From assembly GCA_041656735.1 (NCBI GenBank), contig JBBACY010000008.1:4041-68040 (forward strand): DNA of 64,000 nucleotides. Direction: 5' to 3'. How positions within the stretch are numbered: position 1 is the first letter of the stretch; each line of letters starts with the position of its first letter. The position numbers were made by a program, and so were the translations under genes. The stretch is from Bacteroidales bacterium (lineage in GTDB: Bacteria; Bacteroidota; Bacteroidia; Bacteroidales; Tenuifilaceae). This document shows positions 1 to 64,000 of the stretch, one piece after another. The notes under the pieces were generated by a model. That model did no database searches. It saw only the letters and a program-made list of their open reading frames with translations, and was not told the DNA's origin.

Positions 1-1575
1 TATTTTTCGAGGAATGTTAACTGGGTTAAGGCCCAGTTCTTCAGACTTTAGGGTTATGTAATGGTTTATGAGTAGAGGAATGTCCGCTCTGCGCTCTCGT
101 AGCGCTGGCATCCTAACCGATGAGGTGCTTAGCGAGTAAAATAGGTCGATTTTAAATTCTTTTCGCTCAATTTTGTCACTTAAATCGAAAGGGTTACTGC
201 ACATGATTCGAACATCAACGGTTATTTGCTGCGCTGATCCTAGTCGGGTAACTTTTTTCGTTTTAATAGCCTCAAACACTTTTTCCTGTGTTGAAATGAG
301 CATAAGCCCTATATTGCTAATGTACAGCGTTCCACCATTGGCAAATTCAAAAGCACCAGGCTTAGGTATTCGGTGAAGGTGAGGCCTAAAATTTTCATGG
401 TAGCCCCAAAGGGTTTCCTCAAGTTCCTCGGGTGATAGGTTGGCCACGTTAACCTTAACAAATCCGTATGTAATCCTTGCGCTCGCATTATGTATTGCCT
501 GTGCAATCGATTCACGCCCGGTGTGCTTTTCTCCAATAAGCATAACCGCATTGTCGGTTTTAGCAATTGCTTTAGCCTCTTTAATTAGACGTTTCATGGT
601 AACCGAAATGCCCATAATATCATTCAGCTGAACGTGTGCCGTGTTTCCTATGTACTTATTCGCCTCGTTAAGTACATGTCGCATATTCTGAAGTGAGCAT
701 ATTTGTTCGTCGAATTTGTTTTGGGTACGCATAATGGCCTTTGTGTTAAGCAAAAAAAGCCCGCTCGAACTAGCATTTTGTAAAAGAACCTCTTTATGCT
801 CTACCTCAATCCATTTGCCATCCTTTGTGGTGATATTTTGCCATTCTGGAATGAATTTCGAAATCTTTTTACCGATAATATTTTCCCTATCAGAGCCTAA
901 AATATTGCAGGCCTCATCGCTAATAACTTTTATGATGCCCTTGGCGTTAACAACAAAATTGGGCTGTGCATACATATTTAGCTGGTTTAGCTGTATCTCT
1001 TTTAAAAGTTGTACCTGCTCCTTTTCTTCAGAGTATTGTAACTCATGCTTAATACAGTTTGCGGTTAGGTTTAAAAGTGCGTAAAGCATTTTAGCGTTTA
1101 GTTTCTCGCTGAAATAAATGCTGAGAGTTCCGGCTAGCTGACCTGCACCGATTTGCAAAGGCGTTGCGTGGCATTTCCACTGATTTGGTTTAAGTTCTGC
1201 TAAAGGATCGCCGTGCTCTGTATTCGCTTCGAACTGCGTGGCAACAACCTTGTCGATGGCAAGGTACAATGCAGTTTTTGGTGGAGGGAAACTACCTGAG
1301 ATGATAAATTTTTCAGTAAGTTTTTTTTGTAACTCCTCGTTAGTCACAATTTTTAGAATGCAACCCTCCGAGTCGGTTAGGAAGATAATTATACTGCTCT
1401 CCTCGGCAAAAGTGTACATTTTTTCAATGTATGGCTTAGCGCAGTTGATTAACCAGCTATTTGTTCTTAACCGATTTTTTATTTCGTTGGCGGTAAGAAT
1501 CTTTCCATTTATACCAGCTCTACCTACTATGATTTTATTGTTTTCGGGTGTTTTATTTGTCATCTTTCTGCCCAT
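1..1575 (-). CDS. Sigma-54 activator-like (AcoR/NtrC-type) regulator with degenerate AAA+ domain; 3' end runs off the window
   Basis: Absent from the ORF track; translated by hand. Open minus-strand frame from ATG 1575 (MGRKMTNKTPENNK...) to position 1. N-terminal GAF/PAS-like region, then bEBP AAA+ layout: VMLIGEKHTGRESIAQAIH, KPGAFEFANGGTLYISNIG, VDVRIMCS, FKIDLFYSL, PALRERRADIPLL. Confidence 0.85.
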   Translation of the reverse strand, partial: MGRKMTNKTPENNKIIVGRAGINGKILTANEIKNRLRTNSWLINCAKPYIEKMYTFAEESSIIIFLTDSEGCILKIVTNEELQKKLTEKFIISGSFPPPKTALYLAIDKVVATQFEANTEHGDPLAELKPNQWKCHATPLQIGAGQLAGTLSIYFSEKLNAKMLYALLNLTANCIKHELQYSEEKEQVQLLKEIQLNQLNMYAQPNFVVNAKGIIKVISDEACNILGSDRENIIGKKISKFIPEWQNITTKDGKWIEVEHKEVLLQNASSSGLFLLNTKAIMRTQNKFDEQICSLQNMRHVLNEANKYIGNTAHVQLNDIMGISVTMKRLIKEAKAIAKTDNAVMLIGEKHTGRESIAQAIHNASARITYGFVKVNVANLSPEELEETLWGYHENFRPHLHRIPKPGAFEFANGGTLYISNIGLMLISTQEKVFEAIKTKKVTRLGSAQQITVDVRIMCSNPFDLSDKIERKEFKIDLFYSLSTSSVRMPALRERRADIPLLINHYITLKSEELGLNPVNIPRKI

Positions 1576-2118
1576 AGGTATCTTTTTAATAATCAGCTGA
1601 ATAAAAAACTATCCCATTTTTACTAAAATTACTAAATATTTAATCAAAAAATAGAGTGTTACTGCTGTTTTTTATAGAATTGAATTAGATGCTTTAAAGC
1701 AAAGGGGTTGCACTGATTGCGAACATAGCTTAACAATAAAAACTAATGCACTGATAATTAGATGTATATAAAACGATAAAGGTTTCTCACTTTTCTATTT
1801 TATTGTTCACCAGAATATACACTTTTTCTATATTTGCTCGGAAATGAAACGAAAGATTGCTCGTTTTACTCTCGTATTCACCTGTTTACAGTCTTGCTTT
1901 TAACTAACCTAGTTCAGGCTTCTTGAGTTTTAAAACCTAAGTTTTCGCTTTTTCTAATTTTATGGGGCAACGTAGCTTCACCTGTGAAGTAGTAGGTAAT
2001 ATTAATGTTTTGCCTATGATTGTGGAGTATAATTCTACGCTAAATATAGAAAGTTCTGCAAGGTAAAATATTGTTATGCAGTATTTTATCTTGCAGGAAT
2101 ATGGGTTTACGACAAGGT

Positions 2119-3423
2119 TTACTTAAGGTACGTTGTAATAACTTTGCTAATTGCTCTTTGGCAAACGGGACAAAACCCATCGGCATCATTGCTGTGCATG
2201 CGGCAGTTTATATAAGGGCGATAAATACCCTTACTCATATACCCTCCGCCCTCGTACGCACCAATTGTGTTACTGTACTTTGGATTTGCAGGTGTTGGTA
2301 TAGGGGTGCTCTCGCTAACCATATCGGCCCATTTTGCCTTAAAGTTTACCATAGTGGTTATGTTGGGCTCCCATGGCTCAACAGATAGGTTGTAAAAATC
2401 TTGGTAAGCAACATCCGATGTGTAGTACTCGTCGGCAAGCCCCGCTAGTCCGTGCCCCAGCTCGTGTATAAATACTTCGTTTGTAAGAGGGTGGTCCGAA
2501 CTGGTAACGTTGTAATGATTGTAAATTCCGCCTCCGCCATACTTGTTGGTATTAACCAAAACGTACACTATGTCGGTTGGGGCGCTTGCAGCAGCGTCCA
2601 TCACCATTTTAAATTTAGTGGTTGTTAAATACCTATCTATTCCAAATGTATAAAACGATGAGTTTACGGCCGTTTTATTCCAAATATTTTTCCCTGGATT
2701 TGTTGGTCCTTCCGCTTCAGAGGGCGATTCGATGGCCCAAATGTTGATGCTGTTCTTGTGCTTGCTAAAAGGCTCTTGCGAGAATAGATATTCCGATAAT
2801 TTTGTAACATCGTTTCGGAATTTCTCCATTTGCTCGGCAGTGTATCCTTCGGCTATAAAAGATATGTCGAGCTTATCGTTGTGGTTGCCGCTGTTCAGTA
2901 TTTTAGAAACAGGATGCATTGCTGGCTGGTTATGGCTTATGTAAATGCTGGCGGGGTCTATTTCTAAGGTAACCAAATTGATGAAAAGTCCTGATTTTTC
3001 GCGACTTTTAAAGGTAACAACTACCTCTTGCTTTGGGAAGGGGATTCGCGTAACCTGTTCAAATGCTCTGGAAATAGTTTTGGCTTCCTCAATGGTTTGC
3101 CACTCTTGAAAAAGTGTGCAAAAACCTTTGGTGTAAAGCAATTTTTGGGTGTTCTTGTCACGCACCTCCACCATATACGACCCAAGGTTAAGGGTGTCAA
3201 TGGTTTGGGTGTGTGAGCCACTCCAGTAGGGCTCGTACTTTAGCTCATCCAGATAAAAGTTCTCGGAGTTACTATTGCCAGCTAAAAAGTAATCTATTCG
3301 TAGGGCCTTGTTGGTAAACCATTTATCGAAATCAATTTGGGCTTCAACCCTTACATTTCCTACTAAAATTAGTAATGCTGTTACCAAAAGTGAGGTAGTA
3401 GCATTCTTTGTGAATTGTATCAT
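2119..3423 (-). CDS. M64-family (IgA-peptidase-like) secreted metallopeptidase
   Basis: Signal peptide; M64 motifs FIAEGYT, YGGGG, HELGHGLAGLADEY, CRM, FCPVC. Confidence 0.88.
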   Translation of the reverse strand: MIQFTKNATTSLLVTALLILVGNVRVEAQIDFDKWFTNKALRIDYFLAGNSNSENFYLDELKYEPYWSGSHTQTIDTLNLGSYMVEVRDKNTQKLLYTKGFCTLFQEWQTIEEAKTISRAFEQVTRIPFPKQEVVVTFKSREKSGLFINLVTLEIDPASIYISHNQPAMHPVSKILNSGNHNDKLDISFIAEGYTAEQMEKFRNDVTKLSEYLFSQEPFSKHKNSINIWAIESPSEAEGPTNPGKNIWNKTAVNSSFYTFGIDRYLTTTKFKMVMDAAASAPTDIVYVLVNTNKYGGGGIYNHYNVTSSDHPLTNEVFIHELGHGLAGLADEYYTSDVAYQDFYNLSVEPWEPNITTMVNFKAKWADMVSESTPIPTPANPKYSNTIGAYEGGGYMSKGIYRPYINCRMHSNDADGFCPVCQRAISKVITTYLK

Positions 3424-3465
3424 TGAAAATTAGATTAAAGTAACAATTTTTAAAGTATAAATTTA

Positions 3466-4329
3466 TTACCCCAGGTAGCTTTTTAAAACTTTGCTTCGGG
3501 TTGCTAACTTCAGCCTTTTTATGGCTTTTTCTTTAATTTGCCGAACGCGCTCACGTGTAAGGTCAAGCTCTTCGCCAATTTCTTCGAGTGTGTGCTGGTG
3601 CTTTCCGTTTAGTCCAAAATATAGGCGAATTATTGATGCCTCGCGTGGTGTTAGTGTGGCCAAGGCTCGTTCAATTTCCTTTTTAAGGCTATCATTTAAA
3701 AGGCCTCTGTCGGGCGCAGGCATTTCGTTTGTAAGTAGTATGTCGTATAAGTTTCCATCCTCATCGGGTGAAATAGGCGCATCCATTGATATATGCCTGT
3801 TCGAACTTTTAAGGGCTTCCTTTATGTCGCCAGGAGCCAACTCAAGAACCTCGGAAAGTTCTTCGATTGAAGGCTCACGCTCAAATTGTTGCTCAAGTTT
3901 GGTAAATGCTCTGTTTACCTTATTTATTGAGCCAATTTTATTGAGAGGTAACTTAACTATGCGCGATTGTTCAGCAAGAGCTTGTAAAACAGCCTGTCTT
4001 ATCCACCATACAGCGTATGAAATGAATTTAAACCCCCTTGTTTCATCAAAACGTTGGGCCGCTTTTATTAGACCGAGATTTCCCTCATTTATTAAATCGG
4101 GTAGGCTAAGCCCCTGGTTTTGGTACTGCTTTGCTACAGATACAACAAACCTAAGGTTGGCTTTTATCAGATGGTCAAAGGCTGCTTTATCGCCCTCTTT
4201 TATTAGGCGAGCCAAGTTAACTTCTTCCTCGGTAGTCAGAAGTTCAACCTTTCCAATTTCGTGTAAGTACTTATCAAGCGATACGGTCTCTCTATTGGTA
4301 ACCTGCTTAATAATTTTGAGTTGTCTCAT
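3466..4329 (-). CDS. RpoD/SigA-family sigma factor, second paralogue (Bacteroidetes short type)
   Basis: MRQLKI...SLDKYL start, [46 protein letters not shown]; lacks region 1.1. Confidence 0.93.
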
Positions 4330-4600
4330 CGTGGCAACACCTTTCTATTAAATAACGGTTGAATATATACATTAATATTTTTGATATTACCAAATAGCGC
4401 ATGTTTTTTTTAGATTTGATACTTTTTATTTGAAATTTTGGTGTTTTAAATATTATTGGTTAACATTGCAAAATATTCCTAGCAATATAATTCTCGCAAT
4501 ACCCAAAAATCCAACGTGTTATAATCTCATTTCTCAGAATTTACATTCGTAATAACTTGCAGCTAATGCTAGTTGCTATAATTAACCATATAAAAATCGC

Positions 4601-6406
4601 ATGTACGATATTTTAGAACTAAATAAAAAGTTGCTTCCTGAACTGAAGGAAATAGCTAAAGGTATGAATATTAAAAAGATTGAGGCGCTTCGTAAGCAAG
4701 ATTTAATATATAGAATACTCGATCAACAGGCTATTGATGCAGCCGAAAGTGATAGCCGAAAGCCTAAATTAACCACAAAGGATAGGGACAAGGATAAGGA
4801 TACCGAAAGGCCCGAAAGAAAAACGATTAGCCCTAAGCCCAAGAAGCAGGAGCCTACACCGACTCCCATTGTGAAGAAAGAGATTAAGACCACCGCTGCT
4901 CGTCCTGAGCCTGAAGAGGTAAATACTCAGCCAGAGGATCAGCAAAATGCTAACGATCATCAATCTAATCAAAATAAGCGCAAACGCTTTATCAGAAAGA
5001 AAGATGAGCAGGATGAGCATCAAGGAAACCATCCAGAGAAAGCCAATGACCATTTGGTAGCTGCAGATGTGCAGAAAGAAGAAAAGGTAGAGAAGGCTGA
5101 GGTTGTTCGGGAGCGAGTGCTCGAAACGAAGGCGAACAAACCTAAAGAGGTAAAGACGGATAGCGTTGTTGACACCAAAAAAAATGACCCGCAGACTGGT
5201 GAGCAGGTGGCAGAGAATGTAAAGAAGAGTAATCCGCGTGATTTTCAGCAGAAAAAAGGTAAGAACGGAGAAAAGTATGAGTTTGAAGGTATAATAAATG
5301 CAACGGGTGTACTCGAAATTATGCCCGATGGTTATGGCTTTATGCGCTCATCTGATTATAATTACTTAACATCGCCCGACGATGTGTACGTTTCACAGTC
5401 GCAAATAAAACTCTTTGGCTTAAAAACTGGCGACACCGTAACAGGTACAATTCGCCCACCCAAAGAGAATGAAAAATATTTCCCTCTAATTAAGGTGCTC
5501 GAAATAAATGGTAGAAGTCCTGATTACATTCGCGACAGAATACCGTTCGACTACCTAACACCACTATTCCCCGACGAAAAGTTTACGTTACTAGGTAATG
5601 GTCAGAATTCACTCTCGGCTCGCGTGGTTGATATGTTTTCGCCAATTGGAAAGGGGCAGCGTGGTTTAATTGTTGCTCAGCCCAAAACGGGTAAAACCAT
5701 CCTGCTAAAAGAGATTGCTAACTCAATAGCTGCCAATCACCCCGAGGTATATATGATTGTTTTACTTATCGATGAGCGCCCCGAGGAGGTTACCGATATG
5801 GCCCGTAGCGTGAATGCCGAGGTGGTATCGTCAACCTTTGATGAGCCAGCCGACAGGCACGTTCGCGTAGCGAATATTGTGCTCGAAAAAGCCAAGCGAA
5901 TGGTAGAATGTGGCCACGATGTGGTTATCCTACTCGATTCAATTACACGACTAGCTCGCGCATATAATACCGTTCAGCCCGCATCGGGTAAGGTGCTATC
6001 GGGTGGGGTTGATGCTAACGCACTTCACAAACCTAAACGCTTTTTTGGCGCAGCCCGTAATATTGAGAACGGCGGCTCCCTTACAATTTTGGCAACAGCC
6101 CTTATTGAAACAGGAAGTAAAATGGACGAGGTTATTTTTGAAGAGTTTAAAGGAACTGGTAATATGGAGTTACAGCTCGATAGGAAGCTGTCTAATAAAC
6201 GTGTTTTCCCTGCTGTTGATATTACCGTTTCGAGTACACGTCGTGAGGACTTGTTACTTGATAAGGAAACTCTCAATAAAACGTGGATCCTTAGAAATTA
6301 CTTAACCGATATGACATCGGTTGAGGCTATGGAGTTCCTTCGCGATAGGTTGGTTAAAACTCAAACTAACGAGGAGTTCTTTATGACAATGAATAGCGAT
6401 ATTTAA
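4601..6406 (+). CDS. rho: Transcription termination factor Rho with long N-terminal insertion
   Basis: [11 protein letters not shown]-binding motif, [19 protein letters not shown] Walker [34 protein letters not shown]. Confidence 0.98.
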
Positions 6407-6495
6407 AGATTTAGAACGGAACGTTTTAGTTGAATAACCAAAATGTTTACGTAAAATAAATTTCGCATTAAAACTTTCGTACCTAAATATTGTTG

Positions 6496-6503
6496 TACCT
6501 TTG
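6496..6503 (+). promoter_or_regulatory. Bacteroidetes -7 promoter element (TAnnTTTG) of ssrA
   Basis: TACCTTTG 14 nt upstream of the mature tmRNA 5' end. Confidence 0.7.
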
Positions 6504-6517
6504 TACAACTAATTCAT

Positions 6518-6921
6518 GGGGCTGACCATGGTTTTGACAGCAAGATGAATGAATTGGTAAGCATGTCGAGCGTTGGGAAGCTGGCTCGTTAATCTCAGGA
6601 CTCAGACCTATAACAGGCGAAAATAACAATTACGCACTCGCTGCTTAGTAAGTACCAAGTACTTCTAACTTAATCGTACCAACAAGGTTGGTATAACGAG
6701 TAGTCTCACGGAGAGCTTCGCCCACTGGAACTCCGAATTGAGGCTTCAAAACAAATGGGCTAGTACAGAATGTTCCCCGGTTTCTGTGCGAAAATTTCGG
6801 GGATAAGGTTTTGGTTGGTCTCTTTCCCCCTGCCAATACTCGAAAATAAAGGAAAGATAAGCATGTAGAAAGCCACTTGGTTCCTTGTTTGGACGAGGGT
6901 TCGAACCCCTCCAGCTCCACA
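6518..6921 (+). ncRNA. ssrA: tmRNA
   Basis: 5' GGGGCTGAC, 3' T-arm GAGGGTTCGAACCCCTC and acceptor CAGCTCCAC(A); tag frame 6616-6648 encodes GENNNYALAA followed by TAG TAA; CCA not encoded. Confidence 0.97.
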
Positions 6922-6925
6922 AAGC

Positions 6926-7059
6926 AGTATTGAGTAAGAGTATTGAGCAAGAGTATTGAGCAAGAGATTTGGGTGTACCCATAACTCTTGCTCAATGTTG
7001 TTTTATCCCTCAATCCTCTTGCTGTTGCACTTGCTGAATTATCCCTCAATCCTCTTGCT
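6926..7059. repeat. Tandem and inverted 13-bp repeat cluster downstream of ssrA
   Basis: AGTATTGAG(T/C)AAG x3 at 6926-6964; inverted copy CTCTTGCTCAAT at 6985-6996; 21-bp direct repeat TTATCCCTCAATCCTCTTGCT at 7003-7023 and 7039-7059. Confidence 0.85.
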
Positions 7060-7294
7060 ATTGCCGTTCACTCTCACTAGTGCCAAAATCCACTTATCTT
7101 TAAAAGTTGCATTTAAAGGTGTTCGTTTTATGGTAGCAAAATGAAGAATGACACTGAATTAGTAAATCTTTTACCTCAGCGTTAAGACTATCCTTGTTAA
7201 GTTTATACTCCCATCTGTTTTAGGAAGTTTCAGGGTTGGGTAATGCTAAACGACAAACAAATGCAAACAGTAAAAATTTGAAGTAATAGTGTAG

Positions 7295-8455
7295 TTATTT
7301 TGTTATCTTATTCACCACAAGTGCGATGGCACCATCACCGGTAACATTGCAGGCTGTTCCAAAACTATCCATGGCAATGTAAAGCGCTATCATTAAGCCT
7401 ATCATCTCCTCATTAAAACCGAGCATGGATTGCAATATTCCTATGGCGGCCATAATTGCACCACCCGGAACGCCAGGAGCAGCAACCATTACTATTCCCA
7501 ACATAAAAATAAAACCCGCAAAAAGGGTGAAGCTAAAAGGGACGCCTTCCAAAATCATTATGGCCATGGCGCATGCTGTAATTTTCATAACGCTGCCCGA
7601 TAGGTGAATGGTTGCACATAGTGGAATTACGAAGCCAGCAATTTTTTCAGAGACACCATTTTTTAGCGTTTGCTTTAAGGTTACTGGAATGGTGGCTGCA
7701 GACGACTGCGTTCCCAAGGCTGTAAAGTAGGCAGGCATCATGGTGGCCAGTAAACGTAGCGGGTTCTTTTTTACGAGTATTCCCGTAACTGTATATTGCA
7801 GAAGAAGTAGGATAATGTGTAGTGCGAAAATTACACCAATGATATTTACAAATACCGAGAGTATTGAGTATACTTTACCTGTAAAAGACATATTTGCAAA
7901 TATCCCTAATATAAATAGCGGTAGTAAGGGTACAACAACATTCTCAATTAGCTGCATTATAATTACTTGGAAATCTTTAACAACTAATTTCAAGGTCGAT
8001 TTTTCTTGGTAAGCTAGTCCTAACCCAATTACAAATGCCAATACTAAGGCCGTCATTACATCTAAAACTACCGGGATAGTGATTGAAAAGTAGGGCGATA
8101 ATTCTTTCGCCGTTTCGGCTATTTGGGCCGCTTTATTAGCATGCGAAACCAGAAGTGATGAGAATAGATCCGAAGTGGCAAAGTAGGTCATAAAACCAGA
8201 GAAGAGCGTTGAACCGTATGCAATGGCAGTGGTTAGTAAGAGTAGTTTCCCTGCACCTTTTCCTAAATCTGAAATGGCGGGCATAATCAGTCCCATAATA
8301 ATTAGGGGAATTGCAAAGTTTAAAAACTGACTAAAGAGCGCATTGAAAGTGGCGAATATCCTATTTACCGATTCGGGTAAATAAAGTCCAAAAACAATTC
8401 CCAAAACAATGGCTAAGAAAACTTTAAATAGCAATTTCGAAAATAAACGCTTCAT
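7295..8455 (-). CDS. Dicarboxylate/amino acid:cation symporter (DAACS, SstT-like)
   Basis: Multi-TM protein; YFTALGTQSSAATIP, PLCATIHLSGS, APGVPGG, DSFGTACNVTGD. Confidence 0.92.
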   Translation of the reverse strand: MKRLFSKLLFKVFLAIVLGIVFGLYLPESVNRIFATFNALFSQFLNFAIPLIIMGLIMPAISDLGKGAGKLLLLTTAIAYGSTLFSGFMTYFATSDLFSSLLVSHANKAAQIAETAKELSPYFSITIPVVLDVMTALVLAFVIGLGLAYQEKSTLKLVVKDFQVIIMQLIENVVVPLLPLFILGIFANMSFTGKVYSILSVFVNIIGVIFALHIILLLLQYTVTGILVKKNPLRLLATMMPAYFTALGTQSSAATIPVTLKQTLKNGVSEKIAGFVIPLCATIHLSGSVMKITACAMAIMILEGVPFSFTLFAGFIFMLGIVMVAAPGVPGGAIMAAIGILQSMLGFNEEMIGLMIALYIAMDSFGTACNVTGDGAIALVVNKITK

Positions 8456-8948
8456 AACTATGTATTTAATAATAAAAGACTCGTTTGCTCTTTTTAATTT
8501 AATGAGTCAGCTAAGATAGAGGGAATGGCCTTATGAATAAATTTTCAACCTTACTTTTTTTACTAACTTTTAAATTCTATAATAATGTGTTGTTTATCAG
8601 GTATTTATAGAAAATATTCACTCGCCTTGAATATGGTTTTTATTATTGTTAGGTGGTAACTTTTATTTTAATGGGCAGAAATCGAAAAAGCTTAAGCAAA
8701 ACCTGTTCGAGCCTATTGCATATTATAACAATAGATGAGGCCACTCCTTATGAAAGAAAAATATGACAGCCTCAAAACATCAATCAGCCGCGTATTTTAT
8801 AAAAAGGAAAATAATATTTAGTATGTTTAGCCTCATAAATATCAAACAAAACCTGTCAACTCACACTAAACCATCTTAAGGATATAGCTAAATTTTAAAC
8901 CATTAATAGAAATGTTTAAGAGGGTTTAATTACATCAATTTTGAACAA

Positions 8949-9662
8949 ATGAAAACATTACAACAGGTGAAAAATAACTTGGCAAGTTATAACGATAAGA
9001 AAAGGGGCGATGATTTACATAAGTTTTTTCAAGTTTACCCCGGAGGCTATGGCGAGGGCGATCAGTTTATTGGAGTTACGGTTCCCAACCAGCGGATAGT
9101 GTCAAAAAAATACTACCAAAGCATAACCCTGAATGAACTTGAGCAATTGATTCGTGAGCCCATACATGAACACCGCTTAACCGCCCTGTTTATGCTTGTG
9201 CTTAAGTTCCAGAATAGTAAGGATGAGAGTCAGCAAAAGGAGGTTGTTGAGCTATACCTAAGAAATTTAGATTGGGTTAATAGTTGGGACCTTGTCGACT
9301 CATCGGCGCACCTAATCCTTGGGCCTTACCTTATGAATAAGGACAGGGAATTACTTTACGAATTGGCCGCAAATGCCAACTTTTGGGTGCAGCGTGTTGC
9401 CATAATAGCAACTCTTCATTTTATAAGGAATGGGCAATTTGACGATACGCTTAAAATTGCTGAAATCTTGCTCAACCATAGGCACGACCTCATTCATAAA
9501 GCGGTGGGCTGGATGCTGCGCGAGGTTGGTAAAAAGAACTACGAAGTGGAGTATGCCTTTCTGGTAAAACACTATAATAATATGCCCCGAACTATGCTGC
9601 GATACGCCATAGAGCGTTTTCCCGAAGAGACGAGGCAAGGGTTTTTGAAGGGGAAAATCTAG
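8949..9662 (+). CDS. DNA alkylation repair protein (AlkD-like HEAT-repeat family)
   Basis: YPGGYGEGDQFIGVTVP, NSWDLVD, DLIHKAVGWMLREVGK, MPRTMLRYAIE. Confidence 0.9.
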   Translation: MKTLQQVKNNLASYNDKKRGDDLHKFFQVYPGGYGEGDQFIGVTVPNQRIVSKKYYQSITLNELEQLIREPIHEHRLTALFMLVLKFQNSKDESQQKEVVELYLRNLDWVNSWDLVDSSAHLILGPYLMNKDRELLYELAANANFWVQRVAIIATLHFIRNGQFDDTLKIAEILLNHRHDLIHKAVGWMLREVGKKNYEVEYAFLVKHYNNMPRTMLRYAIERFPEETRQGFLKGKI

Positions 9663-9812
9663 GGGGTTGAGCTAACCGTTGTTTTGGGTTTTAATAATCA
9701 TGAATTAGGCCTAGTTCGGATATGTTTGTGTTAACTTTTGAGTTTAGCGGTTTTCACATTTTGCCACTTTCCAATTATCGCCTTAATCATTAGTTTTGTA
9801 TTGTCTATGGGG

Positions 9813-10181
9813 TTAATACAGAACCTCAGTTATAGATTTTTCAATCTCTTTATAATCTAAAGGCTTTCTGAAATACTTGTTAATCAGCTTATCATTAAGG
9901 GCTTCGGATATTTCCTCGTTTATCTCGTATCCAGTTAAAATGTAGAAAATAATATTTGGAAATTGTTCTTTTGCCTTAGCTATAAACTCTAGTCCATCCA
10001 TCCTTGGCATCCGCATGTCGCTAATAACTATTGGTATATCTGGATTGTTTTTTAAGATTTCGAGACCCTCAAAACCCGAAAGGGCTGTTATAACATTGAA
10101 TGTGCAGTGAACGTTAAGTTCAAAAAGTTTTAGGTTTATTGGCTCATCATCAACATATAGAACAGAGGTTGTTTTACCCAT
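9813..10181 (-). CDS. Single-domain response regulator (receiver only)
   Basis: YVDDE, ISDMRMP (phospho-Asp), LTG, FRKP; 3 nt downstream of the kinase stop. Confidence 0.93.
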   Translation of the reverse strand: MGKTTSVLYVDDEPINLKLFELNVHCTFNVITALSGFEGLEILKNNPDIPIVISDMRMPRMDGLEFIAKAKEQFPNIIFYILTGYEINEEISEALNDKLINKYFRKPLDYKEIEKSITEVLY

Positions 10182-10184
10182 GGC

Positions 10185-12173
10185 TTAACCTTTAAGAGGT
10201 AATAGGACTGTAACGGTAGTTCCAACTCCCACTGTTGAACTGAAGGATATGCTGCCGTTATGCTCTTCAATTATGCTTTGTGTTATTGATAAGCCGAGCC
10301 CAGTTCCCTTACCAGGATCCTTTGTAGTAAAGAATGGATCGGCTACTCTGTTTATGTTCTCCTCGCTAATACCACATCCACTGTCAGCAATAATCACAAC
10401 AATATTTTTATTTTTTTTACTTGTGGTTATAGCTATGGTGCCCTTGCCCTCGATGGACTGAACAGCATTAGTTAGAATATTTAAAAATGCCTGCTGTATT
10501 TTTCCCTCTTTACATTCGAGCAAAAGAGGTTCGTTCGCAAAATCTTTTCTAACACTTACTCTACCTCCAAGCTCATTCCCAAGCATTATTAGGCAGCTAT
10601 CAATTACTGTATTAATTATAACTCTATTGGTTTTGATATCATCCTTCTTACTATATTGATTTAAACTTTTAACTATGCCAGCAGCTCTTTCAACCCCCAC
10701 ATTAATAATTTCGAGCAGAGGAAAAACCTCTGACGAGTGACCCTCTAGATTACCCTTTACATAGTTTTCAATGGCTAGTGCTCCTCCCTTAATAAAGTTA
10801 AGCGGATTGTTAATTTCATGAGCAACTCCTGCTGCAAGTATTCCGAGCGAAGCCATTTTTTCAGAACTAATCAGCTTATTCTGGGTATCTTTTAATACGG
10901 TGAGAGTTGACTGCAACTCTTCCCTTTGGGTATGCAACTCGTCGTTAATTGCTGTAAGTTCTTCGTTCGCCGCAGCCAGTTCTTCTCTTTGGGTTTGCAG
11001 AATTCTATTTTTCTCTTTAGACCTTTTTATTGACCTAAACGTTTGGAAAACAACTAATAAAAGAAGGAAGACAGAAATTACTGAACCATAGATAACAATT
11101 TTTCGTTGTTTCAAACTAAGGTCTTTTAACTCATTATCGAGCCTTAATCGCTCTATCTCCTCCTCTTTTGCGTTAAGCCCATATAGTATCTGAAAATTCG
11201 CCAGACTCTCATTGAACTTGTCACTACTAATGCTATCGCTTAACTCTTTAAACCTTATATGTTTTTTGATGGCTAAATTCGGATTTCCAAGCATTGTATC
11301 GATTTGAAATGAATGGAAGTAGTACCTCAGCTTGCGGTTATTGTTAGGATAGCGTTGAAGCACTTCCTTTGTTTTGTGATTATACCTTTGTGCGTTTTTT
11401 ATATCACTAAGCTGTATGTATGTATCAGTAAACGAGAGGTAAAGATTGGTTAAAAGCCTAGAGTTTATCTCTATATCATCATAGCTTTGTTCAATCAATT
11501 TGAATATTCCTAGTGCCTTCTCTGACCTGTTTGTAAAGCGATAAACATCGCCAATGTTGTACAAACTGTGTATCTCATTTTGTTTGTCATCAATTTCTTT
11601 TGCCAATTGAAATGTTTCGTTAAAGATAATCAGGGCCGAATCTAGTCTGTTGGTATTGCCATAAATAGAACCCTTGCCTAAAGTAGCCTTAAGTATTATA
11701 TGCTTATCGTTCAAAGCCTTACCGCAATCGAACGCTTCTTCATAGTATTTTAAGCCCAAATCAAATCTCCATGAAAAGTAATAAATATTACCAATCTCGA
11801 GAAGCGTTTGAGCCTTATTAGATTTATCCCCAATATCATCAAACATTGTTAGTGCTTTGGAAAGATTGTTGAGTGCTTCGGAGTTTGCACCCAAGTAGTT
11901 ATAGCACTTTCCTATGGCCAACTGCGACTGTGCAATTAGATTTTTATCCTTTATCGCTTGAGCATCTTTAAAAGCATCCTTTGCAAATAGGATGGCTTGT
12001 TTAATGTCTGAATCTTTAAGCTCATCAACAATTAGTAACTTCAGTCTAACCTGATCTTCGCTTAAGCGGGTAGTGTCAACAAGCATTAGTAAGCTATCCA
12101 CACTTTCTGCGTTAGCAGAATAAGTGATTGAAGTAATGAACAGAATGAGTGCTAAAAAGAATTTTGAAAGCAT
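10185..12173 (-). CDS. TPR-sensor histidine kinase (signal peptide, TPR region, TM, coiled coil, HisKA, HATPase)
   Basis: AGVAHEINNPLNF H-box, NILTNA, DSGCGI, FFTTK, GTGLGL; TPR-like helices in N-terminal half; TM near VIYGSVISVFLLLLVVF. Confidence 0.92.
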   Translation of the reverse strand: MLSKFFLALILFITSITYSANAESVDSLLMLVDTTRLSEDQVRLKLLIVDELKDSDIKQAILFAKDAFKDAQAIKDKNLIAQSQLAIGKCYNYLGANSEALNNLSKALTMFDDIGDKSNKAQTLLEIGNIYYFSWRFDLGLKYYEEAFDCGKALNDKHIILKATLGKGSIYGNTNRLDSALIIFNETFQLAKEIDDKQNEIHSLYNIGDVYRFTNRSEKALGIFKLIEQSYDDIEINSRLLTNLYLSFTDTYIQLSDIKNAQRYNHKTKEVLQRYPNNNRKLRYYFHSFQIDTMLGNPNLAIKKHIRFKELSDSISSDKFNESLANFQILYGLNAKEEEIERLRLDNELKDLSLKQRKIVIYGSVISVFLLLLVVFQTFRSIKRSKEKNRILQTQREELAAANEELTAINDELHTQREELQSTLTVLKDTQNKLISSEKMASLGILAAGVAHEINNPLNFIKGGALAIENYVKGNLEGHSSEVFPLLEIINVGVERAAGIVKSLNQYSKKDDIKTNRVIINTVIDSCLIMLGNELGGRVSVRKDFANEPLLLECKEGKIQQAFLNILTNAVQSIEGKGTIAITTSKKNKNIVVIIADSGCGISEENINRVADPFFTTKDPGKGTGLGLSITQSIIEEHNGSISFSSTVGVGTTVTVLLPLKG

Positions 12174-12469
12174 TTTCGCCCTTTAATTTGGGTAAATAAT
12201 TGTATCTGTAATTCTCTGTTAAGATATAAATTATTCTTTTCAGTAGATATAAATTAAACTAATGTTTTTTCTCTTTTGATGCATGAGAGTTAGAGTTTTT
12301 CTAGAATAGATTTTTAGCTAAGGTATTTTTAGGTAGAGAAAATTTTTCATCTAATTTTCAGAAAACAAAAAACATACAGATAAGATATTTTTAAGATGCT
12401 TTAGTTTAAAATTTATAAGGATGTGATGGAAAATCAACGAGTTAATTTGTGTGTAAATATGTTGTGAGG

Positions 12470-12838
12470 CTAACTTAAGGCGTTAGTTATTGTTGATTCG
12501 ATCTCCTTATTGTTTGAGGGTTTTCTAAAGTACTTGGCAATAAGCCTGTTATCAAGTGCTTCGGATATCTCCTCGGTTATATCATACCCTGTTAAAAGGT
12601 AGAAAATAATATTTGGAAATCGCTCTTTTGCCTTGCCTATAAACTCTAGTCCATCCATCTCTGGCATTCGCATATCGCTAACAACTATTGATATCTGTTG
12701 GTTGTTTTTCAATATTTCGAGCCCTTCAAACCCTGAAAGAGCGGTTGTAACGTTGAATGTGCGTTGAAAGTTAAGTTCAAAGAGTTTAAGGTTTATCGGC
12801 TCGTCATCAACATATAAAACTGATATCATTTTACTCAT
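12470..12838 (-). CDS. Single-domain response regulator, paralogue of 9813-10181
   Basis: 93/122 identical residues to the neighbouring receiver by manual count; DD, D, T and K sites intact. Confidence 0.92.
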   Translation of the reverse strand: MSKMISVLYVDDEPINLKLFELNFQRTFNVTTALSGFEGLEILKNNQQISIVVSDMRMPEMDGLEFIGKAKERFPNIIFYLLTGYDITEEISEALDNRLIAKYFRKPSNNKEIESTITNALS

Positions 12839-12941
12839 AGTTTAACTTTTTCATAGAAAATTGAATGGTAATAGAAGTTTTAACTACCACTTCTTAATCG
12901 AAGAAAATGCTCCTGTTATACTCTTCAATTATATTTTGTGT
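12839..12941 (-). pseudogene. Remnant of a histidine kinase C-terminus
   Basis: Translates TQNIIEEYNRSIFFD*EVVVKTSITIQFSMKK, aligning with TQSIIEEHNGSISFSSTVGVGTTVTVLLPLKG of the 10185-12173 kinase; in-frame TAA at 12894-12896. Confidence 0.72.
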
Positions 12942-13289
12942 TTTTAAAGGGCCATGTTATTATTAATCTGTTATAAAAACAGGCACACTTTATATTTAAC
13001 ACTAAGTTACAACAAATCAGCAAAATAAAAAGGAGAAGAATTTAATATTCTGACGAAGGTTATAAATAATTTGACAAACAGTAAGTTGTGTGTGGTGGTT
13101 TCAATCTTGGCAAGCGTGCGTTTACCTTCCTCAATTTTAATGCTAAGGTTTGCACCTTGCACAATTGTATGTTGGTAGGTAATGTTAATCTCAGTGGAGT
13201 TAACAATTGGGCATTTGGTTATTCTGGATTAAACTATTGCTTGGGATAAAGTTAAAATTTATGTGAGTGCTTGTTGCAGTGTCTAACCC

Positions 13290-13736
13290 CTATGGTAATT
13301 TGATTTCGTTGCCCACTTTAGGTAGAATCACTTCCCCTAGTATGGCTAATCTTTGAATTTTACCGTTGCCCGCATTAGATTGTACAGTAATAGTTCTACT
13401 AATTCTTTGTGGGGTTGGGCTAATTCTAAAGAAAATTTTAATTGTGCCTTTCTGACCGGGCATAATAGGTTCACGTGTCCAGTCGGTTATTCTTGTGCCG
13501 CAGCAACCTGTTACCTGGTTTATTATTAGTGGTAAACTTCCATCGTTGTGTGCTTCAATGCTAATATTCCCTGTTTCTTCGGTAACGCTGTCAACGCTAA
13601 TTGACCCCAGATTTACCTCTGTGGGGGAGAACCGAATAAATGGATTGGTTTTTTTTATATCCTCATCATTAGACTCTTGCGCAAATAAGCCAACGGATAG
13701 TACGATACTCAAAAAAGTTAGAAATACTCTTTTCAT
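13290..13736 (-). CDS. DUF1573 domain-containing exported protein
   Basis: Signal peptide; PLIINQVTGCCGTRITDWTREPIMPGQKGTIKI and RTITVQSNA match the DUF1573 Ig-like pattern. Confidence 0.8.
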   Translation of the reverse strand: MKRVFLTFLSIVLSVGLFAQESNDEDIKKTNPFIRFSPTEVNLGSISVDSVTEETGNISIEAHNDGSLPLIINQVTGCCGTRITDWTREPIMPGQKGTIKIFFRISPTPQRISRTITVQSNAGNGKIQRLAILGEVILPKVGNEIKLP

Positions 13737-13823
13737 AGTTCAAATATATTACATTTTTAGTGCGATAAAATTATCTATTTGTTTGGATACTCCAGCTCTC
13801 TTTAACTAAAATTATGCCAAAAT

Positions 13824-14974
13824 TTAATATACCACATTTCGTGGTATGTTGCCTGGCAAACGAGCGAGGGTTTGGTAATTAAGCTGGTTGCTCATTTCGC
13901 TGAAAGAAGCAATGCTTATGTTAAGCCTATTCTGCTTACCTATAAGTACAACCTCGTCGCCAAGCTGAACGTTCGGGATATCGGTTACGTTACGTTCATA
14001 GTGTTCATAGTTACGGTGCCAACTACGGGTACTCTTTTCCCTCTAATTAGTACTCGCCCCATATTACTTAGCGAGCGGCTAAACCCGTTTGTGTACCCAA
14101 CAGGTATAATGGCTATTTTTACTTTTTTATTGGCCATATACGAGGTGCCATAACCAACAAAATCTCCCGAGTCAACTTCTTTAATACTCATAATTCGAGT
14201 TTTCCATGATATTACTCTCTTCAAATCCGAGTCTTTAGCCTGATTTCTCTTAAACTGATATATAAAAGTTTCTTGGGTAGGCCAAAAACCATATTGCGAA
14301 ATGCCAATACGTACCATATCCATTATGGTTTGAGGGTAAGTTAGCGAGGCGGCCGAACCAGCGGTATGTTTAAAGCGTGGTTTTAGTTCATGCCTAGTAA
14401 GGTACCGGTGAAACTGCCGATAGTTTTTTATCTGGTTTATAACCCTATAATGATTTGTAATGCTTTCTGCTCCAGCGTAATGGGTGCAAAGCCCTTCAAG
14501 CATTAAATGGTCTTGATTATCCTTTATGAAGTTTACTACCTCTGGCATTTTTTCGTACTCAAACCCAGTCCTATTAAACCCTGTTTCGGCTTCGATGTGA
14601 ATTCGGGCAGGCTTTCTAATGGCTGCCGCCAATTCCACGGCTTTTTCTAACCGTTCCATATCAAAAACATAAAACTCAATCTCATTCTCAATAGCCCACT
14701 CAAGTTGCTCATCATTAAGGTATCCCATAATCATAATGTCCGATTTAGGGTTGGCTACATTAAAAACATCAAGTGCTTCGCTAGCCGAGAATACCGAGAA
14801 ATGGTTAATCTTAGCCTTTTCGGCCAATGGTACAATTATGTTTACCCCGTGCCCGTATGCATTTCCCTTAACAACCGACGAGATGCGAACATCCTTGCCA
14901 ACTATTTTTCGTAAATACTTAATATTGTGATTGTAGGCCGACTTACTTATTTCGATATATGATGTTTGATCCAT
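13824..14974 (-). pseudogene. alr: Alanine racemase-family gene with a single-base frameshift near 13990
   Basis: VVKGNAYGHG PLP-Lys motif, EAETGFNRTG, MVRIGI, VGYGTSY. Frame stops at 13985; the shifted frame continues VTDIPNVQLGDEVVLIG...ARLPGNIPRNVVY to TAA 13824-13826. Span 1151 nt, one short of 384 codons. Confidence 0.85.
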
Positions 14975-15026
14975 CTATTACGTTGTGTTTTTGTTTCATT
15001 AAAAAAAGAATGCTTTTGAAGAGCGA

Positions 15027-16175
15027 TTAGGTGAGGAGTTTCTTTACAATTTGTAGAAATACGCTTACCGAAGGCTCAATAATTTCATCGGGAAAATCGT
15101 AATCCTCGTTGTGGAGCTGCGGATGGTTTACACCCGAACCAACGCCAAAAAGAGCCGCTTTGCTAATCTGTGTAAAATGGCCAAAATCTTCGCTCCACCT
15201 AAACGGATTTTCAAGAAACTGATTTCCAAGCCCTAACTCGGTTGCAGCTGTTTTTATTAGGTCAACGCACTCCTCGTTATTTATGGTTGCCGGAAACTCT
15301 TCTACGTAAGCAACACTATGCTTAAGCTTATGTTCTTTACAAACTGAGGAAATGTGGTTTTCAACCATTTTTTTCAGTGTGCTCATGTCCGAGTCTAGAT
15401 AGGTTCTAAGCGTTGCCATAAGCGTTGCATTGCCAGGCGTGGTGCCAAAGGCTACCTCTCCGAGCTTGGCGTGAATTACTGTTAGAAGTGCAAAATCGTT
15501 AAATGCTTCCTTGTCGCGGGCAATGTAATTTAAGCCTAGTATCATTTGTGCTAAGGCTTTATCTGGGTTGTTTCCGTCTTCAGGATGAGCCGCATGTGAT
15601 GAAAGTCCTTTGATATTGGCAACTAGTCCGGTTGAGGCTGAAGCGAATGTACTATTTCGCAAGAAAATTTCACCCTTTTTTAATCCTGGAAGATTGTGCA
15701 GTGCGAAAGCATAATCGGGTTTAATATGCTCAAACTTTGGGTCGGCAATAACGGCTGCAGCACCCTGACCCGTTTCTTCGGCTGGTTGAAATAGAAGCAC
15801 TAATCTCCCTTTCGAAATGGGTGACTGCCCTAACGAATGGGCAACACCAGCCAGAATGGCCGAATGGCCATCGTGACCGCACAAGTGGGCAACACCTTTA
15901 ACTGTAGATTTATAACTAAAACTGTTCGATTCCTGAATGGGAAGCGCATCCATATCGGCCCTGAGCAGAACCGTTGGGCCTGCATTATTGCCGTTATAGA
16001 TAAAGGCAACCCCATGTCCGCCTATGTCAGTAACAACCTCTGATGGGTTTGTTGGGGCAATAAAATCAATAATGGTTTTGCTTGTTGTGCTTTCGTTTCC
16101 AGATAGTTCGGGGAAACGATGCAATTGACGACGAAATTGGGTTAGCTTGTTAAGCAGGTCTTTTTGTAAAGGCAT
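15027..16175 (-). CDS. M20D-family amidohydrolase
   Basis: LHRFPELSGNE, LRADMDALP, HLCGHDGH, FQPAEETG, SEDFG, LHNEDYDF. Confidence 0.92.
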   Translation of the reverse strand: MPLQKDLLNKLTQFRRQLHRFPELSGNESTTSKTIIDFIAPTNPSEVVTDIGGHGVAFIYNGNNAGPTVLLRADMDALPIQESNSFSYKSTVKGVAHLCGHDGHSAILAGVAHSLGQSPISKGRLVLLFQPAEETGQGAAAVIADPKFEHIKPDYAFALHNLPGLKKGEIFLRNSTFASASTGLVANIKGLSSHAAHPEDGNNPDKALAQMILGLNYIARDKEAFNDFALLTVIHAKLGEVAFGTTPGNATLMATLRTYLDSDMSTLKKMVENHISSVCKEHKLKHSVAYVEEFPATINNEECVDLIKTAATELGLGNQFLENPFRWSEDFGHFTQISKAALFGVGSGVNHPQLHNEDYDFPDEIIEPSVSVFLQIVKKLLT

Positions 16176-16454
16176 AAGCAGTATCCTATTTTAAATTGCA
16201 AAGTACTCTTTTTTAGAGAGAGAGCAAAATAGGTTTTATACAACTTCGTTGGTTATATGCTGAATTACAGCAACTTAAGTCTAGTGTTAATTAATACAAA
16301 TTTTGAGGTGATACAATTTTTTGTAACATTATTTTGTGGGTTTAACTCGAATTTTACCACAGCATTGCCTGGTTTGATTTTAATAACCAAACAAAAGCCA
16401 TAACTTACTTGTTATCTATATATTATAATTTTTTTATAAAAACATTAGAGATAT

Positions 16455-17126
16455 ATGAAAACATTAGCAATCATTACATTACTAATTGGAGGCTTTGGTA
16501 TTAACGCACAAAGTCAATTTGCATTTCCCGAACTCGGCTATAGCTACGATGCGCTGGAGGCTTTTATTGACAAAACCACAATGGAGATACACTACACCCG
16601 CCACCACAAGGCTTATTTTAACAATTTTGTAAAAGCTGCCGATGAGCTTAAACTAAACGGAATGGGTATGGAGGCAATATTTAGCCAAGTGAGTAAGTAC
16701 CCCACATCCGTTCGGAATAATGGAGGAGGGTATTTTAACCATAAACTATTCTGGGAGGTAATGTCGCCCGCAGGCGGTGGCAATCCTAGCCCAAAACTAA
16801 TGAAAGCCATTGAGAACGATTTTGGCTCGCTTGATGCATTTAAATATGAGTTTGAAGTGGCCGCTAAAGGACAGTTCGGTAGCGGTTGGGCTTGGCTTTC
16901 AGTTGATAATGAAGGAAGCCTGTTCGTGTCGAACACTCCAAATCAGGATAATCCGCTAATGGATGTGGTTGAGAAACGCGGAATGCCAATTCTGGCGCTC
17001 GATGTGTGGGAGCATGCTTACTATCTGCACTATCAGAATAAACGGGGTGATTACGTAGGAAACTTTTGGAAAGTGGTTGACTGGAAAGAGGTGGAGAAAA
17101 AGTATAACGAGGCGAATAATAAATAG
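16455..17126 (+). CDS. Fe/Mn superoxide dismutase with N-terminal signal peptide
   Basis: HYTRHH, NNGGG.NH, FGSGWAWL, NQDNP, DVWEHAYY; hydrophobic leader MKTLAIITLLIGGFGINA. Confidence 0.95.
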   Translation: MKTLAIITLLIGGFGINAQSQFAFPELGYSYDALEAFIDKTTMEIHYTRHHKAYFNNFVKAADELKLNGMGMEAIFSQVSKYPTSVRNNGGGYFNHKLFWEVMSPAGGGNPSPKLMKAIENDFGSLDAFKYEFEVAAKGQFGSGWAWLSVDNEGSLFVSNTPNQDNPLMDVVEKRGMPILALDVWEHAYYLHYQNKRGDYVGNFWKVVDWKEVEKKYNEANNK

Positions 17127-17151
17127 TATATCCTCTTTGTTTTAAATACTT

Positions 17152-17183
17152 AAGGGAACTGGCATAAGTCATTTCCCTTTTTT
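17152..17183 (+). terminator. Intrinsic terminator after SOD
   Basis: AAGGGAACTGGC-ATAA-GTCATTTCCCTT followed by a T-run. Confidence 0.65.
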
Positions 17184-17357
17184 AGTGATTGGTTTGAGGA
17201 TGTGTCCGACTGCAATTATTGGAACTGATTTTAAACCATATTTCCAGTTATCTAAATACAAACGATAGTATTGTGAAAATTATTTCTCTGTACAGTTCAT
17301 CCTGTGTTTCTCAATCTCAAGAAACGAATTATCTTTGCGCCTCATTTAAAAAACGAT

Positions 17358-18995
17358 ATGATTTCAGTTGACGGGTTAACGGTTGAGTTTGGGGGCACAA
17401 CTCTCTTTAAGGACATCTCTTTTGCAATAAACGAAAAAGACAGGATTGCATTAATGGGAAAGAATGGAGCGGGAAAATCGACCCTCCTAAAAATAATTGC
17501 AGGTGAACGAAAACCATCAAATGGTAGAATTACAGCCCCAAAGGATGCGGTAATTGCCTACCTGCCACAGCACTTGATTACAGAAAACAAGCGAACAGTG
17601 TTTGAGGAAGCATCGCAGGCTTTTGCAGAACTTTTTACTATGAAACGTGAGATTGATGAGTTCAACCAGCAGCTTACCACTCGAACCGACTACGAATCCG
17701 AAGAGTACTTCAAAATAATTGAGCAAGTATCGGCGCTAAGCGAGAAATATTACACCATTGAAGAAATTAATTTTGATGCCGAGGTTGAGAAAATTCTTTT
17801 AGGTCTTGGTTTTCTGCGTCAGGATTTTACTCGTCCCACCAGCGAATTTAGCGGTGGGTGGCGTATGCGTATTGAACTTGCTAAGATACTACTACAAAAA
17901 CCCGACCTTATCCTTCTCGATGAGCCTACCAACCACATGGACATTGAGTCGGTGCAATGGCTTGAGGAGTTTTTAGTTAGCAGCGCAAAGGCAGTAATCG
18001 TTATTTCGCACGATAGAACTTTTGTTGATAATATTACCAGTCGAACCATTGAACTAACTATGGGCAAGGCCTACGATTATAAGGTAAACTACTCAAGTTA
18101 CCTGCAACTTAGGTATGAACGCAGAGAGCAGCAGCAAAAGCACTTCGATGAGCAGCAGAAAATGATTGCCGATAACCGTGAGTTTATTGAGCGATTTAAG
18201 GGAACTTACTCTAAAACCAACCAAGTTCAATCGAGGGTTAGGATGCTTGAGAAGCTCGATATACTTGAAGTTGACGAAGAGGATTCATCGGCCCTAAACC
18301 TTAGGTTTCCGCCCGCACCCCGCTCGGGAAACTGGCCTGTTGTTGCCGATGACGTTTCTAAAAACTATGGCGATATCCAAGTGTTTTCAAACGCATCATT
18401 CTCCATTGCACGGGGCGAAAAAGTTGCCTTTGTTGGCCGCAATGGCGAGGGTAAATCGACTATGGTAAAAGCTATAATGAGCGAAATTGACTTTCAAGGA
18501 AAATTGGCCATAGGGCATAACGTTAAAATTGGCTACTTTGCTCAAAATCAGGCCTCACTGCTTAACGAGGATTTAACAATTTTTCAAACCATTGATGATG
18601 TTGCCGTTGGTGACATCCGCACGAAGATTAAGGACATTTTAGGAGCATTCATGTTTAGCGGCGATAATACCTCTAAAAAAGTAAAGGTGCTTTCGGGTGG
18701 TGAGAGAACACGCCTTGCTATGATAAAGTTATTGCTCGAGCCAGTAAACCTTTTAATTCTCGATGAGCCTACTAATCACCTAGATATGCGAACAAAGGAT
18801 ATTTTAAAGGATGCGTTAACCGATTACGACGGAACGTTGATTCTTGTGTCGCACGATCGAGATTTTTTAGATGGTTTGGCAACAAAGGTTTTTGAGTTTG
18901 GTAACCAAATGGTAAAAGAGCACTTCTCCGATATTAAGGGTTTTCTTGCAATGAAAAAGATGGAAAACCTGAAGGAGATTGAACGCAAAGGGTAA
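17358..18995 (+). CDS. ABC-F family ATP-binding protein
   Basis: Two ABC domains (GKNGAGKST, FSGGWRMR, LLDEPTNH; GRNGEGKST, LSGGE, LDEPTNH), no TM segments. Start placed at ATG 17358 because promoter TATCTTTG at 17330-17337 lies inside the longer ORF call. Confidence 0.93.
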   Translation: MISVDGLTVEFGGTTLFKDISFAINEKDRIALMGKNGAGKSTLLKIIAGERKPSNGRITAPKDAVIAYLPQHLITENKRTVFEEASQAFAELFTMKREIDEFNQQLTTRTDYESEEYFKIIEQVSALSEKYYTIEEINFDAEVEKILLGLGFLRQDFTRPTSEFSGGWRMRIELAKILLQKPDLILLDEPTNHMDIESVQWLEEFLVSSAKAVIVISHDRTFVDNITSRTIELTMGKAYDYKVNYSSYLQLRYERREQQQKHFDEQQKMIADNREFIERFKGTYSKTNQVQSRVRMLEKLDILEVDEEDSSALNLRFPPAPRSGNWPVVADDVSKNYGDIQVFSNASFSIARGEKVAFVGRNGEGKSTMVKAIMSEIDFQGKLAIGHNVKIGYFAQNQASLLNEDLTIFQTIDDVAVGDIRTKIKDILGAFMFSGDNTSKKVKVLSGGERTRLAMIKLLLEPVNLLILDEPTNHLDMRTKDILKDALTDYDGTLILVSHDRDFLDGLATKVFEFGNQMVKEHFSDIKGFLAMKKMENLKEIERKG

Positions 18996-19283
18996 CAATG
19001 GTAACATCATTGCTGCTAAACGCTTTTTTACGACCAAAACTCAACAGTCTGTTATTCAGAACGGAACGTAGTGACGCAAAGAATCTGTAATAAAAATAAT
19101 GTTTTTATCGGACAACAAACAATGTTAATTTATATTTGTTACTGTTCATAAAACAATCACTATTTGTAGAATAGTGTAACCAAATATAGCCTGAATTTGG
19201 TTTGTATTAGTTTTTTGTTGCTACATTTGTTCTCGCGATTCGAATATGCCAGAATCGTTTTAACTATTTAAATTTTGAAAACG

Positions 19284-20900
19284 ATGAAACAGATTGATCT
19301 TTCGCCTTACGGTATTGGGGAAGCCAAAGAGGTTTTTTATAACCCCAGCTACGATTTGTTATATAAGCATGAAACCGACCCTTCGCTTAAAGGCTACGAA
19401 AAGGGATACCTAACTAATTTAGGTGCCATAAATGTTGATACGGGTATCTTTACCGGTCGTTCACCCAAGGATAAATATATTGTTGAGGAGCCCAACTCTC
19501 AGAATAATGTGTGGTGGGCAGAGAAGGGTAAAAAAAGTTCCGATAATAAGCCAATTACCCCCGAAATTTGGGAGCATTTAAAAGAAATTAGCGCTAAGCA
19601 GCTTACTGGTAAAAAACTCTATGTTGTTGATGCATACGCTGGAGCCAATAAGGATACACGCCTCAATGTAAGGTTTATTATGGAAGTAGCTTGGCAGGCT
19701 CACTTTATTAAAAATATGTTTATTAGGCCAAGCGAGGAGGAACTGGAGAATTTTAAACCCGACTTTGTTGTTATGGTAGCTTCAAAAACCAGTAACACTA
19801 AATGGAAGGAGCAAAACCTAAACAGCGAGGTTTACGTTGCATTTCACCTCACTGAGCGTATGGCTGTTATTGGCGGAAGCTGGTACGGTGGCGAGATGAA
19901 AAAAGGAATCTTCTCGGTAATGAACTACTATCTACCATTAAAAGGGATGGCAGCAATGCATTGTAGTGCCAATGTGGGTAAAAATGGTGATGTTGCTATT
20001 TTCTTCGGCCTATCGGGAACAGGAAAAACTACTCTTTCGGCAGACCCTAACCGTGCACTTATTGGCGACGATGAGCATGGATGGGACGATGAGGGTATCT
20101 TTAATTTTGAGGGTGGATGCTATGCCAAATGTATTGATCTTGACCCAGAGAAAGAGCCCGATATTTATGCAGCCATAAAGCGCGATGCGCTTTTGGAGAA
20201 TTTAGTGGTTGATGAGAAAGGTAATATCGATTTTGCCTCAAAAGAAAAAACAGAGAACACTAGGGTATCATATCCAATATATCATATTAATAACATTGTA
20301 AAACCTGTTTCAAAAGCTGGGCATGCACAAAAGGTTATATTCCTTACCGCCGATGCCTTTGGAGTGTTACCTCCAGTTGCTAAACTTACCGAGGACCAAA
20401 CACAGTATCATTTCTTAAGTGGTTTTACCTCTAAATTAGCCGGAACAGAAGTGGGTGTAAAAGAGCCTCAGCCAACATTTAGCAGCTGTTTTGGTCAGGC
20501 ATTCTTGTTGCTTCACCCAACAGCATACTCGCGCGAGTTGGTTAAAAAAATGGTAAAGAATGGTTCAAAAGCCTATCTGGTTAACACTGGTTGGATTGGC
20601 GGAGCTTACGGAGTAGGTAACAGAATTGATTTGCCTGCAACGCGTGCAATTATCAACTCAATTCTTGATGGAAGTATAGAGAATGCGGAGTTCGAGACCA
20701 TGCCTATATTTAATCTGCAAATACCTAAGGCCATTAAGGGGGTCGATACCAAGTTTTTGAACCCAAGAAATAGCTGGCCTAACCCTGCTGGCTGGGATGA
20801 GGCAGCAAAAGAACTTGCCAAGAGGTTTATTGCGAATTTCGAAAACTTTACCGATAACGAAGCCGGTAAAAACCTTATTAAAGCGGGACCACAATTGTAA
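19284..20900 (+). CDS. pckA: Phosphoenolpyruvate carboxykinase (ATP)
   Basis: [46 protein letters not shown]; ATG 19284 (ORF track starts at TTG 19275); promoter TACATTTG at 19222-19229. Confidence 0.97.
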
Positions 20901-20952
20901 GTTGCAACTTTTTGTTAACTTTGGGTGTGTTAATATTAAATGGTACAAGAAT

Positions 20953-20982
20953 AAAAAAAAGGGGCTTTCGGCCCCTTTTCTT
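20953..20982. terminator. Bidirectional intrinsic terminator between pckA and the M3 peptidase
   Basis: A8-GGGGC-TTTCG-GCCCC-TTTTCTT between convergent genes. Confidence 0.8.
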
Positions 20983-21004
20983 ATTATATCTTAGTTCGCG
21001 AGAA

Positions 21005-23101
21005 CTATTTCAAACCTCTTTGTCTAAGTAATGGATCAATTGATGGGGCGCTTCCGCGGAATTTAACGTACTGCTCCATACCTTCACCCATTGCATTATC
21101 CGATAGGCAATGCTTTCGGAATTTAGCGGCTAGTTCTTGGTTAAACAGGTCGCCGGTTTCTTTAAATGCTTCAAAAGCATCGGCATCAAGCTGGCCAGCC
21201 CATAGGTATACGTAATATCCTGCAGCGTACCCTCCGCTAAATATATGTCCGAAGTTGGTGGTACGATAGCGTGGGAGAATTTCATTAATCAGCCCTAGCT
21301 CATCCATTGTGTTTTTCTCAAATTCAATTACATCTGTCTCTTGAGTTATGTTAGCTGTGTGCCATGACATATCCAGATACGAGGCTGCAACATATTCAAC
21401 GTTGGTAAATCCTTGGTTAAATTTACTGCTACGTTGCATCTTTTCGATAAGCGCGTCGGGAATAGATTCTCCAGTTTGGTAATGCTTGGCGTATACTTTA
21501 AGTACTTCGGGTTCGCCAGCCCAGTTCTCCATAATTTGCGAGGGGAGCTCAACATAGTCGCGAGGTACGCTGCGGCTGGTGCGGTTGTAGTGACCGTCGG
21601 CAAAGAAGTTATGTAAAGCATGTCCAAATTCATGGAAGAACGTTTCGGCCTCGTCCCAGCTAAGCATTGCTGGTTTATTTCCAACGGGGCGCGAGAAGTT
21701 GGTAACGATAGTAACTACAGGGGTAATTTTCTCACCATTTTTATAGCTTCCGCTGCGGTAGGTTCCACACCATGCTCCCGATTTTTTTGTAGCCCTTGGA
21801 TGTGGATCGTAAAGCAGAACGGCTAAATGTGAACCATCGTTGTCAAACACCTCAAATGCCTGAACCTCTTCGTGATATACAGGAATGTCGGGTCTCTTTT
21901 TGTAAGTTAAGCCATAAAGTTTATTTGTTACATAAAAAATACCTTCGCGAACATTGTCGAGAGTAAGGTAAGGCTTAATCTCTTCCTCGTCAAGGTCGTA
22001 CTTTTCTTTGCGCACTTTTTCGGCATAGTACCACCAATCCCATGTTTGAAGTTTGAAATTGCCACCCTCGCGGTCAATAATTTTTTGCATATCGTTGCGT
22101 TCTGCCTTAGCACGTTCAAGGGCAGGGTTCCAAACTTCTTTTAAGAAGTTAAAAACGGTCTCAGGGTTTTGCGCCATCTGTTCAGCAGTAAAGTACTCTG
22201 CGTAGTTATCGTGTCCCAATATTTGAGACATTTGCTTACGAAGCATCATCAGCTCAATAAAGGGTTCTTTATTATCAAACTCATTGTTGTTATTACCGCG
22301 CATAAAGTACTCACGATAAATTTTTTCTCTTAAATTACGATTTTCTGAGAACTGTAGGAATGGGATCCAACTTGGTTTTGAAAGGTTGAACATCCATTTA
22401 CCCGCTTCGCCTGCTTTTTCAGCCATTTCAGCTGCACCTGCAATTACGTCTTCGGGCAGTCCGGCTAAATCGGCCTCATCTTCAAGTATAAGGGTAAAGC
22501 CGTTGTTCTCGGCCAAAAGGTTTTGGTTTAATTTTAGCGAAACCATTGAGCTACGCTCGTTGAGTTTTTTAAGTTCATTGCGTTGCTCTTCGGGAAGTGC
22601 AGCACCGTTTCTAGCAAAATCATTGTAAATTTTCTCAACAACCCTCATCTTTTCAACGTCAAGATCAAGGCTCTCGCGCTTGTCGTAAACAGTTTTAATT
22701 CTGCTAAACAAATCCTGATTGAACCTAATAGAGTTGCTGTGAGCAGAAAGCATTGGCGTGGTTTCCTTTGCAATTTGTTGCATACGGTCGGATGCGTTTG
22801 CTCCGTTAAGCCCACCGAATACGGCGCCAACCTTGCTAAGTAGTTCGCCGGCTTTGTCGTATGCTACAATAGTGTTTTCAAAAGTTGGTTCATCTTGGTT
22901 GCTTGTAATCGCTTCAATCTCTGCATTGTGCTGTTTAATAGCCTCTGTGTATGCAGGTACGTAATGCTCGTCCTGAATTAAATGGAATGGTGGGGTGCCA
23001 AATGGCGTAGTCCACTCCTCAAAAAATGGGTTTGTAGCCTCTTTCTGATTGCAACTTAGCATCATACTTGCTGGGATTAACAGTAAAAATAGTTTCTTCA
23101 T
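21005..23101 (-). CDS. M3-family metallopeptidase (peptidyl-dipeptidase Dcp-like), lipoprotein
   Basis: Lipobox MMLSC; FHEFGHALH, DYVELPSQIMENW, HIFSGGYAAGYYVYLWA. Confidence 0.93.
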   Translation of the reverse strand: MKKLFLLLIPASMMLSCNQKEATNPFFEEWTTPFGTPPFHLIQDEHYVPAYTEAIKQHNAEIEAITSNQDEPTFENTIVAYDKAGELLSKVGAVFGGLNGANASDRMQQIAKETTPMLSAHSNSIRFNQDLFSRIKTVYDKRESLDLDVEKMRVVEKIYNDFARNGAALPEEQRNELKKLNERSSMVSLKLNQNLLAENNGFTLILEDEADLAGLPEDVIAGAAEMAEKAGEAGKWMFNLSKPSWIPFLQFSENRNLREKIYREYFMRGNNNNEFDNKEPFIELMMLRKQMSQILGHDNYAEYFTAEQMAQNPETVFNFLKEVWNPALERAKAERNDMQKIIDREGGNFKLQTWDWWYYAEKVRKEKYDLDEEEIKPYLTLDNVREGIFYVTNKLYGLTYKKRPDIPVYHEEVQAFEVFDNDGSHLAVLLYDPHPRATKKSGAWCGTYRSGSYKNGEKITPVVTIVTNFSRPVGNKPAMLSWDEAETFFHEFGHALHNFFADGHYNRTSRSVPRDYVELPSQIMENWAGEPEVLKVYAKHYQTGESIPDALIEKMQRSSKFNQGFTNVEYVAASYLDMSWHTANITQETDVIEFEKNTMDELGLINEILPRYRTTNFGHIFSGGYAAGYYVYLWAGQLDADAFEAFKETGDLFNQELAAKFRKHCLSDNAMGEGMEQYVKFRGSAPSIDPLLRQRGLK

Positions 23102-23363
23102 ACTACTGGTTTTTTGTTAATTAAATATTCAATTGATCTTTATGTTCGAGAAAAATAATAATCGTTACTTATATATGAGTGTTTAATTACTAAATAGTTT
23201 AAGCAATGTATTATCATTGCATTAGATTATTACGAATGCGAATTTTAGTTTCACAAAGCAAGTAATGGTCAAATATACAAAAAAATGCGTAGCAACATTG
23301 TTGCTCAGTTTCACTAAAAAATTAATATCTTAGTAGCGTATTACCAAAAACACCCCAATTAGG

Positions 23364-23888
23364 ATGAAATCAACAACAAGGCCCGTGGCAAATATTTACA
23401 TAGTTAACCACGATTTTGTGCATACTACATCCTTAAGGAAAGCTATTAAAAAGCCATCAAAATACAATATCGAGACATTTGGTAATGGCGAAAAATTTAT
23501 TGCACATTTAGCTTCCCTCACATTTACAAAGCGTGATATTCATATCGTTTTTCTCGGTTATCAATTTATCGACGAGCATGAGCATACTCTTATGAATGGC
23601 ATTGAAATACTTGAGGCAGTTAAAGTAATAAACTCTAATGTTGAAGTTATAATGCTTTACGGCCCCAATGAGGCCACCTTTGGTGCATATGCACGTAAAA
23701 GCGGGGCATATGCTTTTGTGCCAAAAAACGACACAATATTTTTACGCATAAACAATATTATTATGCGTTTAATAAGCCAAAAAAAGTTACAACACAAACG
23801 TGGGGGTTTCGTTATAGCGATTAAAATTTTCATAACCTACTCAATCATTCTGGCGGTAGCTATATTACTCTACCAATTACTTTCCTAA
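23364..23888 (+). CDS. Atypical receiver-domain protein with C-terminal membrane anchor
   Basis: Receiver-fold pattern (IYIVNHD, IVFLG, MNGIEILEAVK, VIML, GAYAFVPK) plus a C-terminal hydrophobic helix. Confidence 0.72.
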   Translation: MKSTTRPVANIYIVNHDFVHTTSLRKAIKKPSKYNIETFGNGEKFIAHLASLTFTKRDIHIVFLGYQFIDEHEHTLMNGIEILEAVKVINSNVEVIMLYGPNEATFGAYARKSGAYAFVPKNDTIFLRINNIIMRLISQKKLQHKRGGFVIAIKIFITYSIILAVAILLYQLLS

Positions 23889-24006
23889 CTTTCAATTCTT
23901 GTCTGTTTAGCAGTTCTCGCTGACTTATTGTCATACTTTTTGTAATGGCACCACTTTTGACTTGTAAGCCCGAGAAACTGAATGTTTAACTTAAAAAATA
24001 TAGGCC

Positions 24007-26058
24007 ATGCAAAAAGGCAAAATAAATGTTAGTAGTGAGAATATCTTTCCAATAATTAAGAAGTTTCTTTACTCCGACCACGAAATATTCCTTCGTGAGC
24101 TAGTTTCGAATGCGGTTGATGCTTCACAGAAATTAAAAACTTTAGCATCGGTTGGCGAGTTTAAAGGCGAACTTGGCGATTTAACCATTAGGGTTAAAGT
24201 CGACAAAAAGAAGAAAACCATTACCGTTAGCGATAGCGGCGTTGGTATGACTGCTGAAGAGGTTGAAAAATATATTAACCAGATTGCTTTTTCGGGTGCC
24301 GAAGATTTTTTGGCCAAGTATAAGGACAAAACCGAAGCCATTATTGGACATTTTGGGCTAGGTTTTTACTCATCGTTTATGGTAAGTGATAGGGTTGATA
24401 TTATAACAAAATCACATCAGGATGATACCAAGGCAATAAAATGGTCGTGCGATGGTTCGCCAGAATTTACCATTGAAGATGCCGAACGAGTGGGAAGGGG
24501 AACCGATATTGTATTGCACATTAGCGATGAGAATGCTGAGTTCCTAGAGGATAGCAAAATTAATGAATTGCTCACAAAGTATTGCCGTTATCTGCCTATA
24601 CCAATCGCTTTTTCTACTATTAAAGAGTGGAAAGACGGCAAGGAAGTAGATACAGGTAAGGATAAGATTGTGAATGATACCAATCCGCTTTGGACTCGTA
24701 AGCCCACCGAATTGAAAGATGAGGATTATGCAAAGTTCTATAAAGACTTGTACCCTGCGGCACAAGATCCTTTATTCAACATTCATCTTAATGTTGATTA
24801 TCCGTTTAATCTGACCGGAGTACTGTATTTCCCTCGTATTAAATCGAATTTTGATATACAGAAAAATAAAATTCAACTATACTCTAACCAAGTTTTTGTT
24901 ACCGACTCGGTTGAGGGGATTGTACCCGAATTTTTAACTCTACTTCACGGGGTTATCGATTCACCCGATATTCCGCTAAACGTATCGCGTAGCTATTTAC
25001 AGAGCGACTCGAATGTTAAGAAAATATCATCGCATATTACCAAAAAAGTGGCCGACAGGCTAAATGAGATTTTCAAGGATAACCGCGAGCAGTTTGAGAA
25101 GAAATGGGATGACCTAAAGCTGTTTATTAACTTTGGTATGATTACCGATGAGAAGTTTTATGAACGTGCCGATAAGTTTGCTCTTTTCAAGAATGTGGAT
25201 GGTAAATATTTCACCTTCGACGAGTACGAGAAGCTTATAAAGGAGAACCAAACCGATAAAAATAAAACGCTTATTTATCTGTATACCACTGATAAAGACG
25301 AGCAGTACTCGTATATTGATCAGGCAAAAAACCGTGGTTACGATGTGTTGGTAATGGATGGCCAGTTTGACCCTCACGTAATTAATAGCCTTGAATCGAA
25401 ATTTAAAGATTCACGTTTTGTTAGGGTTGATAGTGACGTGATTGATAGCTTGATTGCTAAGGAGGATAAGAAAGAGATTGACCTGCCTTTTGAGGCGCAA
25501 ACCGAGCTGCGAAACGTTTTTGAGGGGGCAACTATTGGCTCGTCGCAATACTGGGTTCAGTTCGATGATTTGGGTGAAAATGCTTCGCCAGTGGTTATTA
25601 CACGAAATGAATTTGTTCGACGCATGAAGGATATGTCTGCAATGAGTGGGGCTAGCGGTTTTTATGGTGATATGCCCGAAACCGTAAACTTAGTTGTAAA
25701 CGTAGCGCACCCGCTTGTTAAAGCCGTGATTGACCAAAAGGAGAAATCGCTAGGCGACAAGGTGGGCAAGTTTAATACTCAACTTGAGCCACTTAACACC
25801 AAATTAGCCGATTTGAAAAAATCTTCCGAGGGCAAGAAAGATGAAGAAATTCCTCAGGCTGATAAGGATGCCATAGACGAGTTAAATAAGAAGATTGAGA
25901 AGATTGATAAGTCGAAAACCGATGCTCTTAAATCATTCGGAAAGGATAATAAACTTACTAAGCAACTTATTGATTTGGCTTTGCTTGCCAATAATATGTT
26001 AAAAGGGGAAGAACTTAGCAAGTTTGTTAAGCGTAGTGTTGAGCTTATTAAGGAGTAA
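24007..26058 (+). CDS. htpG: Molecular chaperone HtpG (Hsp90)
   Basis: FLRELVSNAVDA, DSGVGMT, IGHFGLGFYS, PLNVSRSYLQ. Confidence 0.97.
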   Translation: MQKGKINVSSENIFPIIKKFLYSDHEIFLRELVSNAVDASQKLKTLASVGEFKGELGDLTIRVKVDKKKKTITVSDSGVGMTAEEVEKYINQIAFSGAEDFLAKYKDKTEAIIGHFGLGFYSSFMVSDRVDIITKSHQDDTKAIKWSCDGSPEFTIEDAERVGRGTDIVLHISDENAEFLEDSKINELLTKYCRYLPIPIAFSTIKEWKDGKEVDTGKDKIVNDTNPLWTRKPTELKDEDYAKFYKDLYPAAQDPLFNIHLNVDYPFNLTGVLYFPRIKSNFDIQKNKIQLYSNQVFVTDSVEGIVPEFLTLLHGVIDSPDIPLNVSRSYLQSDSNVKKISSHITKKVADRLNEIFKDNREQFEKKWDDLKLFINFGMITDEKFYERADKFALFKNVDGKYFTFDEYEKLIKENQTDKNKTLIYLYTTDKDEQYSYIDQAKNRGYDVLVMDGQFDPHVINSLESKFKDSRFVRVDSDVIDSLIAKEDKKEIDLPFEAQTELRNVFEGATIGSSQYWVQFDDLGENASPVVITRNEFVRRMKDMSAMSGASGFYGDMPETVNLVVNVAHPLVKAVIDQKEKSLGDKVGKFNTQLEPLNTKLADLKKSSEGKKDEEIPQADKDAIDELNKKIEKIDKSKTDALKSFGKDNKLTKQLIDLALLANNMLKGEELSKFVKRSVELIKE

Positions 26059-26098
26059 CCTCACATAGTACCACCTAGTTTTTTTGGTGTAAACATAG

Positions 26099-26124
26099 CA
26101 AAGGGGGCATTATTGCCCCCTTTG
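26099..26124. terminator. Terminator hairpin between htpG and the convergent gene
   Basis: CAAAGGGGGCA-TTAT-TGCCCCCTTTG perfect stem. Confidence 0.75.
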
Positions 26125-26146
26125 TTGTGTTTATAAACCTTACGAG

Positions 26147-26662
26147 CTAAAACATTTCGTTAACTTCTTTCTTTAGGTGGGTAATTGCACGCGCGGTTGG
26201 ATGAAATTCCAAATCAACCAGCCCGTCTAGAATTTGCTTACCAAGTACCATTGCAGGTGCCTTGGGATCAACTTTGCCTGCGCTGTTATTAATTAGTTTT
26301 ATCACATTGTCCTTTGCGTTTTTTACTAGTCCCCAAGCCTTAGCACTCAGGTAAATTTGTTGCGAAAGGTTGTGTTCCCACTCACTGCGAATGGTGCTTA
26401 GCAAAATACTTTGGTATTTTTGGCAAGATATATTCGGTTGGTTTACCCTAACCAAAATCGATTCGGGCGAGATGCGTTCCAGATACAACACGATCCGTTC
26501 GTAGGCTTGTAGCCGAATGGGGGTTGTTATTTTCCTGCTGTTGGCATTAAGTTCAGCGCGTCGCCTATTGGTTTCTTCCCTCAGAAGCCTTTCAATAGCA
26601 AGGTACCCAGCCAGAAAGACTAGTAGGGAGGGTATTATAATTTTCAGTAAATCAATAACCAT
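26147..26662 (-). CDS. Conserved hypothetical membrane-anchored protein
   Basis: N-terminal TM helix; RLQAYER..L.LERI and EWEHNLSQQIY resemble a Bacteroidetes hypothetical family recalled from memory. Confidence 0.7.
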   Translation of the reverse strand: MVIDLLKIIIPSLLVFLAGYLAIERLLREETNRRRAELNANSRKITTPIRLQAYERIVLYLERISPESILVRVNQPNISCQKYQSILLSTIRSEWEHNLSQQIYLSAKAWGLVKNAKDNVIKLINNSAGKVDPKAPAMVLGKQILDGLVDLEFHPTARAITHLKKEVNEMF

Positions 26663-26779
26663 ATTATTTTATATTGTTAAACAAGTTGCTTACAGATAAT
26701 TTTAGTTTTAACTTTAAAACCTTAAAATTACGAAAATCTTTTTAATCTAAGCGTACAAATTTTTAATTAACCGTTAGAT

Positions 26780-27973
26780 ATGGAAAATGTTTCAAACAGA
26801 GTTGAGCAGCTAGCCGCCTCAGAAACGCTGGCTATGTCGCAAAAAAGCAGAGAGTTACAAGCTCAAGGTTTTAATGTTATCAACCTAAGCGTTGGCGAAC
26901 CCGATTTCACTACCCCTGACTTTGTTAAGGATGCCGCTAAAAAAGCCATCGACAACAATTTTACCCACTATTCGCCTGTACCTGGTTATGCCGATTTATT
27001 GCAGGCCATTTCCGATAAACTTAAGCGCGAAAACGGGCTTGTGTATGGTACCGATCAGATTGTAGTTTCTGGTGGTGCAAAGCATACGCTCACAAATGTA
27101 CTTATGGCTACGGTTAACCCTGACGATGAGGTTATTGTGCCTGCCCCTTACTGGGTTAGTTACGTTGAGTTAGTTAAGTTGGCCGAGGGAAAGAGCGTGG
27201 TTATACCCACATCGCTCGAGAGTGATTTTAAGATAACACCCAAACAGCTTACCGAGGCAATTACGCCTCGCACAAGAATTTTGATGCTTTGCTCACCATC
27301 TAACCCCACGGGCAGTGTATACTCGCGAAGCGAGTTGGCAGCCCTAGTTGAGGTGCTTGTTAAGCATCCAAATATACTAGTACTTTCCGATGAAATATAC
27401 GAGCATATTAACTACGAGGGCAAGCACGAGAGCATTGCGCAGTTTAACGAAATATTTGATAGGGTAATTGTTGTGAATGGCGTATCGAAAGGGTATGCAA
27501 TGACAGGATGGCGTATTGGTTATTGTGCTGCTCCCAAATGGATAGCGAAAGCGTGTCAGAAATTGCAAGGTCAAATGACGTCTGGCACCTGCTCAATTGC
27601 CCAGAAAGCGGCTGTTGCTGCAATTTCTTCCGATGCATCGTACCCACAGATGATGTGCAAAGCATTTAAAAAACGGCGCGATTTGGTTACCGAGAGACTT
27701 AAAAAAATACCAGGGTTTAAGGCTAATGTGCCTCAGGGTGCCTTCTATATTTTTGCTGAAGTGTCTGAACTATTAGGTAAAAAATTTGGAGAACAGGTTA
27801 TTGCCACCTCTGCCGATTTGTGTATGTACCTACTAAATCATGCTCATGTGGCTACCGTTCCGGGTAGCGCTTTTGGCGCGCCCGAATACATTCGTTTTTC
27901 CTATGCAGCATCAGAGGAGCAACTTGTTGAGGCTCTCAACAGGATTGATAAAGCCGTTCGTGAAATGAAGTAA
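26780..27973 (+). CDS. PLP-dependent aminotransferase class I/II (aspartate aminotransferase-like)
   Basis: VGEPDF, PYWVSY, SPSNPTG, SDEIYE, NGVSKGYAMTGWRIGY. Confidence 0.93.
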   Translation: MENVSNRVEQLAASETLAMSQKSRELQAQGFNVINLSVGEPDFTTPDFVKDAAKKAIDNNFTHYSPVPGYADLLQAISDKLKRENGLVYGTDQIVVSGGAKHTLTNVLMATVNPDDEVIVPAPYWVSYVELVKLAEGKSVVIPTSLESDFKITPKQLTEAITPRTRILMLCSPSNPTGSVYSRSELAALVEVLVKHPNILVLSDEIYEHINYEGKHESIAQFNEIFDRVIVVNGVSKGYAMTGWRIGYCAAPKWIAKACQKLQGQMTSGTCSIAQKAAVAAISSDASYPQMMCKAFKKRRDLVTERLKKIPGFKANVPQGAFYIFAEVSELLGKKFGEQVIATSADLCMYLLNHAHVATVPGSAFGAPEYIRFSYAASEEQLVEALNRIDKAVREMK

Positions 27974-28061
27974 ACATATTCTTTTTGCAATTGTTAACAA
28001 TAACCCACACCTTTTTAGCTGTGGGTTATTTATCTTTGTACTCAAATTTACATTGCGGATA

Positions 28062-29117
28062 ATGTCGAAAAAAATAGTCAGGATATCCCTCTTTTTCTTG
28101 TTAACTCTTATACTGGGTGGCATAATACTAGGTGGGTTTTATGGTTACAAAACTTACAGTAGGATGCTAAAACCTAATGTAAGTGTTGGTGATAATACTC
28201 AGGCTTTTGTGCGTATTCCTACTGGTGCAACTTACGCCGATGTGCTTGTAATTTTTAGTGAATCGGGTTTTATTAATGATATGGAATCGTTTAAATGGAC
28301 TAGCTCGCGTATGGGTTATCCGCACAGTATCCGACCAGGAATGTATAAGTTACAAGATAAACAAACCAATCGTGAGCTAGTTGCCGTGTTAAGGGCCGGT
28401 TTGCAAACCCCAGTAAGGGTAACCTTTACAGGTTTTAGAATCCCTTCGCAGTTGGCTGGGCGGATATCAAAACAAATTGAAGCCGATTCGGCTGCCATAG
28501 TTGAGGCCTTCTTCTCAAAAGATATTACTGCCAGCTATGGTTTTACGCCCGAAACCTTTATAGCAATGTTTATACCGAATACCTACGAACTTTTTTGGAA
28601 TACAGATGCTACCGGTTTTTTTGATAGAATGAAACGAGAGTACGAAAATTTTTGGACCGATGAGCGTGACCAGAAGGCGAAGCAAATAGGGCTTGATAGG
28701 GTAGGGGTTTCAACTATTGCTTCCATTGTTGAGGAGGAAACGATTAAGACTGATGAGCGACCTAAAATAGCAGGTGTTTTTATTAATAGGCTAAACCGTG
28801 GAACCCCGCTGCAGGCTTGCCCCACCGTAAAGTTTGCTCTTGGCGATTTTACTATAAAGCGGGTGCTTACTAAACACTTGGCGGTTGAGTCTCCATACAA
28901 TACATATAAACATAGGGGATTGCCACCAGGGCCAATAAATGCAGCAAGTATTTCATCTATTAATGCTGTGCTTAATTACGAAAAACATAGTTACTACTTC
29001 TTTTCGGCTAACCCCGATTTTTCTGGCTACCATATTTTCTCCCGAACACTAACAGAGCATAATCGTAATGCGAGGGAATACCAAGGAAAGTTAAATAAGG
29101 AGCGCATTTACCGGTAG
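28062..29117 (+). CDS. mltG: Endolytic transglycosylase MltG
   Basis: N-terminal TM; IASIVEEET, NRLNRGTPLQACPT, SPYNTY...GLPPGPI, HIFSRTLTEH; promoter TATCTTTG at 28031-28038. Confidence 0.93.
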   Translation: MSKKIVRISLFFLLTLILGGIILGGFYGYKTYSRMLKPNVSVGDNTQAFVRIPTGATYADVLVIFSESGFINDMESFKWTSSRMGYPHSIRPGMYKLQDKQTNRELVAVLRAGLQTPVRVTFTGFRIPSQLAGRISKQIEADSAAIVEAFFSKDITASYGFTPETFIAMFIPNTYELFWNTDATGFFDRMKREYENFWTDERDQKAKQIGLDRVGVSTIASIVEEETIKTDERPKIAGVFINRLNRGTPLQACPTVKFALGDFTIKRVLTKHLAVESPYNTYKHRGLPPGPINAASISSINAVLNYEKHSYYFFSANPDFSGYHIFSRTLTEHNRNAREYQGKLNKERIYR

Positions 29118-29336
29118 CTATCTCATAGGCTGCTGCACGAACCAAGCAGGAAGGACGGGACTTAGCGAAGCTAATCCTCTCGTGTGGTTAACTCTCCCAT
29201 AGGATAGTTAATAGGTATATTTTGCACCCACTTTTTTATTGCAAAGTGACTATAAAACATTGTCCCAAGGTAATGCCTTGGTTTGTTGATATTAACAATA
29301 ATTTGTCGCTCAGTAGGCACAGGTTAAAACAATACA

Positions 29337-29374
29337 CAAAGCACCCTGCATCTATTTCGATACAGAGTGCTTTG
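29337..29374 (-). terminator. Terminator hairpin downstream of the S9 peptidase
   Basis: CAAAGCAC...GTGCTTTG outer stem with inner CTG/CAG and ATC/GAT pairs, 10 nt from the stop codon. Confidence 0.6.
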
Positions 29375-29384
29375 ATTGTAATCT

Positions 29385-31556
29385 CTACAAGTTGTTCTTA
29401 ATGTAGTTTGTTAGCAATGTGTACAAATGCATTCTGGTATTCCCTCCATATATACTATGGTTTTTGTCGGGGTACAGCATCATATCAAACTGCTTTTCGG
29501 CTTGTATTAACCTTTCAGATAGTTCAATAGCGTTTTGAACATGTACGTTGTCATCTGCCGTTCCATGAACTAATAGTAACTTTCCTTGTAAACCGTTTAC
29601 GTGATTAATAGGAGAGTTATCGTCGTACCCATCAGGGTTATCCTGTGGTAAGCCCATATACCTTTCAGTGTAAACAGAATCGTAGTATCGCCAGTTTGTA
29701 ACAGGGGCAACGGCAATGGCCGCACTAAAAACTTCGGGTGCTTTAAAAAGGCACAACGACGACATATACCCACCATAGCTCCATCCCCAAATGGCAATTC
29801 GCTTAGCATCAACAAAGGGGAGCGATTGTAAATATTTGCCAGCCTCAATTTGGTCTGTGCTTTCATAGTATCCCAGCTTGCCATAGGTCATCTTCTTAAA
29901 CTCTTCGCCTCTACCGCCAGTGCCTCGTCCATCAACCGATACAACTAAAACACCCTCCGAAGCAAGGTACTCGTCCCAACCAATTCCAAACCTGTCGGTA
30001 ACAGATACCGAGCCTGGGCCGCTGTACTGGTTCATTAGTACTGGATACTTGGTATTCTCGTTAAAGTTTAGGGGCTTAATCATATATCCGTTTAGTTCAA
30101 CCCCTTCGGAGGTTGTGAAGGCAAAAAATTCTTTTTTCGGTATATCGAACGTTGCAAGCGTTTCTTTTAGTTTGGCATTGTCTTCAATAACCCTAAGCTC
30201 TTTACCCTTGGCGTTATGGAGGGTTACAAGGGTAGGTGTGGTAACCGATGAGTGGAAGTGGATATAGTATTTAAAGGTTTTACTAAAATCGGCAGAGTTT
30301 GTGCCGCTATGTTGCGATAGTTTTGCGTGTTTTTTGCCATCTAACGATACCCAATTAACAGCGGTTCGCATTGGCGATCCATCGAAGGAGCCATAGTACA
30401 CACGACTACTCTTTGCGTCGTACCCATAAACATTTCTAACCTCGTTCTCGCCACTGGTTAGCTGGCTTTCAAGGTTGCCATTCATATTGTAAAGGTAAAT
30501 GTGGTTGTACCCATCCAATTCGCTAGGTATAATAAAGTACTTGCCATCGGAAGTAAATATTGGATAGTCGTCGTCGGGCTCTTCTATATAGTGCTGGTTG
30601 GTTTCGGTGTAAAGTACTTTAGAACTTCCGTTTTTAGCATTTGCTAAAAGAATCTCAATTTTGTTTTGTAACCTATTTAACCTAACCATACTTAGCTGGT
30701 TGGGGTTTACTGTCCACTTTATGCGGGCTATATATTGGTTGGTTTCATTACCAGTATCCATGGTTTTAGTCTCTTCTGTTTCGAGGTTATAAACATGTAT
30801 CGAAACAATTGAGTTATCTTCACCAGCCTTGGGGTATTTAAACGAGTAATTTTCTGGGTAAAGTTGGTCTTGAAACATAGTCATAGAGAAAACCTTTACA
30901 GCGCTTTCGTCAAACTTATAGAATGCCAGATGCTTGCTGTCGGGACTCCATTGCATACCTGTTGCAAGCGCGAACTCCTCCTCATACACCCAGTCGGCGG
31001 CTCCGTTAATTATGTGGTTAAACTTGCCATCAAACGTAATCTGTGTTTCCTTGCCCGAGTCTAACTGAACAATGAAGATATTGTTTTCGCGAACGAACGC
31101 AACTTTTTGTCCATTTGGTGAGAAAGTTGCTAACCTTTGTGCTCCATTATTAGATAGGGGAGTTACGGACTTTTTTTCAATGTCAAAGATGTAATAATCT
31201 GCGGTAAAAGAGCGACGGTAAATTGGCATTACATTGGTTGATAGGAGTATTTTACTCTCATCGGAACTTAGTGTATAGCTTGAGAAGCTTTTAAGTGAAG
31301 GTATGTCGAAATTAGCTGCATCGAAAAGTATGTCAACCAGCTTGCCCTTTGCATAGCTGTACTTGGCAATTTTACCTTTCGATTCAACAACGGTATAATG
31401 CTCCCCATCGTTCATCGATGTAATTCCTCTTACCGAACGGGCATAAAAAGTTCCATCGCGTTGTATGTTTTCTAGGGTAATCTTTTGCCCTTCGACCTGT
31501 GCAATGCTTTGTATGGCAATAACAGCTGACACTAAAAAGAGGGTGATTTTTTTCAT
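29385..31556 (-). CDS. S9B dipeptidyl-peptidase IV-like protein
   Basis: Signal peptide, beta-propeller region with DWVYEEE, catalytic GWSYGG, GTADDNVH, NHSI. Confidence 0.95.
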   Translation of the reverse strand: MKKITLFLVSAVIAIQSIAQVEGQKITLENIQRDGTFYARSVRGITSMNDGEHYTVVESKGKIAKYSYAKGKLVDILFDAANFDIPSLKSFSSYTLSSDESKILLSTNVMPIYRRSFTADYYIFDIEKKSVTPLSNNGAQRLATFSPNGQKVAFVRENNIFIVQLDSGKETQITFDGKFNHIINGAADWVYEEEFALATGMQWSPDSKHLAFYKFDESAVKVFSMTMFQDQLYPENYSFKYPKAGEDNSIVSIHVYNLETEETKTMDTGNETNQYIARIKWTVNPNQLSMVRLNRLQNKIEILLANAKNGSSKVLYTETNQHYIEEPDDDYPIFTSDGKYFIIPSELDGYNHIYLYNMNGNLESQLTSGENEVRNVYGYDAKSSRVYYGSFDGSPMRTAVNWVSLDGKKHAKLSQHSGTNSADFSKTFKYYIHFHSSVTTPTLVTLHNAKGKELRVIEDNAKLKETLATFDIPKKEFFAFTTSEGVELNGYMIKPLNFNENTKYPVLMNQYSGPGSVSVTDRFGIGWDEYLASEGVLVVSVDGRGTGGRGEEFKKMTYGKLGYYESTDQIEAGKYLQSLPFVDAKRIAIWGWSYGGYMSSLCLFKAPEVFSAAIAVAPVTNWRYYDSVYTERYMGLPQDNPDGYDDNSPINHVNGLQGKLLLVHGTADDNVHVQNAIELSERLIQAEKQFDMMLYPDKNHSIYGGNTRMHLYTLLTNYIKNNL

Positions 31557-31713
31557 GAGTGAATTGTTTAGTTAATTTATTAGTCTCAAGGAATTTTCAT
31601 ATTTACGAACCATTCCTTTGATTAAATTCTATATTCAACCTTTTAGATGTGGAAATGTTAAAATGGATTAACTGCTTTAATGCAAAGATATTTATTTTGG
31701 CCATACCTCAAAA

Positions 31714-31747
31714 AAAAGAAGGCTGCTCAATTGGGCAGCCTTCTTTT
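31714..31747 (-). terminator. Intrinsic terminator of the OMP-T9SS cargo-lipoprotein operon
   Basis: AAAAGAAGGCTGC...GCAGCCTTCTTTT perfect 13-bp stem. Confidence 0.8.
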
Positions 31748-31766
31748 AAATATAATGCTAAATAGC

Positions 31767-32174
31767 TTACTTAATTCTTTCAAATAGGTACCGAAGTTCA
31801 ATATCTCCGGTTAGCGTATTTGTAATAGTGTAGTAAACATGCATTTTGTTATAGTCGGAGTATACAATGGTAAAGGTTACATCTCCCTCTTCAGCATCGC
31901 TTAGCGTTAATTCTGTTTCAGAAGCTGTCCAAGTGCCAGCTTTCGCTCTGCCATCAACATTAACAAACAGGAACGTTTCGTTTCTGTCGAGATGCAGTAC
32001 AGATTGTGCAAGAAAAACGTTGGGAGGAAAGTTTACCTGTCTGTCGGCAATAACGCTAACTACTTCCCATTCTCCTGTTAAAATCTGTACGTTTGTTGGT
32101 TCTTCGGGTTCCATACAACCATTCATAAGAATAGCAAGCCCAAAGAATGCAATAATATACTTTAGTTTATTCAT
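31767..32174 (-). CDS. Lipocalin-like lipoprotein
   Basis: Lipobox LMNGC; LTGEWEV and GTWT motifs of bacterial lipocalin-like barrels. Confidence 0.7.
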   Translation of the reverse strand: MNKLKYIIAFFGLAILMNGCMEPEEPTNVQILTGEWEVVSVIADRQVNFPPNVFLAQSVLHLDRNETFLFVNVDGRAKAGTWTASETELTLSDAEEGDVTFTIVYSDYNKMHVYYTITNTLTGDIELRYLFERIK

Positions 32175-32186
32175 AGTGTGTGCTGT

Positions 32187-35100
32187 TTAAAATTTAATAA
32201 ACTGTTGAACTTTTACTTCCTGCTTGCCAATTACATGAACAATGTAGGCTCCATTATTAAACTTGCTGATTGGAATCGCATACCTTAGTTCAGAGTCAGC
32301 TTTCACAACCTCTTTGTCAAAAACCACCTCTCCGCTTATGTTCAGTATTCTGATTCTTACGGTCTCATCGTCTGCGTTAGCAAAGTTTATGGTAATTATA
32401 TCACTTGCAGGGTTGGGGAATAACGATAGCGTGGTGGCTGTAACCTTTTCAGGTTCCTTTTCGGCAGGACCATTTCCAATAGATGATTCTATTGTACAAC
32501 CATCATAGGTTTCTACAACCACTTTATACTTGGCGTCGTCGTAAATGTTGAGTGTGCGTGAATCGCCACCGTAGTTAATAATCTTATCGTTACGGTACCA
32601 CTGGTAAGTACTTGCGTCAGCCTCCTTAATTGAAGCGATAAGCGTGTTGCCATTCACATCAATGTATAAATCGTGAACGGAGACCTCTTTAAATGATGTA
32701 GAATATACCGAACCGCACATCTGTTCGTTGTTGCGTGTTGCTATAACGCCCAGCTTGGTATTTTTAGTTAGTACATCGGAGGTTAAGATTACTGAACTTT
32801 GGTTTCCAGCAAGAACGGCCTTACCTGTTGGTTTCTTAGTTTGCCAATTGTAAAGTTGATACCTAACATCATTTTCAAGAATGCCTAAGTTTACCTGTGC
32901 AGCTCCGGGCTCACAAAGTACTCCATCTATTAAGTTGAAGTTAGGAGAATTTGGCCTCTTGTGAATGGTGAAATTTGCTGTGAAAGGATCAGATATTTCA
33001 GAGCACACGCCTACATTTAGGTCAAATGCTTGGTTCGATACTTCTACCCAATAAGTTCCGTTTTCATATATCTCAAGGGTATTTGAATTTGCACCTTCGA
33101 CGGTTGTTCCGTTTTTATACCATTTGTAGTATTCATATTCATCAGATGTAGTAAGGGTAGCAAAATCGCCTTCGCAAATTTCCTGTGAGCCTTCAAACGT
33201 AATAACCGGTTTTGTTGGTTTTTCAACAACCGTTATTTGTACCATATCAGAAGTGTAATCAGTGCAATTACCGTGCTTGTAAATCGCATAGTACTCTCCA
33301 GTGGCAGCAAAATAGTTAATTGGCGCTTTGGTATTATTACGATACCAGTTTATTTCACCAGTAACTGGTCCCTCCTTTGTGTTGTCGTACAAGCGGAGAG
33401 AAAGATCGTTAGAGCCTTCACAAACGGTAAAGTCTTCGTTTCCAGTAACATCCTTCCAGTAGCCAGGGCCTATTTCGCTGCTAGCCCAGCTGTATTGGAT
33501 AGTTATATCGCGGGTATTGAATACAGCCTGATCGTTAGCCAAATAGGTTTGGCAGGTTAGGCTATTATCGTTGTTGTGCGAAGTTACTATAACCTCAACA
33601 AGAGTACGTTCGGTAATTGTACCTATGTTTATTTCAAGAATTCCTTCCGCATCATCTCCTGCAGTCGGATACCACACAGGGTAGGTGTTACTGTTCAATA
33701 GGTTTTTGTCTTTACTATCAACAAATACGGGCTCGCCAATTAGGTCGCCAGTAATTACGTTGCGAAGCTGGTATGTAAAGTACTCCCTAATATTACTAAT
33801 AACAACTATACGTTCTTCGTCGGTGCAAGAGTAGTGCTCTTCGTCACCATAACTTTGAGCTGATACCACAGGTTTAGCACTCTCAATGGGTGCAATAATC
33901 TCAACGCCCAAGGTCGACGCGTCATCACTGTATATAGAGAATGTAGTCTCTTCATCAAATTCGAAATCCTCAATATTTAAGTTGAATTTAATATTGGAGC
34001 CCGATATTAATTCGTCGAGTTGCCCTAAGGGCAGGCTAACTGTACCAGTACCCTCAGTAATTCCAGGGAACACTAATTTTTTTCCTCCAATTTCACAATC
34101 GTAATAAGTTCCACCATCGTCATCAGTGTAATCTATCCACGCTACATTTTTCTCGCCAAAACGACCCCTAATGTTGTAGGTAAAATCTATAGTGCTATTA
34201 GGGCAAACCGTTAAGTTGTTGGCAGTTAAGTCGATACGCTGTGGTGAAATGTTCTGTTCGTATACAATTGGTCGTATCGGAACCCCAATCGGATTGAGTG
34301 CCCATATTAACTCAATATTCCTAATTTCAACTAAACCGTTTGACTCTTCAACCCTCCAACGAAGGATAGTTTCCTCGGTTTGGGCTTCTTCCGGAAGCAG
34401 TATGTACTCATTAAACCAGCTGTCTAAATCTTCACCGTCAAAGAAAATAGGGTTGGTAAAACGAGCATCGGGGTATGTAGCAATATCAGTAAAAGTAACA
34501 CCCCCATCAACCGAGTACCCTAGTACAAGTTTTTGGTCGTCAGTTAAATCCTCCAGCTTGTTCTCAAACCTAACCTTAAATTCTATGGCTGAAAAGTTGG
34601 TTAGGTCTAGGTTGTTATCGTTACCGTTGGTGTATATCTGCTGTATTTCGCCCCAGCTATCAAGTTCAAAGCCACCCCAATAATCATAATAAACCCCATC
34701 CATGTCTGCTTCATACAGACTCATATTACCAAAGTTAGTTAATGGCTCACCAATTTCAACTAACACCTGTTCAAAGGTAGCGTTAACCATATATTCAACA
34801 TTACCGGAAATACTAGGATGTAAATTGGCAACAAAGTTTTCGTTAAGACCTTGCTTTTCATCAAGCACCCAAGTGTTTGAACCATCATCCATCACTAGGT
34901 AAAACCAGGTGTTGTCGTAGTTTGAAATGTCAATGGTGTTTTCAAGAGCTGCTGTAAACTCAACCTGTTGACCAGCAAAAACTACTGGGTTGGGATCAAC
35001 TGGAGTAATTCTGAGAGCATCGTTGAAAACATTGATAACGTTAACAAGACCCTCATTGTAAACCTCCCCGTTAAGGGTAGCAATGGCTCTAATACCATAT

Positions 35101-36284
35101 TCGTCTCGTCTTGTAAGGAATGGTATTGTAGCCTCATAATCGTCTGCTGAGTTTACAGAACCGAATGAAATGGTATTGCCAGTTGATGGGTCGATAGCAA
35201 AATCACCCTCACTAAAGTCCCACAAGAAGAATTCCACCTTAGTACCCGCAGGGAGTGGATCTTGTGCAGGTATAAGTGCCCAGGTGTACGTAAAGATGCT
35301 GCCATTAAAAAGAGTGGGCTCTAAACCCTCTTCCTTTTTAAGTGTCCATGTGTAGTTACTTAGTGTTGGCCAGGTTAGGTTAATATCTATAAAGTCTTGA
35401 AAACCTTCGTGAACGGTTGAGTTACCTGCTAATACCACAACATCCTCTATCATCCACCTGTCTTTATATTTCCCTCCATTTGCCTGCTGCCTCCACATAA
35501 AATGGGTGGCGCTGGTAGCATAATCCTGAGGAATTTCAACGATATAGGGTTTTGACCATGCGTTGTCGGCTAAAAAACCTTTCTCTTTAAAATCGCCGTC
35601 GGCAACAGCCAGTGGGGTAAAGGTTACGCCACCATCAATTGAAACTAGTAGCTGGGGTAAAGTGCTCTCCGAAATCAGGATGTTATCGGCATAGTAATTA
35701 AACGAAAGGAATGATTTATTTGGACCAGCTAGGTCGAAAGCCTTAGTTACTAGCTTACGGTTACCCTCTTGGTCAATCCAGTAATCAACAGCATGTTCGT
35801 TTTCCTGCCCTTGTATAACTAAAAAGTCTTCATCTTCTAGTGGGCCATAAACCTTGTTGTTAAGTACAAGCTCATTGCCTTTGTAGGCAACAATGCCCAG
35901 TTCGTAATTGCTAATAAAGTGGCTTGAAGTGGGGTTTGTTAAATCTTCGAACCACCAGGGGTTGCTAATCATTTTAGCATTTTCAATAAGCTCGCTTATC
36001 CCCACGATAGTTGATTCTTTAAGTATTTTGTGCCTTACGGTACCATCAGTATCTACAGTTGCCTTAACTACTGCTGCAAACTTCACCGTTGAAGGCCATG
36101 TGCCTGTGGCCGAGTAGGTAATGTTAAACTCTTCCTCTATCTCGTAGGTGGCACCACTTGTAGGGTCGTCTAGCGTTAAGCTCTGAGCATTGGCGAATGG
36201 TGCTGGTGCTATAAACAGTATAACCATTATCCATGTGCTGAGCCTGCCGAAAATATTTCGTGTATTATTTTTCATATTAAACAC
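32187..36284 (-). CDS. Large T9SS type A cargo protein (1365 aa): two Asp-box jelly-roll domains, Ig-like repeats, CTD
   Basis: Signal peptide; CTD LSLFPNPASDIITI...GAYIVHVI...VQQFIKF; Ig-like EICEGDFATLT...YKWYKNG...GTYWVEV; Asp-boxes SIDGGVTF and SVDGGVTF. Confidence 0.9.
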   Translation of the reverse strand: MFNMKNNTRNIFGRLSTWIMVILFIAPAPFANAQSLTLDDPTSGATYEIEEEFNITYSATGTWPSTVKFAAVVKATVDTDGTVRHKILKESTIVGISELIENAKMISNPWWFEDLTNPTSSHFISNYELGIVAYKGNELVLNNKVYGPLEDEDFLVIQGQENEHAVDYWIDQEGNRKLVTKAFDLAGPNKSFLSFNYYADNILISESTLPQLLVSIDGGVTFTPLAVADGDFKEKGFLADNAWSKPYIVEIPQDYATSATHFMWRQQANGGKYKDRWMIEDVVVLAGNSTVHEGFQDFIDINLTWPTLSNYTWTLKKEEGLEPTLFNGSIFTYTWALIPAQDPLPAGTKVEFFLWDFSEGDFAIDPSTGNTISFGSVNSADDYEATIPFLTRRDEYGIRAIATLNGEVYNEGLVNVINVFNDALRITPVDPNPVVFAGQQVEFTAALENTIDISNYDNTWFYLVMDDGSNTWVLDEKQGLNENFVANLHPSISGNVEYMVNATFEQVLVEIGEPLTNFGNMSLYEADMDGVYYDYWGGFELDSWGEIQQIYTNGNDNNLDLTNFSAIEFKVRFENKLEDLTDDQKLVLGYSVDGGVTFTDIATYPDARFTNPIFFDGEDLDSWFNEYILLPEEAQTEETILRWRVEESNGLVEIRNIELIWALNPIGVPIRPIVYEQNISPQRIDLTANNLTVCPNSTIDFTYNIRGRFGEKNVAWIDYTDDDGGTYYDCEIGGKKLVFPGITEGTGTVSLPLGQLDELISGSNIKFNLNIEDFEFDEETTFSIYSDDASTLGVEIIAPIESAKPVVSAQSYGDEEHYSCTDEERIVVISNIREYFTYQLRNVITGDLIGEPVFVDSKDKNLLNSNTYPVWYPTAGDDAEGILEINIGTITERTLVEVIVTSHNNDNSLTCQTYLANDQAVFNTRDITIQYSWASSEIGPGYWKDVTGNEDFTVCEGSNDLSLRLYDNTKEGPVTGEINWYRNNTKAPINYFAATGEYYAIYKHGNCTDYTSDMVQITVVEKPTKPVITFEGSQEICEGDFATLTTSDEYEYYKWYKNGTTVEGANSNTLEIYENGTYWVEVSNQAFDLNVGVCSEISDPFTANFTIHKRPNSPNFNLIDGVLCEPGAAQVNLGILENDVRYQLYNWQTKKPTGKAVLAGNQSSVILTSDVLTKNTKLGVIATRNNEQMCGSVYSTSFKEVSVHDLYIDVNGNTLIASIKEADASTYQWYRNDKIINYGGDSRTLNIYDDAKYKVVVETYDGCTIESSIGNGPAEKEPEKVTATTLSLFPNPASDIITINFANADDETVRIRILNISGEVVFDKEVVKADSELRYAIPISKFNNGAYIVHVIGKQEVKVQQFIKF

Positions 36285-36313
36285 AGTTTTAGTTTATGTA
36301 ATAATTTAACGGA

Positions 36314-36952
36314 TTAAAATCTAAAGCCAACGCGAAAAACCCTACTTAAGTCAATTTTAAATGCCGATCCCTTGGATGCTCCGAGGTAAAGGTCGTTTCC
36401 GTAGAGTACTTCGGCGTGGTTTGTATAGGTGTATGCCAAGCCAAATTCGGTACCAAGGTATAAGCTGCCACCGATGTATATATCAGCACCACCTACAATG
36501 CTTCCACCATACGACATGTAACTCCGGTTGGTGTAGTTTTGGATATTGTGAATATCCCATGTGCCCGTTATGGGTACACCTGCTTTGGTGTCGAAATTTC
36601 GGTCAGCATAGTCGAATATTAGCTCTGCTCCAACGTATGCTGAGAAAGCACCAGCTTCGGAAGCGAGGTGGTATTCAACTCCTGGCCTAGCCGAAAAGTA
36701 GAGGTAATTGAAGGTTGATTCAGGCACTTGCTGCTCGCTTGCAAAATCGGCCCAGCCTGATAGCCGAATTGCTATCGCATCAGAAATGAAATACCTAAAC
36801 TTAACGAACGTGGGTGTTATAAAAACCTCATCTTGGACAAAGATGTTACCGTTTAATTCAGCGGTAACTCCTCCGCCTTGTTCCTGTGAGAATACACTCA
36901 AGTTGGCAAGTAGAAGTATTGTGGTTAGCAATAGTAAGATTTTTTTCCTCAT
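36314..36952 (-). CDS. Outer-membrane beta-barrel protein
   Basis: Signal peptide, alternating amphipathic strands, C-terminal VGFRF. Confidence 0.8.
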   Translation of the reverse strand: MRKKILLLLTTILLLANLSVFSQEQGGGVTAELNGNIFVQDEVFITPTFVKFRYFISDAIAIRLSGWADFASEQQVPESTFNYLYFSARPGVEYHLASEAGAFSAYVGAELIFDYADRNFDTKAGVPITGTWDIHNIQNYTNRSYMSYGGSIVGGADIYIGGSLYLGTEFGLAYTYTNHAEVLYGNDLYLGASKGSAFKIDLSRVFRVGFRF

Positions 36953-37562
36953 AAATTTTAGATTTTAAATTAGTTAAACATTAAGTTAAGTTTTTAAGGT
37001 TAAACATTAAACAACAGAATATGTAATCAAAAATAGGCTCGATATTTTTTTTATTTTTCCTATTCCTTAGCAAAGGTAAAATAAAAATACAATTAGGTTC
37101 AAAGTTTTAGCTAATTTATTTTGTATTAAAAAAAATCATTTTCAGTTTGTTAGGGCGATGTTTTTTATTGAATAATTGATTGGGTAGAATTGGACACCGC
37201 TTTTAATGGTGTTTTTAGTTGTTGTGTAATTGTCCGTTTACCAGACTATTGTCGCGATGATACGATTTTGTTAGAAACATAATATGGGTTAGAGCGTAAC
37301 AAAATCCATCGCTAATTAAATTTTAATGGAATACAATTGAACAATCTTTCACAGTTTTAATGAATTGTTCCGATCACCAACGATTGTATTTTTTGTTTCT
37401 TTACAGCAGAGTTCTCCTGTCCAATAATTTCACACTTTAGTATTGTTAAACCGATTTATTTTAGTTTGATGTTTTTGCTATTAGTCAGGCTGAAGAATTA
37501 AAATTTCCCGGTAAAACATTATTGTTATGCGTTTCATTGCCAGATATTAAATCAATATTAGC

Positions 37563-37570
37563 TATCTTTG
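37563..37570 (+). promoter_or_regulatory. -7 promoter element of the thrS operon
   Basis: TATCTTTG 30 nt upstream of the thrS ATG. Confidence 0.65.
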
Positions 37571-37600
37571 CAAGCGTTTTTTTAATGAAAAATACCTACT

Positions 37601-39535
37601 ATGATAAATATTACTTTTCCAGATGGCAGTGTACGTGAGTTTGACAGTGGTGTAACTGGGCTCGACATTGCAAAAAATATATCGGAGCGCTTGGCAAAAG
37701 AAGTGCTCTCAATTACAGTGAATGGTGAGGTATGGGATTTGACGCGTTCAATTAATACCGATGCTTCAATAAAACTGCATAAATGGGACGATGAGGAGGC
37801 GAAGCACGCCTACTGGCACTCTTCAGCACACCTTATGGCCGAGGCCGTTGAGGCATTGTACCCAGGGGTTAAACTGGGTATTGGGCCTAGTATCGAAAAT
37901 GGGTTTTACTACGATATCGACTTTGGCGACTATTCAATTTCCGAGTCCGATTTGACAAAGATTGAGGCGAAGATGCTTGAGTTAACTAAGGCGAAGGAGG
38001 CTATCACTCGTAAAGATGTGACGAAGGCAGAGGCTCTGAAAACATATACAGAAAAAGGTGATCCCTATAAGGTTGAACTGATAAATTCGTTAGACGACGG
38101 AACCATAACCTTTTATACTCAAGGAAACTTTACCGACTTGTGTCGGGGCCCTCACTTGCCCGATACCAGCTATATAAAAGCCTTTAAACTTCTATCAATA
38201 GCTGGAGCATACTGGCGTGGAAATGAGAATAATAAGCAGTTAACCCGTCTATACGGCATATCATTCCCCAAAAAATCGATGCTCGATGAGTATTTGGTTA
38301 TGCTTGAAGAAGCCAAAAAACGCGACCACCGAAAAATTGGTAAAGAACTCGAACTTTTCACCTTCTCGCAGAAAGTAGGACAGGGGTTACCCCTCTGGCT
38401 GCCTAAGGGTGCACAGCTTCGCGAGCGTCTTGAGATGTTCCTGAAAAAAGTTCAAAAAAAATATGGTTACGAACAGGTTATAACGCCTCATATTGGTCAA
38501 AAGGAACTTTACGTAACATCGGGGCATTATGCAAAATATGGGGAGGATTCGTTTCAACCAATTCACACACCAGCCGAAGGCGAGGAGTTTTTACTGAAAC
38601 CGATGAACTGTCCGCATCACTGCGAGATATACAAGTTTAAACCCCGTTCGTATAAGGATTTACCCGTTCGTATGGCCGAGTTTGGCACTGTGTATCGTTA
38701 CGAGCAGAGTGGAGAGCTACACGGTCTTACTAGGGTACGTGGTTTTACTCAGGACGATGCCCATATTTTTTGTCGTCCCGACCAGCTCGAAGAAGAATTT
38801 ATTAAGGTTATCGATATTGTACTTTACATCTTTAAAACGTTAGATTTTAAAGAGTTTACAGCACAAATTTCGTTGCGCGACCCGAACGATAAGGAAAAGT
38901 ATATAGGAAGCGATGAGAACTGGGATAAGGCCGAGCATGCTATCCTTTCAGCAGTTAAACTTAAAGGGTTAACCACCACAACCGTACTTGGTGAGGCCGC
39001 ATTTTATGGTCCAAAGCTCGACTTTATGGTTAAGGATGCCATTGGACGAAAATGGCAGTTGGGCACCATACAGGTTGATTACAACCTGCCCGAGCGGTTT
39101 GAGTTAGAGTATATTGGTGCCGACGATAAGCGCCATCGTCCCATTATGATTCACCGCGCACCCTTCGGATCAATGGAGCGCTTTGTTGCCGTTCTAATTG
39201 AGCATTCGAGCGGCAAGTTTCCCCTATGGCTTGCTCCCGACCAGGTGGTTGTGTTACCCATTAGCGAAAAATTTAACGATTACGCAAAAAAAGTTGCTGA
39301 TTTCCTAAATAATTCCGATATTCGCACCCTAGTAGACGACAGGAACGAGAAAGTAGGTAAGAAGATAAGGGATAACGAGTTAAAGAGAATACCTTACCTG
39401 TTAATTGTCGGAGAAAAGGAAGCAAATGATAATCTAGTATCCGTTCGCCAGCAGGGCGAAGGAGATAAAGGGCAGATGAGTACCAATGATTTTGCCAATT
39501 ATATTACCGAAGAGGTAAACAAACAGTTTAACTAG
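37601..39535 (+). CDS. thrS: Threonine--tRNA ligase
   Basis: TGS domain, [41 protein letters not shown]. Confidence 0.98.
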
Positions 39536-39572
39536 AAAACATAGTACTAACTAATCAAAGGAGGATTTAAGC

Positions 39573-40130
39573 ATAGCAGCACCAAGAATCAGAAAAGGTA
39601 AAGAGCAGGAAAGCAAATACCTTAAAAACGAACAGATTCGCGCCAGAGTAGTACGCGTTGCTGGAGATAATATTGAAAATTCAGGCATTATGTCCATTGA
39701 AGAAGCACGTAAACTTGCTGATGATATGGAACTGGATTTAGTACTAATTTCTGAAAAAGCCGATCCCCCCGTTTGTCGGATAATCGATTTTAAGAAATTT
39801 TTATATATACAGAAAAAGAAGCAAAAAGAAATTCGCTCTAACGCCCAAAAGGTTGTAGTTAAGGAAATTCGATTCGGCCCTAACACCGATGAGCATGATT
39901 ACAATTTTAAGTTAAAGCATGCTGAAAAATTTCTGGAGGAAGGATCAAAAGTAAAGGCCTTTGTGTTCTTTAAAGGTCGTACTATCCTATTTAAAGAAAA
40001 AGGTGAAATATTACTACTTAAATTTGCACAAGATCTAGAGGACGTTGGCAAGGTTGAGCAACTTCCAAAGCTAGAAGGAAAGCGAATGATAATGTTTTTA
40101 GCACCGAAGGTTGCGAAGAAGAAAAATTAG
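39573..40130 (+). CDS. infC: Translation initiation factor IF-3, non-canonical ATA start
   Basis: Frame of the 39690 ORF extends upstream (IAAPRIRKG...NEQIRA..VRV) to ATA 39573, with AAGGAGGA 7 nt upstream and an in-frame TAA at 39552; [18 protein letters not shown]. Confidence 0.92.
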
Positions 40131-40158
40131 ATTTTTTAACTAATCATAAATAAGGAGA

Positions 40159-40356
40159 ATGCCTAAAGTAAAAACAAATTCCGGAGCAAAAAAGCGTTTT
40201 GCACTAACCGGAACAGGGAAAATTAAGCGCAAACACGCTTATAAGAGCCATATCCTTACTAAAAAAACCACCAAGCAAAAGCGAAACCTTACGCAAACTG
40301 GTTTAGTTAGCAAGGCCGACTCTAATAACATTAAGAAACTGTTAGCGCTTAAGTAA
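40159..40356 (+). CDS. rpmI: 50S ribosomal protein L35
   Basis: [20 protein letters not shown]. Confidence 0.97.
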
Positions 40357-40461
40357 GGCGTTAGTGCTTTACTTAAATTTATTATTTATTAATTTCAGAG
40401 TGCATTAGCTTAAAAGATTTCGAAATAGTCGAAACGCTAACCATTCGTAAAAGCAAAAATT

Positions 40462-40806
40462 ATGCCACGTTCAGTCAACGCAGTAGCGTCAAGGGCTAGA
40501 AGGAAAAAAATCCTTAAGCAAACAAAAGGTAACTTCTTAGCCAGAAGCAATGTTTATACCGTTGCTAAAAACACCCTCGAAAAGGGTTTGCTGTACGCTT
40601 ACCGCGACCGCAAGAAGAAAAAAGGAGATTTTAGATCACTTTGGATTCAACGTATTAATGCAGCCGCTCGCCTACACGGAATGTCTTACTCCGAGTTTAT
40701 GGGTAAAGTTAACGAAAAGGGAATTGCACTTAACCGCAAAGTTTTAGCCGATATGGCAATGAACCATCCCGAGGCTTTTAAAGCTGTTGTTGATTCATTG
40801 AAATAG
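40462..40806 (+). CDS. rplT: 50S ribosomal protein L20
   Basis: [42 protein letters not shown]. Confidence 0.98.
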
Positions 40807-40825
40807 ATATAAAGACAATTGCAGG

Positions 40826-40858
40826 AAAGCAGAGTTGCATGCAACTCTGCTTTTTTTT
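40826..40858 (+). terminator. Intrinsic terminator after rplT
   Basis: AAAGCAGAGTTGC-AT-GCAACTCTGCTTT followed by a T-run. Confidence 0.85.
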
Positions 40859-40955
40859 GCTCTTTAATAAATATAGTAATACCAGATTTCATAAATAAAA
40901 TATTGTCATTACAACCGTTTTCACTATCTTTACAGCAATTTGAAATGAGAATATA

Positions 40956-41339
40956 ATGAGTAATTTACCACCATTAAGGATCCCAGATACACCAACCTCT
41001 CCAGAGATAATTCTCGACAAGGAGCAAAACAGGTTGGAGTTTTATGGTAAATCACTCCCCGAAGACTCTAATGAATTTTACAGCCCAATTATTAGCTGGC
41101 TTAAGGAGTATGTTGTTTCTCCCAATCGCGAAACTGTTGTGCTGTTTAAACTTGACTACTTCAACTCTTCCACATCAAAAAAACTGCTCGACATATTCTA
41201 TGTTCTCAATGAAATTCATCGTCAAAAAAAAGTGATTCTAATTCACTGGTATTACAGATCCGATGATGACGATATGCGTGAGTCAGGTGAAACATTTTCC
41301 GAACTAGTACCTATCCCTTTCAAATTAACACCATATTGA
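40956..41339 (+). CDS. SiaC/DUF1987-family protein
   Basis: TSPEI, GKSLPED..EFY.PI..WL, LDYFNSSTSK, WYY..DDDDM.E.GE.F. Confidence 0.85.
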   Translation: MSNLPPLRIPDTPTSPEIILDKEQNRLEFYGKSLPEDSNEFYSPIISWLKEYVVSPNRETVVLFKLDYFNSSTSKKLLDIFYVLNEIHRQKKVILIHWYYRSDDDDMRESGETFSELVPIPFKLTPY

Positions 41340-41486
41340 CAACGTTTACTCACACTGTTTAACGTTTTTTTAGCATAGCTCAGAAAAAATGTCAGGTGTG
41401 TTAAGGTGTGTTAAGTATAACCCTCTGTATATCATACGGCATAAGGTTTGTTCGTTTATTTGAGTAAACCTTTAAAAATAGTTGAT

Positions 41487-42938
41487 ATGAAAACAAATAG
41501 AATAGTTGCGCCAATAATTTATGCAGTTATTGGGGGGGCAGTGTTTTTTGCATTCACTCATTTTATCCAACCAAAACAGCCACAGGGAGCACCTTCAAGT
41601 GTTTTAACTACAGACACAGCGCCCGTTAGGCTCGCATCATTTGCGACCAGTACAGGTGAAATTACCGATTTTACCTTTGCTGCCGATAGAACCATACACA
41701 GTGTGGTGCACGTTAAAACAAAATCAGTGAGAGTGCAGCCAAATTACTCATTTGGCAACCCTTTTTACGATTTCTTTTTCGGCCCTGGTCAGCGTGAGTC
41801 ACAACCAGTAATAGGATCGGGTTCTGGGGTAATTATTAGCGACGATGGTTATATTGTAACTAACAACCATGTTGTTGACAATGCCGAAAATATTGAGGTT
41901 GTACTAAACGATAAGCGCGCTTTTGATGCCACGGTGGTTGGACGAGACCCAAATTCCGATTTGGCCATAATAAAGATTGATTCGAAGGATTTACCATATA
42001 TTCCATTTGGAAATTCGGAAGATTTGAGGGTTGGTGAGTGGGTTCTTGCCGTAGGTAATCCTTTCAACCTAAACTCAACGGTAACGGCTGGTATTGTAAG
42101 TGCTAAAGCTCGTAACATTAATATTCCTTCTAATCAGTATGCCATCGAGTCGTTTATACAAACCGACGCCGCCGTTAACCCTGGTAACAGTGGAGGTGCT
42201 TTAGTTAATTTAAAGGGCGAACTGGTTGGAATCAATACAGCCATAGCCTCACAAACAGGAAATTTTGCAGGATATTCATTCGCTATTCCAACTTCGATAG
42301 CACGAAAGGTTGCACTCGATATTATTGAATATGGAGAAGTGCAACGTGCCATACTTGGTATTAGTATTGACGATGTAACATCTGATAAAGCCAAGGAGGC
42401 TGGTATTAAAGAGCTTAAAGGAGTTTTTATTGTAGATGTTGTTGAGGGTGGAGCTGCTGAAGAAATCGGGCTCAAGGGAGGAGACGTTATTTTGCAGGTA
42501 AATGGAGTTGAAGTGAATACTCCAAATCAGCTACAAGAGCAAATTAGCAAGTATAGGCCAAAAGATAAAGTTGAACTATTAGTAAATAGGAACAATAAAA
42601 AGAAACATTATGAGGCCGTGCTTCGTAATACAAAAGGTGGTTTCGAGGTGGTAAAGGCCGATCAGGTGCTTGAGGTGCTCGGAGCCGAGTTTGAAGAGAT
42701 AGATCCTGATTTAAAGCGTAAACTGGGTATTCGGGATGGTATCCAAATTACTAGCATTAAAAAAGGTAAACTTCAAGAACAGGGCGTGAAGAAAGGGTTT
42801 ATTGTGACTCGAGTAAACAGAACTAGGGTTTCAACTGTTAAGGACCTGCACCAAATGTTTACAAACCTATCGGGAGGAGTACTGATAGAAGGAGTTTACC
42901 CAAATGGAGTAGTAGCGTACTATGCAATAGGCTTGTAA
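41487..42938 (+). CDS. Do/DegP-DegQ family serine protease with PDZ domains
   Basis: GSGSGVI, TNNHVV, SDLAIIK, TDAAVNPGNSGGAL; start placed at ATG 41487. Confidence 0.95.
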   Translation: MKTNRIVAPIIYAVIGGAVFFAFTHFIQPKQPQGAPSSVLTTDTAPVRLASFATSTGEITDFTFAADRTIHSVVHVKTKSVRVQPNYSFGNPFYDFFFGPGQRESQPVIGSGSGVIISDDGYIVTNNHVVDNAENIEVVLNDKRAFDATVVGRDPNSDLAIIKIDSKDLPYIPFGNSEDLRVGEWVLAVGNPFNLNSTVTAGIVSAKARNINIPSNQYAIESFIQTDAAVNPGNSGGALVNLKGELVGINTAIASQTGNFAGYSFAIPTSIARKVALDIIEYGEVQRAILGISIDDVTSDKAKEAGIKELKGVFIVDVVEGGAAEEIGLKGGDVILQVNGVEVNTPNQLQEQISKYRPKDKVELLVNRNNKKKHYEAVLRNTKGGFEVVKADQVLEVLGAEFEEIDPDLKRKLGIRDGIQITSIKKGKLQEQGVKKGFIVTRVNRTRVSTVKDLHQMFTNLSGGVLIEGVYPNGVVAYYAIGL

Positions 42939-43137
42939 ATAATTGCTTACCATACTCGCTATTAAACATAATGGTTAGTTTTTTTCTAATCACAATATTT
43001 GCTAACTTTGCGAACATTTTGACTAAAAAAGTATTTTTTTAGGCACAAAACACCCGATTTGGCCAACAATTCCTTGTAGCCAACGTTTTATACTTGACAT
43101 TATTTGCATTTTGCCATAACTTCGTGAAAAATTTGAG

Positions 43138-43998
43138 ATGAGACAACTGAAAATCACAAAATCGATTACTAATAGGGAGAGCGCTTCTCTTGATAAATAT
43201 CTGCAGGAGATAGGTAAGGAGGAACTTATTACCGTTGAGGAAGAGGTAGAGCTGGCGCAGCGTATTAAGAAGGGCGATCAGGAAGCACTAGAAAAGTTGA
43301 CCCGTGCTAATTTAAGGTTTGTGGTTTCTGTTGCTAAGCAGTATCAGAACCAGGGACTTAGTTTGCCCGACCTTATTAATGAGGGTAACCTTGGGTTAAT
43401 AAAAGCCGCCGAAAAGTTTGATGAAACTCGTGGTTTTAAGTTTATTTCGTATGCCGTTTGGTGGATTAGACAATCGATACTGCAGGCACTTGCGGAGCAA
43501 TCACGTATTGTAAGGCTTCCTCTTAATCAGGTTGGTTCACTTAATAAAATAAATAAGGCATTCTCTAAATTCGAGCAGCAATTCGAAAGAACTCCCTCGC
43601 CGGAGGAATTGGCCGAGATACTTGAATTACCAAAAGAGAAAGTTGCTGATACGTTGCGTGTGTCTGGTAGGCACGTATCAGTTGATGCTCCTTTTGTTGA
43701 TGGGGAAGAGAATAGTTTACTCGATGTGTTGGTTAATAGTGATTCGCCTAACGCCGACCGTGCACTGCTTAACGAATCGTTATGTCGTGAGATTGATCGT
43801 TCGCTAGCCACTCTAACTGAGCGCGAGCGTGATATTATTAAACTTTTTTTTGGAATTAGCTGTCAGGAGATGACGCTTGAAGAGATTGGCGAAAGGTTTG
43901 GATTAACACGCGAGCGTGTGCGTCAAATAAAAGAAAAGGCCATTAGACGATTAAGACATACGTCGAGGAGTAAGTTGTTGAAAGCATACTTAGGATAG
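43138..43998 (+). CDS. rpoD: Primary RNA polymerase sigma factor (Bacteroidetes RpoD)
   Basis: [22 protein letters not shown]; position after degP is the usual Bacteroidales arrangement; promoter TAACTTTG at 43003-43010. Confidence 0.93.
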
Positions 43999-44015
43999 TT
44001 TTTACAATACTATAT

Positions 44016-44049
44016 AAATAAAAACCCCGCAATAGCGGGGTTTTTATTT
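44016..44049. terminator. Bidirectional terminator between rpoD and fabI
   Basis: AAATAAAAACCCCGC-AATA-GCGGGGTTTTTATTT. Confidence 0.85.
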
Positions 44050-44067
44050 ATATATCAATTAAGTATG

Positions 44068-44907
44068 CTAATCACAATCTCGGCACTCGTCGAGGTTTTT
44101 ATTGTAAACAGCCATTGCCTTTTGGCTCATTCCCATACTCGAGAATCCGCCATCGTGGTAAATGTTTTGCATCGTAATTTTGCGGGTCAAATCGCTAAAC
44201 AGCGTTATACAAAAACCAGCGCATTCGTGAGCATCGGCATTACCAAGGGGTGACATACGGTCGGTAAAATCCATTAAACCTTCAAAGCCCATAACCCCGC
44301 TACCGGCGGTGGTAAGGGTTGGCGATTGCGAAATGGTGTTGATTCGAACCTTGCGTTCGCGACCAAAAATATATCCAAAGCTTCGGGCTATTGACTCAAG
44401 CAGCGCCTTGGCATCGGCCATATCATTATAGCCATAAAGCGTACGTTGGGCGGCTATATAGGAGAGGGCAAGAACTGAACCCCATTCGTTTATAGCATCC
44501 TTTTTCCAAGCTACCTGTAGCATTTTATGAAACGAAATGGCAGAAATGTCGAGTGTTTTCAGGAAGTTGTTGTAATCTAAATCGTCGTATGTTCGTCCTT
44601 TCCTAACATTGGGCGACATGCCAATGGAATGAAGTACAAAATCGACCTTACCTCCAAAGTGTTTAGTGGCTTCATCGAATAGGGTTTCTAAATCTTCAAC
44701 CTTTGTGGCATCAGCAGGGATTAGTAGCGCATTGCATTTTTTTGCTAGGTCATTTACCGAGCCCATTCGTAAGGCCACGGGGGTGTTTGTTAAAACTATT
44801 TCGGCACCTGCGGCATGAGCCATTTCAGCAACATGCCAAGCAATAGAACTCTCGTTCAGCGCGCCAAAAATTATCCCTTTTTTACCTTTTAGTAAGTTGT
44901 TAGTCAT
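44068..44907 (-). CDS. fabI: Enoyl-ACP reductase
   Basis: GIIFGALNESSIAW, LHSIGMS, YNDMADAKA (Tyr/Lys), RINTISQSPT. Confidence 0.9.
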   Translation of the reverse strand: MTNNLLKGKKGIIFGALNESSIAWHVAEMAHAAGAEIVLTNTPVALRMGSVNDLAKKCNALLIPADATKVEDLETLFDEATKHFGGKVDFVLHSIGMSPNVRKGRTYDDLDYNNFLKTLDISAISFHKMLQVAWKKDAINEWGSVLALSYIAAQRTLYGYNDMADAKALLESIARSFGYIFGRERKVRINTISQSPTLTTAGSGVMGFEGLMDFTDRMSPLGNADAHECAGFCITLFSDLTRKITMQNIYHDGGFSSMGMSQKAMAVYNKNLDECRDCD

Positions 44908-45050
44908 GTATTCTTAAGTTAATTAATAACAAATGTAATATAAATTGATGTTACGTTTATTTCGACTAATAAAAATGTAAACAAACCATTGCCGGCTATG
45001 TTCGTTAGTTAAGTTAAAATTAATTGCTGAATGCTTGTGTTGTGAGTGTA

Positions 45051-46709
45051 TTACTCTGTGTCTAGTAGATGTTTAGCGTTTATAATAGCAGCGTCAGAAA
45101 TCTCTTCGCCGCTAAGCATTTTGGCTACTTCTGTTATCCTTTCCTGAGGGGTTAATCTTCTTATCAGGGTTTTTGTTGTATTGTTACTGTGCTCTTTGTA
45201 CACTAAAAAATGATGATCCCCTTTGCTTGCAATTTGGGGCAAGTGCGTAATGTTAATTACCTGCATGCCCTGTGCCATATCGTTTATAATGTTTCCTACC
45301 TTATCGGCTATTCCACCCGAAACGCCTGTGTCTATCTCATCGAGAATGATAGTTGGTAGGCCCGTAGTTTTAACCATTAATGATTTTAGACTAAGCATAA
45401 GCCTTGACAGTTCTCCTCCCGAGGCCACCTTGGCAAGCTCGTTTAGCGACACCTGTTTATTTGCCGAAAAGAGGAATGATACTTTGTCTATACCCCAGTT
45501 TTTGAGAATGGGAAGCATTTCGAACTTTACCTTAAATTCGGCATGGGGCATACCTAGTTGTTCAAGTAGGCCTTTTATACTCTGCTCAAACTCTTGGCTT
45601 GCTGAAACTCTTTTCTGGCTTATGCTTTTAGCTTGTTTAAGTGCAGCGTTGTGCACGCTTTCTAACTTCGTGCTTTTTTCGATAATAGTTTGGTCGTAAC
45701 TAGTAATTTCGTTTACCTGATTAGCTAGCTTGTCTCTTAATGCAATTAGCTCGTTAACCGACGAAACATGGTGCTTTTGTTGGAGCGTAAAAATTAAATC
45801 GAGCCTTTGGTTTACAACCTGCAGTTCATTAGGGTCGAGGTCAACTTTTTCGTTTTGTATCTCAATTTCGTGTGCTATATCATTTAGTTCAATCCTAGCA
45901 CTTTCAATTCGTTGCGCCAATATTTCGGCCAGAGGATGGAAACCAATAATTTTTGAAATGGTTGTTTCAGCCTCCTTTAGCCATATTAGAGTTGACGTTT
46001 CTTCGGAGTTGAGCAGTAAAGATGTAGTGTTGAGCGCTGTTTTAATATCTTCGGCATGGGCTAGTTGTTTTTGAAGCGTTTCAAGTTCAAGGTCTTCTCC
46101 TGGCACCAGTTTTGCCTCGGTAAGTTGGTTTAGTTGAAACTGCAAGTAATCGAGATCTGCTTTAGCCTGTTGCGCTTTCTGTTTTAACTCGTTAACCTCA
46201 TTATTGAGGGTTTTATATTCCTCAAAAACTTTGCTGTATGCAATCAGGTCTCCCGCATTGGCTGCAAACGAATCAAGTACCGATAGCTGAAAACTTCCAT
46301 CGGCAAGCAAAAGATTCTCGTGCTGTGAATGAATGTCGATAATTTGACCTACTAACTCCTTTAGTATGGTAAGCGTAACTGGCAACTCGTTTACAAAAGC
46401 TCTCGATTTACCTGCGGGGTTTATGTGCCTTCGTATTGTTGTTACGTTTGAATATTCAAGATCGTTAAGATCAAAGAATTTTTCGAGATTATGACCATCT
46501 AGACTGAATGTTCCCTCAACCACGCAAGGTGCTGATTTATCTTTTAGGGTATTAACATCGGCTCGGTGACCTAAAATTAGGCTAAGAGCTCCCAATAAAA
46601 TTGATTTACCCGCACCCGTTTCGCCAGTAATTATGTTTAGCCCCTCATGAAAATTTATTTCAAGGGCGTCGATAAGCGCATAATTTTTAACAAGAAGGGT
46701 TTTAAGCAT
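45051..46709 (-). CDS. recN: DNA repair protein RecN
   Basis: ITGETGAGKS, IHSQHE, ASGGELSR, ILDEIDTGVSG, ITHLPQIA. Confidence 0.97.
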   Translation of the reverse strand: MLKTLLVKNYALIDALEINFHEGLNIITGETGAGKSILLGALSLILGHRADVNTLKDKSAPCVVEGTFSLDGHNLEKFFDLNDLEYSNVTTIRRHINPAGKSRAFVNELPVTLTILKELVGQIIDIHSQHENLLLADGSFQLSVLDSFAANAGDLIAYSKVFEEYKTLNNEVNELKQKAQQAKADLDYLQFQLNQLTEAKLVPGEDLELETLQKQLAHAEDIKTALNTTSLLLNSEETSTLIWLKEAETTISKIIGFHPLAEILAQRIESARIELNDIAHEIEIQNEKVDLDPNELQVVNQRLDLIFTLQQKHHVSSVNELIALRDKLANQVNEITSYDQTIIEKSTKLESVHNAALKQAKSISQKRVSASQEFEQSIKGLLEQLGMPHAEFKVKFEMLPILKNWGIDKVSFLFSANKQVSLNELAKVASGGELSRLMLSLKSLMVKTTGLPTIILDEIDTGVSGGIADKVGNIINDMAQGMQVINITHLPQIASKGDHHFLVYKEHSNNTTKTLIRRLTPQERITEVAKMLSGEEISDAAIINAKHLLDTE

Positions 46710-46737
46710 GGTTTTAGTGGGTTAGTTTACCAAAATC

Positions 46738-47676
46738 TTAGCGCCCCATGGTGTCGCTAGAGTTGATACGATTATATTTCGTAACGTTGGAGTTGTCAAT
46801 CTCACTTAGTATGTTAACAACCCGCGTTTTCTCAGCAGGGAACGATTCGGAGAATATATTCACGAATTCCTCGCTTTTTGCATCGAAAAACACCTGGAGT
46901 AAGTACATATAAGGGTCGGGTTTTTCTCTGAAAACCTTTTGGATGCTAGTAAGCAAATCGGCAATTTCAGCACGACCCTCGACCAACTTATCGCTCATGC
47001 GATCGAGCCCAAGCCGGTGGTATTTATAAATCACCTCCCTAATTGGCCTATACTTTGGGTTTTGAAGGTTTTCAGAAAGCCAATACCTGTTTTTTCTATT
47101 GCCATCGTATGCCTTCCATCCCCTTTCGCCATCGGCGCCGTTTTGGGCGTTATTAACTATATTGTTGGCCTTTTGGAAGTATTCGGTTCCCCCAAGGTAC
47201 GAGAACGAGTCGTAATCGAAACCCAGGATGATATAGGCATAGTATGCAAGTATGGATGTAAGATTATTTGAATGGCGTGTTTCAGAAAATTCGAGCTGGT
47301 CGAACTCAATATAACGAAATTGAAGGTTATTGTCAACAATGTTTAGCATTGTTGTATTGTATGATGTGCCAAAAATGGGGCGACGAGCCTGAACTTGAAG
47401 TGAGCCTCGGAATTCGTCGGATCCAATTTGCTCGTTAAGGGTTAGCGTAACGTTACACTCTATGCGTTCGTCTTGGCCATAAATATGGTTTGTCCACGGC
47501 GTATTATTCATAAACTCGTAAACTGCAGTTTGAAGAGTTTGAAACAATTGCCTATTTGTGCCCTGGATTTTTTGTGAGTTAATTTGCACGTTACACCTTA
47601 ACTCTTGCTGGAACGAGAGTAAGGGTATGAGCAGGAAAAGAGTAAAGAGCGTTAATCTGGAGATTTTCATGGCCAA
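46738..47676 (-). CDS. DUF4835-family protein (PorD-like T9SS-associated)
   Basis: QELRCNV.IN, RPIFGTSY.T, YYAYIILGFDYDSF; conserved position between coaBC and recN. Confidence 0.82.
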   Translation of the reverse strand: MAMKISRLTLFTLFLLIPLLSFQQELRCNVQINSQKIQGTNRQLFQTLQTAVYEFMNNTPWTNHIYGQDERIECNVTLTLNEQIGSDEFRGSLQVQARRPIFGTSYNTTMLNIVDNNLQFRYIEFDQLEFSETRHSNNLTSILAYYAYIILGFDYDSFSYLGGTEYFQKANNIVNNAQNGADGERGWKAYDGNRKNRYWLSENLQNPKYRPIREVIYKYHRLGLDRMSDKLVEGRAEIADLLTSIQKVFREKPDPYMYLLQVFFDAKSEEFVNIFSESFPAEKTRVVNILSEIDNSNVTKYNRINSSDTMGR

Positions 47677-47697
47677 AGTGTTTTTGAGCGTATTGGG

Positions 47698-48903
47698 TTA
47701 GGCAATACCCATTAATTTCACCAGCTGTTCAATAATATCGGTAGCAACTTCCTTTTTTTGTTTGGTTTCGAATTTATTTATAGTGTTGTTGCTGTGAATT
47801 ATGGTAACCTTATTTGTACTAACATCAAAACCAGCCCCCTCATCGTTGGTTGAGTTGAGTACAATAAAATCGAAGTTTTTCGATACTAATTTTTGCTTAG
47901 CGTTTTCTATCTCGTTCTGTGTTTCGAGTGCAAAACCAACTAGTATTTGGCCATCCTTTTTGTTTGCTCCTAAGTGTTTAGCAATATCTTTTGTGGGTTC
48001 AAGCTCAAGAGTGAGCGATTTATCTTTGCTCTTAATTTTCTGATTAACAACTTGTTTTGGGGTAAAGTCGCTTACGGCAGCAGCTAAAATAGCAGCATCA
48101 CAGATACCAAATTGGCTTGTTGCCGCTTCAAACATTTGTTCGGCGCTGGTTACCTTTTGTATCTCAATGTTTGGGTGGTTGGGGATTTCTTTTGATGGCC
48201 CCGTAATCATAATAACCTTAGCCCCTTTTTCGGCAAGAGCTAAAGCTAAGGCGGCGCCCATTTTTCCAGACGAGCGGTTTCCTATAAACCGAACAGGATC
48301 AATTGGTTCGAATGTTGGGCCCGAGGTAACGAGAATGGTTTTATTGTGAAGTAATTGGCTGTTTGAGAAGAACTGTGCAACATTTTTTGCAATAGCCTCG
48401 GGTTCCTCCATTCTGCCTTTCCCCATTAATCCGCTAGCAAGTTCACCCGTGGTGGCTTCAATAATTATGTTGCCTCGGTGGCAAAGTTTTTCTATGTTCT
48501 CTTGTGTAGCTGGGTGCTTGAACATATCTAAATCCATGGCAGGTGCCACCATAACGGGGCATTTTGCCGATAGATAAGATGTGAGTAGCAGGTTGTCGGC
48601 AATGCCATTAGCCATTTTGGCAATGGTGTTTGCCGATGCAGGGGCAATAAGGTATAAATCAGCCCATATACCTAAATCGACATGGCTATTCCAACTTCCA
48701 TTTTCGGGGTCAAAAAAATCGACAAGTATTGGACTTTTCGAGAGGGTTGCAAGCGTTAAAGGGGTAATAAACTCTTTTGCAAGTGGGGTCATAACAACTT
48801 TAACATTAGCCCCTTGCTTAACCAAAAGACGAACTAACGTAGCTGCTTTGTAGGCTGCTATGCTACCGGTTATGCCAAGCAGTATGTTTTTCCCCTTAAT
48901 CAT
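47698..48903 (-). CDS. coaBC: Bifunctional phosphopantothenoylcysteine decarboxylase/ligase
   Basis: GITGSIAAYK, APASANTIAK, APAMD, TSGPTFEPIDPVRFIGNRSSGKMG, GFALET. Confidence 0.97.
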   Translation of the reverse strand: MIKGKNILLGITGSIAAYKAATLVRLLVKQGANVKVVMTPLAKEFITPLTLATLSKSPILVDFFDPENGSWNSHVDLGIWADLYLIAPASANTIAKMANGIADNLLLTSYLSAKCPVMVAPAMDLDMFKHPATQENIEKLCHRGNIIIEATTGELASGLMGKGRMEEPEAIAKNVAQFFSNSQLLHNKTILVTSGPTFEPIDPVRFIGNRSSGKMGAALALALAEKGAKVIMITGPSKEIPNHPNIEIQKVTSAEQMFEAATSQFGICDAAILAAAVSDFTPKQVVNQKIKSKDKSLTLELEPTKDIAKHLGANKKDGQILVGFALETQNEIENAKQKLVSKNFDFIVLNSTNDEGAGFDVSTNKVTIIHSNNTINKFETKQKKEVATDIIEQLVKLMGIA

Positions 48904-49238
48904 TAGCTTCCCTGTTCTTGTCCCTCAAAACCTTTACGGTGGTATAATTTTGAATCTAAAAATTCTTGTAGCGCAATAAGAGCAGGCTTTGGAAGACGTT
49001 CGTAAAACTTGCTAATTTCTATTTGCTCACGATTTTCAAAAACTTCCTCCAGATTGTCAGTGTAGTAGGCAAACTCTTCTAGTTTTCGGTTTAGCTCATA
49101 CTTCATTTCCTGGCTTATTTTATTGGCGCGTTTACCAATAATACGAACAGATTCGTAAATATTTCCTGTTTCCGAATCGAGTTCGCTGAAATTCTGAGTT
49201 GTTGTTGTTAAGGGTGCCGTCAATTTTTTGAAATCCAT
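48903..49238 (-). CDS. rpoZ: RNA polymerase omega subunit (Bacteroidetes type)
   Basis: TGNIYESV.II.KRA..I, EEVFENREQIEISKFYERLPKP; TAATG overlap with coaBC. Confidence 0.9.
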   Translation of the reverse strand: MDFKKLTAPLTTTTQNFSELDSETGNIYESVRIIGKRANKISQEMKYELNRKLEEFAYYTDNLEEVFENREQIEISKFYERLPKPALIALQEFLDSKLYHRKGFEGQEQGS

Positions 49239-49250
49239 AGCTATTTTGAT

Positions 49251-50045
49251 TTATTTGTTTTCTGTAACTTTAATGGTGCTGGCATAAATTCTTTCAGCTT
49301 CGCGCTTGTGTTTTGTTTCGGGGTACTCTCCCATAAGATTATAGTACTCATCAAGTGTGTTCTGAAAACGTTCTTTTCGTTTCTCAACTACGCTGTTGCT
49401 GGCTAAACTGTATGAGGCCTGTAGTACCATAAAAAGCATATCTTCACGATACTCGGTAGTGGGGAACTCTATTAAACTATTTTTAAGGGCAGTAATAGCC
49501 GATTTGTAGTCATCCATATCATAGTAAAGTTTTGCGCTTATGTATGATTTTTCGACAAGTTTATTACGCAACTCGTTAAGGATAGTGTTTACCTCTGCCT
49601 TTCGGGTTGTGTTAGGGTATCGAGTAATAAACTCACTAAAAGCCGAAATAGCTTGTTGTGTTGTTTGCTGATCTAACAAAGGCCTAGGCGACGATTTATA
49701 AAAGCAGTAAGCATACATAAATTCTGCCTGTTCTTTAAATTCGCTGCGAGGGTAGTTCTTTCGATACTGGTCAAAATAGTGTGCCGCCAAAAGATAGTCA
49801 CCCTGGTAAAAGTACCCATTTGATAGGTAAAAGTCTATCGTATCGGCCTGCATTGTGCCTTTGTAAACAGGACTAATATGCTCAAATAGCGTTGTGTACT
49901 TGTAGTGGTCTTTGTTCTTGTAGAACTCGAGCCCTTCTTTGTACATAAGCGGGTAGTCCTTGGTTTTTAGTAGTTTATCAATTTTGCTGCACGATGCACC
50001 AACTAAAACCAGAATAATAATTGCAATGAGGTTTATCCTTTTCAT
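49251..50045 (-). CDS. bamD: Outer membrane assembly lipoprotein BamD
   Basis: Lipobox GASC, TPR helices, LDQQTT..AI..F..FI..YP; promoter TAACTTTG on the minus strand at 50117-50124. Confidence 0.9.
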   Translation of the reverse strand: MKRINLIAIIILVLVGASCSKIDKLLKTKDYPLMYKEGLEFYKNKDHYKYTTLFEHISPVYKGTMQADTIDFYLSNGYFYQGDYLLAAHYFDQYRKNYPRSEFKEQAEFMYAYCFYKSSPRPLLDQQTTQQAISAFSEFITRYPNTTRKAEVNTILNELRNKLVEKSYISAKLYYDMDDYKSAITALKNSLIEFPTTEYREDMLFMVLQASYSLASNSVVEKRKERFQNTLDEYYNLMGEYPETKHKREAERIYASTIKVTENK

Positions 50046-50309
50046 AACTAGTAACTAATCAATTCAATGTATAAACACAATTATTACACGGTTATTGTGT
50101 CCAGTATTTAAGCGAGCAAAGTTAGTAAGATAATTGTAAGATGCGATGCAATAGTTTAGTAAATTACCTCTTAGGAGGTTAAAAAGTTTTAATAATTCAA
50201 GTGATACATTTTTTGTTAGCCCAACAAAAGATGAATTATTTACTTTTCTGTTTAAAAAAAATTACTTTTGTCCATAATTCCGACTATGTTTCACTAAAAC
50301 GTTATTATC

Positions 50310-51551
50310 GTGGATATATTTGATAAACTTAGACAAGGTATGGGGCCCATTGGTCAGTATCATAAAGAAGGGCATGGCTACTTTGCGTTTCCAAAACTAG
50401 AAGGCGAAATTAAACCGTGGATGACCTTTAGAGGTAAAGAGGTTTTAACCTGGAGTTTAAATAATTACCTCGGTTTGGCAAATCACCCTGAAGTGCGTAA
50501 GGCCGATGCCGAAGGGGCTGCTAAGTATGGTATGGCCTATCCAATGGGGGCACGAATGATGAGTGGGCAAACCAAACTCCACGAGGAACTTGAAGTAAAG
50601 CTTGCCGCTTTTGTTGGTAAACCAGCAGCATACTTATTAAACTATGGTTACCAGGGGATGGTTTCGATTATTGATTCGTTGGTATCGCGTAATGATGTGG
50701 TGGTTTACGATTCGGAGTCGCATGCTTGTATTATTGATGGGCTAAGGTTATTTCCCGGCAAACGCTTTGTATACGCACATAATGATATGGATAACCTGCG
50801 TAAGCAACTTACGCACGCAACTCGCCTTGCCGAAAAAACAGGAGGAGGAATACTTGTAATTACCGAAGGCGTTTTTGGAATGGCTGGCGACTTAGGTAAT
50901 TTGAAGGATATAGTTGCTTTTAAAAAGGAGTTTAGCTTCCGATTGCTAGTTGATGATGCGCATGGCTTTGGCACAATGGGTAAAACAGGATCTGGAGTAC
51001 CAGAGCATTTCGGAGTTCAAGATGAGGTGGATCTTCATTTTGCAACATTCGCGAAGAGCGGTGCGGGCATTGGTGCTTTTGTGGCGGCCGACGAGGATAT
51101 TATTAGGTATTTAGCTTATAATTTACGTTCGCAGATATTCGCAAAATCACTACCCATGCCTATGGTTGTTGGTGCTTTAAAACGACTAGAGGTAATGCAA
51201 TCGCAACCCGAGCTAAAGGAGAACCTTTGGAAAATTGTGGATGCTTTACAGAGCGGACTTAAGAAGGTTGGTTTGGATATTGGAGTAACCGAGTCGCCTG
51301 TTACACCAGTTTATATGAAGGGTAATGTGCCCGAAGCCACCAATATGGTTTTTGATTTGCGTGAGAACTACAATATTTTCTGTTCAATTGTGGTTTACCC
51401 AGTTGTTCCAAAGGGACAAATGCTATTACGCCTTATACCAACCGCTGTTCACACCCTCGAGGATGTTGAAATTACGATTAAAGCTTTTGCTGAGTGTGCG
51501 CAGAAGTTGAAGGATGGGAAGTATTACGCCGAAAAAATGTCGCAGATATAG
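50310..51551 (+). CDS. Alpha-oxoamine synthase family PLP enzyme, SulA/CapB-like cysteate C-acyltransferase candidate
   Basis: WSLNNYLGLA, MGARMMSGQT, HACIIDG, DDAHG, TFAKS (PLP Lys) and a second Lys 30 residues later in SQIFAKSLP; promoter TACTTTTG at 50263-50270. Confidence 0.8.
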   Translation: MDIFDKLRQGMGPIGQYHKEGHGYFAFPKLEGEIKPWMTFRGKEVLTWSLNNYLGLANHPEVRKADAEGAAKYGMAYPMGARMMSGQTKLHEELEVKLAAFVGKPAAYLLNYGYQGMVSIIDSLVSRNDVVVYDSESHACIIDGLRLFPGKRFVYAHNDMDNLRKQLTHATRLAEKTGGGILVITEGVFGMAGDLGNLKDIVAFKKEFSFRLLVDDAHGFGTMGKTGSGVPEHFGVQDEVDLHFATFAKSGAGIGAFVAADEDIIRYLAYNLRSQIFAKSLPMPMVVGALKRLEVMQSQPELKENLWKIVDALQSGLKKVGLDIGVTESPVTPVYMKGNVPEATNMVFDLRENYNIFCSIVVYPVVPKGQMLLRLIPTAVHTLEDVEITIKAFAECAQKLKDGKYYAEKMSQI

Positions 51552-51552
51552 A
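51422..51552 (+). repeat. Direct repeat copy 1 (3' end of the SulA-like gene)
   Basis: Ungapped match to 60941-61071 with 9 mismatches in 131 bp (manual alignment). Confidence 0.95.
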
Positions 51553-51740
51553 GTTGTAAAATGATTTTGTTTAGTTAATAAGATGTAATTTACTAGCCAA
51601 TTATAACTGCCATTTCTACTTACGTTTGGCTTCGTTCATTATATTTAATCAGGCTAACGGTAAGACTGAGTTACCTGCCTTGAGCGAAGGTGATTTAGAA
51701 GTATTGACTTGTTAATATACTAATGATACATATAAAGAGG

Positions 51741-51766
51741 AGGCTGTCTTTTTAGACAGCCTTTAT
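51741..51766 (+). terminator. Terminator hairpin after the SulA-like gene
   Basis: AGGCTGTCT-TTTT-AGACAGCCT followed by TTATT. Confidence 0.7.
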
Positions 51767-51905
51767 TGTGTTAAGTTCCAACCTCATTTGGATAATTTAT
51801 TACCATTTAGGCGTAAGCATAAATTTTATCAACTTAACAATTTAAGGGTTCTGTTGTTAACACATTTTAAATAACAGGATTTGTTTTACCCTTAAATTAC
51901 TAGGT

Positions 51906-52904
51906 ATGATTCGTGTTTGGCTTAAAGCGCTTAGGGTTATCCCAAAAGTTTCAAAACAAGAATGGGATAGTTACGATATCGTTTCAAGGTGGCTTATTTC
52001 AACCCGTGCCGCCGTTTTTATTATGACTGGACTTGCCGCAGCCATTGGTGGTTTGCTGGCATATCGATCGGGGAGTTTTTCTTGGCCCATCTTTTTACTC
52101 ACATTCTTCGGCTTAATCTTTGCCCATGCCACCAATAATCTATTAAACGATTATGTTGACTTTACAAAGGGTGTTGATAAGGATAATTATTTTCGTGCTC
52201 TCTACGGCCCACACCCACTCGAAAATGGTTTTCTCACCAAGAATCGTTTTATAACCTATATTGTTGTAACCGGGTTACTTGCTTTAGTGGCAGGGCTTGC
52301 CATTACCTATTTGGTTGGTTTGCAAACACTGTGGCTGCTTGTTCCTGGACTTTTTTTCTTGCTTTTTTACACCTGGCCACTAAAATACTATGGACTGGGC
52401 GAAATTTCGGTAGTTCTTGTTTGGGGGCCATTAATGATTGGCGGAAGCTATTTTGTTGTATCGGGTGGAGAATGGAGTAACTGGGTGGCATTGGTTAGCC
52501 TAGTGTATGCCTTTGGTCCAACAACGGTGCTGTTGGGCAAGCACGCCGATAAACTAGAGGCCGATAAGGCTAAAAACATCCATACTATTCCGGTTTTAAT
52601 TGGCCAAAAAGCTTCGCGCTACTCAATCATTGTACTTTGGGTAATTCAGTATGCCTTAGTAGCCTTTTTTGTTATAACGGGTCAGCTGGGGCCAGCAGTA
52701 CTATTGGTTTTACTATCAATACCAAAGTTTATTCAAATGACCAAGGTTATGCTCCAAAAACGACCAGAAGTGCAACCTGAGGGCAAAGAGGGGATAGGCT
52801 GGCCATTGTATTTGGTTAGTAGAGCATTCGTGTTTAACCGATCGTTTGGAATGCTGTTCCTGTTGGGTTTAATTGCCGATGTTATTATTCTGAAATTTTT
52901 CTAG
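51906..52904 (+). CDS. UbiA-superfamily prenyltransferase, MenA-like
   Basis: Multi-TM protein; first Asp-rich motif HATNNLLNDYVDFTKGVD, FYTWPLKYYGLGE; divergent second motif KHADKLEADK. Confidence 0.8.
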   Translation: MIRVWLKALRVIPKVSKQEWDSYDIVSRWLISTRAAVFIMTGLAAAIGGLLAYRSGSFSWPIFLLTFFGLIFAHATNNLLNDYVDFTKGVDKDNYFRALYGPHPLENGFLTKNRFITYIVVTGLLALVAGLAITYLVGLQTLWLLVPGLFFLLFYTWPLKYYGLGEISVVLVWGPLMIGGSYFVVSGGEWSNWVALVSLVYAFGPTTVLLGKHADKLEADKAKNIHTIPVLIGQKASRYSIIVLWVIQYALVAFFVITGQLGPAVLLVLLSIPKFIQMTKVMLQKRPEVQPEGKEGIGWPLYLVSRAFVFNRSFGMLFLLGLIADVIILKFF

Positions 52905-53028
52905 TGATAATTCAACCGCTTAAGTTATAACTGACGTATAGTGTGAAGCTCATTGCCTTTATAAATACAAAAACGGTTTATTGTTTATGTATATAGAGGT
53001 TTTTTAGTGCCCTTTAATATTCTTATTT

Positions 53029-54624
53029 ATGATAAACGCAGCCACAACAGTAATCAAAACCAACATAAAAAGGAGGTCTGACTCATTTGTTGAGAACTAT
53101 AAGGAAACTCAGATAATTATGGAAGAGTTTAAAACAGCAACATCTGCAGTTCTCAACAGAAACAACGATAGCTATGTGGTTAAGCACAGGGCAAAGGGTA
53201 AGATGACTGCCCGCGAGCGTGTTGATAGTTTAATTGATAAGAATACTACATTTTTCGAATTCTCAACCTTAGCTGCAAATGGACTTTACGATAATAAATT
53301 TCATAGTGCCGGAATTATTACTGGCATTGGTGTAATTCAGGGTATTGAGTCCATTATTATTGCAAACGACCCAACAGTAAAAGGAGGAACCTACGTAAAA
53401 GAAACGATTAAGAAACATCTTAGGGCTCAGGAGGTTGCACTTAATAACCATTTACCCTGTGTTTATATTGTTGAGTCGGGTGGAATATTTCTACCCGAAC
53501 AGGCTAATGTTTTTGCTGATCATGACCACTTTGGCAAAATATTTTACAACCAATCCAAGTTATCTGCTGCGGGTATTCCTCAAATTGCAATGGTTATGGG
53601 TTCTTGTACTGCTGGTGGTGCGTACATTCCTGCCATGAGCGACGAATCGATAATTGTTGATAAGCAAGGAACCATATTCCTTGCGGGGCCACCGCTTGTT
53701 AAAGCCGCTATTGGAGAAGAAGTAACTGCCGAGGATCTCGGCGGAGCCTATGTGCATACCCACATTTCGGGTGTAGCCGATCATTTTGCAAAAACAGAGG
53801 CTGATGCCATTCAAACGTGCCGAAATATTTTTGAGTACCTCCCAAAGCCTCGCAAGCATAGTAACAAATCCGAAAGTTTTGAGAAGCCACTATACTCTAT
53901 GGATGAGCTTTATGGGGTAATACACTCTCAAACTTCTCGCTGGATAGACCCATACGAAATTATTGCTCGGGTTGTTGATGGTAGTAAATTTCAGGAGTTT
54001 AAACCCAGCTATGGAAAAACCATAGTTACAGGCTTTGCTAAAATTATGGGGCAAACCATTGGGGTTATTGCCAATAACGGTGTGCTTTTTTCCGAGTCGG
54101 CGCTTAAGGCTACGCATTTTATTGAGATGTGTAGTATTCGAAAAATACCACTCGTTTTTTTGCATAATATAACGGGTTTTATGGTTGGTAAAAGTGCCGA
54201 ACAAAAAGGTATTGCAAAAGACGGAGCCAAAATGGTGCATGCGGTTGCCAATGCAAATGTTCCAAAAATCACCATCGTCTTTGGCCGCTCGCACGGTGCG
54301 GGCAACTATGCAATGGCAGGCCGTGCCTATAAACCTACACTACTTTTTGCATGGCCTAACTCCAAAATTTCAGTTATGGGAGGTCGTCAGGCAGCTGAGG
54401 TTCTCGGTAGCGTAAAGCAGAAAGGCGTTGAAGATATTGATGAGTTTAAAAAAGAAATCATAAAGCGTTACGAAGATGAAGCATCGGCTTACTTTGGCAC
54501 TGCGCGCCTTTGGGACGATGGTATTATCGATCCTGTGGATACACGAAAAGCAATTGCCTTGGGTTTATCTATTGCTGCTAACAAAGAAGTTCCGCATTAC
54601 AAGCCCGGTATTTATAGAATGTAA
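53029..54624 (+). CDS. Acyl-CoA carboxylase carboxyltransferase, methylcrotonyl-CoA carboxylase beta (LiuB-like)
   Basis: ANDPTVKGGTY, ESGGIFLP, GSCTAGGAY, FLAGPPLVKAA, NITGFMVG, GAGNYAMAGRAY, ARLWDDGIIDP. Confidence 0.9.
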   Translation: MINAATTVIKTNIKRRSDSFVENYKETQIIMEEFKTATSAVLNRNNDSYVVKHRAKGKMTARERVDSLIDKNTTFFEFSTLAANGLYDNKFHSAGIITGIGVIQGIESIIIANDPTVKGGTYVKETIKKHLRAQEVALNNHLPCVYIVESGGIFLPEQANVFADHDHFGKIFYNQSKLSAAGIPQIAMVMGSCTAGGAYIPAMSDESIIVDKQGTIFLAGPPLVKAAIGEEVTAEDLGGAYVHTHISGVADHFAKTEADAIQTCRNIFEYLPKPRKHSNKSESFEKPLYSMDELYGVIHSQTSRWIDPYEIIARVVDGSKFQEFKPSYGKTIVTGFAKIMGQTIGVIANNGVLFSESALKATHFIEMCSIRKIPLVFLHNITGFMVGKSAEQKGIAKDGAKMVHAVANANVPKITIVFGRSHGAGNYAMAGRAYKPTLLFAWPNSKISVMGGRQAAEVLGSVKQKGVEDIDEFKKEIIKRYEDEASAYFGTARLWDDGIIDPVDTRKAIALGLSIAANKEVPHYKPGIYRM

Positions 54625-54629
54625 AAAGT

Positions 54630-55433
54630 ATGGATAGTTACAACGAGATATGCATTGATACTAAAGGTGGTGTAACCACAATTTGGCTTAATAAACCAGA
54701 TTTGCATAATGCTGTAAGTATTCAGATGCTAGAAGAGTTGACCGATTGCTTTCACTCCATTGAGCAAATGGATAACGTTAGGGTCATCGTTTTAAGAGGT
54801 AAGGGTAAGTCGTTTAGTGCTGGTGCCAATCTTGTTAATATGCTTGCAGTTAGCAAGTCAGGTTACGAGCAAAACCTTGACGATGGGTACAAGTGGACTA
54901 GTTGTTTAAGTTCAATTGCAAGTTCAAGTAAGCCAACTATTGCCATTGCAACGGGCAACGTATTTGGCGGAGGGAATGGGCTTCTGGCAGCTGCCGATAT
55001 GGTGATTGCCGATGAGAATGCAATATTTTCGTTCTCAGAGGTGAAACTAGGTCTTGCCCCCTCAACAATATTACCTTATGTGTTAACTCGTGTTAACCAG
55101 CAAAAGGCTAAGTACCTAATGCTTACAGGCAAAAGATTTAGCGCAGCCGAAGGGTACGACTATGGTCTTGTTGATTTTTTAACACCCTCCGAAAAGATTG
55201 AAGCATTATTGAACTCAATCATCGCCGATTTACGTAAAGCTTCTCCCAGCGGGATTAAGGAAATTAAACGATTGATAAGGGAACTTGGACATTGCTCTAA
55301 CATTGATGAGGTAAACAACCTAACGGCCAACTCCATTGCCACTTTAAAAACATCTACAGAGGCTCAGGAGGGCATTAGCGCATTTATTGAAAAACGGAAG
55401 CCTTACTGGCTAGTTGAAAATGAAAACGAATAA
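54630..55433 (+). CDS. Crotonase-family enzyme, methylglutaconyl-CoA hydratase (LiuC-like)
   Basis: LNKPDLHNA, FSAGANL, GGGNGL (no first Glu) and FSEVKLGLAP (second Glu), as in bacterial LiuC-type hydratases; EAQEGISAFIEKRKP. Confidence 0.8.
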   Translation: MDSYNEICIDTKGGVTTIWLNKPDLHNAVSIQMLEELTDCFHSIEQMDNVRVIVLRGKGKSFSAGANLVNMLAVSKSGYEQNLDDGYKWTSCLSSIASSSKPTIAIATGNVFGGGNGLLAAADMVIADENAIFSFSEVKLGLAPSTILPYVLTRVNQQKAKYLMLTGKRFSAAEGYDYGLVDFLTPSEKIEALLNSIIADLRKASPSGIKEIKRLIRELGHCSNIDEVNNLTANSIATLKTSTEAQEGISAFIEKRKPYWLVENENE

Positions 55434-55454
55434 GATAATCTGAAAGATAAGAAT

Positions 55455-56597
55455 ATGCATCATCCATTAATAAACAAACAGCATAATGACCTTCGTGAAC
55501 AAGTTCGTATTTTTGCTGAAAAGGAGATAAAGCCATTGGCTCAAGGGCTCGATGAACGAAGCGAGTTTTCGGTTGAACTAACCAAAGCGATGGGTAAAAT
55601 TGGACTCTTCGGAATGAACCTACCTGTGGAGTTTGGCGGTCGAAATCTCGACACCCTTTCATACATCATCGCCGTTGAGGAGTTGGCGCGGGTTGATAGT
55701 TCCCAGGCGGCTACTATGGCTGCCCATAATTCGTTGGGAATTACTCCAATTTACAAGTACGGCAATAGTGAGCAGCAAAAACGTTTGCTGCCTAGTTTAA
55801 CCTCAGGCGAAGGCGTTTGGGCATTTGGTTTAACCGAGCCCAATGCTGGTTCTGATGCCCGAGCCATTGAAACTACAGCGCTTCTTAAAACCAATCAATG
55901 GGTTGTAAATGGTCAAAAGATATTTATAACCAACTCGGCATCAGAGTTATCCAAGGGAGTAACTCTATTGGCCAACACAAGCGATAAGGAGGGTCAAAAG
56001 GAATTCTCAGCCATTATTGTCGAGAGGGAGGTATCAGAATACAAAGCAGAACCAATTCATAATAAGATGGTTTGGCGGGCTGCCGATACGGGGCTGTTAA
56101 CATTTAATAATACCATTGTTCCAGAACAAAATTTGCTTGGCGAGCGTGGAAGAGGGATGCATTATATGTTGGAAACCTTAGATTCTGGTAGACTTTCAAT
56201 TGCTGCAGTTGGACTTGGTTTGGCGCAAGGAGCATTCGAAATGGCGAATGCGTATGCTAAAAAAAGGCATCAGTTTGGCAAGTCACTATCGAAAATTCAC
56301 GCTATTTCCGATAAGTTAGCCGAAATGGATATTAAGCTCGAATTGGCAAGAAACTACCTTTACTACAGCTGTTGGCTAAAGGATAATAACCTGCCTTTTA
56401 AAAAGCAGGCTGCCATCTCGAAACTATATACATCCGAAATTGCTAAGCAGATAGCCGACGAAGCCGTTCAGATTTTTGGCGGTTACGGACTGTTTAAAAA
56501 TAATGATATTGAGCGTTTTTACCGCGACCAGCGTATTCTGGGTATTGGAGAAGGAACTACAGAAATTTTGAAATTGGTGATTGCCAGGAGTATATAA
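55455..56597 (+). CDS. Acyl-CoA dehydrogenase (short/branched-chain type)
   Basis: FGLTEPNAGSDA, NGQKIFITN, RLSIAA, AVQIFGGYG, RFYRDQRILGIGEGTTEI. Confidence 0.92.
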   Translation: MHHPLINKQHNDLREQVRIFAEKEIKPLAQGLDERSEFSVELTKAMGKIGLFGMNLPVEFGGRNLDTLSYIIAVEELARVDSSQAATMAAHNSLGITPIYKYGNSEQQKRLLPSLTSGEGVWAFGLTEPNAGSDARAIETTALLKTNQWVVNGQKIFITNSASELSKGVTLLANTSDKEGQKEFSAIIVEREVSEYKAEPIHNKMVWRAADTGLLTFNNTIVPEQNLLGERGRGMHYMLETLDSGRLSIAAVGLGLAQGAFEMANAYAKKRHQFGKSLSKIHAISDKLAEMDIKLELARNYLYYSCWLKDNNLPFKKQAAISKLYTSEIAKQIADEAVQIFGGYGLFKNNDIERFYRDQRILGIGEGTTEILKLVIARSI

Positions 56598-56658
56598 CTT
56601 TTTCAAAGAAGAAACTCAGGCTTTCGGGGTAAAAACATAATTTACAGAGTTGTTAACT

Positions 56659-57966
56659 ATGAGTAATTCACAATATATTAACGGATTTTCAAAGCTAAGC
56701 AACAGCGAAAAAATCTCGATTATTGTTTCGCGTACTAACATTGCTATTGAACAGTTTAATGTGCTGAACCAATTTAAACTACAAAATACTGAAATACAGA
56801 AGCAGCTAAATGAGATTAGCGAAAACGTAGTATCCAACTATATGCTGCCTTTTAGCATAGCTCCTAACTTTATGGTGAATGGCAAGGCTTACTTTGTGCC
56901 AATGGTTATTGAGGAAAGTTCTGTAGTTGCTGCTGCATCGGCTGCGGCAAAATTTTGGTTCAATCGGGGTGGGTTTGTTGCCAAGGTAATTTCTACCATA
57001 AAGGTAGGGCAGGTGCATTTTAGGTGGCTGGACAATTCAAAGCAATTGAAATCAGAATTTGAAAACATTAAAGAGCGATTGATAGCAAGTTCCTCGCATT
57101 TGCTCGAGAATATGCGAAGGCGCAATGGGGGTATTGTTGATATTGAATTGATTGATTTTACCAATAAACTTGAGAACTACTACCAGGTAAGGGTTAAGTT
57201 TGAAACTGCCGATGCAATGGGAGCCAACATTATCAATTCGGTTCTTGAAGAGATGGCGCAGGCGTTAAAACAATATTTTTTTGAGCATTTTAGCGATGCT
57301 GAATCCGAATGCGACATTGTAATGGCAATTCTATCAAACCATACCCCCGAGAGCATTGTTGAGTGCTATGTTGAGTGTGATATTGATGATTTGGCGGAAA
57401 TTTCAGGCGAGCTATCGCCAATGGAATATGCTCAAAAATTTAAGCTGGCCGTTGATATTGCAAACGTCGATATTTACAGGGCTACAACCCACAATAAAGG
57501 AATCTACAATGGGGTTGATGCCGTTGTACTGGCTACCGGAAACGATTTTCGTGCGGTTGAGGCTTGTGGTCACTCTTACGCTGCCCGAAATGGGTACTAC
57601 AAAAGTTTAACAACTGTAGATATCGATAAGGGCAAATTTCGATATACGCTTCGTATTCCTATGGCACTGGGAACGGTGGGGGGATTAACCAATCTTCACC
57701 CCTTGGCAAAACTCTCGCTCGATATTTTGGGTAAGCCATCGGCTAAAGAGCTAATGGCAATAGTTGCAGCAGCAGGACTTGCAAATACATTTTCGGCAGT
57801 TCGGGCGCTTACTACCTCCGGAATTCAGAAGGGACATATGCGATTTCATCTAAATAATATTTTAAGTTTGCTAAACGCAACCAATGATCAGAAAGAGCGG
57901 GCAGAGGAGTACTTTAAAAACAGGAAGGTTTCGCATAAATCTGTACAAGAATTTCTAGGAAGTTAA
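56659..57966 (+). CDS. mvaA: Class II HMG-CoA reductase
   Basis: ENVVS, PMVIEESSVVAA (Glu), DAMGAN, THNKGIYNG (Lys), GNDFRA (Asp), IQKGHM (His); ATG 56659 (ORF track starts at TTG 56650). Confidence 0.95.
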   Translation: MSNSQYINGFSKLSNSEKISIIVSRTNIAIEQFNVLNQFKLQNTEIQKQLNEISENVVSNYMLPFSIAPNFMVNGKAYFVPMVIEESSVVAAASAAAKFWFNRGGFVAKVISTIKVGQVHFRWLDNSKQLKSEFENIKERLIASSSHLLENMRRRNGGIVDIELIDFTNKLENYYQVRVKFETADAMGANIINSVLEEMAQALKQYFFEHFSDAESECDIVMAILSNHTPESIVECYVECDIDDLAEISGELSPMEYAQKFKLAVDIANVDIYRATTHNKGIYNGVDAVVLATGNDFRAVEACGHSYAARNGYYKSLTTVDIDKGKFRYTLRIPMALGTVGGLTNLHPLAKLSLDILGKPSAKELMAIVAAAGLANTFSAVRALTTSGIQKGHMRFHLNNILSLLNATNDQKERAEEYFKNRKVSHKSVQEFLGS

Positions 57967-58006
57967 ATCTATTCTTTCTGTTTTGCATAACTAATAGTTT
58001 CATTCA

Positions 58007-58924
58007 ATGTACGCTAAATTCTACGCCCACGGAAAGCTTCTTATCACGGGTGAGTACTTTGTACTTGCAGGTGCCAAAGCATTTGCACTGCCCCTTAAAC
58101 TTGGCCAAAGTTTGCAGGTTGCGGAGGTAGAGGGCGATAGTAGGATTATAAAATGGCAAACCACCGTACAGGGTAGTAGCTGGTTTTCTGCGGAGTTTAA
58201 ACTTGATGATTTTTCGATTATCAACACAAACAGAATAAAATCAGCAGAGTACATTCAACTTTTATTAATCTATATTAATCAAAAAAGTTTGGTCTTCAGA
58301 AACTTAAAAAGACAGTTAATACTTGCGGCTAATGTTGATTTTCCAATGGATTGGGGCTTGGGTAGCAGCTCAACGCTAATATCAAACTTGGCAAATTGGG
58401 CGGGCATAGACCCATACAGTATGCTGTTTGCCGTTTCCAAAGGGTCGGGTTACGATATTGCTTGCGCCACCGCAAAAGGGCCAATACTATATAGTAATTT
58501 GGTTAAACCTACGGTAGAAAAGGCGTGTTTCAATCCCAGTTTCGGCGAGAACCTTTACTTTGTTTATTTGGAAAGAAAGCAGGATACAGCAATAAGCATC
58601 AATTTGGTAGGTTCTAAAATTTTTGAGCAAAAGGATGAGGCAAAAAGAATTACAGAGCTTGCCAAACTTGTGATAAACTCCAAAAGTCTTGATGAGTTTA
58701 ATGGCTATTTAAATGAGCACGAGGAAATTGTGTCGAGGGCAATAGGTTTGCCAACGGTTAAGTCAGAGCTGTTTAATGATTTTACAGGAACTGTAAAATC
58801 GTTGGGTGCTTGGGGTGGCGACTTTGTTTTAGCCACTCATCGTGGGACAGTCGATGATGTTGTTAACTACTTTAAACAAAAGGGTTACAGCGTAATACTC
58901 AAATATAATGATATTGTGCTATGA
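58007..58924 (+). CDS. GYDIA-type GHMP kinase, phosphomevalonate kinase candidate
   Basis: HGKLLITGEY, WGLGSSST, SGYDIAC, KSLGAWGGDF. Confidence 0.8.
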   Translation: MYAKFYAHGKLLITGEYFVLAGAKAFALPLKLGQSLQVAEVEGDSRIIKWQTTVQGSSWFSAEFKLDDFSIINTNRIKSAEYIQLLLIYINQKSLVFRNLKRQLILAANVDFPMDWGLGSSSTLISNLANWAGIDPYSMLFAVSKGSGYDIACATAKGPILYSNLVKPTVEKACFNPSFGENLYFVYLERKQDTAISINLVGSKIFEQKDEAKRITELAKLVINSKSLDEFNGYLNEHEEIVSRAIGLPTVKSELFNDFTGTVKSLGAWGGDFVLATHRGTVDDVVNYFKQKGYSVILKYNDIVL

Positions 58925-60024
58925 GCCATTTGCCACAAAGCAAAAAGTATTTAAAGGATGCCGAAAGCCTTACGTTTTTTGAGCTTTCCAGTCCTAAAAG
59001 TGTAGGTTGGGAAAGCCCATCGAATATTGCATTGGTAAAGTATTGGGGCAAGTATGGCGAGCAGCTGCCTCAGAATCCTTCGTTAAGTTTCACGCTTAAG
59101 CATTCTAAAACCATTACCCGAATTGAATATCAAAAGAAGCAGAAAGAATTGCCATTGCTTGAATACTATTTTGAGCAGAAGCAAAATATTGAATTTGAAG
59201 ATAAGGTTCGAAAATACCTTGACAGAATTTCAATTTACATTCCTTTTATAAAGAGACTTGATTTACTTATATACAGCCAAAATACGTTTCCGCATTCGGC
59301 AGGTATTGCCTCTTCGGCATCGGCATATAGCGCATTGGCGCTATGTTTATGCAGTATTGAGAATGAGTTATTTGGCAAGCTCAATGATACCCGTAAGTTT
59401 CTCCAAAAAGCATCGTTTTTGGCACGGTTGGGGTCGGGTAGCGCTTGTCGTTCAACCTATGGCGAGTTGGTTCTCTGGGGCGAAACCAAGAGTGTAAAAG
59501 GTTCGAGTAATGAGTCTGCCATTGAATTGAGAAGCGAAGTAAATTCTGTTTTCAAAAACTATTTTGATGCAATTCTCATAATCGACTCGGGCAAAAAGGA
59601 GCTTTCCAGCACCCTCGGGCACGGTTTAATGCAAAACCATCCATTTGCTACTGCTCGGTACGAGCAGGCTAGGCAAAATTTAGATAAAATTTTAGAAAGT
59701 CTAAAGATGGGCGACGAGCGGAATTTTGCTCAGATTGTTGAGAACGAGGCAATTACGCTGCACGCCCTACTTCTGTCATCGGTTCCATCGGTCTCGCTAC
59801 TTAAGCCAAACACGCTAGTGGCTCTCGAGAGGTTAAAGGCTTTTAGAACGAGTAGTCAACTTAATTTCACCTTTACGCTCGATGCAGGTGCCAATATCCA
59901 CATACTTTATAAAGCCTCAATTAGGACACAAATGGTTGATTTTATTACAAGTAACCTAACAGAACTATGTGAGAATGGACTTTGGATTGATGATGAAATT
60001 TCTACAGGACCCAATAAACTATAA
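58921..60024 (+). CDS. mvaD: Diphosphomevalonate decarboxylase
   Basis: SPSNIALVKYWGK, FPHSAGIASSAS, RLGSGSACRS, FTLDAGAN; ATGA overlap with the upstream kinase. Confidence 0.93.
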   Translation: MSHLPQSKKYLKDAESLTFFELSSPKSVGWESPSNIALVKYWGKYGEQLPQNPSLSFTLKHSKTITRIEYQKKQKELPLLEYYFEQKQNIEFEDKVRKYLDRISIYIPFIKRLDLLIYSQNTFPHSAGIASSASAYSALALCLCSIENELFGKLNDTRKFLQKASFLARLGSGSACRSTYGELVLWGETKSVKGSSNESAIELRSEVNSVFKNYFDAILIIDSGKKELSSTLGHGLMQNHPFATARYEQARQNLDKILESLKMGDERNFAQIVENEAITLHALLLSSVPSVSLLKPNTLVALERLKAFRTSSQLNFTFTLDAGANIHILYKASIRTQMVDFITSNLTELCENGLWIDDEISTGPNKL

Positions 60025-60036
60025 CCATACAAATTT

Positions 60037-60906
60037 GTGAAATACTTCAATTCTAAAATATTGCTATTTGGCGAGCATACGGTTCTCTATGGTTCCGATG
60101 CATTGCTAATGCCATTTTCAGGTTTTTCGGGTAAGTTCGATTTTATTTCAAATAATCAGTGCAACGACGACAAGTTGGTATCACACAAAATACTAGTTGC
60201 ATTTTCAGAATTCGTTGAGAAATCAGATTTTGCAAATCTTTTTAATAGTTCGCAGATTGCTTCGGAACTCAGCAAGGGACTTTACTTTAACTCTAATATC
60301 CCCATAGGTTATGGTGTAGGGAGTTCGGGTGCGATGGTAGCCGCATTTTATCGCAAATTTAAAATTGAGAAGGAAGAGAGGGAAATTGAAGAGGTACGAA
60401 GGATACTTGCTGAGCTTGAATCCTATTTCCACGGGACCAGCTCAGGCCTCGACCCATTGGTTAGCTATCTGAATAAACCATTACATAAAAGCAATAATGT
60501 AAATCAGGTGGATATTGAACTTTCTCCATTCAATGCATTTATAGTTGACACGGATATCTCCCGTTCTACGCAAAATCTGGTAAATGATTTTAAAGCTAAA
60601 GCAGGAGTTTCTGATTTTGAAAATTTGGTAATACCAGCTATCGTAAAAAGTACAAACGGATGCATTAAAGCAATTCTGAATGCAGATTTTGACGATTTCT
60701 TTTCTAACCTAAGGGAGCTATCCGCTTTACAATTTCAGCATCTGCAAGAATTTATCCCAGTCGATTATCGCTTTCTATGGAAAAAGGGGCTTAATACCGA
60801 TGGCTTTTACCTTAAACTATGCGGTGCGGGTGGTGGTGGGTACATTTTAGGGTTTGCTAAAAAATCTAGCGGACTGCCTAAAAGCAAGAAACTAATTATA
60901 TTGTAG
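60037..60906 (+). CDS. mvk: Mevalonate kinase
   Basis: KILLFGEH, SNIPIGYGVGSSGA, HGTSSGLD, KLCGAGGGG; GTG start. Confidence 0.85.
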   Translation: MKYFNSKILLFGEHTVLYGSDALLMPFSGFSGKFDFISNNQCNDDKLVSHKILVAFSEFVEKSDFANLFNSSQIASELSKGLYFNSNIPIGYGVGSSGAMVAAFYRKFKIEKEEREIEEVRRILAELESYFHGTSSGLDPLVSYLNKPLHKSNNVNQVDIELSPFNAFIVDTDISRSTQNLVNDFKAKAGVSDFENLVIPAIVKSTNGCIKAILNADFDDFFSNLRELSALQFQHLQEFIPVDYRFLWKKGLNTDGFYLKLCGAGGGGYILGFAKKSSGLPKSKKLIIL

Positions 60907-60940
60907 CCTTTATTCACCCAATTGTTTTAAAGCCTCAAAA

Positions 60941-61071
60941 GCTATTGCGCCTTATACCAACCGCTGTACACACCCTCGAGGATGTTGAAATCACGATTAA
61001 TTTTTTTGCTGAGTGAGCGCAGAAGTTGAAGGATGGGAAGTATTACGTCGAAAAAATGCCGCAGATATAGA
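60941..61071 (+). pseudogene. Direct repeat copy 2: detached, decaying 3' end of the SulA-like gene
   Basis: 122/131 identical to 51422-51552; TGT(Cys) changed to TGA in frame; no upstream gene body. Confidence 0.92.
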
Positions 61072-61098
61072 TTTTTAAACACTATTAATACATACAAA

Positions 61099-61128
61099 GA
61101 GAGAGGGTGCTAGCTAGCACCCTCTCTC
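61099..61128 (-). terminator. Perfect 30-bp palindrome, probable terminator of the S41 peptidase
   Basis: GAGAGAGGGTGCTAG/CTAGCACCCTCTCTC; followed by TTTGTAT on the minus strand. Confidence 0.7.
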
Positions 61129-61143
61129 ATCTTTACAAAGTGT

Positions 61144-64000
61144 TTAAATGTTTTTAAGTAGTTCCTTAATAGCTACTTCGAGCTGCTCATCACGACCTTT
61201 ATCTATTTCGCCTGGCATATTTTTTACTATAATGTCGGGCACCGATTGATTGTTTTCCAACCATTCGCCCTTCATATTTTTTGCGCTAACCGGAATTGAA
61301 CCCCACATTATTTTACCATTCTGAAGCATTTCCCAGCCGGCAAAGCTACAAGTGCCTGGCACGGGCATACCAATTAGAGTTCCTATTCCTAAATCTTGGT
61401 ATCCACAGCTAAAACAATGCCCATCGCTGTAGTTTGACTCGTTTACTAGCGCAACCGAGGGTCTTGTCCAGCGGGCAAGGGGTTCGGTACCCAGTGAGCG
61501 AGTTTCAATGGCATACTCAATAAAATTTTGACCAGTTAGGAACATAGCTAAATCGCTAACCAAATCGCCTCCACCATTAAAACGAGTATCAATAATCAGT
61601 CCTTTAGTTTGGGCATATTTACCCATAGCTTTTTCGTAGGTGTTACGGTATGGTTCATCGCTCATTCCAGGAATATGAACATAACCAAGCTGTCCTTTGC
61701 TTAGACTATCCACTAGCTCCTCGTTTTGTTTTACCCATCTGTTGTAAAGTAGCGAATTTTCTTGACCTTGGCTTATGGGCTTCACTGTTATGCTAAATGT
61801 TGACCCTTGTTTTGGGTCAGTAATTTCAAGCGATGTAAATTTATTGGCTTTCTTGTCTAAAAATTTCGCAAAATCTACATCATGGGTAATTGCTTCGCCA
61901 TCAATTGATTTAATAATCATATTTGGTTTTACCTTAATATGTTCTTTATCAAGCGGACCAAACTTCATTACTTCAGCAATTTTAATACCTGCACCTTGGT
62001 AGGTATAGTCGATAAAAATACCTAACGATGCTGTTTCTGTACCATTTGGAATGCTACCGCGATAGCGTGCTCCGCTATGTGAAACGTTAAGTTCGCCAAG
62101 CATTTCCGATAGCAATTCGGTAAGTTCAAAATCGTTACCTAAAAGCGGTAGTTTTGGTTCATACTCCTCGCGAAGTTTGTCCCAAGGTGCACCGTGGTAG
62201 TCTGATATATAGAACATTGCCTTGTTACGCTTCCAAACATGATCAAACATTAGCTGGCGTTCCTCGTCAAGATTTATTGTAACTTCACCGCTTATACTAA
62301 CGGGCTTGGTAGATTTCGCCTTGAGGTCGATGGTAGATATTGCGCCGTTTGATAGCATAAAAAGGGTACTCATATCTTTGCTCCACTCAAGACTCGCCGA
62401 TCTTTCATTGAGCGGAATAATCATTTTGGTTTCATTGGTGCGAAGGTTGGTGCTCCAAAGGTTTAATCCTTTTTCGAATCGGGCAAGGTAGTATAGGGTT
62501 TCTCCATCTTTTGAGAGTACCGCATCCGAGAGGCTCGAAGAGTGAATTGTTAGGCGCTTCTTTCTGTCCTTAAGACCGTCCCAATCAATTTTTACCTGAG
62601 TTGAGTCAACTTTATCCTTATCCTCTTTATCATTCTTTTTCTTCTTCGATTTCTTGTCTGAATCTTTGTCTTTCTCCTTGTTTTTCTCTTTGTCGAGTTT
62701 CTCTATCTCTTTCCAAAGATTATAATCATCTTCGGTCATACTAAATTTATCCCAACCGTCGCGGGTAAAGAAGAGAGAGTACACATCGAGCTGCCGTGAG
62801 CTGCTGGTAGCCAGTCCACGTAGTCCGTGCCTATCGCTAAACCATAAAATTTGTTTCCCTCCGTTAACCCATTTAGCCGAGTAGTCGCCAAAGCCACTTT
62901 CGGTTAGATTTACCATCTCCTTCTTGCCGTTCACATCAATTAAAACAACCTCGCTTACCCCAAGGTTGGGCGAATATCCTGTAAGTAACCATTGGCTATC
63001 GGGACTCCAATCAAACTGCTGGCCACCATCGCTCATATAAAATAGCTCATCAGAGCCAAGAATTTCGCGTATTTGCTTGCTTTCAATATTATATATTTTT
63101 AGCGAGCGTCGGTTCTCAATAAAAGCAATCTCTTTACCGTCTGGAGATATTTTAGGTTGGTAATTGTCGTTGTTGTTGTTAATTATTTTTTCCTCAGTTA
63201 AAAGGGTAGAGGCGAAAAAGAATGGCTCTTCGTTTGTAGCCTTAGACGTTTTATAAATTCCCCAAACGCAGTTTCGCTGACTAGCATATATTATCGATTT
63301 GCCATCGGGCGAAAAGCTTATAAATCTTTCTTGCTCGGTTGTATTGGTAATGCGTTTTGTGAATTTCCCTTCAACTGATGATACGAAAACTTCGCCTCTG
63401 GCAATAAAGGCAACCTCTTTGCCATTGGGCGATACGGCCATTTCGCTAATGTTTCCGGTTATTGGGAGAATCTGTTCGTTGTTGATAAGCGACCCGCTTT
63501 GAATTTTTACATCAATTTTTTGAGGTTCGGCTCCCTGTTTTTGTGTGTATAGGTCTCCGTGGTGCGTATAGCATAGGGTTTCGTTATTGCTGATGGAGAG
63601 AAACCGTACGGGATGAAACTCGAAACTTGTTACTTGTTCAACTTTGCTTGGGTTGTTAAGGCTTAGCTTATGCACATTAAAGGTACCGTTTTGCTCGCTA
63701 AGGTAGAAAATGCTCTTGTTGTCGCTTGAAAAAACGGGGTTTCTATCTTCTCCTTCATACGAAGTAATCATTTTATGCTGATTACTCACAACATCGTAAG
63801 CCCAAATATCACGCGTAATTGCCGATGTATGATGCTTGCGCCATTCATTCTCGCCCCCTTTTTTATCCTGATAAACCATAGTTTTGCCATCGCTGCTAAC
63901 GCTAACCAATTCTGCAGGAATTGTCCAAAGCTGGTCAACTCGACCTCCACTAGCTGGCACAGTGTACACCTCGGGTTGTGAGCCTGTGGGGTATTGCCTG
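61144..64000 (-). CDS. S41-family tricorn-like protease; 5' end runs off the window
   Basis: PD40/beta-propeller repeats, PDZ-like segment, GYVHIPGM, IIDTRFNGGG, NESNYSDGH; frame stays open to position 63999. Confidence 0.93.
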   Translation of the reverse strand, partial: RQYPTGSQPEVYTVPASGGRVDQLWTIPAELVSVSSDGKTMVYQDKKGGENEWRKHHTSAITRDIWAYDVVSNQHKMITSYEGEDRNPVFSSDNKSIFYLSEQNGTFNVHKLSLNNPSKVEQVTSFEFHPVRFLSISNNETLCYTHHGDLYTQKQGAEPQKIDVKIQSGSLINNEQILPITGNISEMAVSPNGKEVAFIARGEVFVSSVEGKFTKRITNTTEQERFISFSPDGKSIIYASQRNCVWGIYKTSKATNEEPFFFASTLLTEEKIINNNNDNYQPKISPDGKEIAFIENRRSLKIYNIESKQIREILGSDELFYMSDGGQQFDWSPDSQWLLTGYSPNLGVSEVVLIDVNGKKEMVNLTESGFGDYSAKWVNGGKQILWFSDRHGLRGLATSSSRQLDVYSLFFTRDGWDKFSMTEDDYNLWKEIEKLDKEKNKEKDKDSDKKSKKKKNDKEDKDKVDSTQVKIDWDGLKDRKKRLTIHSSSLSDAVLSKDGETLYYLARFEKGLNLWSTNLRTNETKMIIPLNERSASLEWSKDMSTLFMLSNGAISTIDLKAKSTKPVSISGEVTINLDEERQLMFDHVWKRNKAMFYISDYHGAPWDKLREEYEPKLPLLGNDFELTELLSEMLGELNVSHSGARYRGSIPNGTETASLGIFIDYTYQGAGIKIAEVMKFGPLDKEHIKVKPNMIIKSIDGEAITHDVDFAKFLDKKANKFTSLEITDPKQGSTFSITVKPISQGQENSLLYNRWVKQNEELVDSLSKGQLGYVHIPGMSDEPYRNTYEKAMGKYAQTKGLIIDTRFNGGGDLVSDLAMFLTGQNFIEYAIETRSLGTEPLARWTRPSVALVNESNYSDGHCFSCGYQDLGIGTLIGMPVPGTCSFAGWEMLQNGKIMWGSIPVSAKNMKGEWLENNQSVPDIIVKNMPGEIDKGRDEQLEVAIKELLKNI

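Follow-up and report, generated by a model that had tools for sequence, protein, structure and literature searches.

A repeat-flanked 9.2-kb isoprenoid operon behind an alpha-oxoamine synthase gene in a Tenuifilaceae bacterium: probable relocation by the cell's own recombination

The 64,000-nt stretch of DNA that was analysed (the window) carries an intact gene for an alpha-oxoamine synthase of the BioF/Kbl/Spt family (AOS), followed by an eight-gene isoprenoid block and a convergent S41 peptidase gene (Table 1). The AOS gene, which had been called 'SulA-like' in an earlier note on this DNA, gave as its top NCBIfam match the CFB serine palmitoyltransferase, below the cut-off of that family, and the gene order leading up to it (coaBC, rpoZ, bamD-like, AOS) was kept in the 80 relatives. 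The conserved region preceding the prenyltransferase gene matched no Rfam family. A recombinase gene was found neither among the ten proteins from AOS to S41 (Pfam and NCBIfam), nor in 20 ORFs of at least 150 aa at window positions 2119-36952 (Pfam), nor in the precomputed Pfam labels of the genes at about 40.3-50 kb, the scan having passed over the ORF at 37601-39535 and the interval 39.5-40.3 kb; the lack of a recombinase noted earlier therefore holds for the block, its immediate surroundings and the scanned parts of the window. A search for plasmid or phage relatives likewise found none. Separately, a strain-specific phage-like element sits at a tRNA-Leu just beyond the window end, and is a true example of the integrase type.

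Table 1. Coordinates of the features at the AOS/S41 locus (window positions).
Feature	Position	Strand	Basis or remark
AOS gene, intact	50310..51551	+	Pfam Aminotran_1_2
Repeat copy 1, native last ~155 nt of AOS gene plus ~9 nt past stop	51394..51560	+	
155-nt stretch between copy 1 and T', without counterpart 3' of copy 2	51562..51716	.	
T', diverged second spacer and terminator	51717..51764	+	terminator scan, fold; hairpin 51739-51764, -18.4 kcal/mol
J3, left block junction	51764..51765	.	start of homology to other block loci
Operon upstream region, conserved, ~140 nt; presumed promoter/operator, moved with operon	51765..51905	+	alignment of window, type A, type C, L096, L100
UbiA-family prenyltransferase	51906..52904	+	no NCBIfam match at curated cut-off
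Liu-like trio	53029..56597	+	Pfam Carboxyl_trans, ECH_1, Acyl-CoA_dh; NCBIfam matches under family cut-offs
Acyl-CoA carboxyltransferase (trio)	53029-54624	+	Pfam Carboxyl_trans
Enoyl-CoA hydratase (trio)	54630-55433	+	Pfam ECH_1
Acyl-CoA dehydrogenase (trio)	55455-56597	+	Pfam Acyl-CoA_dh
Mevalonate genes, set of four	56659..60906	+	
Class II 'degradative' HMG-CoA reductase	56659-57966	+	NCBIfam cut-off passed
GYDIA-family GHMP kinase	58007-58924	+	NCBIfam cut-off passed
Diphosphomevalonate decarboxylase	58921-60024	+	
Mevalonate kinase (mvk)	60037-60906	+	
J1 spacer, 9-11 nt from mvk stop to AOS homology; not AOS sequence	60907..60917	.	
Repeat copy 2, AOS 3' pseudogene fragment, in-frame TGA at 61014-61016	60913..61079	+	
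T, spacer and 30-nt perfect palindrome	61081..61128	.	fold; hairpin 61099-61128, -26 kcal/mol
S41/tricorn-like peptidase gene	61144..64000	-	full gene 1089 aa, passes window end to 64413

A repeat search of the window returned an ungapped direct repeat of 167 nt, 89% identical, with a spacing of 9519 bp. Of its 19 mismatches (19/167), the left 28 nt contain 8, a 131-nt core (51422-51552 and 60941-61071) contains 9 and the 8 nt past the stop codon contain 2; our recount agreed exactly with the core coordinates, the 9/131 mismatches and the spacing reported before. As the earlier note had also described, copy 1 is the functional end of the intact AOS gene and copy 2 starts a few bases (~10 nt) after the mvk stop at 60906, with a TGT>TGA change giving its in-frame stop. 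The duplicated unit proved longer than first noted, as past the stop codon the terminator is duplicated too: after copy 1 come the 155-nt unique stretch and, beyond it, T', a diverged version of the spacer and terminator found 3' of copy 2 (T). T' reads CTAATGATACATATAAAGAG-GAGGCTG against CTATTAATACATACAAAGAGAGAGGGTG 3' of copy 2, a similarity score reached by 1 of 2000 shuffles, and comparison of both sequences showed the stem pairing of T' to be preserved through a G>C / C>G double change. T is, from its sequence, a likely bidirectional terminator separating the convergent mvk/copy 2 and S41 gene. A hairpin occupies the same position in L001, L002, L089 and L104, and in the aligned sequences the terminator of L089 is nearer to T than to T'. 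The 155-nt stretch had no homologue in the fetched loci apart from strains of the window species.

A 131-nt near-identical repeat is a spot where short-read graphs break, and several Logan contigs terminate within it, which raises the idea that copy 2, or the entire arrangement, is an assembly artefact. However, depth was even over flanks and block in four independent public runs (X1 ~24, X2 ~33, X3 ~9 and X20 ~45-58), and contigs crossed from copy 1 to the ubiA side (X2, 51288-52157), from mvk to copy 2 (X2, 60088-61127) and from copy 2 to the S41 gene (X1, 61018-64000). The structure was identical in assemblies of strains 98-99% identical to the window (L082-L085, L102 and L103), so both copies and all junctions are spanned in independent runs and by different assemblers, and a sister species has the same junction with a different sequence. 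Misassembly, which the earlier note had named as a result that would overturn its reading, is thus excluded by equal depth and junction-crossing contigs, and the probability that we leave to an artefact is negligible.

The site without the operon also exists. The prediction that the AOS gene would elsewhere directly face the S41 peptidase was borne out in the two closest species of the genome collection (L001 and L002) and in strains of the window species itself (L104 and runs X25 and X26). In the latter runs the joint 51560>61100 was present at full depth (13.6 in X25 and 13.9 in X26), with a block depth of 0-4, and the strains with a clean empty site had flanks at least 99.7% identical. In two of the three samples tested (X26 and X28) no block-like DNA (at least 80% identity) was found at flank depth. 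Arrival of the eight genes at this site as one unit, as had been proposed, is therefore supported. Two flank haplotypes, both of them present in insert-bearing strains as well, have the empty alleles. The number of core mismatches between the repeat copies varied by strain, being 9 in the window, L102 and L103 and 0 in L085 and X8, with a mosaic pattern in L082 and L084, and in X2 a copy-2 letter was found at 51527 within copy 1. A range of 0 to 9 differences among strains ~98-99% identical points to gene conversion between the copies; repeat divergence, from which an old event had been deduced, is thus not a clock. These patterns indicate that recombination between the repeats goes on today and now allows clean deletion of the operon in some strains.

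Relatives have these eight genes, preceded by the same 140-nt region, between a gene for a 473-aa protein and a convergent corA. This ancestral operon locus was seen in L087, L088 and L086; the 473-aa gene precedes ubiA in L096, L098 and L099, and a truncated form of it does so in L100 and L101. The upstream 473-aa gene and 170/179-aa genes are present also in the more distant L092. The composition of the block, a property that the earlier note had proposed to compare, was native. Taken from gene order and sequence, the block appears to be a native operon of the Tenuifilaceae-like clade that occupies another chromosomal locus in relatives, and the foreign island brought by a since lost site-specific recombinase that had been envisaged is not what these loci indicate.

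The right-hand junction of the block (J1), in which the mvk end is joined to position -155 of the AOS gene with 3 nt of microhomology (ACC), was also found in the sister species L089, which has 85% DNA identity. The L089 contig holds 9.1 kb of the block, from the acyl-CoA dehydrogenase gene on, and the two sequences align without a break and at an even 85-89% across the block, J1, the AOS fragment, the terminator and the S41 gene; it is on this alignment that the orthology of J1 is based. As it is common to both, J1 must be older than the species. Directly after mvk, L089 has ~11 nt of the corA end, its spacer (TCTATAGCCAC) giving a 10/11 match to the reverse complement of the last corA codons of L086/L088 (9 of 20000 shuffles). 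The spacer of the window itself, whose letters are much decayed, matches the corA end at 7/11, which is not significant, and we read it as a decayed remnant of the corA 3' end. Further downstream, L089 continues with the AOS fragment, the terminator and S41, after which come a stump of 37 codons from the next gene (p208), the final ~40 nt of another mvk, and corA (0 of 2000 shuffles for the p208 stump and mvk remnant beside corA). L096, which provides a left flank, and L089, which provides a right flank, come from one run, and in an independent run both junction types (L096-like and L089-like) occurred at equal low depth (5.9 and 5.25). Co-occurrence and equal depth, rather than a joining contig, are the grounds on which the two were inferred to be one genome.

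At the left junction (J3), homology to the block loci L096 and L100/L101 begins nucleotide-exact, and by alignment that to type C (L093) begins there as well; for type A (L087 and L088) BLAST homology begins at 51814-51821 and the preceding ~50 nt align more weakly. In the window and type C the junction falls at the same nucleotide (within 2), beside a palindromic motif. This coincidence could reflect a preferred breakage site or a site-specific step. The block of L100 is a mosaic, and its 5' third, at the old locus, is ~92% identical to that of the window and so nearer to it than L089. The NCBI bin with L100 also contains an AOS locus (L007) that is just 86% identical to that of the window, which indicates either a mixed bin or gene flow.

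The divergence of copy 1 from relatives was not raised compared to the rest of the AOS gene (ratio 1.12, against 1.16 for other pairs). In L089 the fragment orthologous to copy 2 no longer has a stop codon, and its identity to copy 1 is 83%. Copy 1 is the native gene end and copy 2 a decaying pseudogene fragment. Because the ancestry of copy 1 is unbroken with that of the rest of the gene, copy 1 is not an island-borne restoring end.

We consider it probable that the native operon reached the AOS/S41 site by the cell's own recombination and that the duplicated gene end is a by-product of this, not an att site. The 9.2-kb operon would then be a recombinase-free, repeat-flanked and deletable unit formed by illegitimate and homologous recombination, along a path that we infer to have had three stages. 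At about the time of the sister-species split, a 3.8-kb copy of the segment from the AOS 3' end through the terminator and S41 to the p208 start would have been placed between mvk and corA, either by tandem duplication and subsequent deletion of most of the second copy or by templated ectopic insertion. In the window lineage this paralogous S41 segment would have served as a homologous anchor, allowing operon, J1, fragment, terminator and S41 to be put behind the intact AOS gene and its own T', with one homologous crossover in the S41/p208 region and one illegitimate join (J3) immediately past the T' hairpin, in the manner of homology-facilitated illegitimate recombination or ectopic break repair. 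The third stage, host homologous recombination between the flanking repeats with gene conversion and precise operon loss, would be ongoing. The first two stages are reconstructions, made from loci among which the right flanks of L100 and type C, the sister species' AOS locus and the window species' corA locus are missing. Among the points against relocation by the cell's own recombination are that all of the comparison data are metagenome contigs, that the coincident J3 is not predicted by random illegitimate breaks, and that no source for the 155-nt stretch and the strongly diverged T' was identified in the fetched loci.

Of the other routes, a Campbell-type integration is possible but doubtful. 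Its agent would be a circle, closed at J3, on which T' and the old AOS fragment accompanied the operon and J1, and which derived from a relative, or from the same genome, where the fragment already adjoined the operon. One homologous crossover, joining the AOS fragment of the circle with the 3' end of the chromosomal AOS gene, would have brought it in; the empty-site strains would be the primary state, and the incoming parts would be the sequence downstream of copy 1 (155 nt and T') and the left edge of copy 2. An insertion-duplication has exactly this topology, the decay at the left edge of copy 2 agrees with a fragment that is old, and the empty-site strains have the copy-2-linked terminator T and lack the block altogether. 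The mosaic nature of the block between populations, which indicates that DNA was exchanged, also speaks for it. However, T', the would-be incoming terminator, is in the aligned sequences less like the fragment-linked terminator of the sister than T is, a fully native copy 1 needs a crossover within ~12 nt of the stop codon, and the presence of empty alleles on at least two flank haplotypes common to insert-bearing strains suggests repeated loss, not repeated gain. We find less probable again that one old duplicative insertion took place in the ancestor shared by the window species and L089, with two template switches, or a tandem duplication and one deletion, copying the operon out of the corA locus and into the 3' end of AOS. 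J1, J3 and the duplication of the gene end with its terminator would then date from one event, and the original copy would have disappeared afterwards, in L089 through a deletion reaching from p208 to the end of mvk and elsewhere in the window species. This insertion would need fewer kinds of event than any other route, would account for T and T' as paralogues of old date and makes the mvk remnant beside corA in L089 a leftover of the original copy. Against this, it predicts an AOS gene upstream of the operon in the species of L089, whereas the sole matching left junction in the L089 run, and in X1 at the same depth, was the 473-aa gene followed by ubiA. The L089 deletion would moreover take out the tRNA-Leu and beyond, where the window species has the start of the nqr operon, and the nearness of the L100 5' third, at the old locus, to the window is a further difficulty.

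We regard it as very unlikely that a since-lost integrase inserted a foreign island site-specifically at the 3' end of AOS, the repeats being attL and attR and copy 2 the displaced native end. Such an insertion would account for direct repeats flanking an insert at the 3' end of an intact gene, for presence/absence polymorphism with a clean empty site and for the several genomic contexts that the block has in close relatives, an identical left boundary being common to two of these. However, the cargo is a clade-native operon of native composition, and in the sister species the right end bears a corA tail and the far side p208 and mvk stumps, which are marks of illegitimate joins and not of a defined att. 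In addition, the repeat extends over an entire terminator, 155 nt break up one of its copies, and copy 1 has no separate ancestry. Nor did the block, its flanks or the scanned parts of the window yield a recombinase gene, or plasmids and phages anything similar.

Integrase-borne islands, ICEs and prophages at tRNA, tmRNA or protein gene 3' ends resemble the present locus in having direct repeats at both ends, a target gene kept intact by a duplicated end, an empty site in other strains and an accessory metabolic module as cargo. Unlike them, this locus has no recombinase and no short defined att core, its repeat consists of at least 155 nt of coding sequence plus a terminator, and its cargo is a clade-native operon of native composition that stems from another chromosomal locus and in the sister carries the tail of a neighbouring gene. 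Tandem duplication followed by differential loss is a model for gene-order change in mitochondrial genomes, and it would likewise give a new join of a segment end to the middle of a gene and stumps (here the AOS end, the p208 start and the mvk end) where redundant copies were deleted. At this locus it would account for the first stage only; a large duplication lasting across two speciation events is unlikely and so the model was not used for the whole history. Campbell integration, known from suicide-plasmid genetics, occurs when circular DNA with a gene-internal or 3' fragment undergoes a single crossover to give an insertion-duplication. Its topology (intact gene, insert, truncated 3' copy) is identical to that found here, and in both the change can be undone when the duplicates recombine. 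The present locus would be a natural instance, in which neither a vector nor a circular form was observed, although contigs cannot show a circular junction. The H47 genomic island of E. coli is reported to be a small island without a recombinase of its own, whose excision takes place at short direct repeats on either side; no E. coli recombination function tested there, RecA-dependent pathways included, appeared to be involved (PMC5426353). H47 is likewise a recombinase-less island within direct repeats whose loss depends on host functions, but its repeats are short, whereas those of 131-167 nt described here are long enough for ordinary homologous recombination and have visible gene conversion. 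Homology-facilitated illegitimate recombination is the proposed source of the 'orphan 3' end' arrays found in T6SS, Rhs and CDI loci (PMC3240628, PMC5361080), where, as here, the module is attached by homology at one end and by an illegitimate join at the other, and a displaced or duplicated gene 3' fragment lies downstream of the incoming module. In our case a paralogous chromosomal segment (S41 and the AOS fragment) that an earlier rearrangement left is the proposed anchor, a 9-kb metabolic operon takes the place of the toxin/immunity pair as module, and, unlike in those arrays, the donor may be the same genome.

The block of eight isoprenoid genes, ubiA to mvk, lies between an alpha-oxoamine synthase (AOS) gene and an S41 peptidase gene and is flanked by two copies (c1 and c2) of the AOS gene end, the coordinates of which are collected in the table. 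The earlier note had described a flanking direct repeat at an intact gene 3' end, and this was borne out over 167 nt with 19 mismatches, of which the leftmost 28 nt account for 8, the 131-nt core for 9 and the part past the stop for 2; homologous insertion-duplication also yields direct repeats at the intact 3' end of a gene. The nearest NCBIfam family to the AOS protein was the CFB serine palmitoyltransferase, with a score under the cut-off. Copy c2 starts about 10 nt past the mvk stop and carries a TGT to TGA change at 61014-61016. Misassembly, which the note had raised, was ruled out by four independent runs with equal depth over flanks and block, the contigs of which cross both copies and every junction; the same structure was present in other assemblies, from strains 98-99% identical. 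A tmRNA gene (6518-6920; tag ENNNYALAA) adjoining rho, together with rho, sigma-70, PEP carboxykinase and htpG found in the scanned part of the window, shows that the window is core chromosome.

Features of the AOS/S41 locus and of the related loci (window coordinates unless a contig is named)
Feature	Coordinates	Remarks
AOS gene, intact, noted earlier as 'SulA-like'	50310-51551	c1 is its end
Direct repeat, ungapped	51394-51560 and 60913-61079	167 nt, 89% identical, spacing 9519
Stretch of 155 nt between AOS stop and T'	51562-51716	no ORF of at least 60 aa
Terminator T', after c1 and the 155 nt	51717-51764	folds at -18.4 kcal/mol
Region upstream of ubiA, ~140 nt	window 51765-51905; L100 10872-11011; L093 8787-8927; L096 8723-8862	kept in every block context
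Eight block genes, in order		UbiA-family prenyltransferase, acyl-CoA carboxyltransferase, enoyl-CoA hydratase, acyl-CoA dehydrogenase, class II HMG-CoA reductase, GYDIA-family GHMP kinase, diphosphomevalonate decarboxylase, mevalonate kinase (Pfam, NCBIfam)
Terminator T, perfect palindrome, 30 nt	61099-61128	after c2, before convergent S41/tricorn-like peptidase gene
Phage-like segment with head-morphogenesis and neck-like proteins	L081 (the window's own contig) 15262-20870	1.3-6.9 kb past window end; window coordinate = L081 + 50036
Type A (L086, L087, L088)		block DNA ~80% identical; same eight genes, same upstream region
Distant relatives: Perlabentimonas gracilis L090, L092, L091		HMGR 73-74%; seven-gene core, no ubiA
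L096, L098, L099		UbiA+CT 86.8%; left neighbour the 473-aa gene
L100, L101		95.5% overall; on the left truncated fabH and truncated 473-aa gene
Type C (L093-L095)		88.7%; left neighbour the glutaminase gene

When the spacer and stem of T' were aligned with those of T, 24 of 27 positions were alike, a score reached by 1 of 2000 shuffles, and on this alignment the duplicated unit runs beyond the AOS stop to include the terminator. As read from the aligned sequences, T is closer than T' to the hairpin of L089, a contig of the sister species, which fits an assignment of T to the AOS fragment and of T' to the AOS gene itself as its original terminator. Homologues of the 155-nt stretch before T' were found only in same-species strains when the window and 108 fetched loci were compared; a source for this stretch together with T', sought in the fetched loci and the window, gave no homologue, and the stretch matched no Rfam family. 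More widely, Rfam gave nothing in the intergenic interval 51400-52000 and only sub-threshold hairpin matches in 60850-61200.

The earlier note had taken the gene-proximal copy to be island-borne and the distal copy to be the displaced native end. Over the last 158 nt of the window AOS gene the divergence ratio was 1.12, against 1.16 ± 0.13 for other pairs; compared with relatives, the 3' end has not diverged beyond the remainder of the gene, and so c1 is, by this comparison, the native AOS end, its ancestry unbroken. Copy c2, a pseudogene in the window species as well as in the sister species, accompanies the operon in the latter and is tied to it by descent where AOS is not adjacent. The claim is not borne out.

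The native place of the operon was apparent from contigs of related populations reached through homologues of HMG-CoA reductase (HMGR) and UbiA. In type A a 473-aa gene, accompanied or not by a 170-aa gene, stands to the left of the block and a convergent corA to its right; the stop codons of mvk and corA adjoin, and dps, a peroxiredoxin gene and fur lie past corA. In the distant L092 the 473-aa gene and a 179-aa gene are still found upstream of the core operon, which indicates that the context on the 473 side is ancestral. The ancestral row on that side reads glutaminase, thiolase, SDR, SSF transporter, acetyl-CoA hydrolase, fabH, fabH, 168 aa, 531 aa, hydrolase, 132 aa and 473 aa, and nested deletions of it lie upstream of the block (L100 1-11000, L093 4733-8930, L096 1-8862): L100 has lost the part that starts with fabH and ends halfway through the 473-aa gene, and type C lacks all row genes past the glutaminase gene. 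The mvk gene (60037-60906) evolves much faster than its operon partners, with 70-74% amino acid identity to L089 and type A compared with 84-92% for acyl-CoA dehydrogenase, HMGR and UbiA, and DNA identity to L089 falls to 0.69-0.76 across it. A metagenome scan with mvk returned two loci only. A second diverged block in the same genome was considered and rejected, as the type-A contig L086 comes from a separate low-abundance organism; no second left junction at 90% identity or more was found in runs X2 or X3.

The right junction (J1), at which the mvk end is joined to the AOS fragment, is shared with the sister species. L089 (HMGR 88% and S41 90% amino acid identity to the window) aligned with the window as one unbroken 9.1-kb match at an even 85-89%, extending from the acyl-CoA dehydrogenase gene at the contig start through the mvk end, the AOS fragment and a T-like hairpin into S41, and J1 must therefore be older than the split of the two species. 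No crossover breakpoint inside S41 was visible in the identity profile of this pair. In L089 the AOS homology has the same starting point as in the window, and 3 nt (ACC) may overlap at J1; its AOS fragment has lost the stop codon and is 83% identical to c1 compared with 74% to the window's c2, which suggests that the two fragments decayed independently. The 13 nt past the mvk stop in L089 contain TCTATAGCCAC, the reverse complement of the last codons of type-A corA (10/11 matches; 9/20000 shuffles). The spacer at J1 in the window is CCTTTATTCAC, which is too decayed for the corA test by itself. Past S41, L089 carries 37 codons from the start of p208, which adjoins S41 in the window's contig, then about 40 nt matching the mvk 3' end (0/2000 shuffles) and then an intact corA with 83% DNA identity to that of type A. 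These pieces indicate that a 3.8-kb segment, consisting of the AOS end, T, S41 and the start of p208, lies between mvk and corA with a duplicated mvk end flanking it. L096 is very probably the left flank of L089, as it comes from the same run, a link that we infer, no contig joining the two; in an independent run (X1) the junctions of a minor organism resembled L096 on the left (depth 5.9) and, from mvk to T, L089 on the right (depth 5.25).

At the left junction of the block (J3) homology to L096 and to L100/L101 begins at 51764/51765, right after the hairpin, which J3 abuts; the left side of J3 is without homology. By alignment the homology to type C begins at the same point, and BLAST homology to type A begins about 50 nt further in. 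The conserved region upstream of ubiA, for which Rfam gave no family match, opens in relatives with the palindrome-like motif TGTGTTTAATCCTAATCACA, the window version being TGTGTTAAGTTCCAACCTCA. The window J3 and an independent type-C junction are no more than 2 nt apart, immediately ahead of the palindromic motif. This coincidence may reflect chance, selection for an intact regulatory region or a preferred breakage site, and it is the observation for which we have no explanation.

The note had predicted an empty site, with the AOS gene directly beside S41, and this was found both in relatives and within the species. Eighty loci around AOS homologues were fetched from species-representative genomes, all Bacteroidales and several labelled Tenuifilaceae or Perlabentimonas; none (0/80) had the eight block genes downstream of AOS, and synteny upstream of AOS was widely kept. 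In the two closest (L001 and L002; AOS 91% amino acid identity) the AOS gene is followed by a hairpin and then directly by the S41 gene. In two related species (L005 11588-12184, L006 11568-12164) the p208 membrane-protein gene stands directly after AOS without an S41 gene between, and so the AOS-S41 adjacency is itself variable in the group. A protein cluster look-up for the AOS locus of the sister species gave clusters of one member each. Within the species, an exact-protein look-up of the AOS protein led to L104, which is 99.7% identical over 8.1 kb of left flank and has T and the S41 gene immediately after the AOS gene. Runs X25 and X26, from different studies, had flank depths of 13-17, block depths of 0-4 and the joint 51560>61100 at full depth, and a like fall in depth over the block was seen in X27 and X28. 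As no block-like DNA was present at flank depth in X26 or X28, even at 80% likeness, those strains are without the operon altogether; X25 is uninformative on this point, as it also contains, at about 10x, the block of a separate organism (about 83% identical).

The empty allele (L104, X25, X26) consists of the left side of c1, the core and the downstream side of c2, with 9519 nt missing; it thus retains exactly one, hybrid repeat and equals what c1 x c2 recombination would produce. The empty allele occurs on two left-flank haplotypes also present in filled strains (positions 50089, 51053 and 51068), on which grounds we think it rather probable that the empty alleles represent recurrent loss, a primary empty state being less probable.

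The two copies also exchange sequence. In the window, L102 and L103 the two cores differ at 9 positions; in L085 and X8, where shared words are at roughly double depth, they are identical; and in L082 and L084 they form a mosaic. The repeats share long identical stretches (0-9 mismatches in 131 nt, by strain), and the left 28 nt are diverged in all strains, also where the core is homogenised. In X2, c1 has the c2 letter at 51527 (T for C, Ala to Val) at full depth, so that the working AOS gene apparently receives sequence from the pseudogene fragment. As judged from these patterns the exchange is non-reciprocal, that is, gene conversion, and consequently the 7% divergence of the core dates nothing. 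The note had read repeat divergence as the sign of an old event, which cannot stand, since conversion resets the repeat and the core is no clock; the left edge (~29%) and the fragment of L089 (17% from c1) serve better for dating and would put the event near the species split.

Exchange was not limited to the repeats. L100 (10871-19459) compared with the window (51764-60351) is a mosaic, 85-96% identical up to ~54760 and 97-99% from there, the latter part being as close as window-species strains are to one another, and within the window species there is hardly any variation in the 5' third of the block, against up to 9% per 500 nt in the 3' two-thirds. Taken together, these two patterns indicate recombination between populations inside the operon. 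L100 was consequently dropped as a clean sister lineage for dating J3. Its NCBI bin (GCA_028680705.1) also holds a far more distant AOS locus (L007, 86% amino acid identity), either because the bin is mixed or because of gene flow.

We consider it very likely that the repeat arose from recombinase-free recombination among native chromosomal segments, and the detailed history that we favour, set against comparison data that are all metagenome contigs, is as a whole probable, if by a modest degree. Around the species split, the segment comprising the AOS end, T, S41 and the p208 start would have been copied between mvk and corA, either by a tandem duplication that was trimmed later or by a templated ectopic insertion. 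In the window lineage this paralogous segment would then have anchored recombination, by which the operon, J1, the fragment, T and S41 were placed behind the intact AOS gene and T', through one homologous crossover, presumably in S41/p208, and an illegitimate join, J3, beside the hairpin; this particular route is tentative, with the chances somewhat against it. Conversion and deletion between the repeats would go on today.

Direct repeats that bracket a segment at the end of a gene are commonly taken for an integrase footprint, and the earlier note proposed an integrase-type island whose repeats are att scars and whose integrase is gone. The eight block genes and both neighbours include no recombinase, all being metabolic or peptidase genes in Pfam/NCBIfam, and none was found in 20 scanned ORFs of at least 150 aa (2119-36952) or among genes called at ~40.3-50 kb, the scan having passed over ORF 37601-39535 and the stretch 39.5-40.3 kb. 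Nor did the cargo look foreign: GC is 0.406 in the block versus 0.399, GC3 is within range, the tetranucleotide distance ranks 8 of 42 equal-sized segments, so that composition is like that of the rest of the window, and the seven-gene core is spread across related genera including Perlabentimonas. No plasmid or phage record carries anything like the block, and a plasmid or phage vector was rejected, the only matches being distant, to the single carboxyltransferase gene. A recombinase, foreign cargo, an island-borne gene-proximal repeat and a defined att core are four defining features of an integrase island that fail here, and we regard integrase action as very improbable. A genuine site-specific insertion does lie 1.3 kb past the window end, where a strain-specific phage-like element occupies the 3' end of tRNA-Leu(GAG): homology between the window contig and a 98% strain (L085) ends exactly at the tRNA-Leu 3' end, past which a TPR gene, a 455-aa gene and nqrA follow in L085. 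The tRNA end is a classic site of integrase-type insertion and neighbours the non-integrase one.

A Campbell-type crossover of a circular intermediate, a form of insertion that would leave the direct repeat, is unlikely. One old duplicative insertion we hold to be improbable. About as improbable is that the operon is a discrete cassette that moves from one chromosomal site to another while encoding no recombinase. At least three left neighbours (AOS, glutaminase and the 473-aa gene, also truncated) do occur among populations whose block DNA is 85-95% identical to the window's, and the travelling AOS pseudogene fragment could act as portable homology that targets the AOS locus and permits reversible excision, perhaps with the aid of a trans-acting factor at the palindrome; if true, this would be a general way to operon mobility, with gene stumps as bait. 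Recombination among native segments remains the reading that we prefer.

The gene set of a mevalonate operon is present in the block: HMGR, mevalonate kinase, a second GHMP kinase and diphosphomevalonate decarboxylase. HMGR and the second kinase, an uncharacterised 'GYDIA family GHMP kinase' (NCBIfam NF040656), pass curated cut-offs, and mevalonate kinase and the decarboxylase are under the NCBIfam but over the Pfam cut-offs. Neither HMG-CoA synthase nor thiolase is in the block, and Liu-like genes (dehydrogenase, carboxyltransferase, hydratase) lie directly upstream of HMGR (window 53029-60906), the seven-gene core being kept in Perlabentimonas gracilis and other relatives. This combination suggests entry from isovaleryl-CoA (from leucine or isovalerate), leading through HMG-CoA and mevalonate to isopentenyl diphosphate, with the UbiA enzyme as the predicted consumer. 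A biotin-carboxylase partner for the carboxyltransferase would have to be encoded outside the block. The block-free strains imply that the module is dispensable, and presumably another isoprenoid route exists, although no MEP-pathway genes were among the scanned window ORFs. In the literature we found no description of a Liu-mevalonate operon in Bacteroidetes.

With its scars still readable, the locus illustrates how a whole metabolic operon can change its address and turn into a deletable accessory module through host recombination only. Read as an integrase footprint, it would pass for a foreign island although the DNA is native, and, since gene conversion resets the repeat, the event would be misdated, which argues for caution in annotation pipelines against calling islands from repeats alone. 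For microbial ecology, the locus documents a mevalonate/Liu-type operon that some strains have and others lack among strains from digesters, landfills and wastewater that are otherwise ≥99.7% identical.

An integrase island in a gene 3' end has the same topology as the AOS/S41 block, and the stumps around the block recall duplication followed by differential loss. The block works like the H47 island of E. coli, a recombinase-less island that is lost between direct repeats (PMC5426353). It may also work like homology-facilitated illegitimate recombination, a process proposed to account for orphan 3' gene ends at T6SS/Rhs loci (PMC5361080, PMC3240628). The block is an unusually well-documented case and not a new system.

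Follow-up and report, generated by a model that had tools for sequence, protein, structure and literature searches.

A leucine-degradation module joined to the mevalonate operon of Tenuifilaceae-related Bacteroidales suggests an isoprenoid route fed by leucine or isovalerate

In an uncultured, Tenuifilaceae-related member of the Bacteroidales from a lineage found in landfill, wastewater, and anaerobic digesters, three genes resembling those of leucine degradation run directly into class II HMGR and the lower mevalonate pathway. The seven genes are tightly packed on the plus strand (positions 53029 to 60906) of the 64-kb stretch of DNA that was analyzed, hereafter the window. We favor, with some reserve, the interpretation that positions 51906 to 60906 form a self-contained cassette in which a trimmed Liu module feeds a Bacteroidota-type mevalonate pathway from leucine or isovalerate. 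This arrangement suggests that isoprenoids are built from these precursors instead of acetyl-CoA. If true, a leucine-to-mevalonate route is hard-wired here as one bacterial operon; we found no description of a leucine-fed mevalonate operon in the searchable literature.

In the proposed route, isovaleryl-CoA (from leucine or external isovalerate) would be converted to 3-methylcrotonyl-CoA by the acyl-CoA dehydrogenase (ACAD), which carries an IGEGT motif, then to 3-methylglutaconyl-CoA by the MCC-β-type carboxyltransferase (CT), and to HMG-CoA by the LiuC-like hydratase (ECH). The carboxybiotin for CT would be supplied by a biotin carboxylase/BCCP, or by another biotin carrier, encoded elsewhere. 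Since no lyase is present, HMG-CoA would be reduced to mevalonate by HMGR, and mevalonate would proceed to IPP via MVK, the GYDIA kinase (as phosphomevalonate kinase [PMK]), and MVD, with IDI2 in the operon of sister clades and a prenyltransferase gene at the head of the block. We infer the substrates, the direction of flow, the biotin subunit acting in trans, and the share of the cell's HMG-CoA made from leucine from the genes themselves; that share may be the whole if HMG-CoA synthase (HMGS) is absent from the genome.

Table 1. Features of the cassette and its edges (window coordinates)
Feature	Position	Strand	Evidence and remarks
Direct repeat, copy 1 (167 nt)	51394..51560	.	3' end of SPT/BioF-like gene (50310-51551) plus 9 nt past it
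Terminator-like hairpin, 11 pairs	51739..51764	+	After SPT-like gene; left edge of block
UbiA-family prenyltransferase, MenA-like, 332 aa	51906..52904	+	Pfam UbiA 110 bits
CT, MCC-β (LiuB) type, 531 aa	53029..54624	+	Carboxyl_trans 484 bits
ECH, LiuC/AtuE group	54630..55433	+	Crotonase family; 5-nt gap after CT
ACAD, SCAD/Bcd-like, IGEGT motif	55455..56597	+	All three ACAD domains; 21-nt gap after ECH
Class II HMGR, 435 aa from ATG	56659..57966	+	Pfam 295 bits; TIGR00532 280 bits (cutoff 260)
GYDIA-family GHMP kinase	58007..58924	+	NF040656 331 bits (cutoff 225); 40-nt gap after HMGR
MVD-like protein (diphosphomevalonate decarboxylase), 367 aa	58921..60024	+	Pfam MVD-like_N 119 bits plus MDD_C; 4-nt overlap with GYDIA
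MVK-like GHMP kinase, 289 aa	60037..60906	+	GHMP_kinases_N; TIGR00549 97 bits (cutoff 163, not reached); 12-nt gap
Direct repeat, copy 2	60913..61079	.	Straight after MVK stop; 89% identical to copy 1
Strong palindromic terminator-like hairpin, 13 pairs	61099..61128	.	Between convergent MVK and tricorn-protease genes; right edge

The ORF coordinates confirmed the seven co-oriented genes and the gaps given in an earlier sequence-only reading of this DNA, and its seven family assignments held when compared with Pfam and NCBIfam profiles and with reference proteins. The 61-nt gap between ACAD and HMGR is counted from the ATG of the public gene call; the HMGR ORF opens at a TTG at 56650. MVD scored 149 bits against TIGR01240, under the NCBIfam cutoff of 171. 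The GYDIA kinase is probably the Bacteroidota-type PMK, and the steps are provisionally divided between it and MVK on this basis; for divergent MVK and PMVK enzymes in Bacteroidetes, PMC6107057 cites Hayakawa 2017.

Among the leucine-module proteins, CT scored 604 bits against human MCC-β, 411 bits against geranyl-CoA carboxylase β, and ~270 bits against PCC-β. Its motifs were invariant in a multiple alignment, and it was the best-conserved protein of the operon (75 to 97% across clades of the fused layout, Type C below). ECH fell under the cutoff of every curated NCBIfam equivalog model, the best models being the AtuE-type γ-carboxygeranoyl-CoA hydratase (205 bits) and PRK07468 (200 bits, also under cutoff). 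It lies directly after CT in all loci of the three layouts described below, an arrangement shared with Pseudomonas liuB-liuC, and is probably a 3-methylglutaconyl-CoA hydratase. The ACAD has an IVD-like glycine (IGEGT) where straight-chain ACADs carry tyrosine (IYEGT), but it is no canonical IVD (LiuA) and scores nearer SCAD/Bcd (325 bits) than IVD (~200 bits). Its orthologues in MCC-α/lyase clusters are 58 to 61% identical to it. Enzymes of the SCAD/Bcd group in anaerobes are usually enoyl-CoA reductases. The glycine is common to all MCC-linked ACAD orthologues, fits a short 3-methyl-branched substrate, and has an analogue (IGAGT) in the classical IVDs beside MCC genes in 12 control loci. We regard the ACAD as probably an isovaleryl-CoA dehydrogenase of non-LiuA type.

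The claim that HMGS, thiolase, and HMG-CoA lyase are missing from the locus held for the entire window: none was found among its ~50 ORFs, and tblastn with validated probes for these enzymes and for MCC-α gave no match at E ≤ 0.01. At 22 related loci, too, a 10-kb surrounding contained no HMGS, thiolase, or lyase. HMGS, the lyase, and MEP genes may nevertheless be encoded in other parts of the genome. MCC-α (biotin carboxylase plus BCCP), whose absence the sequence-only reading had overlooked, was found neither in the window nor in the 10 kb around any Type C locus. Therefore, with CT lacking a biotin-carrying partner, the route encoded in the window is incomplete as it stands, and the cassette does not account for the key carboxylation step. 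In Elizabethkingia and several flavobacteria, PMK is the one mevalonate pathway enzyme that is missing, and many Flavobacteriaceae have HMGS (PMC4026382); some Flavobacterium and Hyunsoonleella genomes are without it, and such mevalonate-dependent Flavobacteriaceae are a reported open problem (PMC12016392, PMC13506255). Possession of HMGS thus differs within the phylum.

The synteny survey proposed in the sequence-only reading recovered CT-ECH-ACAD-(IDI2)-HMGR-GYDIA-MVD-MVK (Type C) in every related locus with upstream DNA, 16 loci besides the window, and HMGR identity among them went as low as 56%. The set comprised 15 genome or metagenome loci at 68 to 98% HMGR identity; the order was also present in locus L027 and a JGI contig (HMGR 56 to 57%; CT 64 to 65%). 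Since the order recurs across this divergence while the flanks represent at least six different gene surroundings, the linkage is not due to chance. In 11 loci IDI2 separates ACAD from HMGR, so the Liu-like genes are part of an isoprenoid operon and not just its neighbors, and in Perlabentimonas gracilis the operon is directly followed by menF-menD-menB-menA-menC. The HMGR-GYDIA-MVD-MVK core was present in all Bacteroidota loci examined.

Two sister layouts show what accompanies the leucine module elsewhere. Type A loci (L030, L032, and L026) are catabolic, with the order CT-ECH-MCCα-lyase-lyase-ACAD, two HMGL-like lyase genes, and no mevalonate genes; their CT (59 to 62%), ACAD (58 to 59%), and ECH are orthologous to those of the window. 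Type B is represented by L057, a complete anabolic layout (CT-ECH-MCCα-ACAD-IDI2-HMGR-GYDIA-MVD-MVK), and by L046, which matches L057 up to its contig end. Unlike Type A, Type B and C loci contain no lyase genes. Because the same CT-ECH-ACAD module is followed by either lyase or HMGR, the two appear as alternatives at the same place, bearing out the earlier proposal that HMGR stands in for the lyase. The broader interpretation stood only in this respect, since the route in the window is incomplete without MCC-α and the ACAD is not a canonical LiuA. A biotin carboxylase of the ATP-grasp type is of use only if carboxylation takes place. The MCC-α of L057, within the liu-mva operon, has intact biotin carboxylase and biotinyl domains, which points to carboxylation, with flow towards HMG-CoA. 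Among 80 broadly sampled MCC-β loci, HMGR was linked in L057 only (L046 has just IDI2 before its contig ends), so the linkage is lineage specific and selected; MCC-α accompanied 44 of the 80 and a lyase-like gene 23.

The Liu-like enzymes might instead be a salvage side entry that gives HMGR some HMG-CoA, or merely coregulated with HMGR, and not an HMGS-independent pathway, with most HMG-CoA made by thiolase and HMGS elsewhere and leucine catabolism completed by a distant lyase. We consider this unlikely, although it is the strongest competitor. Several Bacteroidota do have HMGS (PMC4026382), and relatives at ~55% HMGR identity carry an HMGR-GYDIA-MVD-MVK cluster whose surroundings contain no Liu-like genes and no HMGS, suggesting that the HMG-CoA source is often distant in this phylum. 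However, the lyase genes of Type A are consistently missing from Types B and C, gene order is kept over deep divergence and relocation of the block, and the Liu-like genes have IDI2 and the prenyltransferase gene interspersed among them. A different substrate for CT, ECH, and ACAD, either Atu-like geranyl-CoA or dimethylallyl/prenol recycled via 3-methylcrotonyl-CoA (a "mevalonate shunt"), seems very improbable. The top-scoring AtuE-type model for ECH and the noncanonical ACAD would agree with it, but that model and PRK07468 are nearly equal and both under cutoff, CT scores higher against MCC-β than against geranyl-CoA carboxylase β (604 versus 411 bits), the IGEGT glycine suits a short 3-methyl-branched substrate, and adjacency to HMGR makes sense only with HMG-CoA as the product.

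Flow could also run in reverse. HMG-CoA from an HMGS encoded elsewhere would be a branch point, with part going to mevalonate and the rest, through the hydratase, CT (with a biotin carrier, as 3-methylglutaconyl-CoA decarboxylase), and the Bcd-like ACAD (as reductase), to isovaleryl-CoA that primes iso-C15 fatty acids. Such fatty acids are typical of Bacteroidales. Type C operons lack the ATP-dependent α subunit, the ACAD is nearest Bcd/SCAD-type enzymes, and the hosts come from anaerobic habitats (landfill, digesters, and gut), all as this direction would predict. In addition, Myxococcus does convert HMG-CoA to isovaleryl-CoA by the AIB route (PMC5389471), and in L038, from other phyla, an archaeal-type HMGS-thiolase-DUF35 trio lies directly upstream of the MCC genes. 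Nevertheless, we judge reverse flow improbable. None of the 17+ operons contains HMGS, although both branches would require it; Type B operons carry a complete biotin carboxylase; ACAD orthologues occur in lyase-bearing, i.e., catabolic and oxidative, clusters; and AibA/B- and AibC-type proteins are absent. Leucine-derived isovaleryl-CoA should, moreover, be plentiful in these peptide degraders, given the peptidases encoded in the window (M64, M3, M20, S9, S41, and HtrA).

The preferred reading, flow from leucine to mevalonate, has partial precedents. The Pseudomonas liu cluster consists of liuA (IVD), liuB (MCC-β), liuC (hydratase), liuD (MCC-α), and liuE (HMG-CoA lyase). Like it and Type A, the window has an MCC-β-type CT followed by a LiuC/AtuE-like hydratase, an ACAD in the same operon, and, as predicted, the same chemistry from isovaleryl-CoA to HMG-CoA. 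Unlike them, it lacks MCC-α and lyase and ends in HMGR and the lower mevalonate pathway, suggesting that the module is anabolic and not ketogenic; its ACAD, of SCAD/Bcd lineage, also differs from IVD, in which the catalytic Glu occupies another position in the chain. The Myxococcus xanthus AIB operon (aibA/aibB decarboxylase, aibC reductase, and mvaS, with liuC) similarly ties HMG-CoA to isovaleryl-CoA via 3-methylglutaconyl-CoA and 3-methylcrotonyl-CoA. However, it runs from HMG-CoA to isovaleryl-CoA and includes HMGS, an MDR-type reductase, and a decarboxylase resembling CoA-transferases. The window operon has none of these; its own enzymes are a carboxyltransferase that depends on biotin and an ACAD that uses flavin. 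The HMGR-GYDIA-MVD-MVK core resembles the Bacteroidota pathway (class II HMGR, divergent MVK and PMVK, MVD, and IDI2) with the Flavobacterium johnsoniae enzymes of Hayakawa 2017, as cited in PMC6107057. Descriptions of the flavobacterial pathway assume thiolase and HMGS as the source of HMG-CoA, whereas in the window three Liu-type genes lie upstream of HMGR (with MCC-α too in L057) and HMGS is missing from the neighborhood. That leucine enters isoprenoids by way of HMG-CoA is established for Halobacterium salinarum and Leishmania mexicana (PMC8791446, section 3.1.2), with Trypanosoma brucei a further comparison (PMC5993337). The route proposed here would follow the same path, from leucine through isovaleryl-CoA, 3-methylcrotonyl-CoA, 3-methylglutaconyl-CoA, and HMG-CoA to mevalonate, bypassing acetyl-CoA. 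Those shunts were defined by isotope labeling in organisms with HMGS and unlinked genes; the window route is proposed from genomic evidence, but would be built into one bacterial operon.

The UbiA-family prenyltransferase is an accessory first gene of the conserved block. It immediately precedes CT in 11 loci (76 to 96% identity) but not in P. gracilis-type loci, L027, or L057, and it scored ~80 bits against NCBIfam MenA models, none of whose cutoffs (at least 264) was reached. Hairpins were found at both ends of the block, with no strong terminator inside it, and homology to the 95.5% identical locus L004 begins at 51764. A repeat search and alignment showed that a 167-nt direct repeat brackets the block; copy 2, interrupted by in-frame stops, is a noncoding relic of the 3' end of the SPT-like gene. 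RNA-seq assemblies contained contigs spanning the CT/ECH, ECH/ACAD, ACAD/HMGR, HMGR/GYDIA, and MVD/MVK junctions at a depth of 2 to 3×, with reads from related strains; the same runs hold contigs of 32 and 78 kb, lengths that suggest DNA carry-over. Joints in the RNA-seq contigs that go back 9441 are accounted for by copy 2 of the direct repeat.

The sequence-only reading described seven co-oriented genes; they lie on the forward strand, and their positions and spacing (gaps of 5, 21, 61, 40, −4, and 12 nt) were reproduced with the HMGR start at ATG 56659, following the public gene call. All seven labels are backed by Pfam and NCBIfam. The carboxyltransferase (CT) is, on sequence, clearly of the methylcrotonyl-CoA carboxylase beta (MCC-beta, LiuB) type (604 bits against human MCCB and 566 against P. 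aeruginosa MCC-beta, versus 411 against GCC-beta and ~270 against PCC-beta). The hydratase (ECH) has a crotonase fold, and its slot straight after CT is kept across loci, as in liuB-liuC; its top models are AtuE-type (205 bits) and PRK07468 (200 bits), both under their cutoffs, and by similarity it is classed as a LiuC/AtuE group member, though under the model cutoff. HMGR exceeded the cutoff of the curated class II model TIGR00532 (280 versus 260 bits; Pfam, 295 bits), as did the GYDIA kinase that of its own family model (331 versus 225 bits). MVK (97 versus 163 bits) and MVD (149 versus 171 bits) fell under their equivalog cutoffs; both carry the expected Pfam domains in conserved order. According to the literature, such scores are typical for divergent Bacteroidetes enzymes, and activities of this kinase/decarboxylase set are known for flavobacterial homologues only (PMC6107057).

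Linkage of Liu-like to mevalonate genes is conserved. In the synteny survey that the sequence-only reading had proposed, the order (UbiA)-CT-ECH-ACAD-(IDI2)-HMGR-GYDIA-MVD-MVK was found in 13 of 13 genome loci whose sequence extends upstream (ACAD, acyl-CoA dehydrogenase; UbiA, UbiA-family prenyltransferase); L006, L007, L015, and L020 show no Liu-like genes, and a contig end cuts each just upstream. Between ACAD and HMGR, 11 sister loci carry IDI2, a 331-aa gene without a Pfam match. This gene was considered as an HMG-CoA synthase (HMGS) substitute and ruled out, as a PDB search returned type 2 IPP isomerase (115 bits against PDB 1vcf). Because IDI2 is inserted there, the Liu-like genes are embedded in an isoprenoid operon; the window itself has no IDI2/fni. 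The same architecture recurs in a distant locus (L027) and one JGI contig (HMGR, 56 to 57% identity; CT, 64 to 65%). CT is the operon's most conserved protein (75 to 97% between clades with the window's layout), so it is strongly constrained. The genes on either side of the block vary between clades. In other Bacteroidota (~55% HMGR identity), HMGR-GYDIA-MVD-MVK stands by itself, and the surrounding DNA lacks both Liu-like genes and HMGS. In Perlabentimonas gracilis M08_MB (L009), a cultured carrier, men genes directly follow the mevalonate operon on the same strand, an arrangement suggesting that a major share of the IPP produced goes into menaquinone. A contig labeled "MAG: Thiohalospira sp.," a gammaproteobacterium (L012, JBKHIH010000008.1), holds a Bacteroidales-type operon with 70 to 80% identity to the window and is probably mis-binned.

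Positions, gene layouts, and flanking genes of the liu-mva cassette and related loci
Feature	Locus	Position	Description
UbiA-to-MVK cassette	the window	51906-60906 (+)	
Terminator-like hairpin	the window	51739-51764	
Terminator-like hairpin	the window	61099-61128	
Direct repeat, copy 1	the window	51394-51560	167 nt, 89% identical; flanks UbiA-to-MVK block
Direct repeat, copy 2	the window	60913-61079	167 nt, 89% identical; flanks UbiA-to-MVK block
SPT/BioF-like gene	the window	50310-51551	immediately upstream of cassette
RpoD-type sigma-70 gene	the window	3466-4329 (−)	287 aa
RpoD-type sigma-70 gene	the window	43138-43998 (+)	286 aa
Upstream gene set	L004	486-5056	same strand, directly upstream of operon
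men genes	L009	14847-20440	menF, menD, menB, menA, menC-like
Cluster with 725-aa fusion	L026	7789-21324	3.7-Mb contig
HMGS-thiolase-DUF35 cluster	L038	7325-15593	64% GC
Type A, catabolic	L030, L032		CT-ECH-MCCalpha-HMGL-HMGL-ACAD
Type A variant	L026		CT-ECH-(5S-type carboxyltransferase fused to biotinyl domain)-ACAD; two HMGL-like genes alongside
Type A, partial	L025 (Saccharicrinis)		CT-ECH-MCCalpha
Type B	L057 (320-kb contig); L046		CT-ECH-MCCalpha-ACAD-IDI2-HMGR-GYDIA-MVD-MVK; L046 identical until contig end
Type C	the window and 16 other loci		Type B order minus alpha subunit
Flanks	the window		SPT-like gene; tricorn protease
Flanks	L004		symporter, CoA-transferase, KAS III fragment
Flanks	L005		unknown gene; CorA
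Flanks	P. gracilis		menFDBAC cluster downstream
Flanks	L016		his genes
Flanks	L027		rubredoxin; aminotransferase

Three layouts were drawn from the genomic contexts of CT homologues: a Liu-like cluster with lyase-like genes (Type A) and Liu-like genes fused to mva genes with (Type B) or without (Type C) MCC-alpha, the biotin carboxylase plus BCCP subunit. Type A proteins are 59 to 62% (CT) and 58 to 59% (ACAD) identical to those of the window. HMGR and lyase-like genes never occur together in Type A, B, or C loci, giving direct comparative support to the proposal that HMGR stands in for the lyase. The alpha subunit of L057 retains intact Biotin_carb_N, ATP-grasp, Biotin_carb_C, and Biotin_lipoyl domains, and because this ATP-dependent biotin carboxylase sits inside the operon, the Type B gene content argues for carboxylative flow, towards HMG-CoA. 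In a control set of 80 MCC-beta loci across phyla, a metagenome scan with the CT alignment that captures patterns common to all MCC-beta and consists mostly of non-Bacteroidota loci, with L057 and L046 included, MCC-alpha lay nearby in 44 and a lyase-like gene in 23; HMGR was near MCC-beta only in L057 (L046 stops after IDI2).

Two other arrangements were observed. In L026, the biotin subunit standing in MCC-alpha's stead is a single protein of the 5S transcarboxylase/oxaloacetate decarboxylase alpha type in which HMGL-like, PYC_OADA, and biotinyl domains are fused, which would imply that 3-methylcrotonyl-CoA is transcarboxylated independently of ATP; this cluster adjoins genes for an IcmF-like fused mutase and an acetate-kinase-like protein. 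In L038, and also in L033, L035, and L071, all of another phylum, an archaeal-type HMGS-thiolase-DUF35 (OB/zinc-ribbon) trio lies directly upstream of MCCbeta-ECH-MCCalpha-ACAD, so that these clusters hold both HMG-CoA routes.

ACAD falls outside the LiuA/IVD family: it is closer to the short-chain/butyryl-CoA dehydrogenases (SCAD/Bcd; 325 bits, versus ~200 against IVD) and keeps the MCAD-type Glu, with IGEGT versus the IGAGT of IVD. This C-terminal motif shares IVD's Gly at the Tyr375-equivalent position. In the IVD structure of Tiffany et al. from 1997, the Gly replacing Tyr (IGAGT) reportedly gives space for the 3-methyl branch. Among the closest solved homologues of ACAD, four of five have IYEGT, and one, a Thermus enzyme (PDB 1ws9), has IGEGT. 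MCC-adjacent ACADs in control MCC loci (the L055-L105 set and others) carry IGAGT in 12 loci and IGEGT in L035, L036, and L038; where such a locus has a second ACAD, its motif is IYEGT. IGEGT is present in all orthologues of the window ACAD across Types A, B, and C. Because the Gly of IGEGT matches that of IVD and the pattern in the control loci agrees, we read ACAD as a putative isovaleryl-CoA dehydrogenase of a second sequence type that may do the same job as IVD. The IGEGT group thus defined may represent an unrecognized second type of this enzyme.

HMGS, thiolase, and HMG-CoA lyase, which the sequence-only reading had reported missing, were indeed found in none of the ~50 window ORFs scanned. 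A S. aureus MvaS probe, validated beforehand against PDB 1XPK (869 bits), had no match in the window at E ≤ 0.01, nor did probes for archaeal-type HMGS, thiolase, lyase, and MCC-alpha match there; with the MvaS and archaeal-type HMGS/thiolase probes, HMGS and thiolase were absent from the window plus 360 kb of related loci. HMG-CoA lyase (LiuE) or HMGL-like proteins are likewise missing from the window and from Type B and C loci; Type A loci have HMGL-like genes. The sequence-only reading had overlooked a further absence: MCC-alpha (LiuD) is found neither in the 64-kb window nor in 22 related loci, and it is present in the relatives L025, L030, L032, L057, and L046.

Together, the cassette would encode a route from isovaleryl-CoA to IPP. 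ACAD would convert isovaleryl-CoA to 3-methylcrotonyl-CoA, CT with a biotin carrier charged in trans would convert this to 3-methylglutaconyl-CoA, and ECH would yield HMG-CoA, which HMGR would take to mevalonate and MVK, GYDIA kinase, and MVD to IPP. Which biotin carrier serves the orphan MCC-beta is a question that the cassette raises. One alpha subunit can serve several beta subunits of acyl-CoA carboxylases, as mycobacterial AccA3 does, and the L026 cluster has a transcarboxylase-type subunit as the biotin partner within this CT family; by analogy, the partner of the orphan CT could be either a shared alpha subunit or a transcarboxylase-type subunit. By diverting isovaleryl-CoA to isoprenoids, a peptide fermenter would spare three acetyl-CoA per C5 unit.

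Flow in the opposite direction was also considered for Type C. Myxobacteria link the same intermediates in reverse (PMC5389471), and Type C could run in this AIB-like direction. This reading is disfavored, since every operon lacks HMGS and the Type B operon carries a carboxylase. In addition, the myxobacterial AIB operon comprises a CoA-transferase-like decarboxylase (AibA/AibB), an MDR-type reductase (AibC), and MvaS, whereas no such ORF lies in or beside the window operon. We therefore favor flow towards HMG-CoA. The Liu module is probably coupled to mevalonate synthesis, while strict independence from HMGS is doubtful. A more speculative extension, for which we hold out limited expectation, is that these Bacteroidales (and possibly further Bacteroidota lacking HMGS), without HMGS and MEP, make all isoprenoids, including the menaquinone side chain and undecaprenol, from leucine or scavenged isovalerate, with the orphan MCC-beta charged by a shared or noncanonical biotin carrier, possibly an ATP-independent 5S-type transcarboxylase as in L026. 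If so, isoprenoid synthesis would strictly require branched-chain precursors supplied by the fermentation of peptides.

HMGS is present in some Bacteroidota and missing in others (PMC4026382; PMC12016392; PMC13506255), and two recent papers explicitly leave the source of HMG-CoA in HMGS-less Flavobacteriaceae unexplained (PMC12016392; PMC13506255). The cassette offers a concrete, testable answer for mevalonate-dependent Bacteroidota without HMGS. Labeling has traced leucine into isoprenoids via HMG-CoA in Leishmania, Trypanosoma, and Halobacterium (PMC8791446; PMC5993337), and no description of a bacterial operon fusing Liu enzymes to the mevalonate pathway was found in the searchable literature. 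This would be the first bacterial "leucine shunt" hard-wired as an operon, as opposed to inferred from labeling. It predicts that synthesis of menaquinone and the cell-wall carrier lipid is tied to amino acid fermentation in widespread digester, landfill, and gut Bacteroidales. The Type B locus L057 would also be a compact nine-gene module for engineering C5-to-C5 terpenoid precursor supply, bypassing acetyl-CoA.

Between 51764 and 61099, bounded by the two terminator-like hairpins, no convincing hairpin was found; the total hairpin count is at chance level. The Bacteroidetes promoter consensus (TTTG...TAnnTTTG) had no match near the operon and was not enriched in the window (6 found versus 4.7 expected), and a sigma-70 promoter scan of the window was at chance level. 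RNA-seq-assembled contigs from mud, compost, and food fermentation span the CT/ECH, ECH/ACAD, ACAD/HMGR, HMGR/GYDIA, and MVD/MVK junctions; at a depth of 2 to 3×, from strains that differ from the window's and with DNA carry-over possible, these contigs hint at co-transcription. A joint in RNA contigs that "goes back 9441" was considered as a circular or duplicated form, which was ruled out, as the direct repeat explains the joint.

Copy 2 of this repeat is a noncoding remnant of the 3′-terminal part of the SPT/BioF-like gene upstream, and homology between the window and L004 (95.5% identical) starts only at 51764, with other genes upstream. Because the repeat brackets the block and L004 homology begins at this point, the cassette apparently moved as one unit. 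The SPT/BioF-like gene belongs to the BioF/Kbl-family alpha-oxoamine synthases; among NCBIfam models it scores highest against the CFB-group serine palmitoyltransferase (319 bits, under the cutoff of 640), and it may act in sphingolipid synthesis. In L004 (MAG JAQUJY01, 98% HMGR identity), the genes upstream of the operon encode a sodium:solute symporter, a butyryl-CoA:acetate CoA-transferase-like protein, an N-terminal-only KAS III-like ORF, and an unknown 273-aa ORF, the last also upstream in L005 and L008. At this single locus, the symporter and CoA-transferase could serve isovalerate uptake and activation. The KAS III-like ORF was rejected as a cryptic HMG-CoA-forming enzyme, because it is truncated, resembles FabH, and has no conserved counterpart in the window or other loci.

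The window lies within a metagenome contig of 95 kb. By genome, it is nearest to uncultured Bacteroidales MAGs (98 and 84% HMGR identity) and to Tenuifilaceae, of which the isolate P. gracilis is one (73%), and metagenomes from landfill, wastewater, bioreactors, manure, and pig gut contain almost the same DNA. Genomes that carry the operon include MAG JAQUJY01 (STCSWMC_95), UBA5349 (DHQB01), P. gracilis M08_MB (NZ_JAANIG01), and MAG82 (JAHLLG01); a Type B genome is represented by Ga0247722_10000003. Other window genes encode a T9SS-sorted protein and peptidases (M64, M3, M20, DPP-IV/S9, HtrA, and tricorn/S41), which fits a peptide-degrading anaerobe as host. The window also holds two similar full-length RpoD-type sigma-70 genes with the same four Pfam regions, within 40 kb of one another.

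Follow-up and report, generated by a model that had tools for sequence, protein, structure and literature searches.

The stretch of DNA analysed here (the window, 64,000 nucleotides) encodes a carboxyltransferase (CT) of the MCC beta type for which no alpha subunit could be found, either beside it or in the rest of its genome. With about even confidence we propose that this alpha-less MccB is part of a mobile leucine-to-isoprenoid cassette and obtains carboxybiotin in trans from a host carrier, which in this genome (G000) would be charged without ATP. MCC is the textbook CT that is built round its own alpha subunit. A conserved and selected clade without this subunit, persisting also in genomes without any biotin carboxylase (BC), suggests either that foreign carriers can serve a CT or that the chemistry of this one has changed.

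The carboxyltransferase and its gene block

An earlier sequence-only reading had recognized an intact MCC beta subunit, and our searches bear this out. The span 53029-55433 consists of two intact, closely spaced genes on the plus strand, the CT of 531 aa followed by a crotonase of 267 aa. A profile search matched PF01039 over its full length to residues 52-523 of the CT (E 4.8e-145). Among proteins of solved structure, MCC beta chains are the best relatives (human 2e-180, P. aeruginosa MCC 6e-169), with GCC (8e-122), PCC (~1e-75 to 1e-79) and glutaconyl-CoA decarboxylase A (GcdA, 1e-46) being more distant. Both oxyanion-hole pairs are retained: A195/G196 and A424/G425 align to A218/G219 and A447/G448 of human MCC beta, the oxyanion holes for the acyl-CoA and biotin carbonyls (10.1101/2024.04.30.591959). 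Judged by these comparisons, the protein is a full-length two-domain CT that stands nearer to MCC beta than to PCC, GCC or Gcd. It shares with MCC beta (MccB/LiuB/AccD1; PDB 8J4Z, 3U9R, 4Q0G) also its surroundings, a putative methylglutaconyl-CoA hydratase following the CT and an acyl-CoA dehydrogenase (ACAD) alongside, but differs in lacking an alpha subunit in operon and genome and in forming part of a mevalonate operon that lies on a transferable block. The block and its edges comprise:

51400-51560, no strand: direct repeat, left copy, 161 nt, 89% identical to 60919-61079 (family D1); equals the 3' end of an SPT/BioF-like gene (50310-51551) and forms the left block edge
51906-52904, plus: UbiA/MenA-like prenyltransferase, first block gene (PF01040 1.6e-31); upstream of the CT in most loci of the alpha-less clade
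53029-54624, plus: MccB-type CT of the alpha-less clade
54630-55433, plus: enoyl-CoA hydratase (ECH), LiuC/AtuE type (PF00378 1.6e-47); in synteny with its counterpart in MccA-containing operons
55455-56597, plus: ACAD with three ACAD domains
56650-57966, plus: class II HMG-CoA reductase (HMGR; PF00368 1.3e-87; TIGR00532 280 bits, over cut-off)
58007-58924, plus: GYDIA-family GHMP kinase, presumed phosphomevalonate kinase (NF040656 4.8e-99, over cut-off)
58921-60024, plus: diphosphomevalonate decarboxylase-like protein (MVD; PF22700, PF18376; TIGR01240 1.6e-43)
60037-60906, plus: mevalonate kinase-like GHMP kinase (MK), last block gene (TIGR00549 1.3e-27)
60919-61079, no strand: direct repeat, right copy, 161 nt, repeating the 3' end of the SPT-like gene at a displaced position; right block edge

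All eight genes are intact. The hydratase scores best in NCBIfam against gamma-carboxygeranoyl-CoA hydratase (1.6e-60, under its cut-off) and is read as a 3-methylglutaconyl-CoA hydratase. The ACAD is 58-63% identical to that of CT-ECH-MccA-ACAD operons; its nearest solved structures are of the Bcd/SCAD type and it is closer to reductive Bcd-type enzymes than to classical IVD, and from its context we read it as an isovaleryl-CoA dehydrogenase. The "degradative" label of TIGR00532 was given no weight as to the direction in which HMGR works. The prenyltransferase is likely a consumer of prenyl diphosphate. The presence of IspH in G000, i.e. of the MEP pathway, indicates that the cassette is not essential. 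Logan contigs of at least 99% identity from RNA-labelled libraries overlap the CT, UbiA, ECH, GYDIA and MVD genes in three runs, which is no proof of transcription, and contigs from a fourth such run match a related block.

The block is an island that entered G000 by transfer or recombination. It is 96% identical at the nucleotide level to that of congener G011, compared with only 69-75% in the left flank, and homology to the blocks of congeners begins at 51764-51821. In G006 the site is empty, with the SPT-like gene directly adjoining the right-flank gene. The copy in G011 is the closest and that in G004 the next; both reside in BC-less genomes.

Biotin carboxylase and biotin carriers

G000, a draft MAG of 3.57 Mb in 128 contigs with the window on contig C8, stems from a landfill Bacteroidales bacterium. 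The sequence-only reading had noted neither a BC nor a biotin carrier in the block or window. This was confirmed, and the case for the absence of BC is stronger than stated, as it extends to the whole 97.8%-complete genome: PF02785 had no match, PF02786 gave only weak ATP-grasp matches, the BC of a congener had no tblastn match and two MccA proteins were matched by tblastn solely via their BCCP domains. Biotinyl-domain proteins are likewise absent from C8. We considered that a BC might be hidden in an assembly gap and rejected this for the one syntenic site checked: the gene that borders the BC operon in G013 has its orthologue in G000 placed centrally on a 76.8-kb contig. As G000 is a MAG of 128 contigs, the evidence that BC is missing is strong without being absolute. 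BC is missing also from six further MAGs of the genus. The block is carried by seven of the eight BC-bearing and by three of the seven BC-less genomes of the genus, a distribution that would fit a block working best with BC. We also searched the rest of the genome for an MCC alpha subunit co-evolving with the CT, the finding that the earlier reading had set against itself: no cognate subunit (BC-BT-BCCP, of an alpha6beta6 holoenzyme) was found in G000, and the MccA slot is empty in all 19 loci of the alpha-less clade (clade A). The suggestion that the CT borrows a partner in trans enters our final reading in a narrower form, since G000 has no BC to borrow and the partner can only be a biotin carrier.

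Elsewhere, G000 encodes two free biotin carriers with the AMKM motif. One of them, MmdC (147 aa) on C55, belongs to a complete mmd operon for a Na+-pumping methylmalonyl-CoA decarboxylase (OAD gamma, BCCP, OAD beta), so that the decarboxylase beta subunit for which a search had been suggested does exist and a decarboxylase role would be mechanically feasible. The other is a BCCP of 139 aa adjoining a purL-linked CT on C31; this CT and MmdA each score ~800 bits against the mmdA subfamily model. C27 encodes a 1106-aa 5S/OadA-like oxaloacetate carboxyltransferase with tandem HMGL-like and PYC_OADA domains. This tandem protein was also considered as a replacement for BC; it shows no anti-correlation with BC, being common in the family whether or not BC is present, and it is a possible carboxyl donor only. 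Within 10 kb of the 18 related clade-A loci examined there are no BCCP, BC or OAD genes. BC-less genomes retain FabF, MmdA, the CT-BCCP pair, OAD-beta and the tandem 5S/OadA-type carboxyltransferase. As they keep FabF they need malonyl-CoA and must therefore already carboxylate without BC, and the several high-quality Bacteroidales genomes with FabF but without BC raise the question of where malonyl-CoA comes from.

Because the alpha subunit has been lost and G000 has no BC, the MCC step probably uses carboxyl groups from another biotin enzyme. In the mechanism that we propose, the MCC alpha subunit (BC-BT-BCCP) would have been deleted in the ancestor of a Tenuifilaceae clade and the CT half kept; the CT would still be biotin-based and accept carboxybiotin from a host carrier in trans. 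In congeners with a free-standing BC-BCCP-CT operon, BC could charge this carrier using ATP. In G000 the carrier may be either of the two AMKM proteins, MmdC or the C31 BCCP, and might be charged without ATP by carboxyl groups from methylmalonyl-CoA via MmdA or the C31 CT, by those from oxaloacetate via the 1106-aa protein, or by the Na+ pump MmdB running in reverse. The proposed principle, in which one enzyme loads the carrier and a different CT draws on it, resembles that of the propionibacterial methylmalonyl-CoA:pyruvate transcarboxylase (12S/5S/1.3S) and of the shared alpha subunits of actinobacterial acyl-CoA carboxylases. Donor-side CTs (12S- or 5S-like) and small AMKM carriers are both present in G000. 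Biotin decarboxylases move CO2 onto biotin in a step of its own that does not depend on Na+, and transcarboxylases are spared the expense of ATP (PMC8085960).

A more specific version of this proposal is tentative. In the BC-less members of the genus, the alpha-less MccB might act as the acceptor side of a methylmalonyl-CoA (or oxaloacetate):3-methylcrotonyl-CoA carboxyltransferase that needs no ATP and feeds the mobile leucine-to-mevalonate cassette, and one arm of a wholly BC-free carboxylation economy that also makes malonyl-CoA for FabF. To our knowledge, no transcarboxylase takes 3-methylcrotonyl-CoA as acceptor. If true, this would be a new specificity among transcarboxylases that might be exploited to engineer pathways, and carboxyl groups from methylmalonyl-CoA or oxaloacetate would allow anaerobes an ATP-free conversion of leucine or isovalerate to isoprenoid units.

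Comparison among Bacteroidales and direction of the pathway

The order CT-ECH-MccA(~660 aa)-ACAD is found in 16 Bacteroidales loci, whereas in 19 loci of clade A the order is CT-ECH-ACAD-(IDI-2)-HMGR-kinase-MVD-MK. This comparison shows MccA to have been deleted from its slot in clade A. IDI-2 is present in ten sister loci and not in the G000 copy. Among 41 relatives, HMGR occurs in 17 of the 19 that possess this CT and in none of the 22 without it. HMG-CoA synthase (HMGS; PF01154, PF08540) was found neither in the 17 HMGR-bearing relatives nor in G000, with archaeal-type controls matching, and HMG-CoA lyase was not found in G000, G011, G004 or G013. Given these absences and the coupling of HMGR to the CT, the block is the only recognizable source of HMG-CoA and HMGR its only recognizable sink. 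The confinement of HMGR to CT-bearing genomes, together with the lack of HMGS in 17 of 17, favours a forward flow from leucine via HMG-CoA to mevalonate and disfavours a reversed route of the myxobacterial type. The ACAD would thus oxidize isovaleryl-CoA to 3-methylcrotonyl-CoA, which the CT would carboxylate to 3-methylglutaconyl-CoA and the hydratase convert to HMG-CoA; HMGR would then form mevalonate, three further enzymes of the block would lead to IPP, and UbiA would make a prenylated product from IPP-derived units.

The block corresponds to a Bacteroidales leucine-to-isoprenoid operon (CT-hydratase-MccA-ACAD-IDI2-HMGR-kinase-MVD) in its colinear genes meeting at HMG-CoA, in the co-occurrence of HMGR with the CT and in the lack of HMGS and lyase in the genome. 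In contrast to that operon, the G000 copy is devoid of MccA and IDI-2, starts with a UbiA prenyltransferase and resides in a host without BC. It is this alpha-less, BC-less form that is novel here. The trypanosomatid leucine-to-sterol route is a functional parallel (PMC5993337). We found nothing specific in the literature on a bacterial leucine-fed mevalonate pathway, on Tenuifilaceae with mevalonate or on BC-less Bacteroidales.

Alternative explanations

The sequence-only reading had also suggested that the CT and its neighbours run backwards or in both directions, linking HMG-CoA to primers of iso-fatty acids. By analogy with Na+-translocating glutaconyl-CoA decarboxylase (GcdA-D), the CT could pass CO2 from 3-methylglutaconyl-CoA to a carrier, MmdB could decarboxylate this carrier and pump Na+, and the Bcd-like ACAD could reduce methylcrotonyl-CoA to isovaleryl-CoA. 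The CT half-reaction is reversible, the substrate is of the glutaconyl-CoA type, a complete Na+-pump set with carrier exists on C55, the ACAD is closest to Bcd/SCAD enzymes, and the loss of an ATP-using subunit suits a change of direction. Nevertheless, we regard this as improbable. Without HMGS there is no evident supply of HMG-CoA, the remaining cassette genes (HMGR, the three GHMP-type enzymes, IDI-2 in the sister loci, UbiA) are anabolic and draw on HMG-CoA, GcdA is a far more distant relative of the CT than MCC beta is, and no OAD or BCCP genes lie near clade-A loci. The myxobacterial AIB pathway (MvaS, AibA/B, AibC) depends on MvaS, which neither G000 nor its HMGR-bearing relatives possess, and on AibA/B, which acts on a (methyl)glutaconyl-CoA type substrate but is a decarboxylase without the CT fold (PMC5389471). 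Moreover, relatives with the same operon still have the ATP-dependent MccA, which marks carboxylation as the ancestral direction.

A carrier might be dispensable altogether if the CT had been remodelled after the loss of MccA to act directly on CO2/3-methylglutaconyl-CoA. The precedent would be the CT-fold MdcD/E subunits of malonate decarboxylase, which work biotin-independently and whose family matches the window CT weakly. In the tree, the branch of clade A is the longest of all internal ones (0.79 changes per site). Of 203 positions with hardly any variation among MccA-linked MccBs, 21 are altered in the clade, several of them adjoining the biotin and acyl-CoA sites. Clade-fixed changes are found by both half-sites (DSGGA to ESGGI, FLQNITGF to FLHNITGF, GSFGAGNY to RSHGAGNY), and a deletion of ~10 residues shortens the lid region, which in MCC beta shifts upon binding of biotin and acyl-CoA (10.1101/2024.04.30.591959). 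These alterations could mean that the reaction has changed and not the partner alone. The habitats of the organism are anaerobic and rich in CO2, and no carrier gene is linked to the block at any clade-A locus examined. Yet the biotin-side oxyanion pair and 182 of the 203 positions are retained and unassisted carboxylation is strongly uphill, which leaves biotin independence a slim prospect. Somewhat less unlikely, though still doubtful, is that the cassette needs a host BC/BCCP and that in BC-less genomes it is an idle, recently acquired passenger heading for loss. The preponderance of the block in BC-bearing genomes, its recent import, its dispensability next to the MEP pathway and a CT split into two frames in G002 agree with this. 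On the other hand, the eight block genes are intact, the closest copies are also in BC-less genomes, and the near-identical contigs from RNA libraries, covering the CT and four other block genes, speak weakly against a relic. The CT is under purifying selection, with a dN/dS of 0.059-0.065 at a dS of 0.25-0.44 for three copies that all come from BC-less genomes, two of them the sister pair G004/G011, which places it with the block's most constrained genes. The alpha-less cassette also occurs in a cultured, BC-bearing relative, Perlabentimonas gracilis, in which labelling and enzyme tests are feasible.

The alpha-less carboxyltransferase and its block

Our analysis uncovers an alpha-less, remodelled clade of MccB-type carboxyltransferases (CTs) inside a Bacteroidales leucine-to-mevalonate operon; the window copy belongs to a transferred island, and its host genome yielded no biotin carboxylase (BC). 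The span 53029-55433 holds two intact plus-strand genes, part of an eight-gene co-directional block:

51906-52904, +, UbiA-type prenyltransferase
53029-54624, +, CT, 531 aa (PF01039, E 4.8e-145)
54630-55433, +, crotonase, LiuC/AtuE-like hydratase, 267 aa, starting five bases after the CT
55455-56597, +, acyl-CoA dehydrogenase (ACAD)
56650-57966, +, class II HMG-CoA reductase (HMGR)
58007-58924, +, GYDIA-family GHMP kinase
58921-60024, +, diphosphomevalonate decarboxylase-like gene (MVD)
60037-60906, +, mevalonate kinase-like gene (MK)

Among solved structures, the CT is closest to MCC beta chains (human 2e-180, mycobacterial AccD1 4e-176, P. aeruginosa 6e-169), whereas geranyl-CoA carboxylase (8e-122), PCC and 12S (about 1e-75 to 1e-79) match more weakly and glutaconyl-CoA decarboxylase A (1e-46) is more distant. 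Together with the full-length PF01039 frame, this bears out the sequence-only reading of an intact MCC beta subunit. The ACAD most closely resembles Bcd/SCAD-type rather than classical IVD enzymes among solved structures, and it is read as an isovaleryl-CoA dehydrogenase because of its synteny with operons containing the MCC alpha subunit MccA.

Such operons occur at 16 loci from Lentimicrobiaceae, Marinifilaceae/Ancylomarina and other Bacteroidales, with CTs 58-63% identical to that of the window and the order CT-hydratase-MccA-ACAD, MccA (about 660 aa) combining BC and biotin carrier (BCCP). By contrast, in the window and 18 loci from Tenuifilaceae including Perlabentimonas gracilis, with CTs at least 75% identical, the order is (UbiA)-CT-hydratase-ACAD-(IDI-2)-HMGR-kinase-MVD-MK, and MccA is gone from its slot between hydratase and ACAD. 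Out to 10 kb, the surroundings of the alpha-less loci hold no gene for BC, BCCP or a Na+-pumping decarboxylase (OAD). Some loci from Acidobacteriota and Poseidoniales have MccB next to a stand-alone BC of about 495 aa. Ten alpha-less loci carry an extra 330-aa gene between ACAD and HMGR (e.g. L040:13580-14572), a divergent type 2 IPP isomerase (TIGR02151 3e-59, below cut-off; no Pfam match) of which the window's genome (G000) has no copy; at locus L044 it reads with HMGR as one 627-aa frame. Ancylomarina-type clusters (L060:14471-16264 and other Marinifilaceae loci) hold a 597-aa AtuA-family gene between MccA and ACAD. A Bacteroidales-type alpha-less block also occurs in JBKHIH010000008.1 (L048), labelled Thiohalospira sp. 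(Pseudomonadota); it is 78% (CT) and 97% (IDI-2) identical to a Bacteroidota MAG, and a mistake in binning or labelling is the probable cause.

Remodelling and constraint of the carboxyltransferase

In a quick tree search with 81 MccB sequences, the alpha-less CTs are monophyletic (SH-aLRT 100) on a stem of 0.79 changes per site, the longest internal branch of the tree, while branches within the clade are short. The 62 MccBs outside the clade, most of which adjoin a BC gene, share 203 alignment columns with at least 97% conservation; 21 of these columns are changed within the clade. Otherwise invariant motifs carry fixed replacements (DSGGA to ESGGI, FPD to FAD, AATGE to AAIGE, FLQNITGF to FLHNI(T/S)GF, GS(F/Y)GAGNY to RSHGAGNY, PR to P(N/T)), and about ten residues are deleted. 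Aligned to human MCC beta, I228 maps to the CT-N helix and the lost residues map to the CT-C lid helices; these elements cover the acyl-CoA pocket on closing and shift in concert with biotin (10.1101/2024.04.30.591959). Both oxyanion-hole pairs are kept (window A195/G196 and A424/G425).

Among three copies from BC-less genomes, including the sister pair G004/G011, the CT dN/dS is 0.059-0.065 at dS 0.25-0.44; against the BC-bearing congener UBA5349 (G013) it is 0.08-0.09, with HMGR at 0.09, and the hydratase reaches 0.13-0.15 in divergent comparisons. The pattern in these sequences is a burst of change at the loss of MccA followed by strong constraint, and the long stem combined with low dN/dS is in line with a functional enzyme that has changed its partner or its mechanism. 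The CT of another BC-bearing congener (G002:C357:1318-2909) is broken into two frames covering residues 3-277 and 281-531, and the 87% complete genome yielded no HMGR; the block may be decaying there.

Carboxyl supply and direction of the pathway

The sequence-only reading had noted that BC and biotin carrier are missing from the block and the window. The window's whole contig, C8, indeed encodes no biotinyl domain, and the absence of BC extends genome-wide in G000 (3.57 Mb, 128 contigs, rated 97.8% complete): Biotin_carb_C had zero matches, CPSase_L_D2 only weak ATP-grasp matches, tblastn with a congener's 506-aa BC none, and tblastn with two MccA proteins hit only their BCCP domains. The BC-BCCP-CT operon of G013 has no orthologue in G000; the G000 orthologue of its flanking gene lies mid-contig (76.8 kb), so there is no assembly gap at this one site checked. 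The genomes are MAGs, and BC was also not found in six others of the genus. Several high-quality Bacteroidales genomes appear BC-free (G000, G001, G003, G004, G007, G009, G011; also G026, G028, G030, G038).

The search for partners did recover two carriers, both with an AMKM motif, and an OAD-beta. Besides the window CT, G000 encodes two more: MmdA, part of a complete methylmalonyl-CoA decarboxylase operon (contig C55: epimerase, MmdA, OAD-gamma, 147-aa BCCP, OAD-beta), and a CT paired with a 139-aa BCCP directly upstream of purL (C31). MmdA, the purL-linked pair and OAD-beta are retained in BC-less genomes of the genus. The proposal of a partner borrowed in trans is supported in modified form: the borrowed part would be a carrier, since G000 has no BC to lend. 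In the simplest mechanism, a free carrier would take up its carboxyl group from methylmalonyl-CoA or oxaloacetate, and the CT, its putative partner, would pass the group on to 3-methylcrotonyl-CoA. Loading might also proceed through reversal of the Na+ pump, as older work by Dimroth reportedly described; congeners that have BC could instead rely on their free-standing BC/BCCP. A potential oxaloacetate-type component is a 1106-aa protein (G000:C27:12985-16305, L115) adjoining nrfHA-like cytochrome genes, in which an HMGL-like plus PYC_OADA unit (OadA/PycB/transcarboxylase-5S type) occurs twice in tandem, with no biotinyl domain; similarly built proteins of about 1110 aa are common across the family, in genomes with BC and in those lacking it. 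Na+-pumping decarboxylases move the carboxyl group from substrate to biotin in a step of its own that does not depend on Na+, and transcarboxylases use the same chemistry and avoid the ATP cost (PMC8085960). FabF is present in the BC-less genomes of the genus checked (G000, G001, G004, G011), which need malonyl-CoA, so carboxylation without BC must already occur. The block occurs in 7/8 BC-bearing and 3/7 BC-less genomes of the genus (one-sided hypergeometric probability about 0.1, the genomes being kin and not independent). RNA-library contigs give a hint of its expression.

It had also been suggested that the trio might run backwards or bidirectionally, with HMG-CoA leading to isovaleryl-CoA as in myxobacteria. 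The myxobacterial route requires MvaS and the non-CT decarboxylase AibA/B (PMC5389471), whereas a search of the 17 HMGR-bearing relatives for HMG-CoA synthase came up empty, bacterial and archaeal controls being positive. Since relatives keep the ATP-dependent MccA, the ancestral direction is carboxylation, and reverse flux is disfavoured. The CT is carried by 19 of 41 relatives; HMGR is present in 17 of these 19 vs none of the 22 others, and several MccA-bearing genomes have it on one contig with the MCC genes, a few kb away. G000, G011, G004 and G013 have no HMG-CoA lyase, which adjoins MCC in one MccA-bearing relative. Taken together, HMG-CoA has no recognisable source other than the block and no recognisable sink other than HMGR. 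IspH is nearly universal among the relatives, making the cassette an accessory route alongside the MEP pathway. A leucine-to-sterol route via HMG-CoA is known from trypanosomatids (PMC5993337).

Mobility of the block

The block inserts at the 3' end of an alpha-oxoamine synthase gene and is bracketed by a direct repeat:

50310-51551, alpha-oxoamine synthase (serine palmitoyltransferase/BioF/Kbl family), below every equivalog cut-off
51400-51560, 161-nt direct repeat, left copy, at the 3' end of this SPT/BioF-like gene
60919-61079, right copy, 89% identical to the left

The window matches G011 at 96% nucleotide identity over 51764-60351, a stretch that stops at the end of the G011 contig and may truly be longer; upstream of 51764 nothing matches. 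The left flank is 83% identical to the sister genome G001, which has no block, and 69-75% to G011, G004 and G013. G000 PurL is likewise closer to G001 (90%) than to G011 (85%), and the PurL tree places G000 apart from the G013/G004/G011 group, inside which it falls in the CT tree. P. gracilis has an empty site, with the two flanking genes directly adjoining, and its own block is located elsewhere. Identity islands, discordant trees, repeat and empty site argue that the cassette was imported by a BC-less genome; its nearest copies likewise reside in BC-less genomes. As the block contains no integrase, it may have entered by homologous recombination. The purL genes of the sister pair (G004:C190:16032-18251, L127; G011:C153:13465-15684, L129) each contain one in-frame TAG, and the rest of each matches G000 PurL at 85-86% identity.
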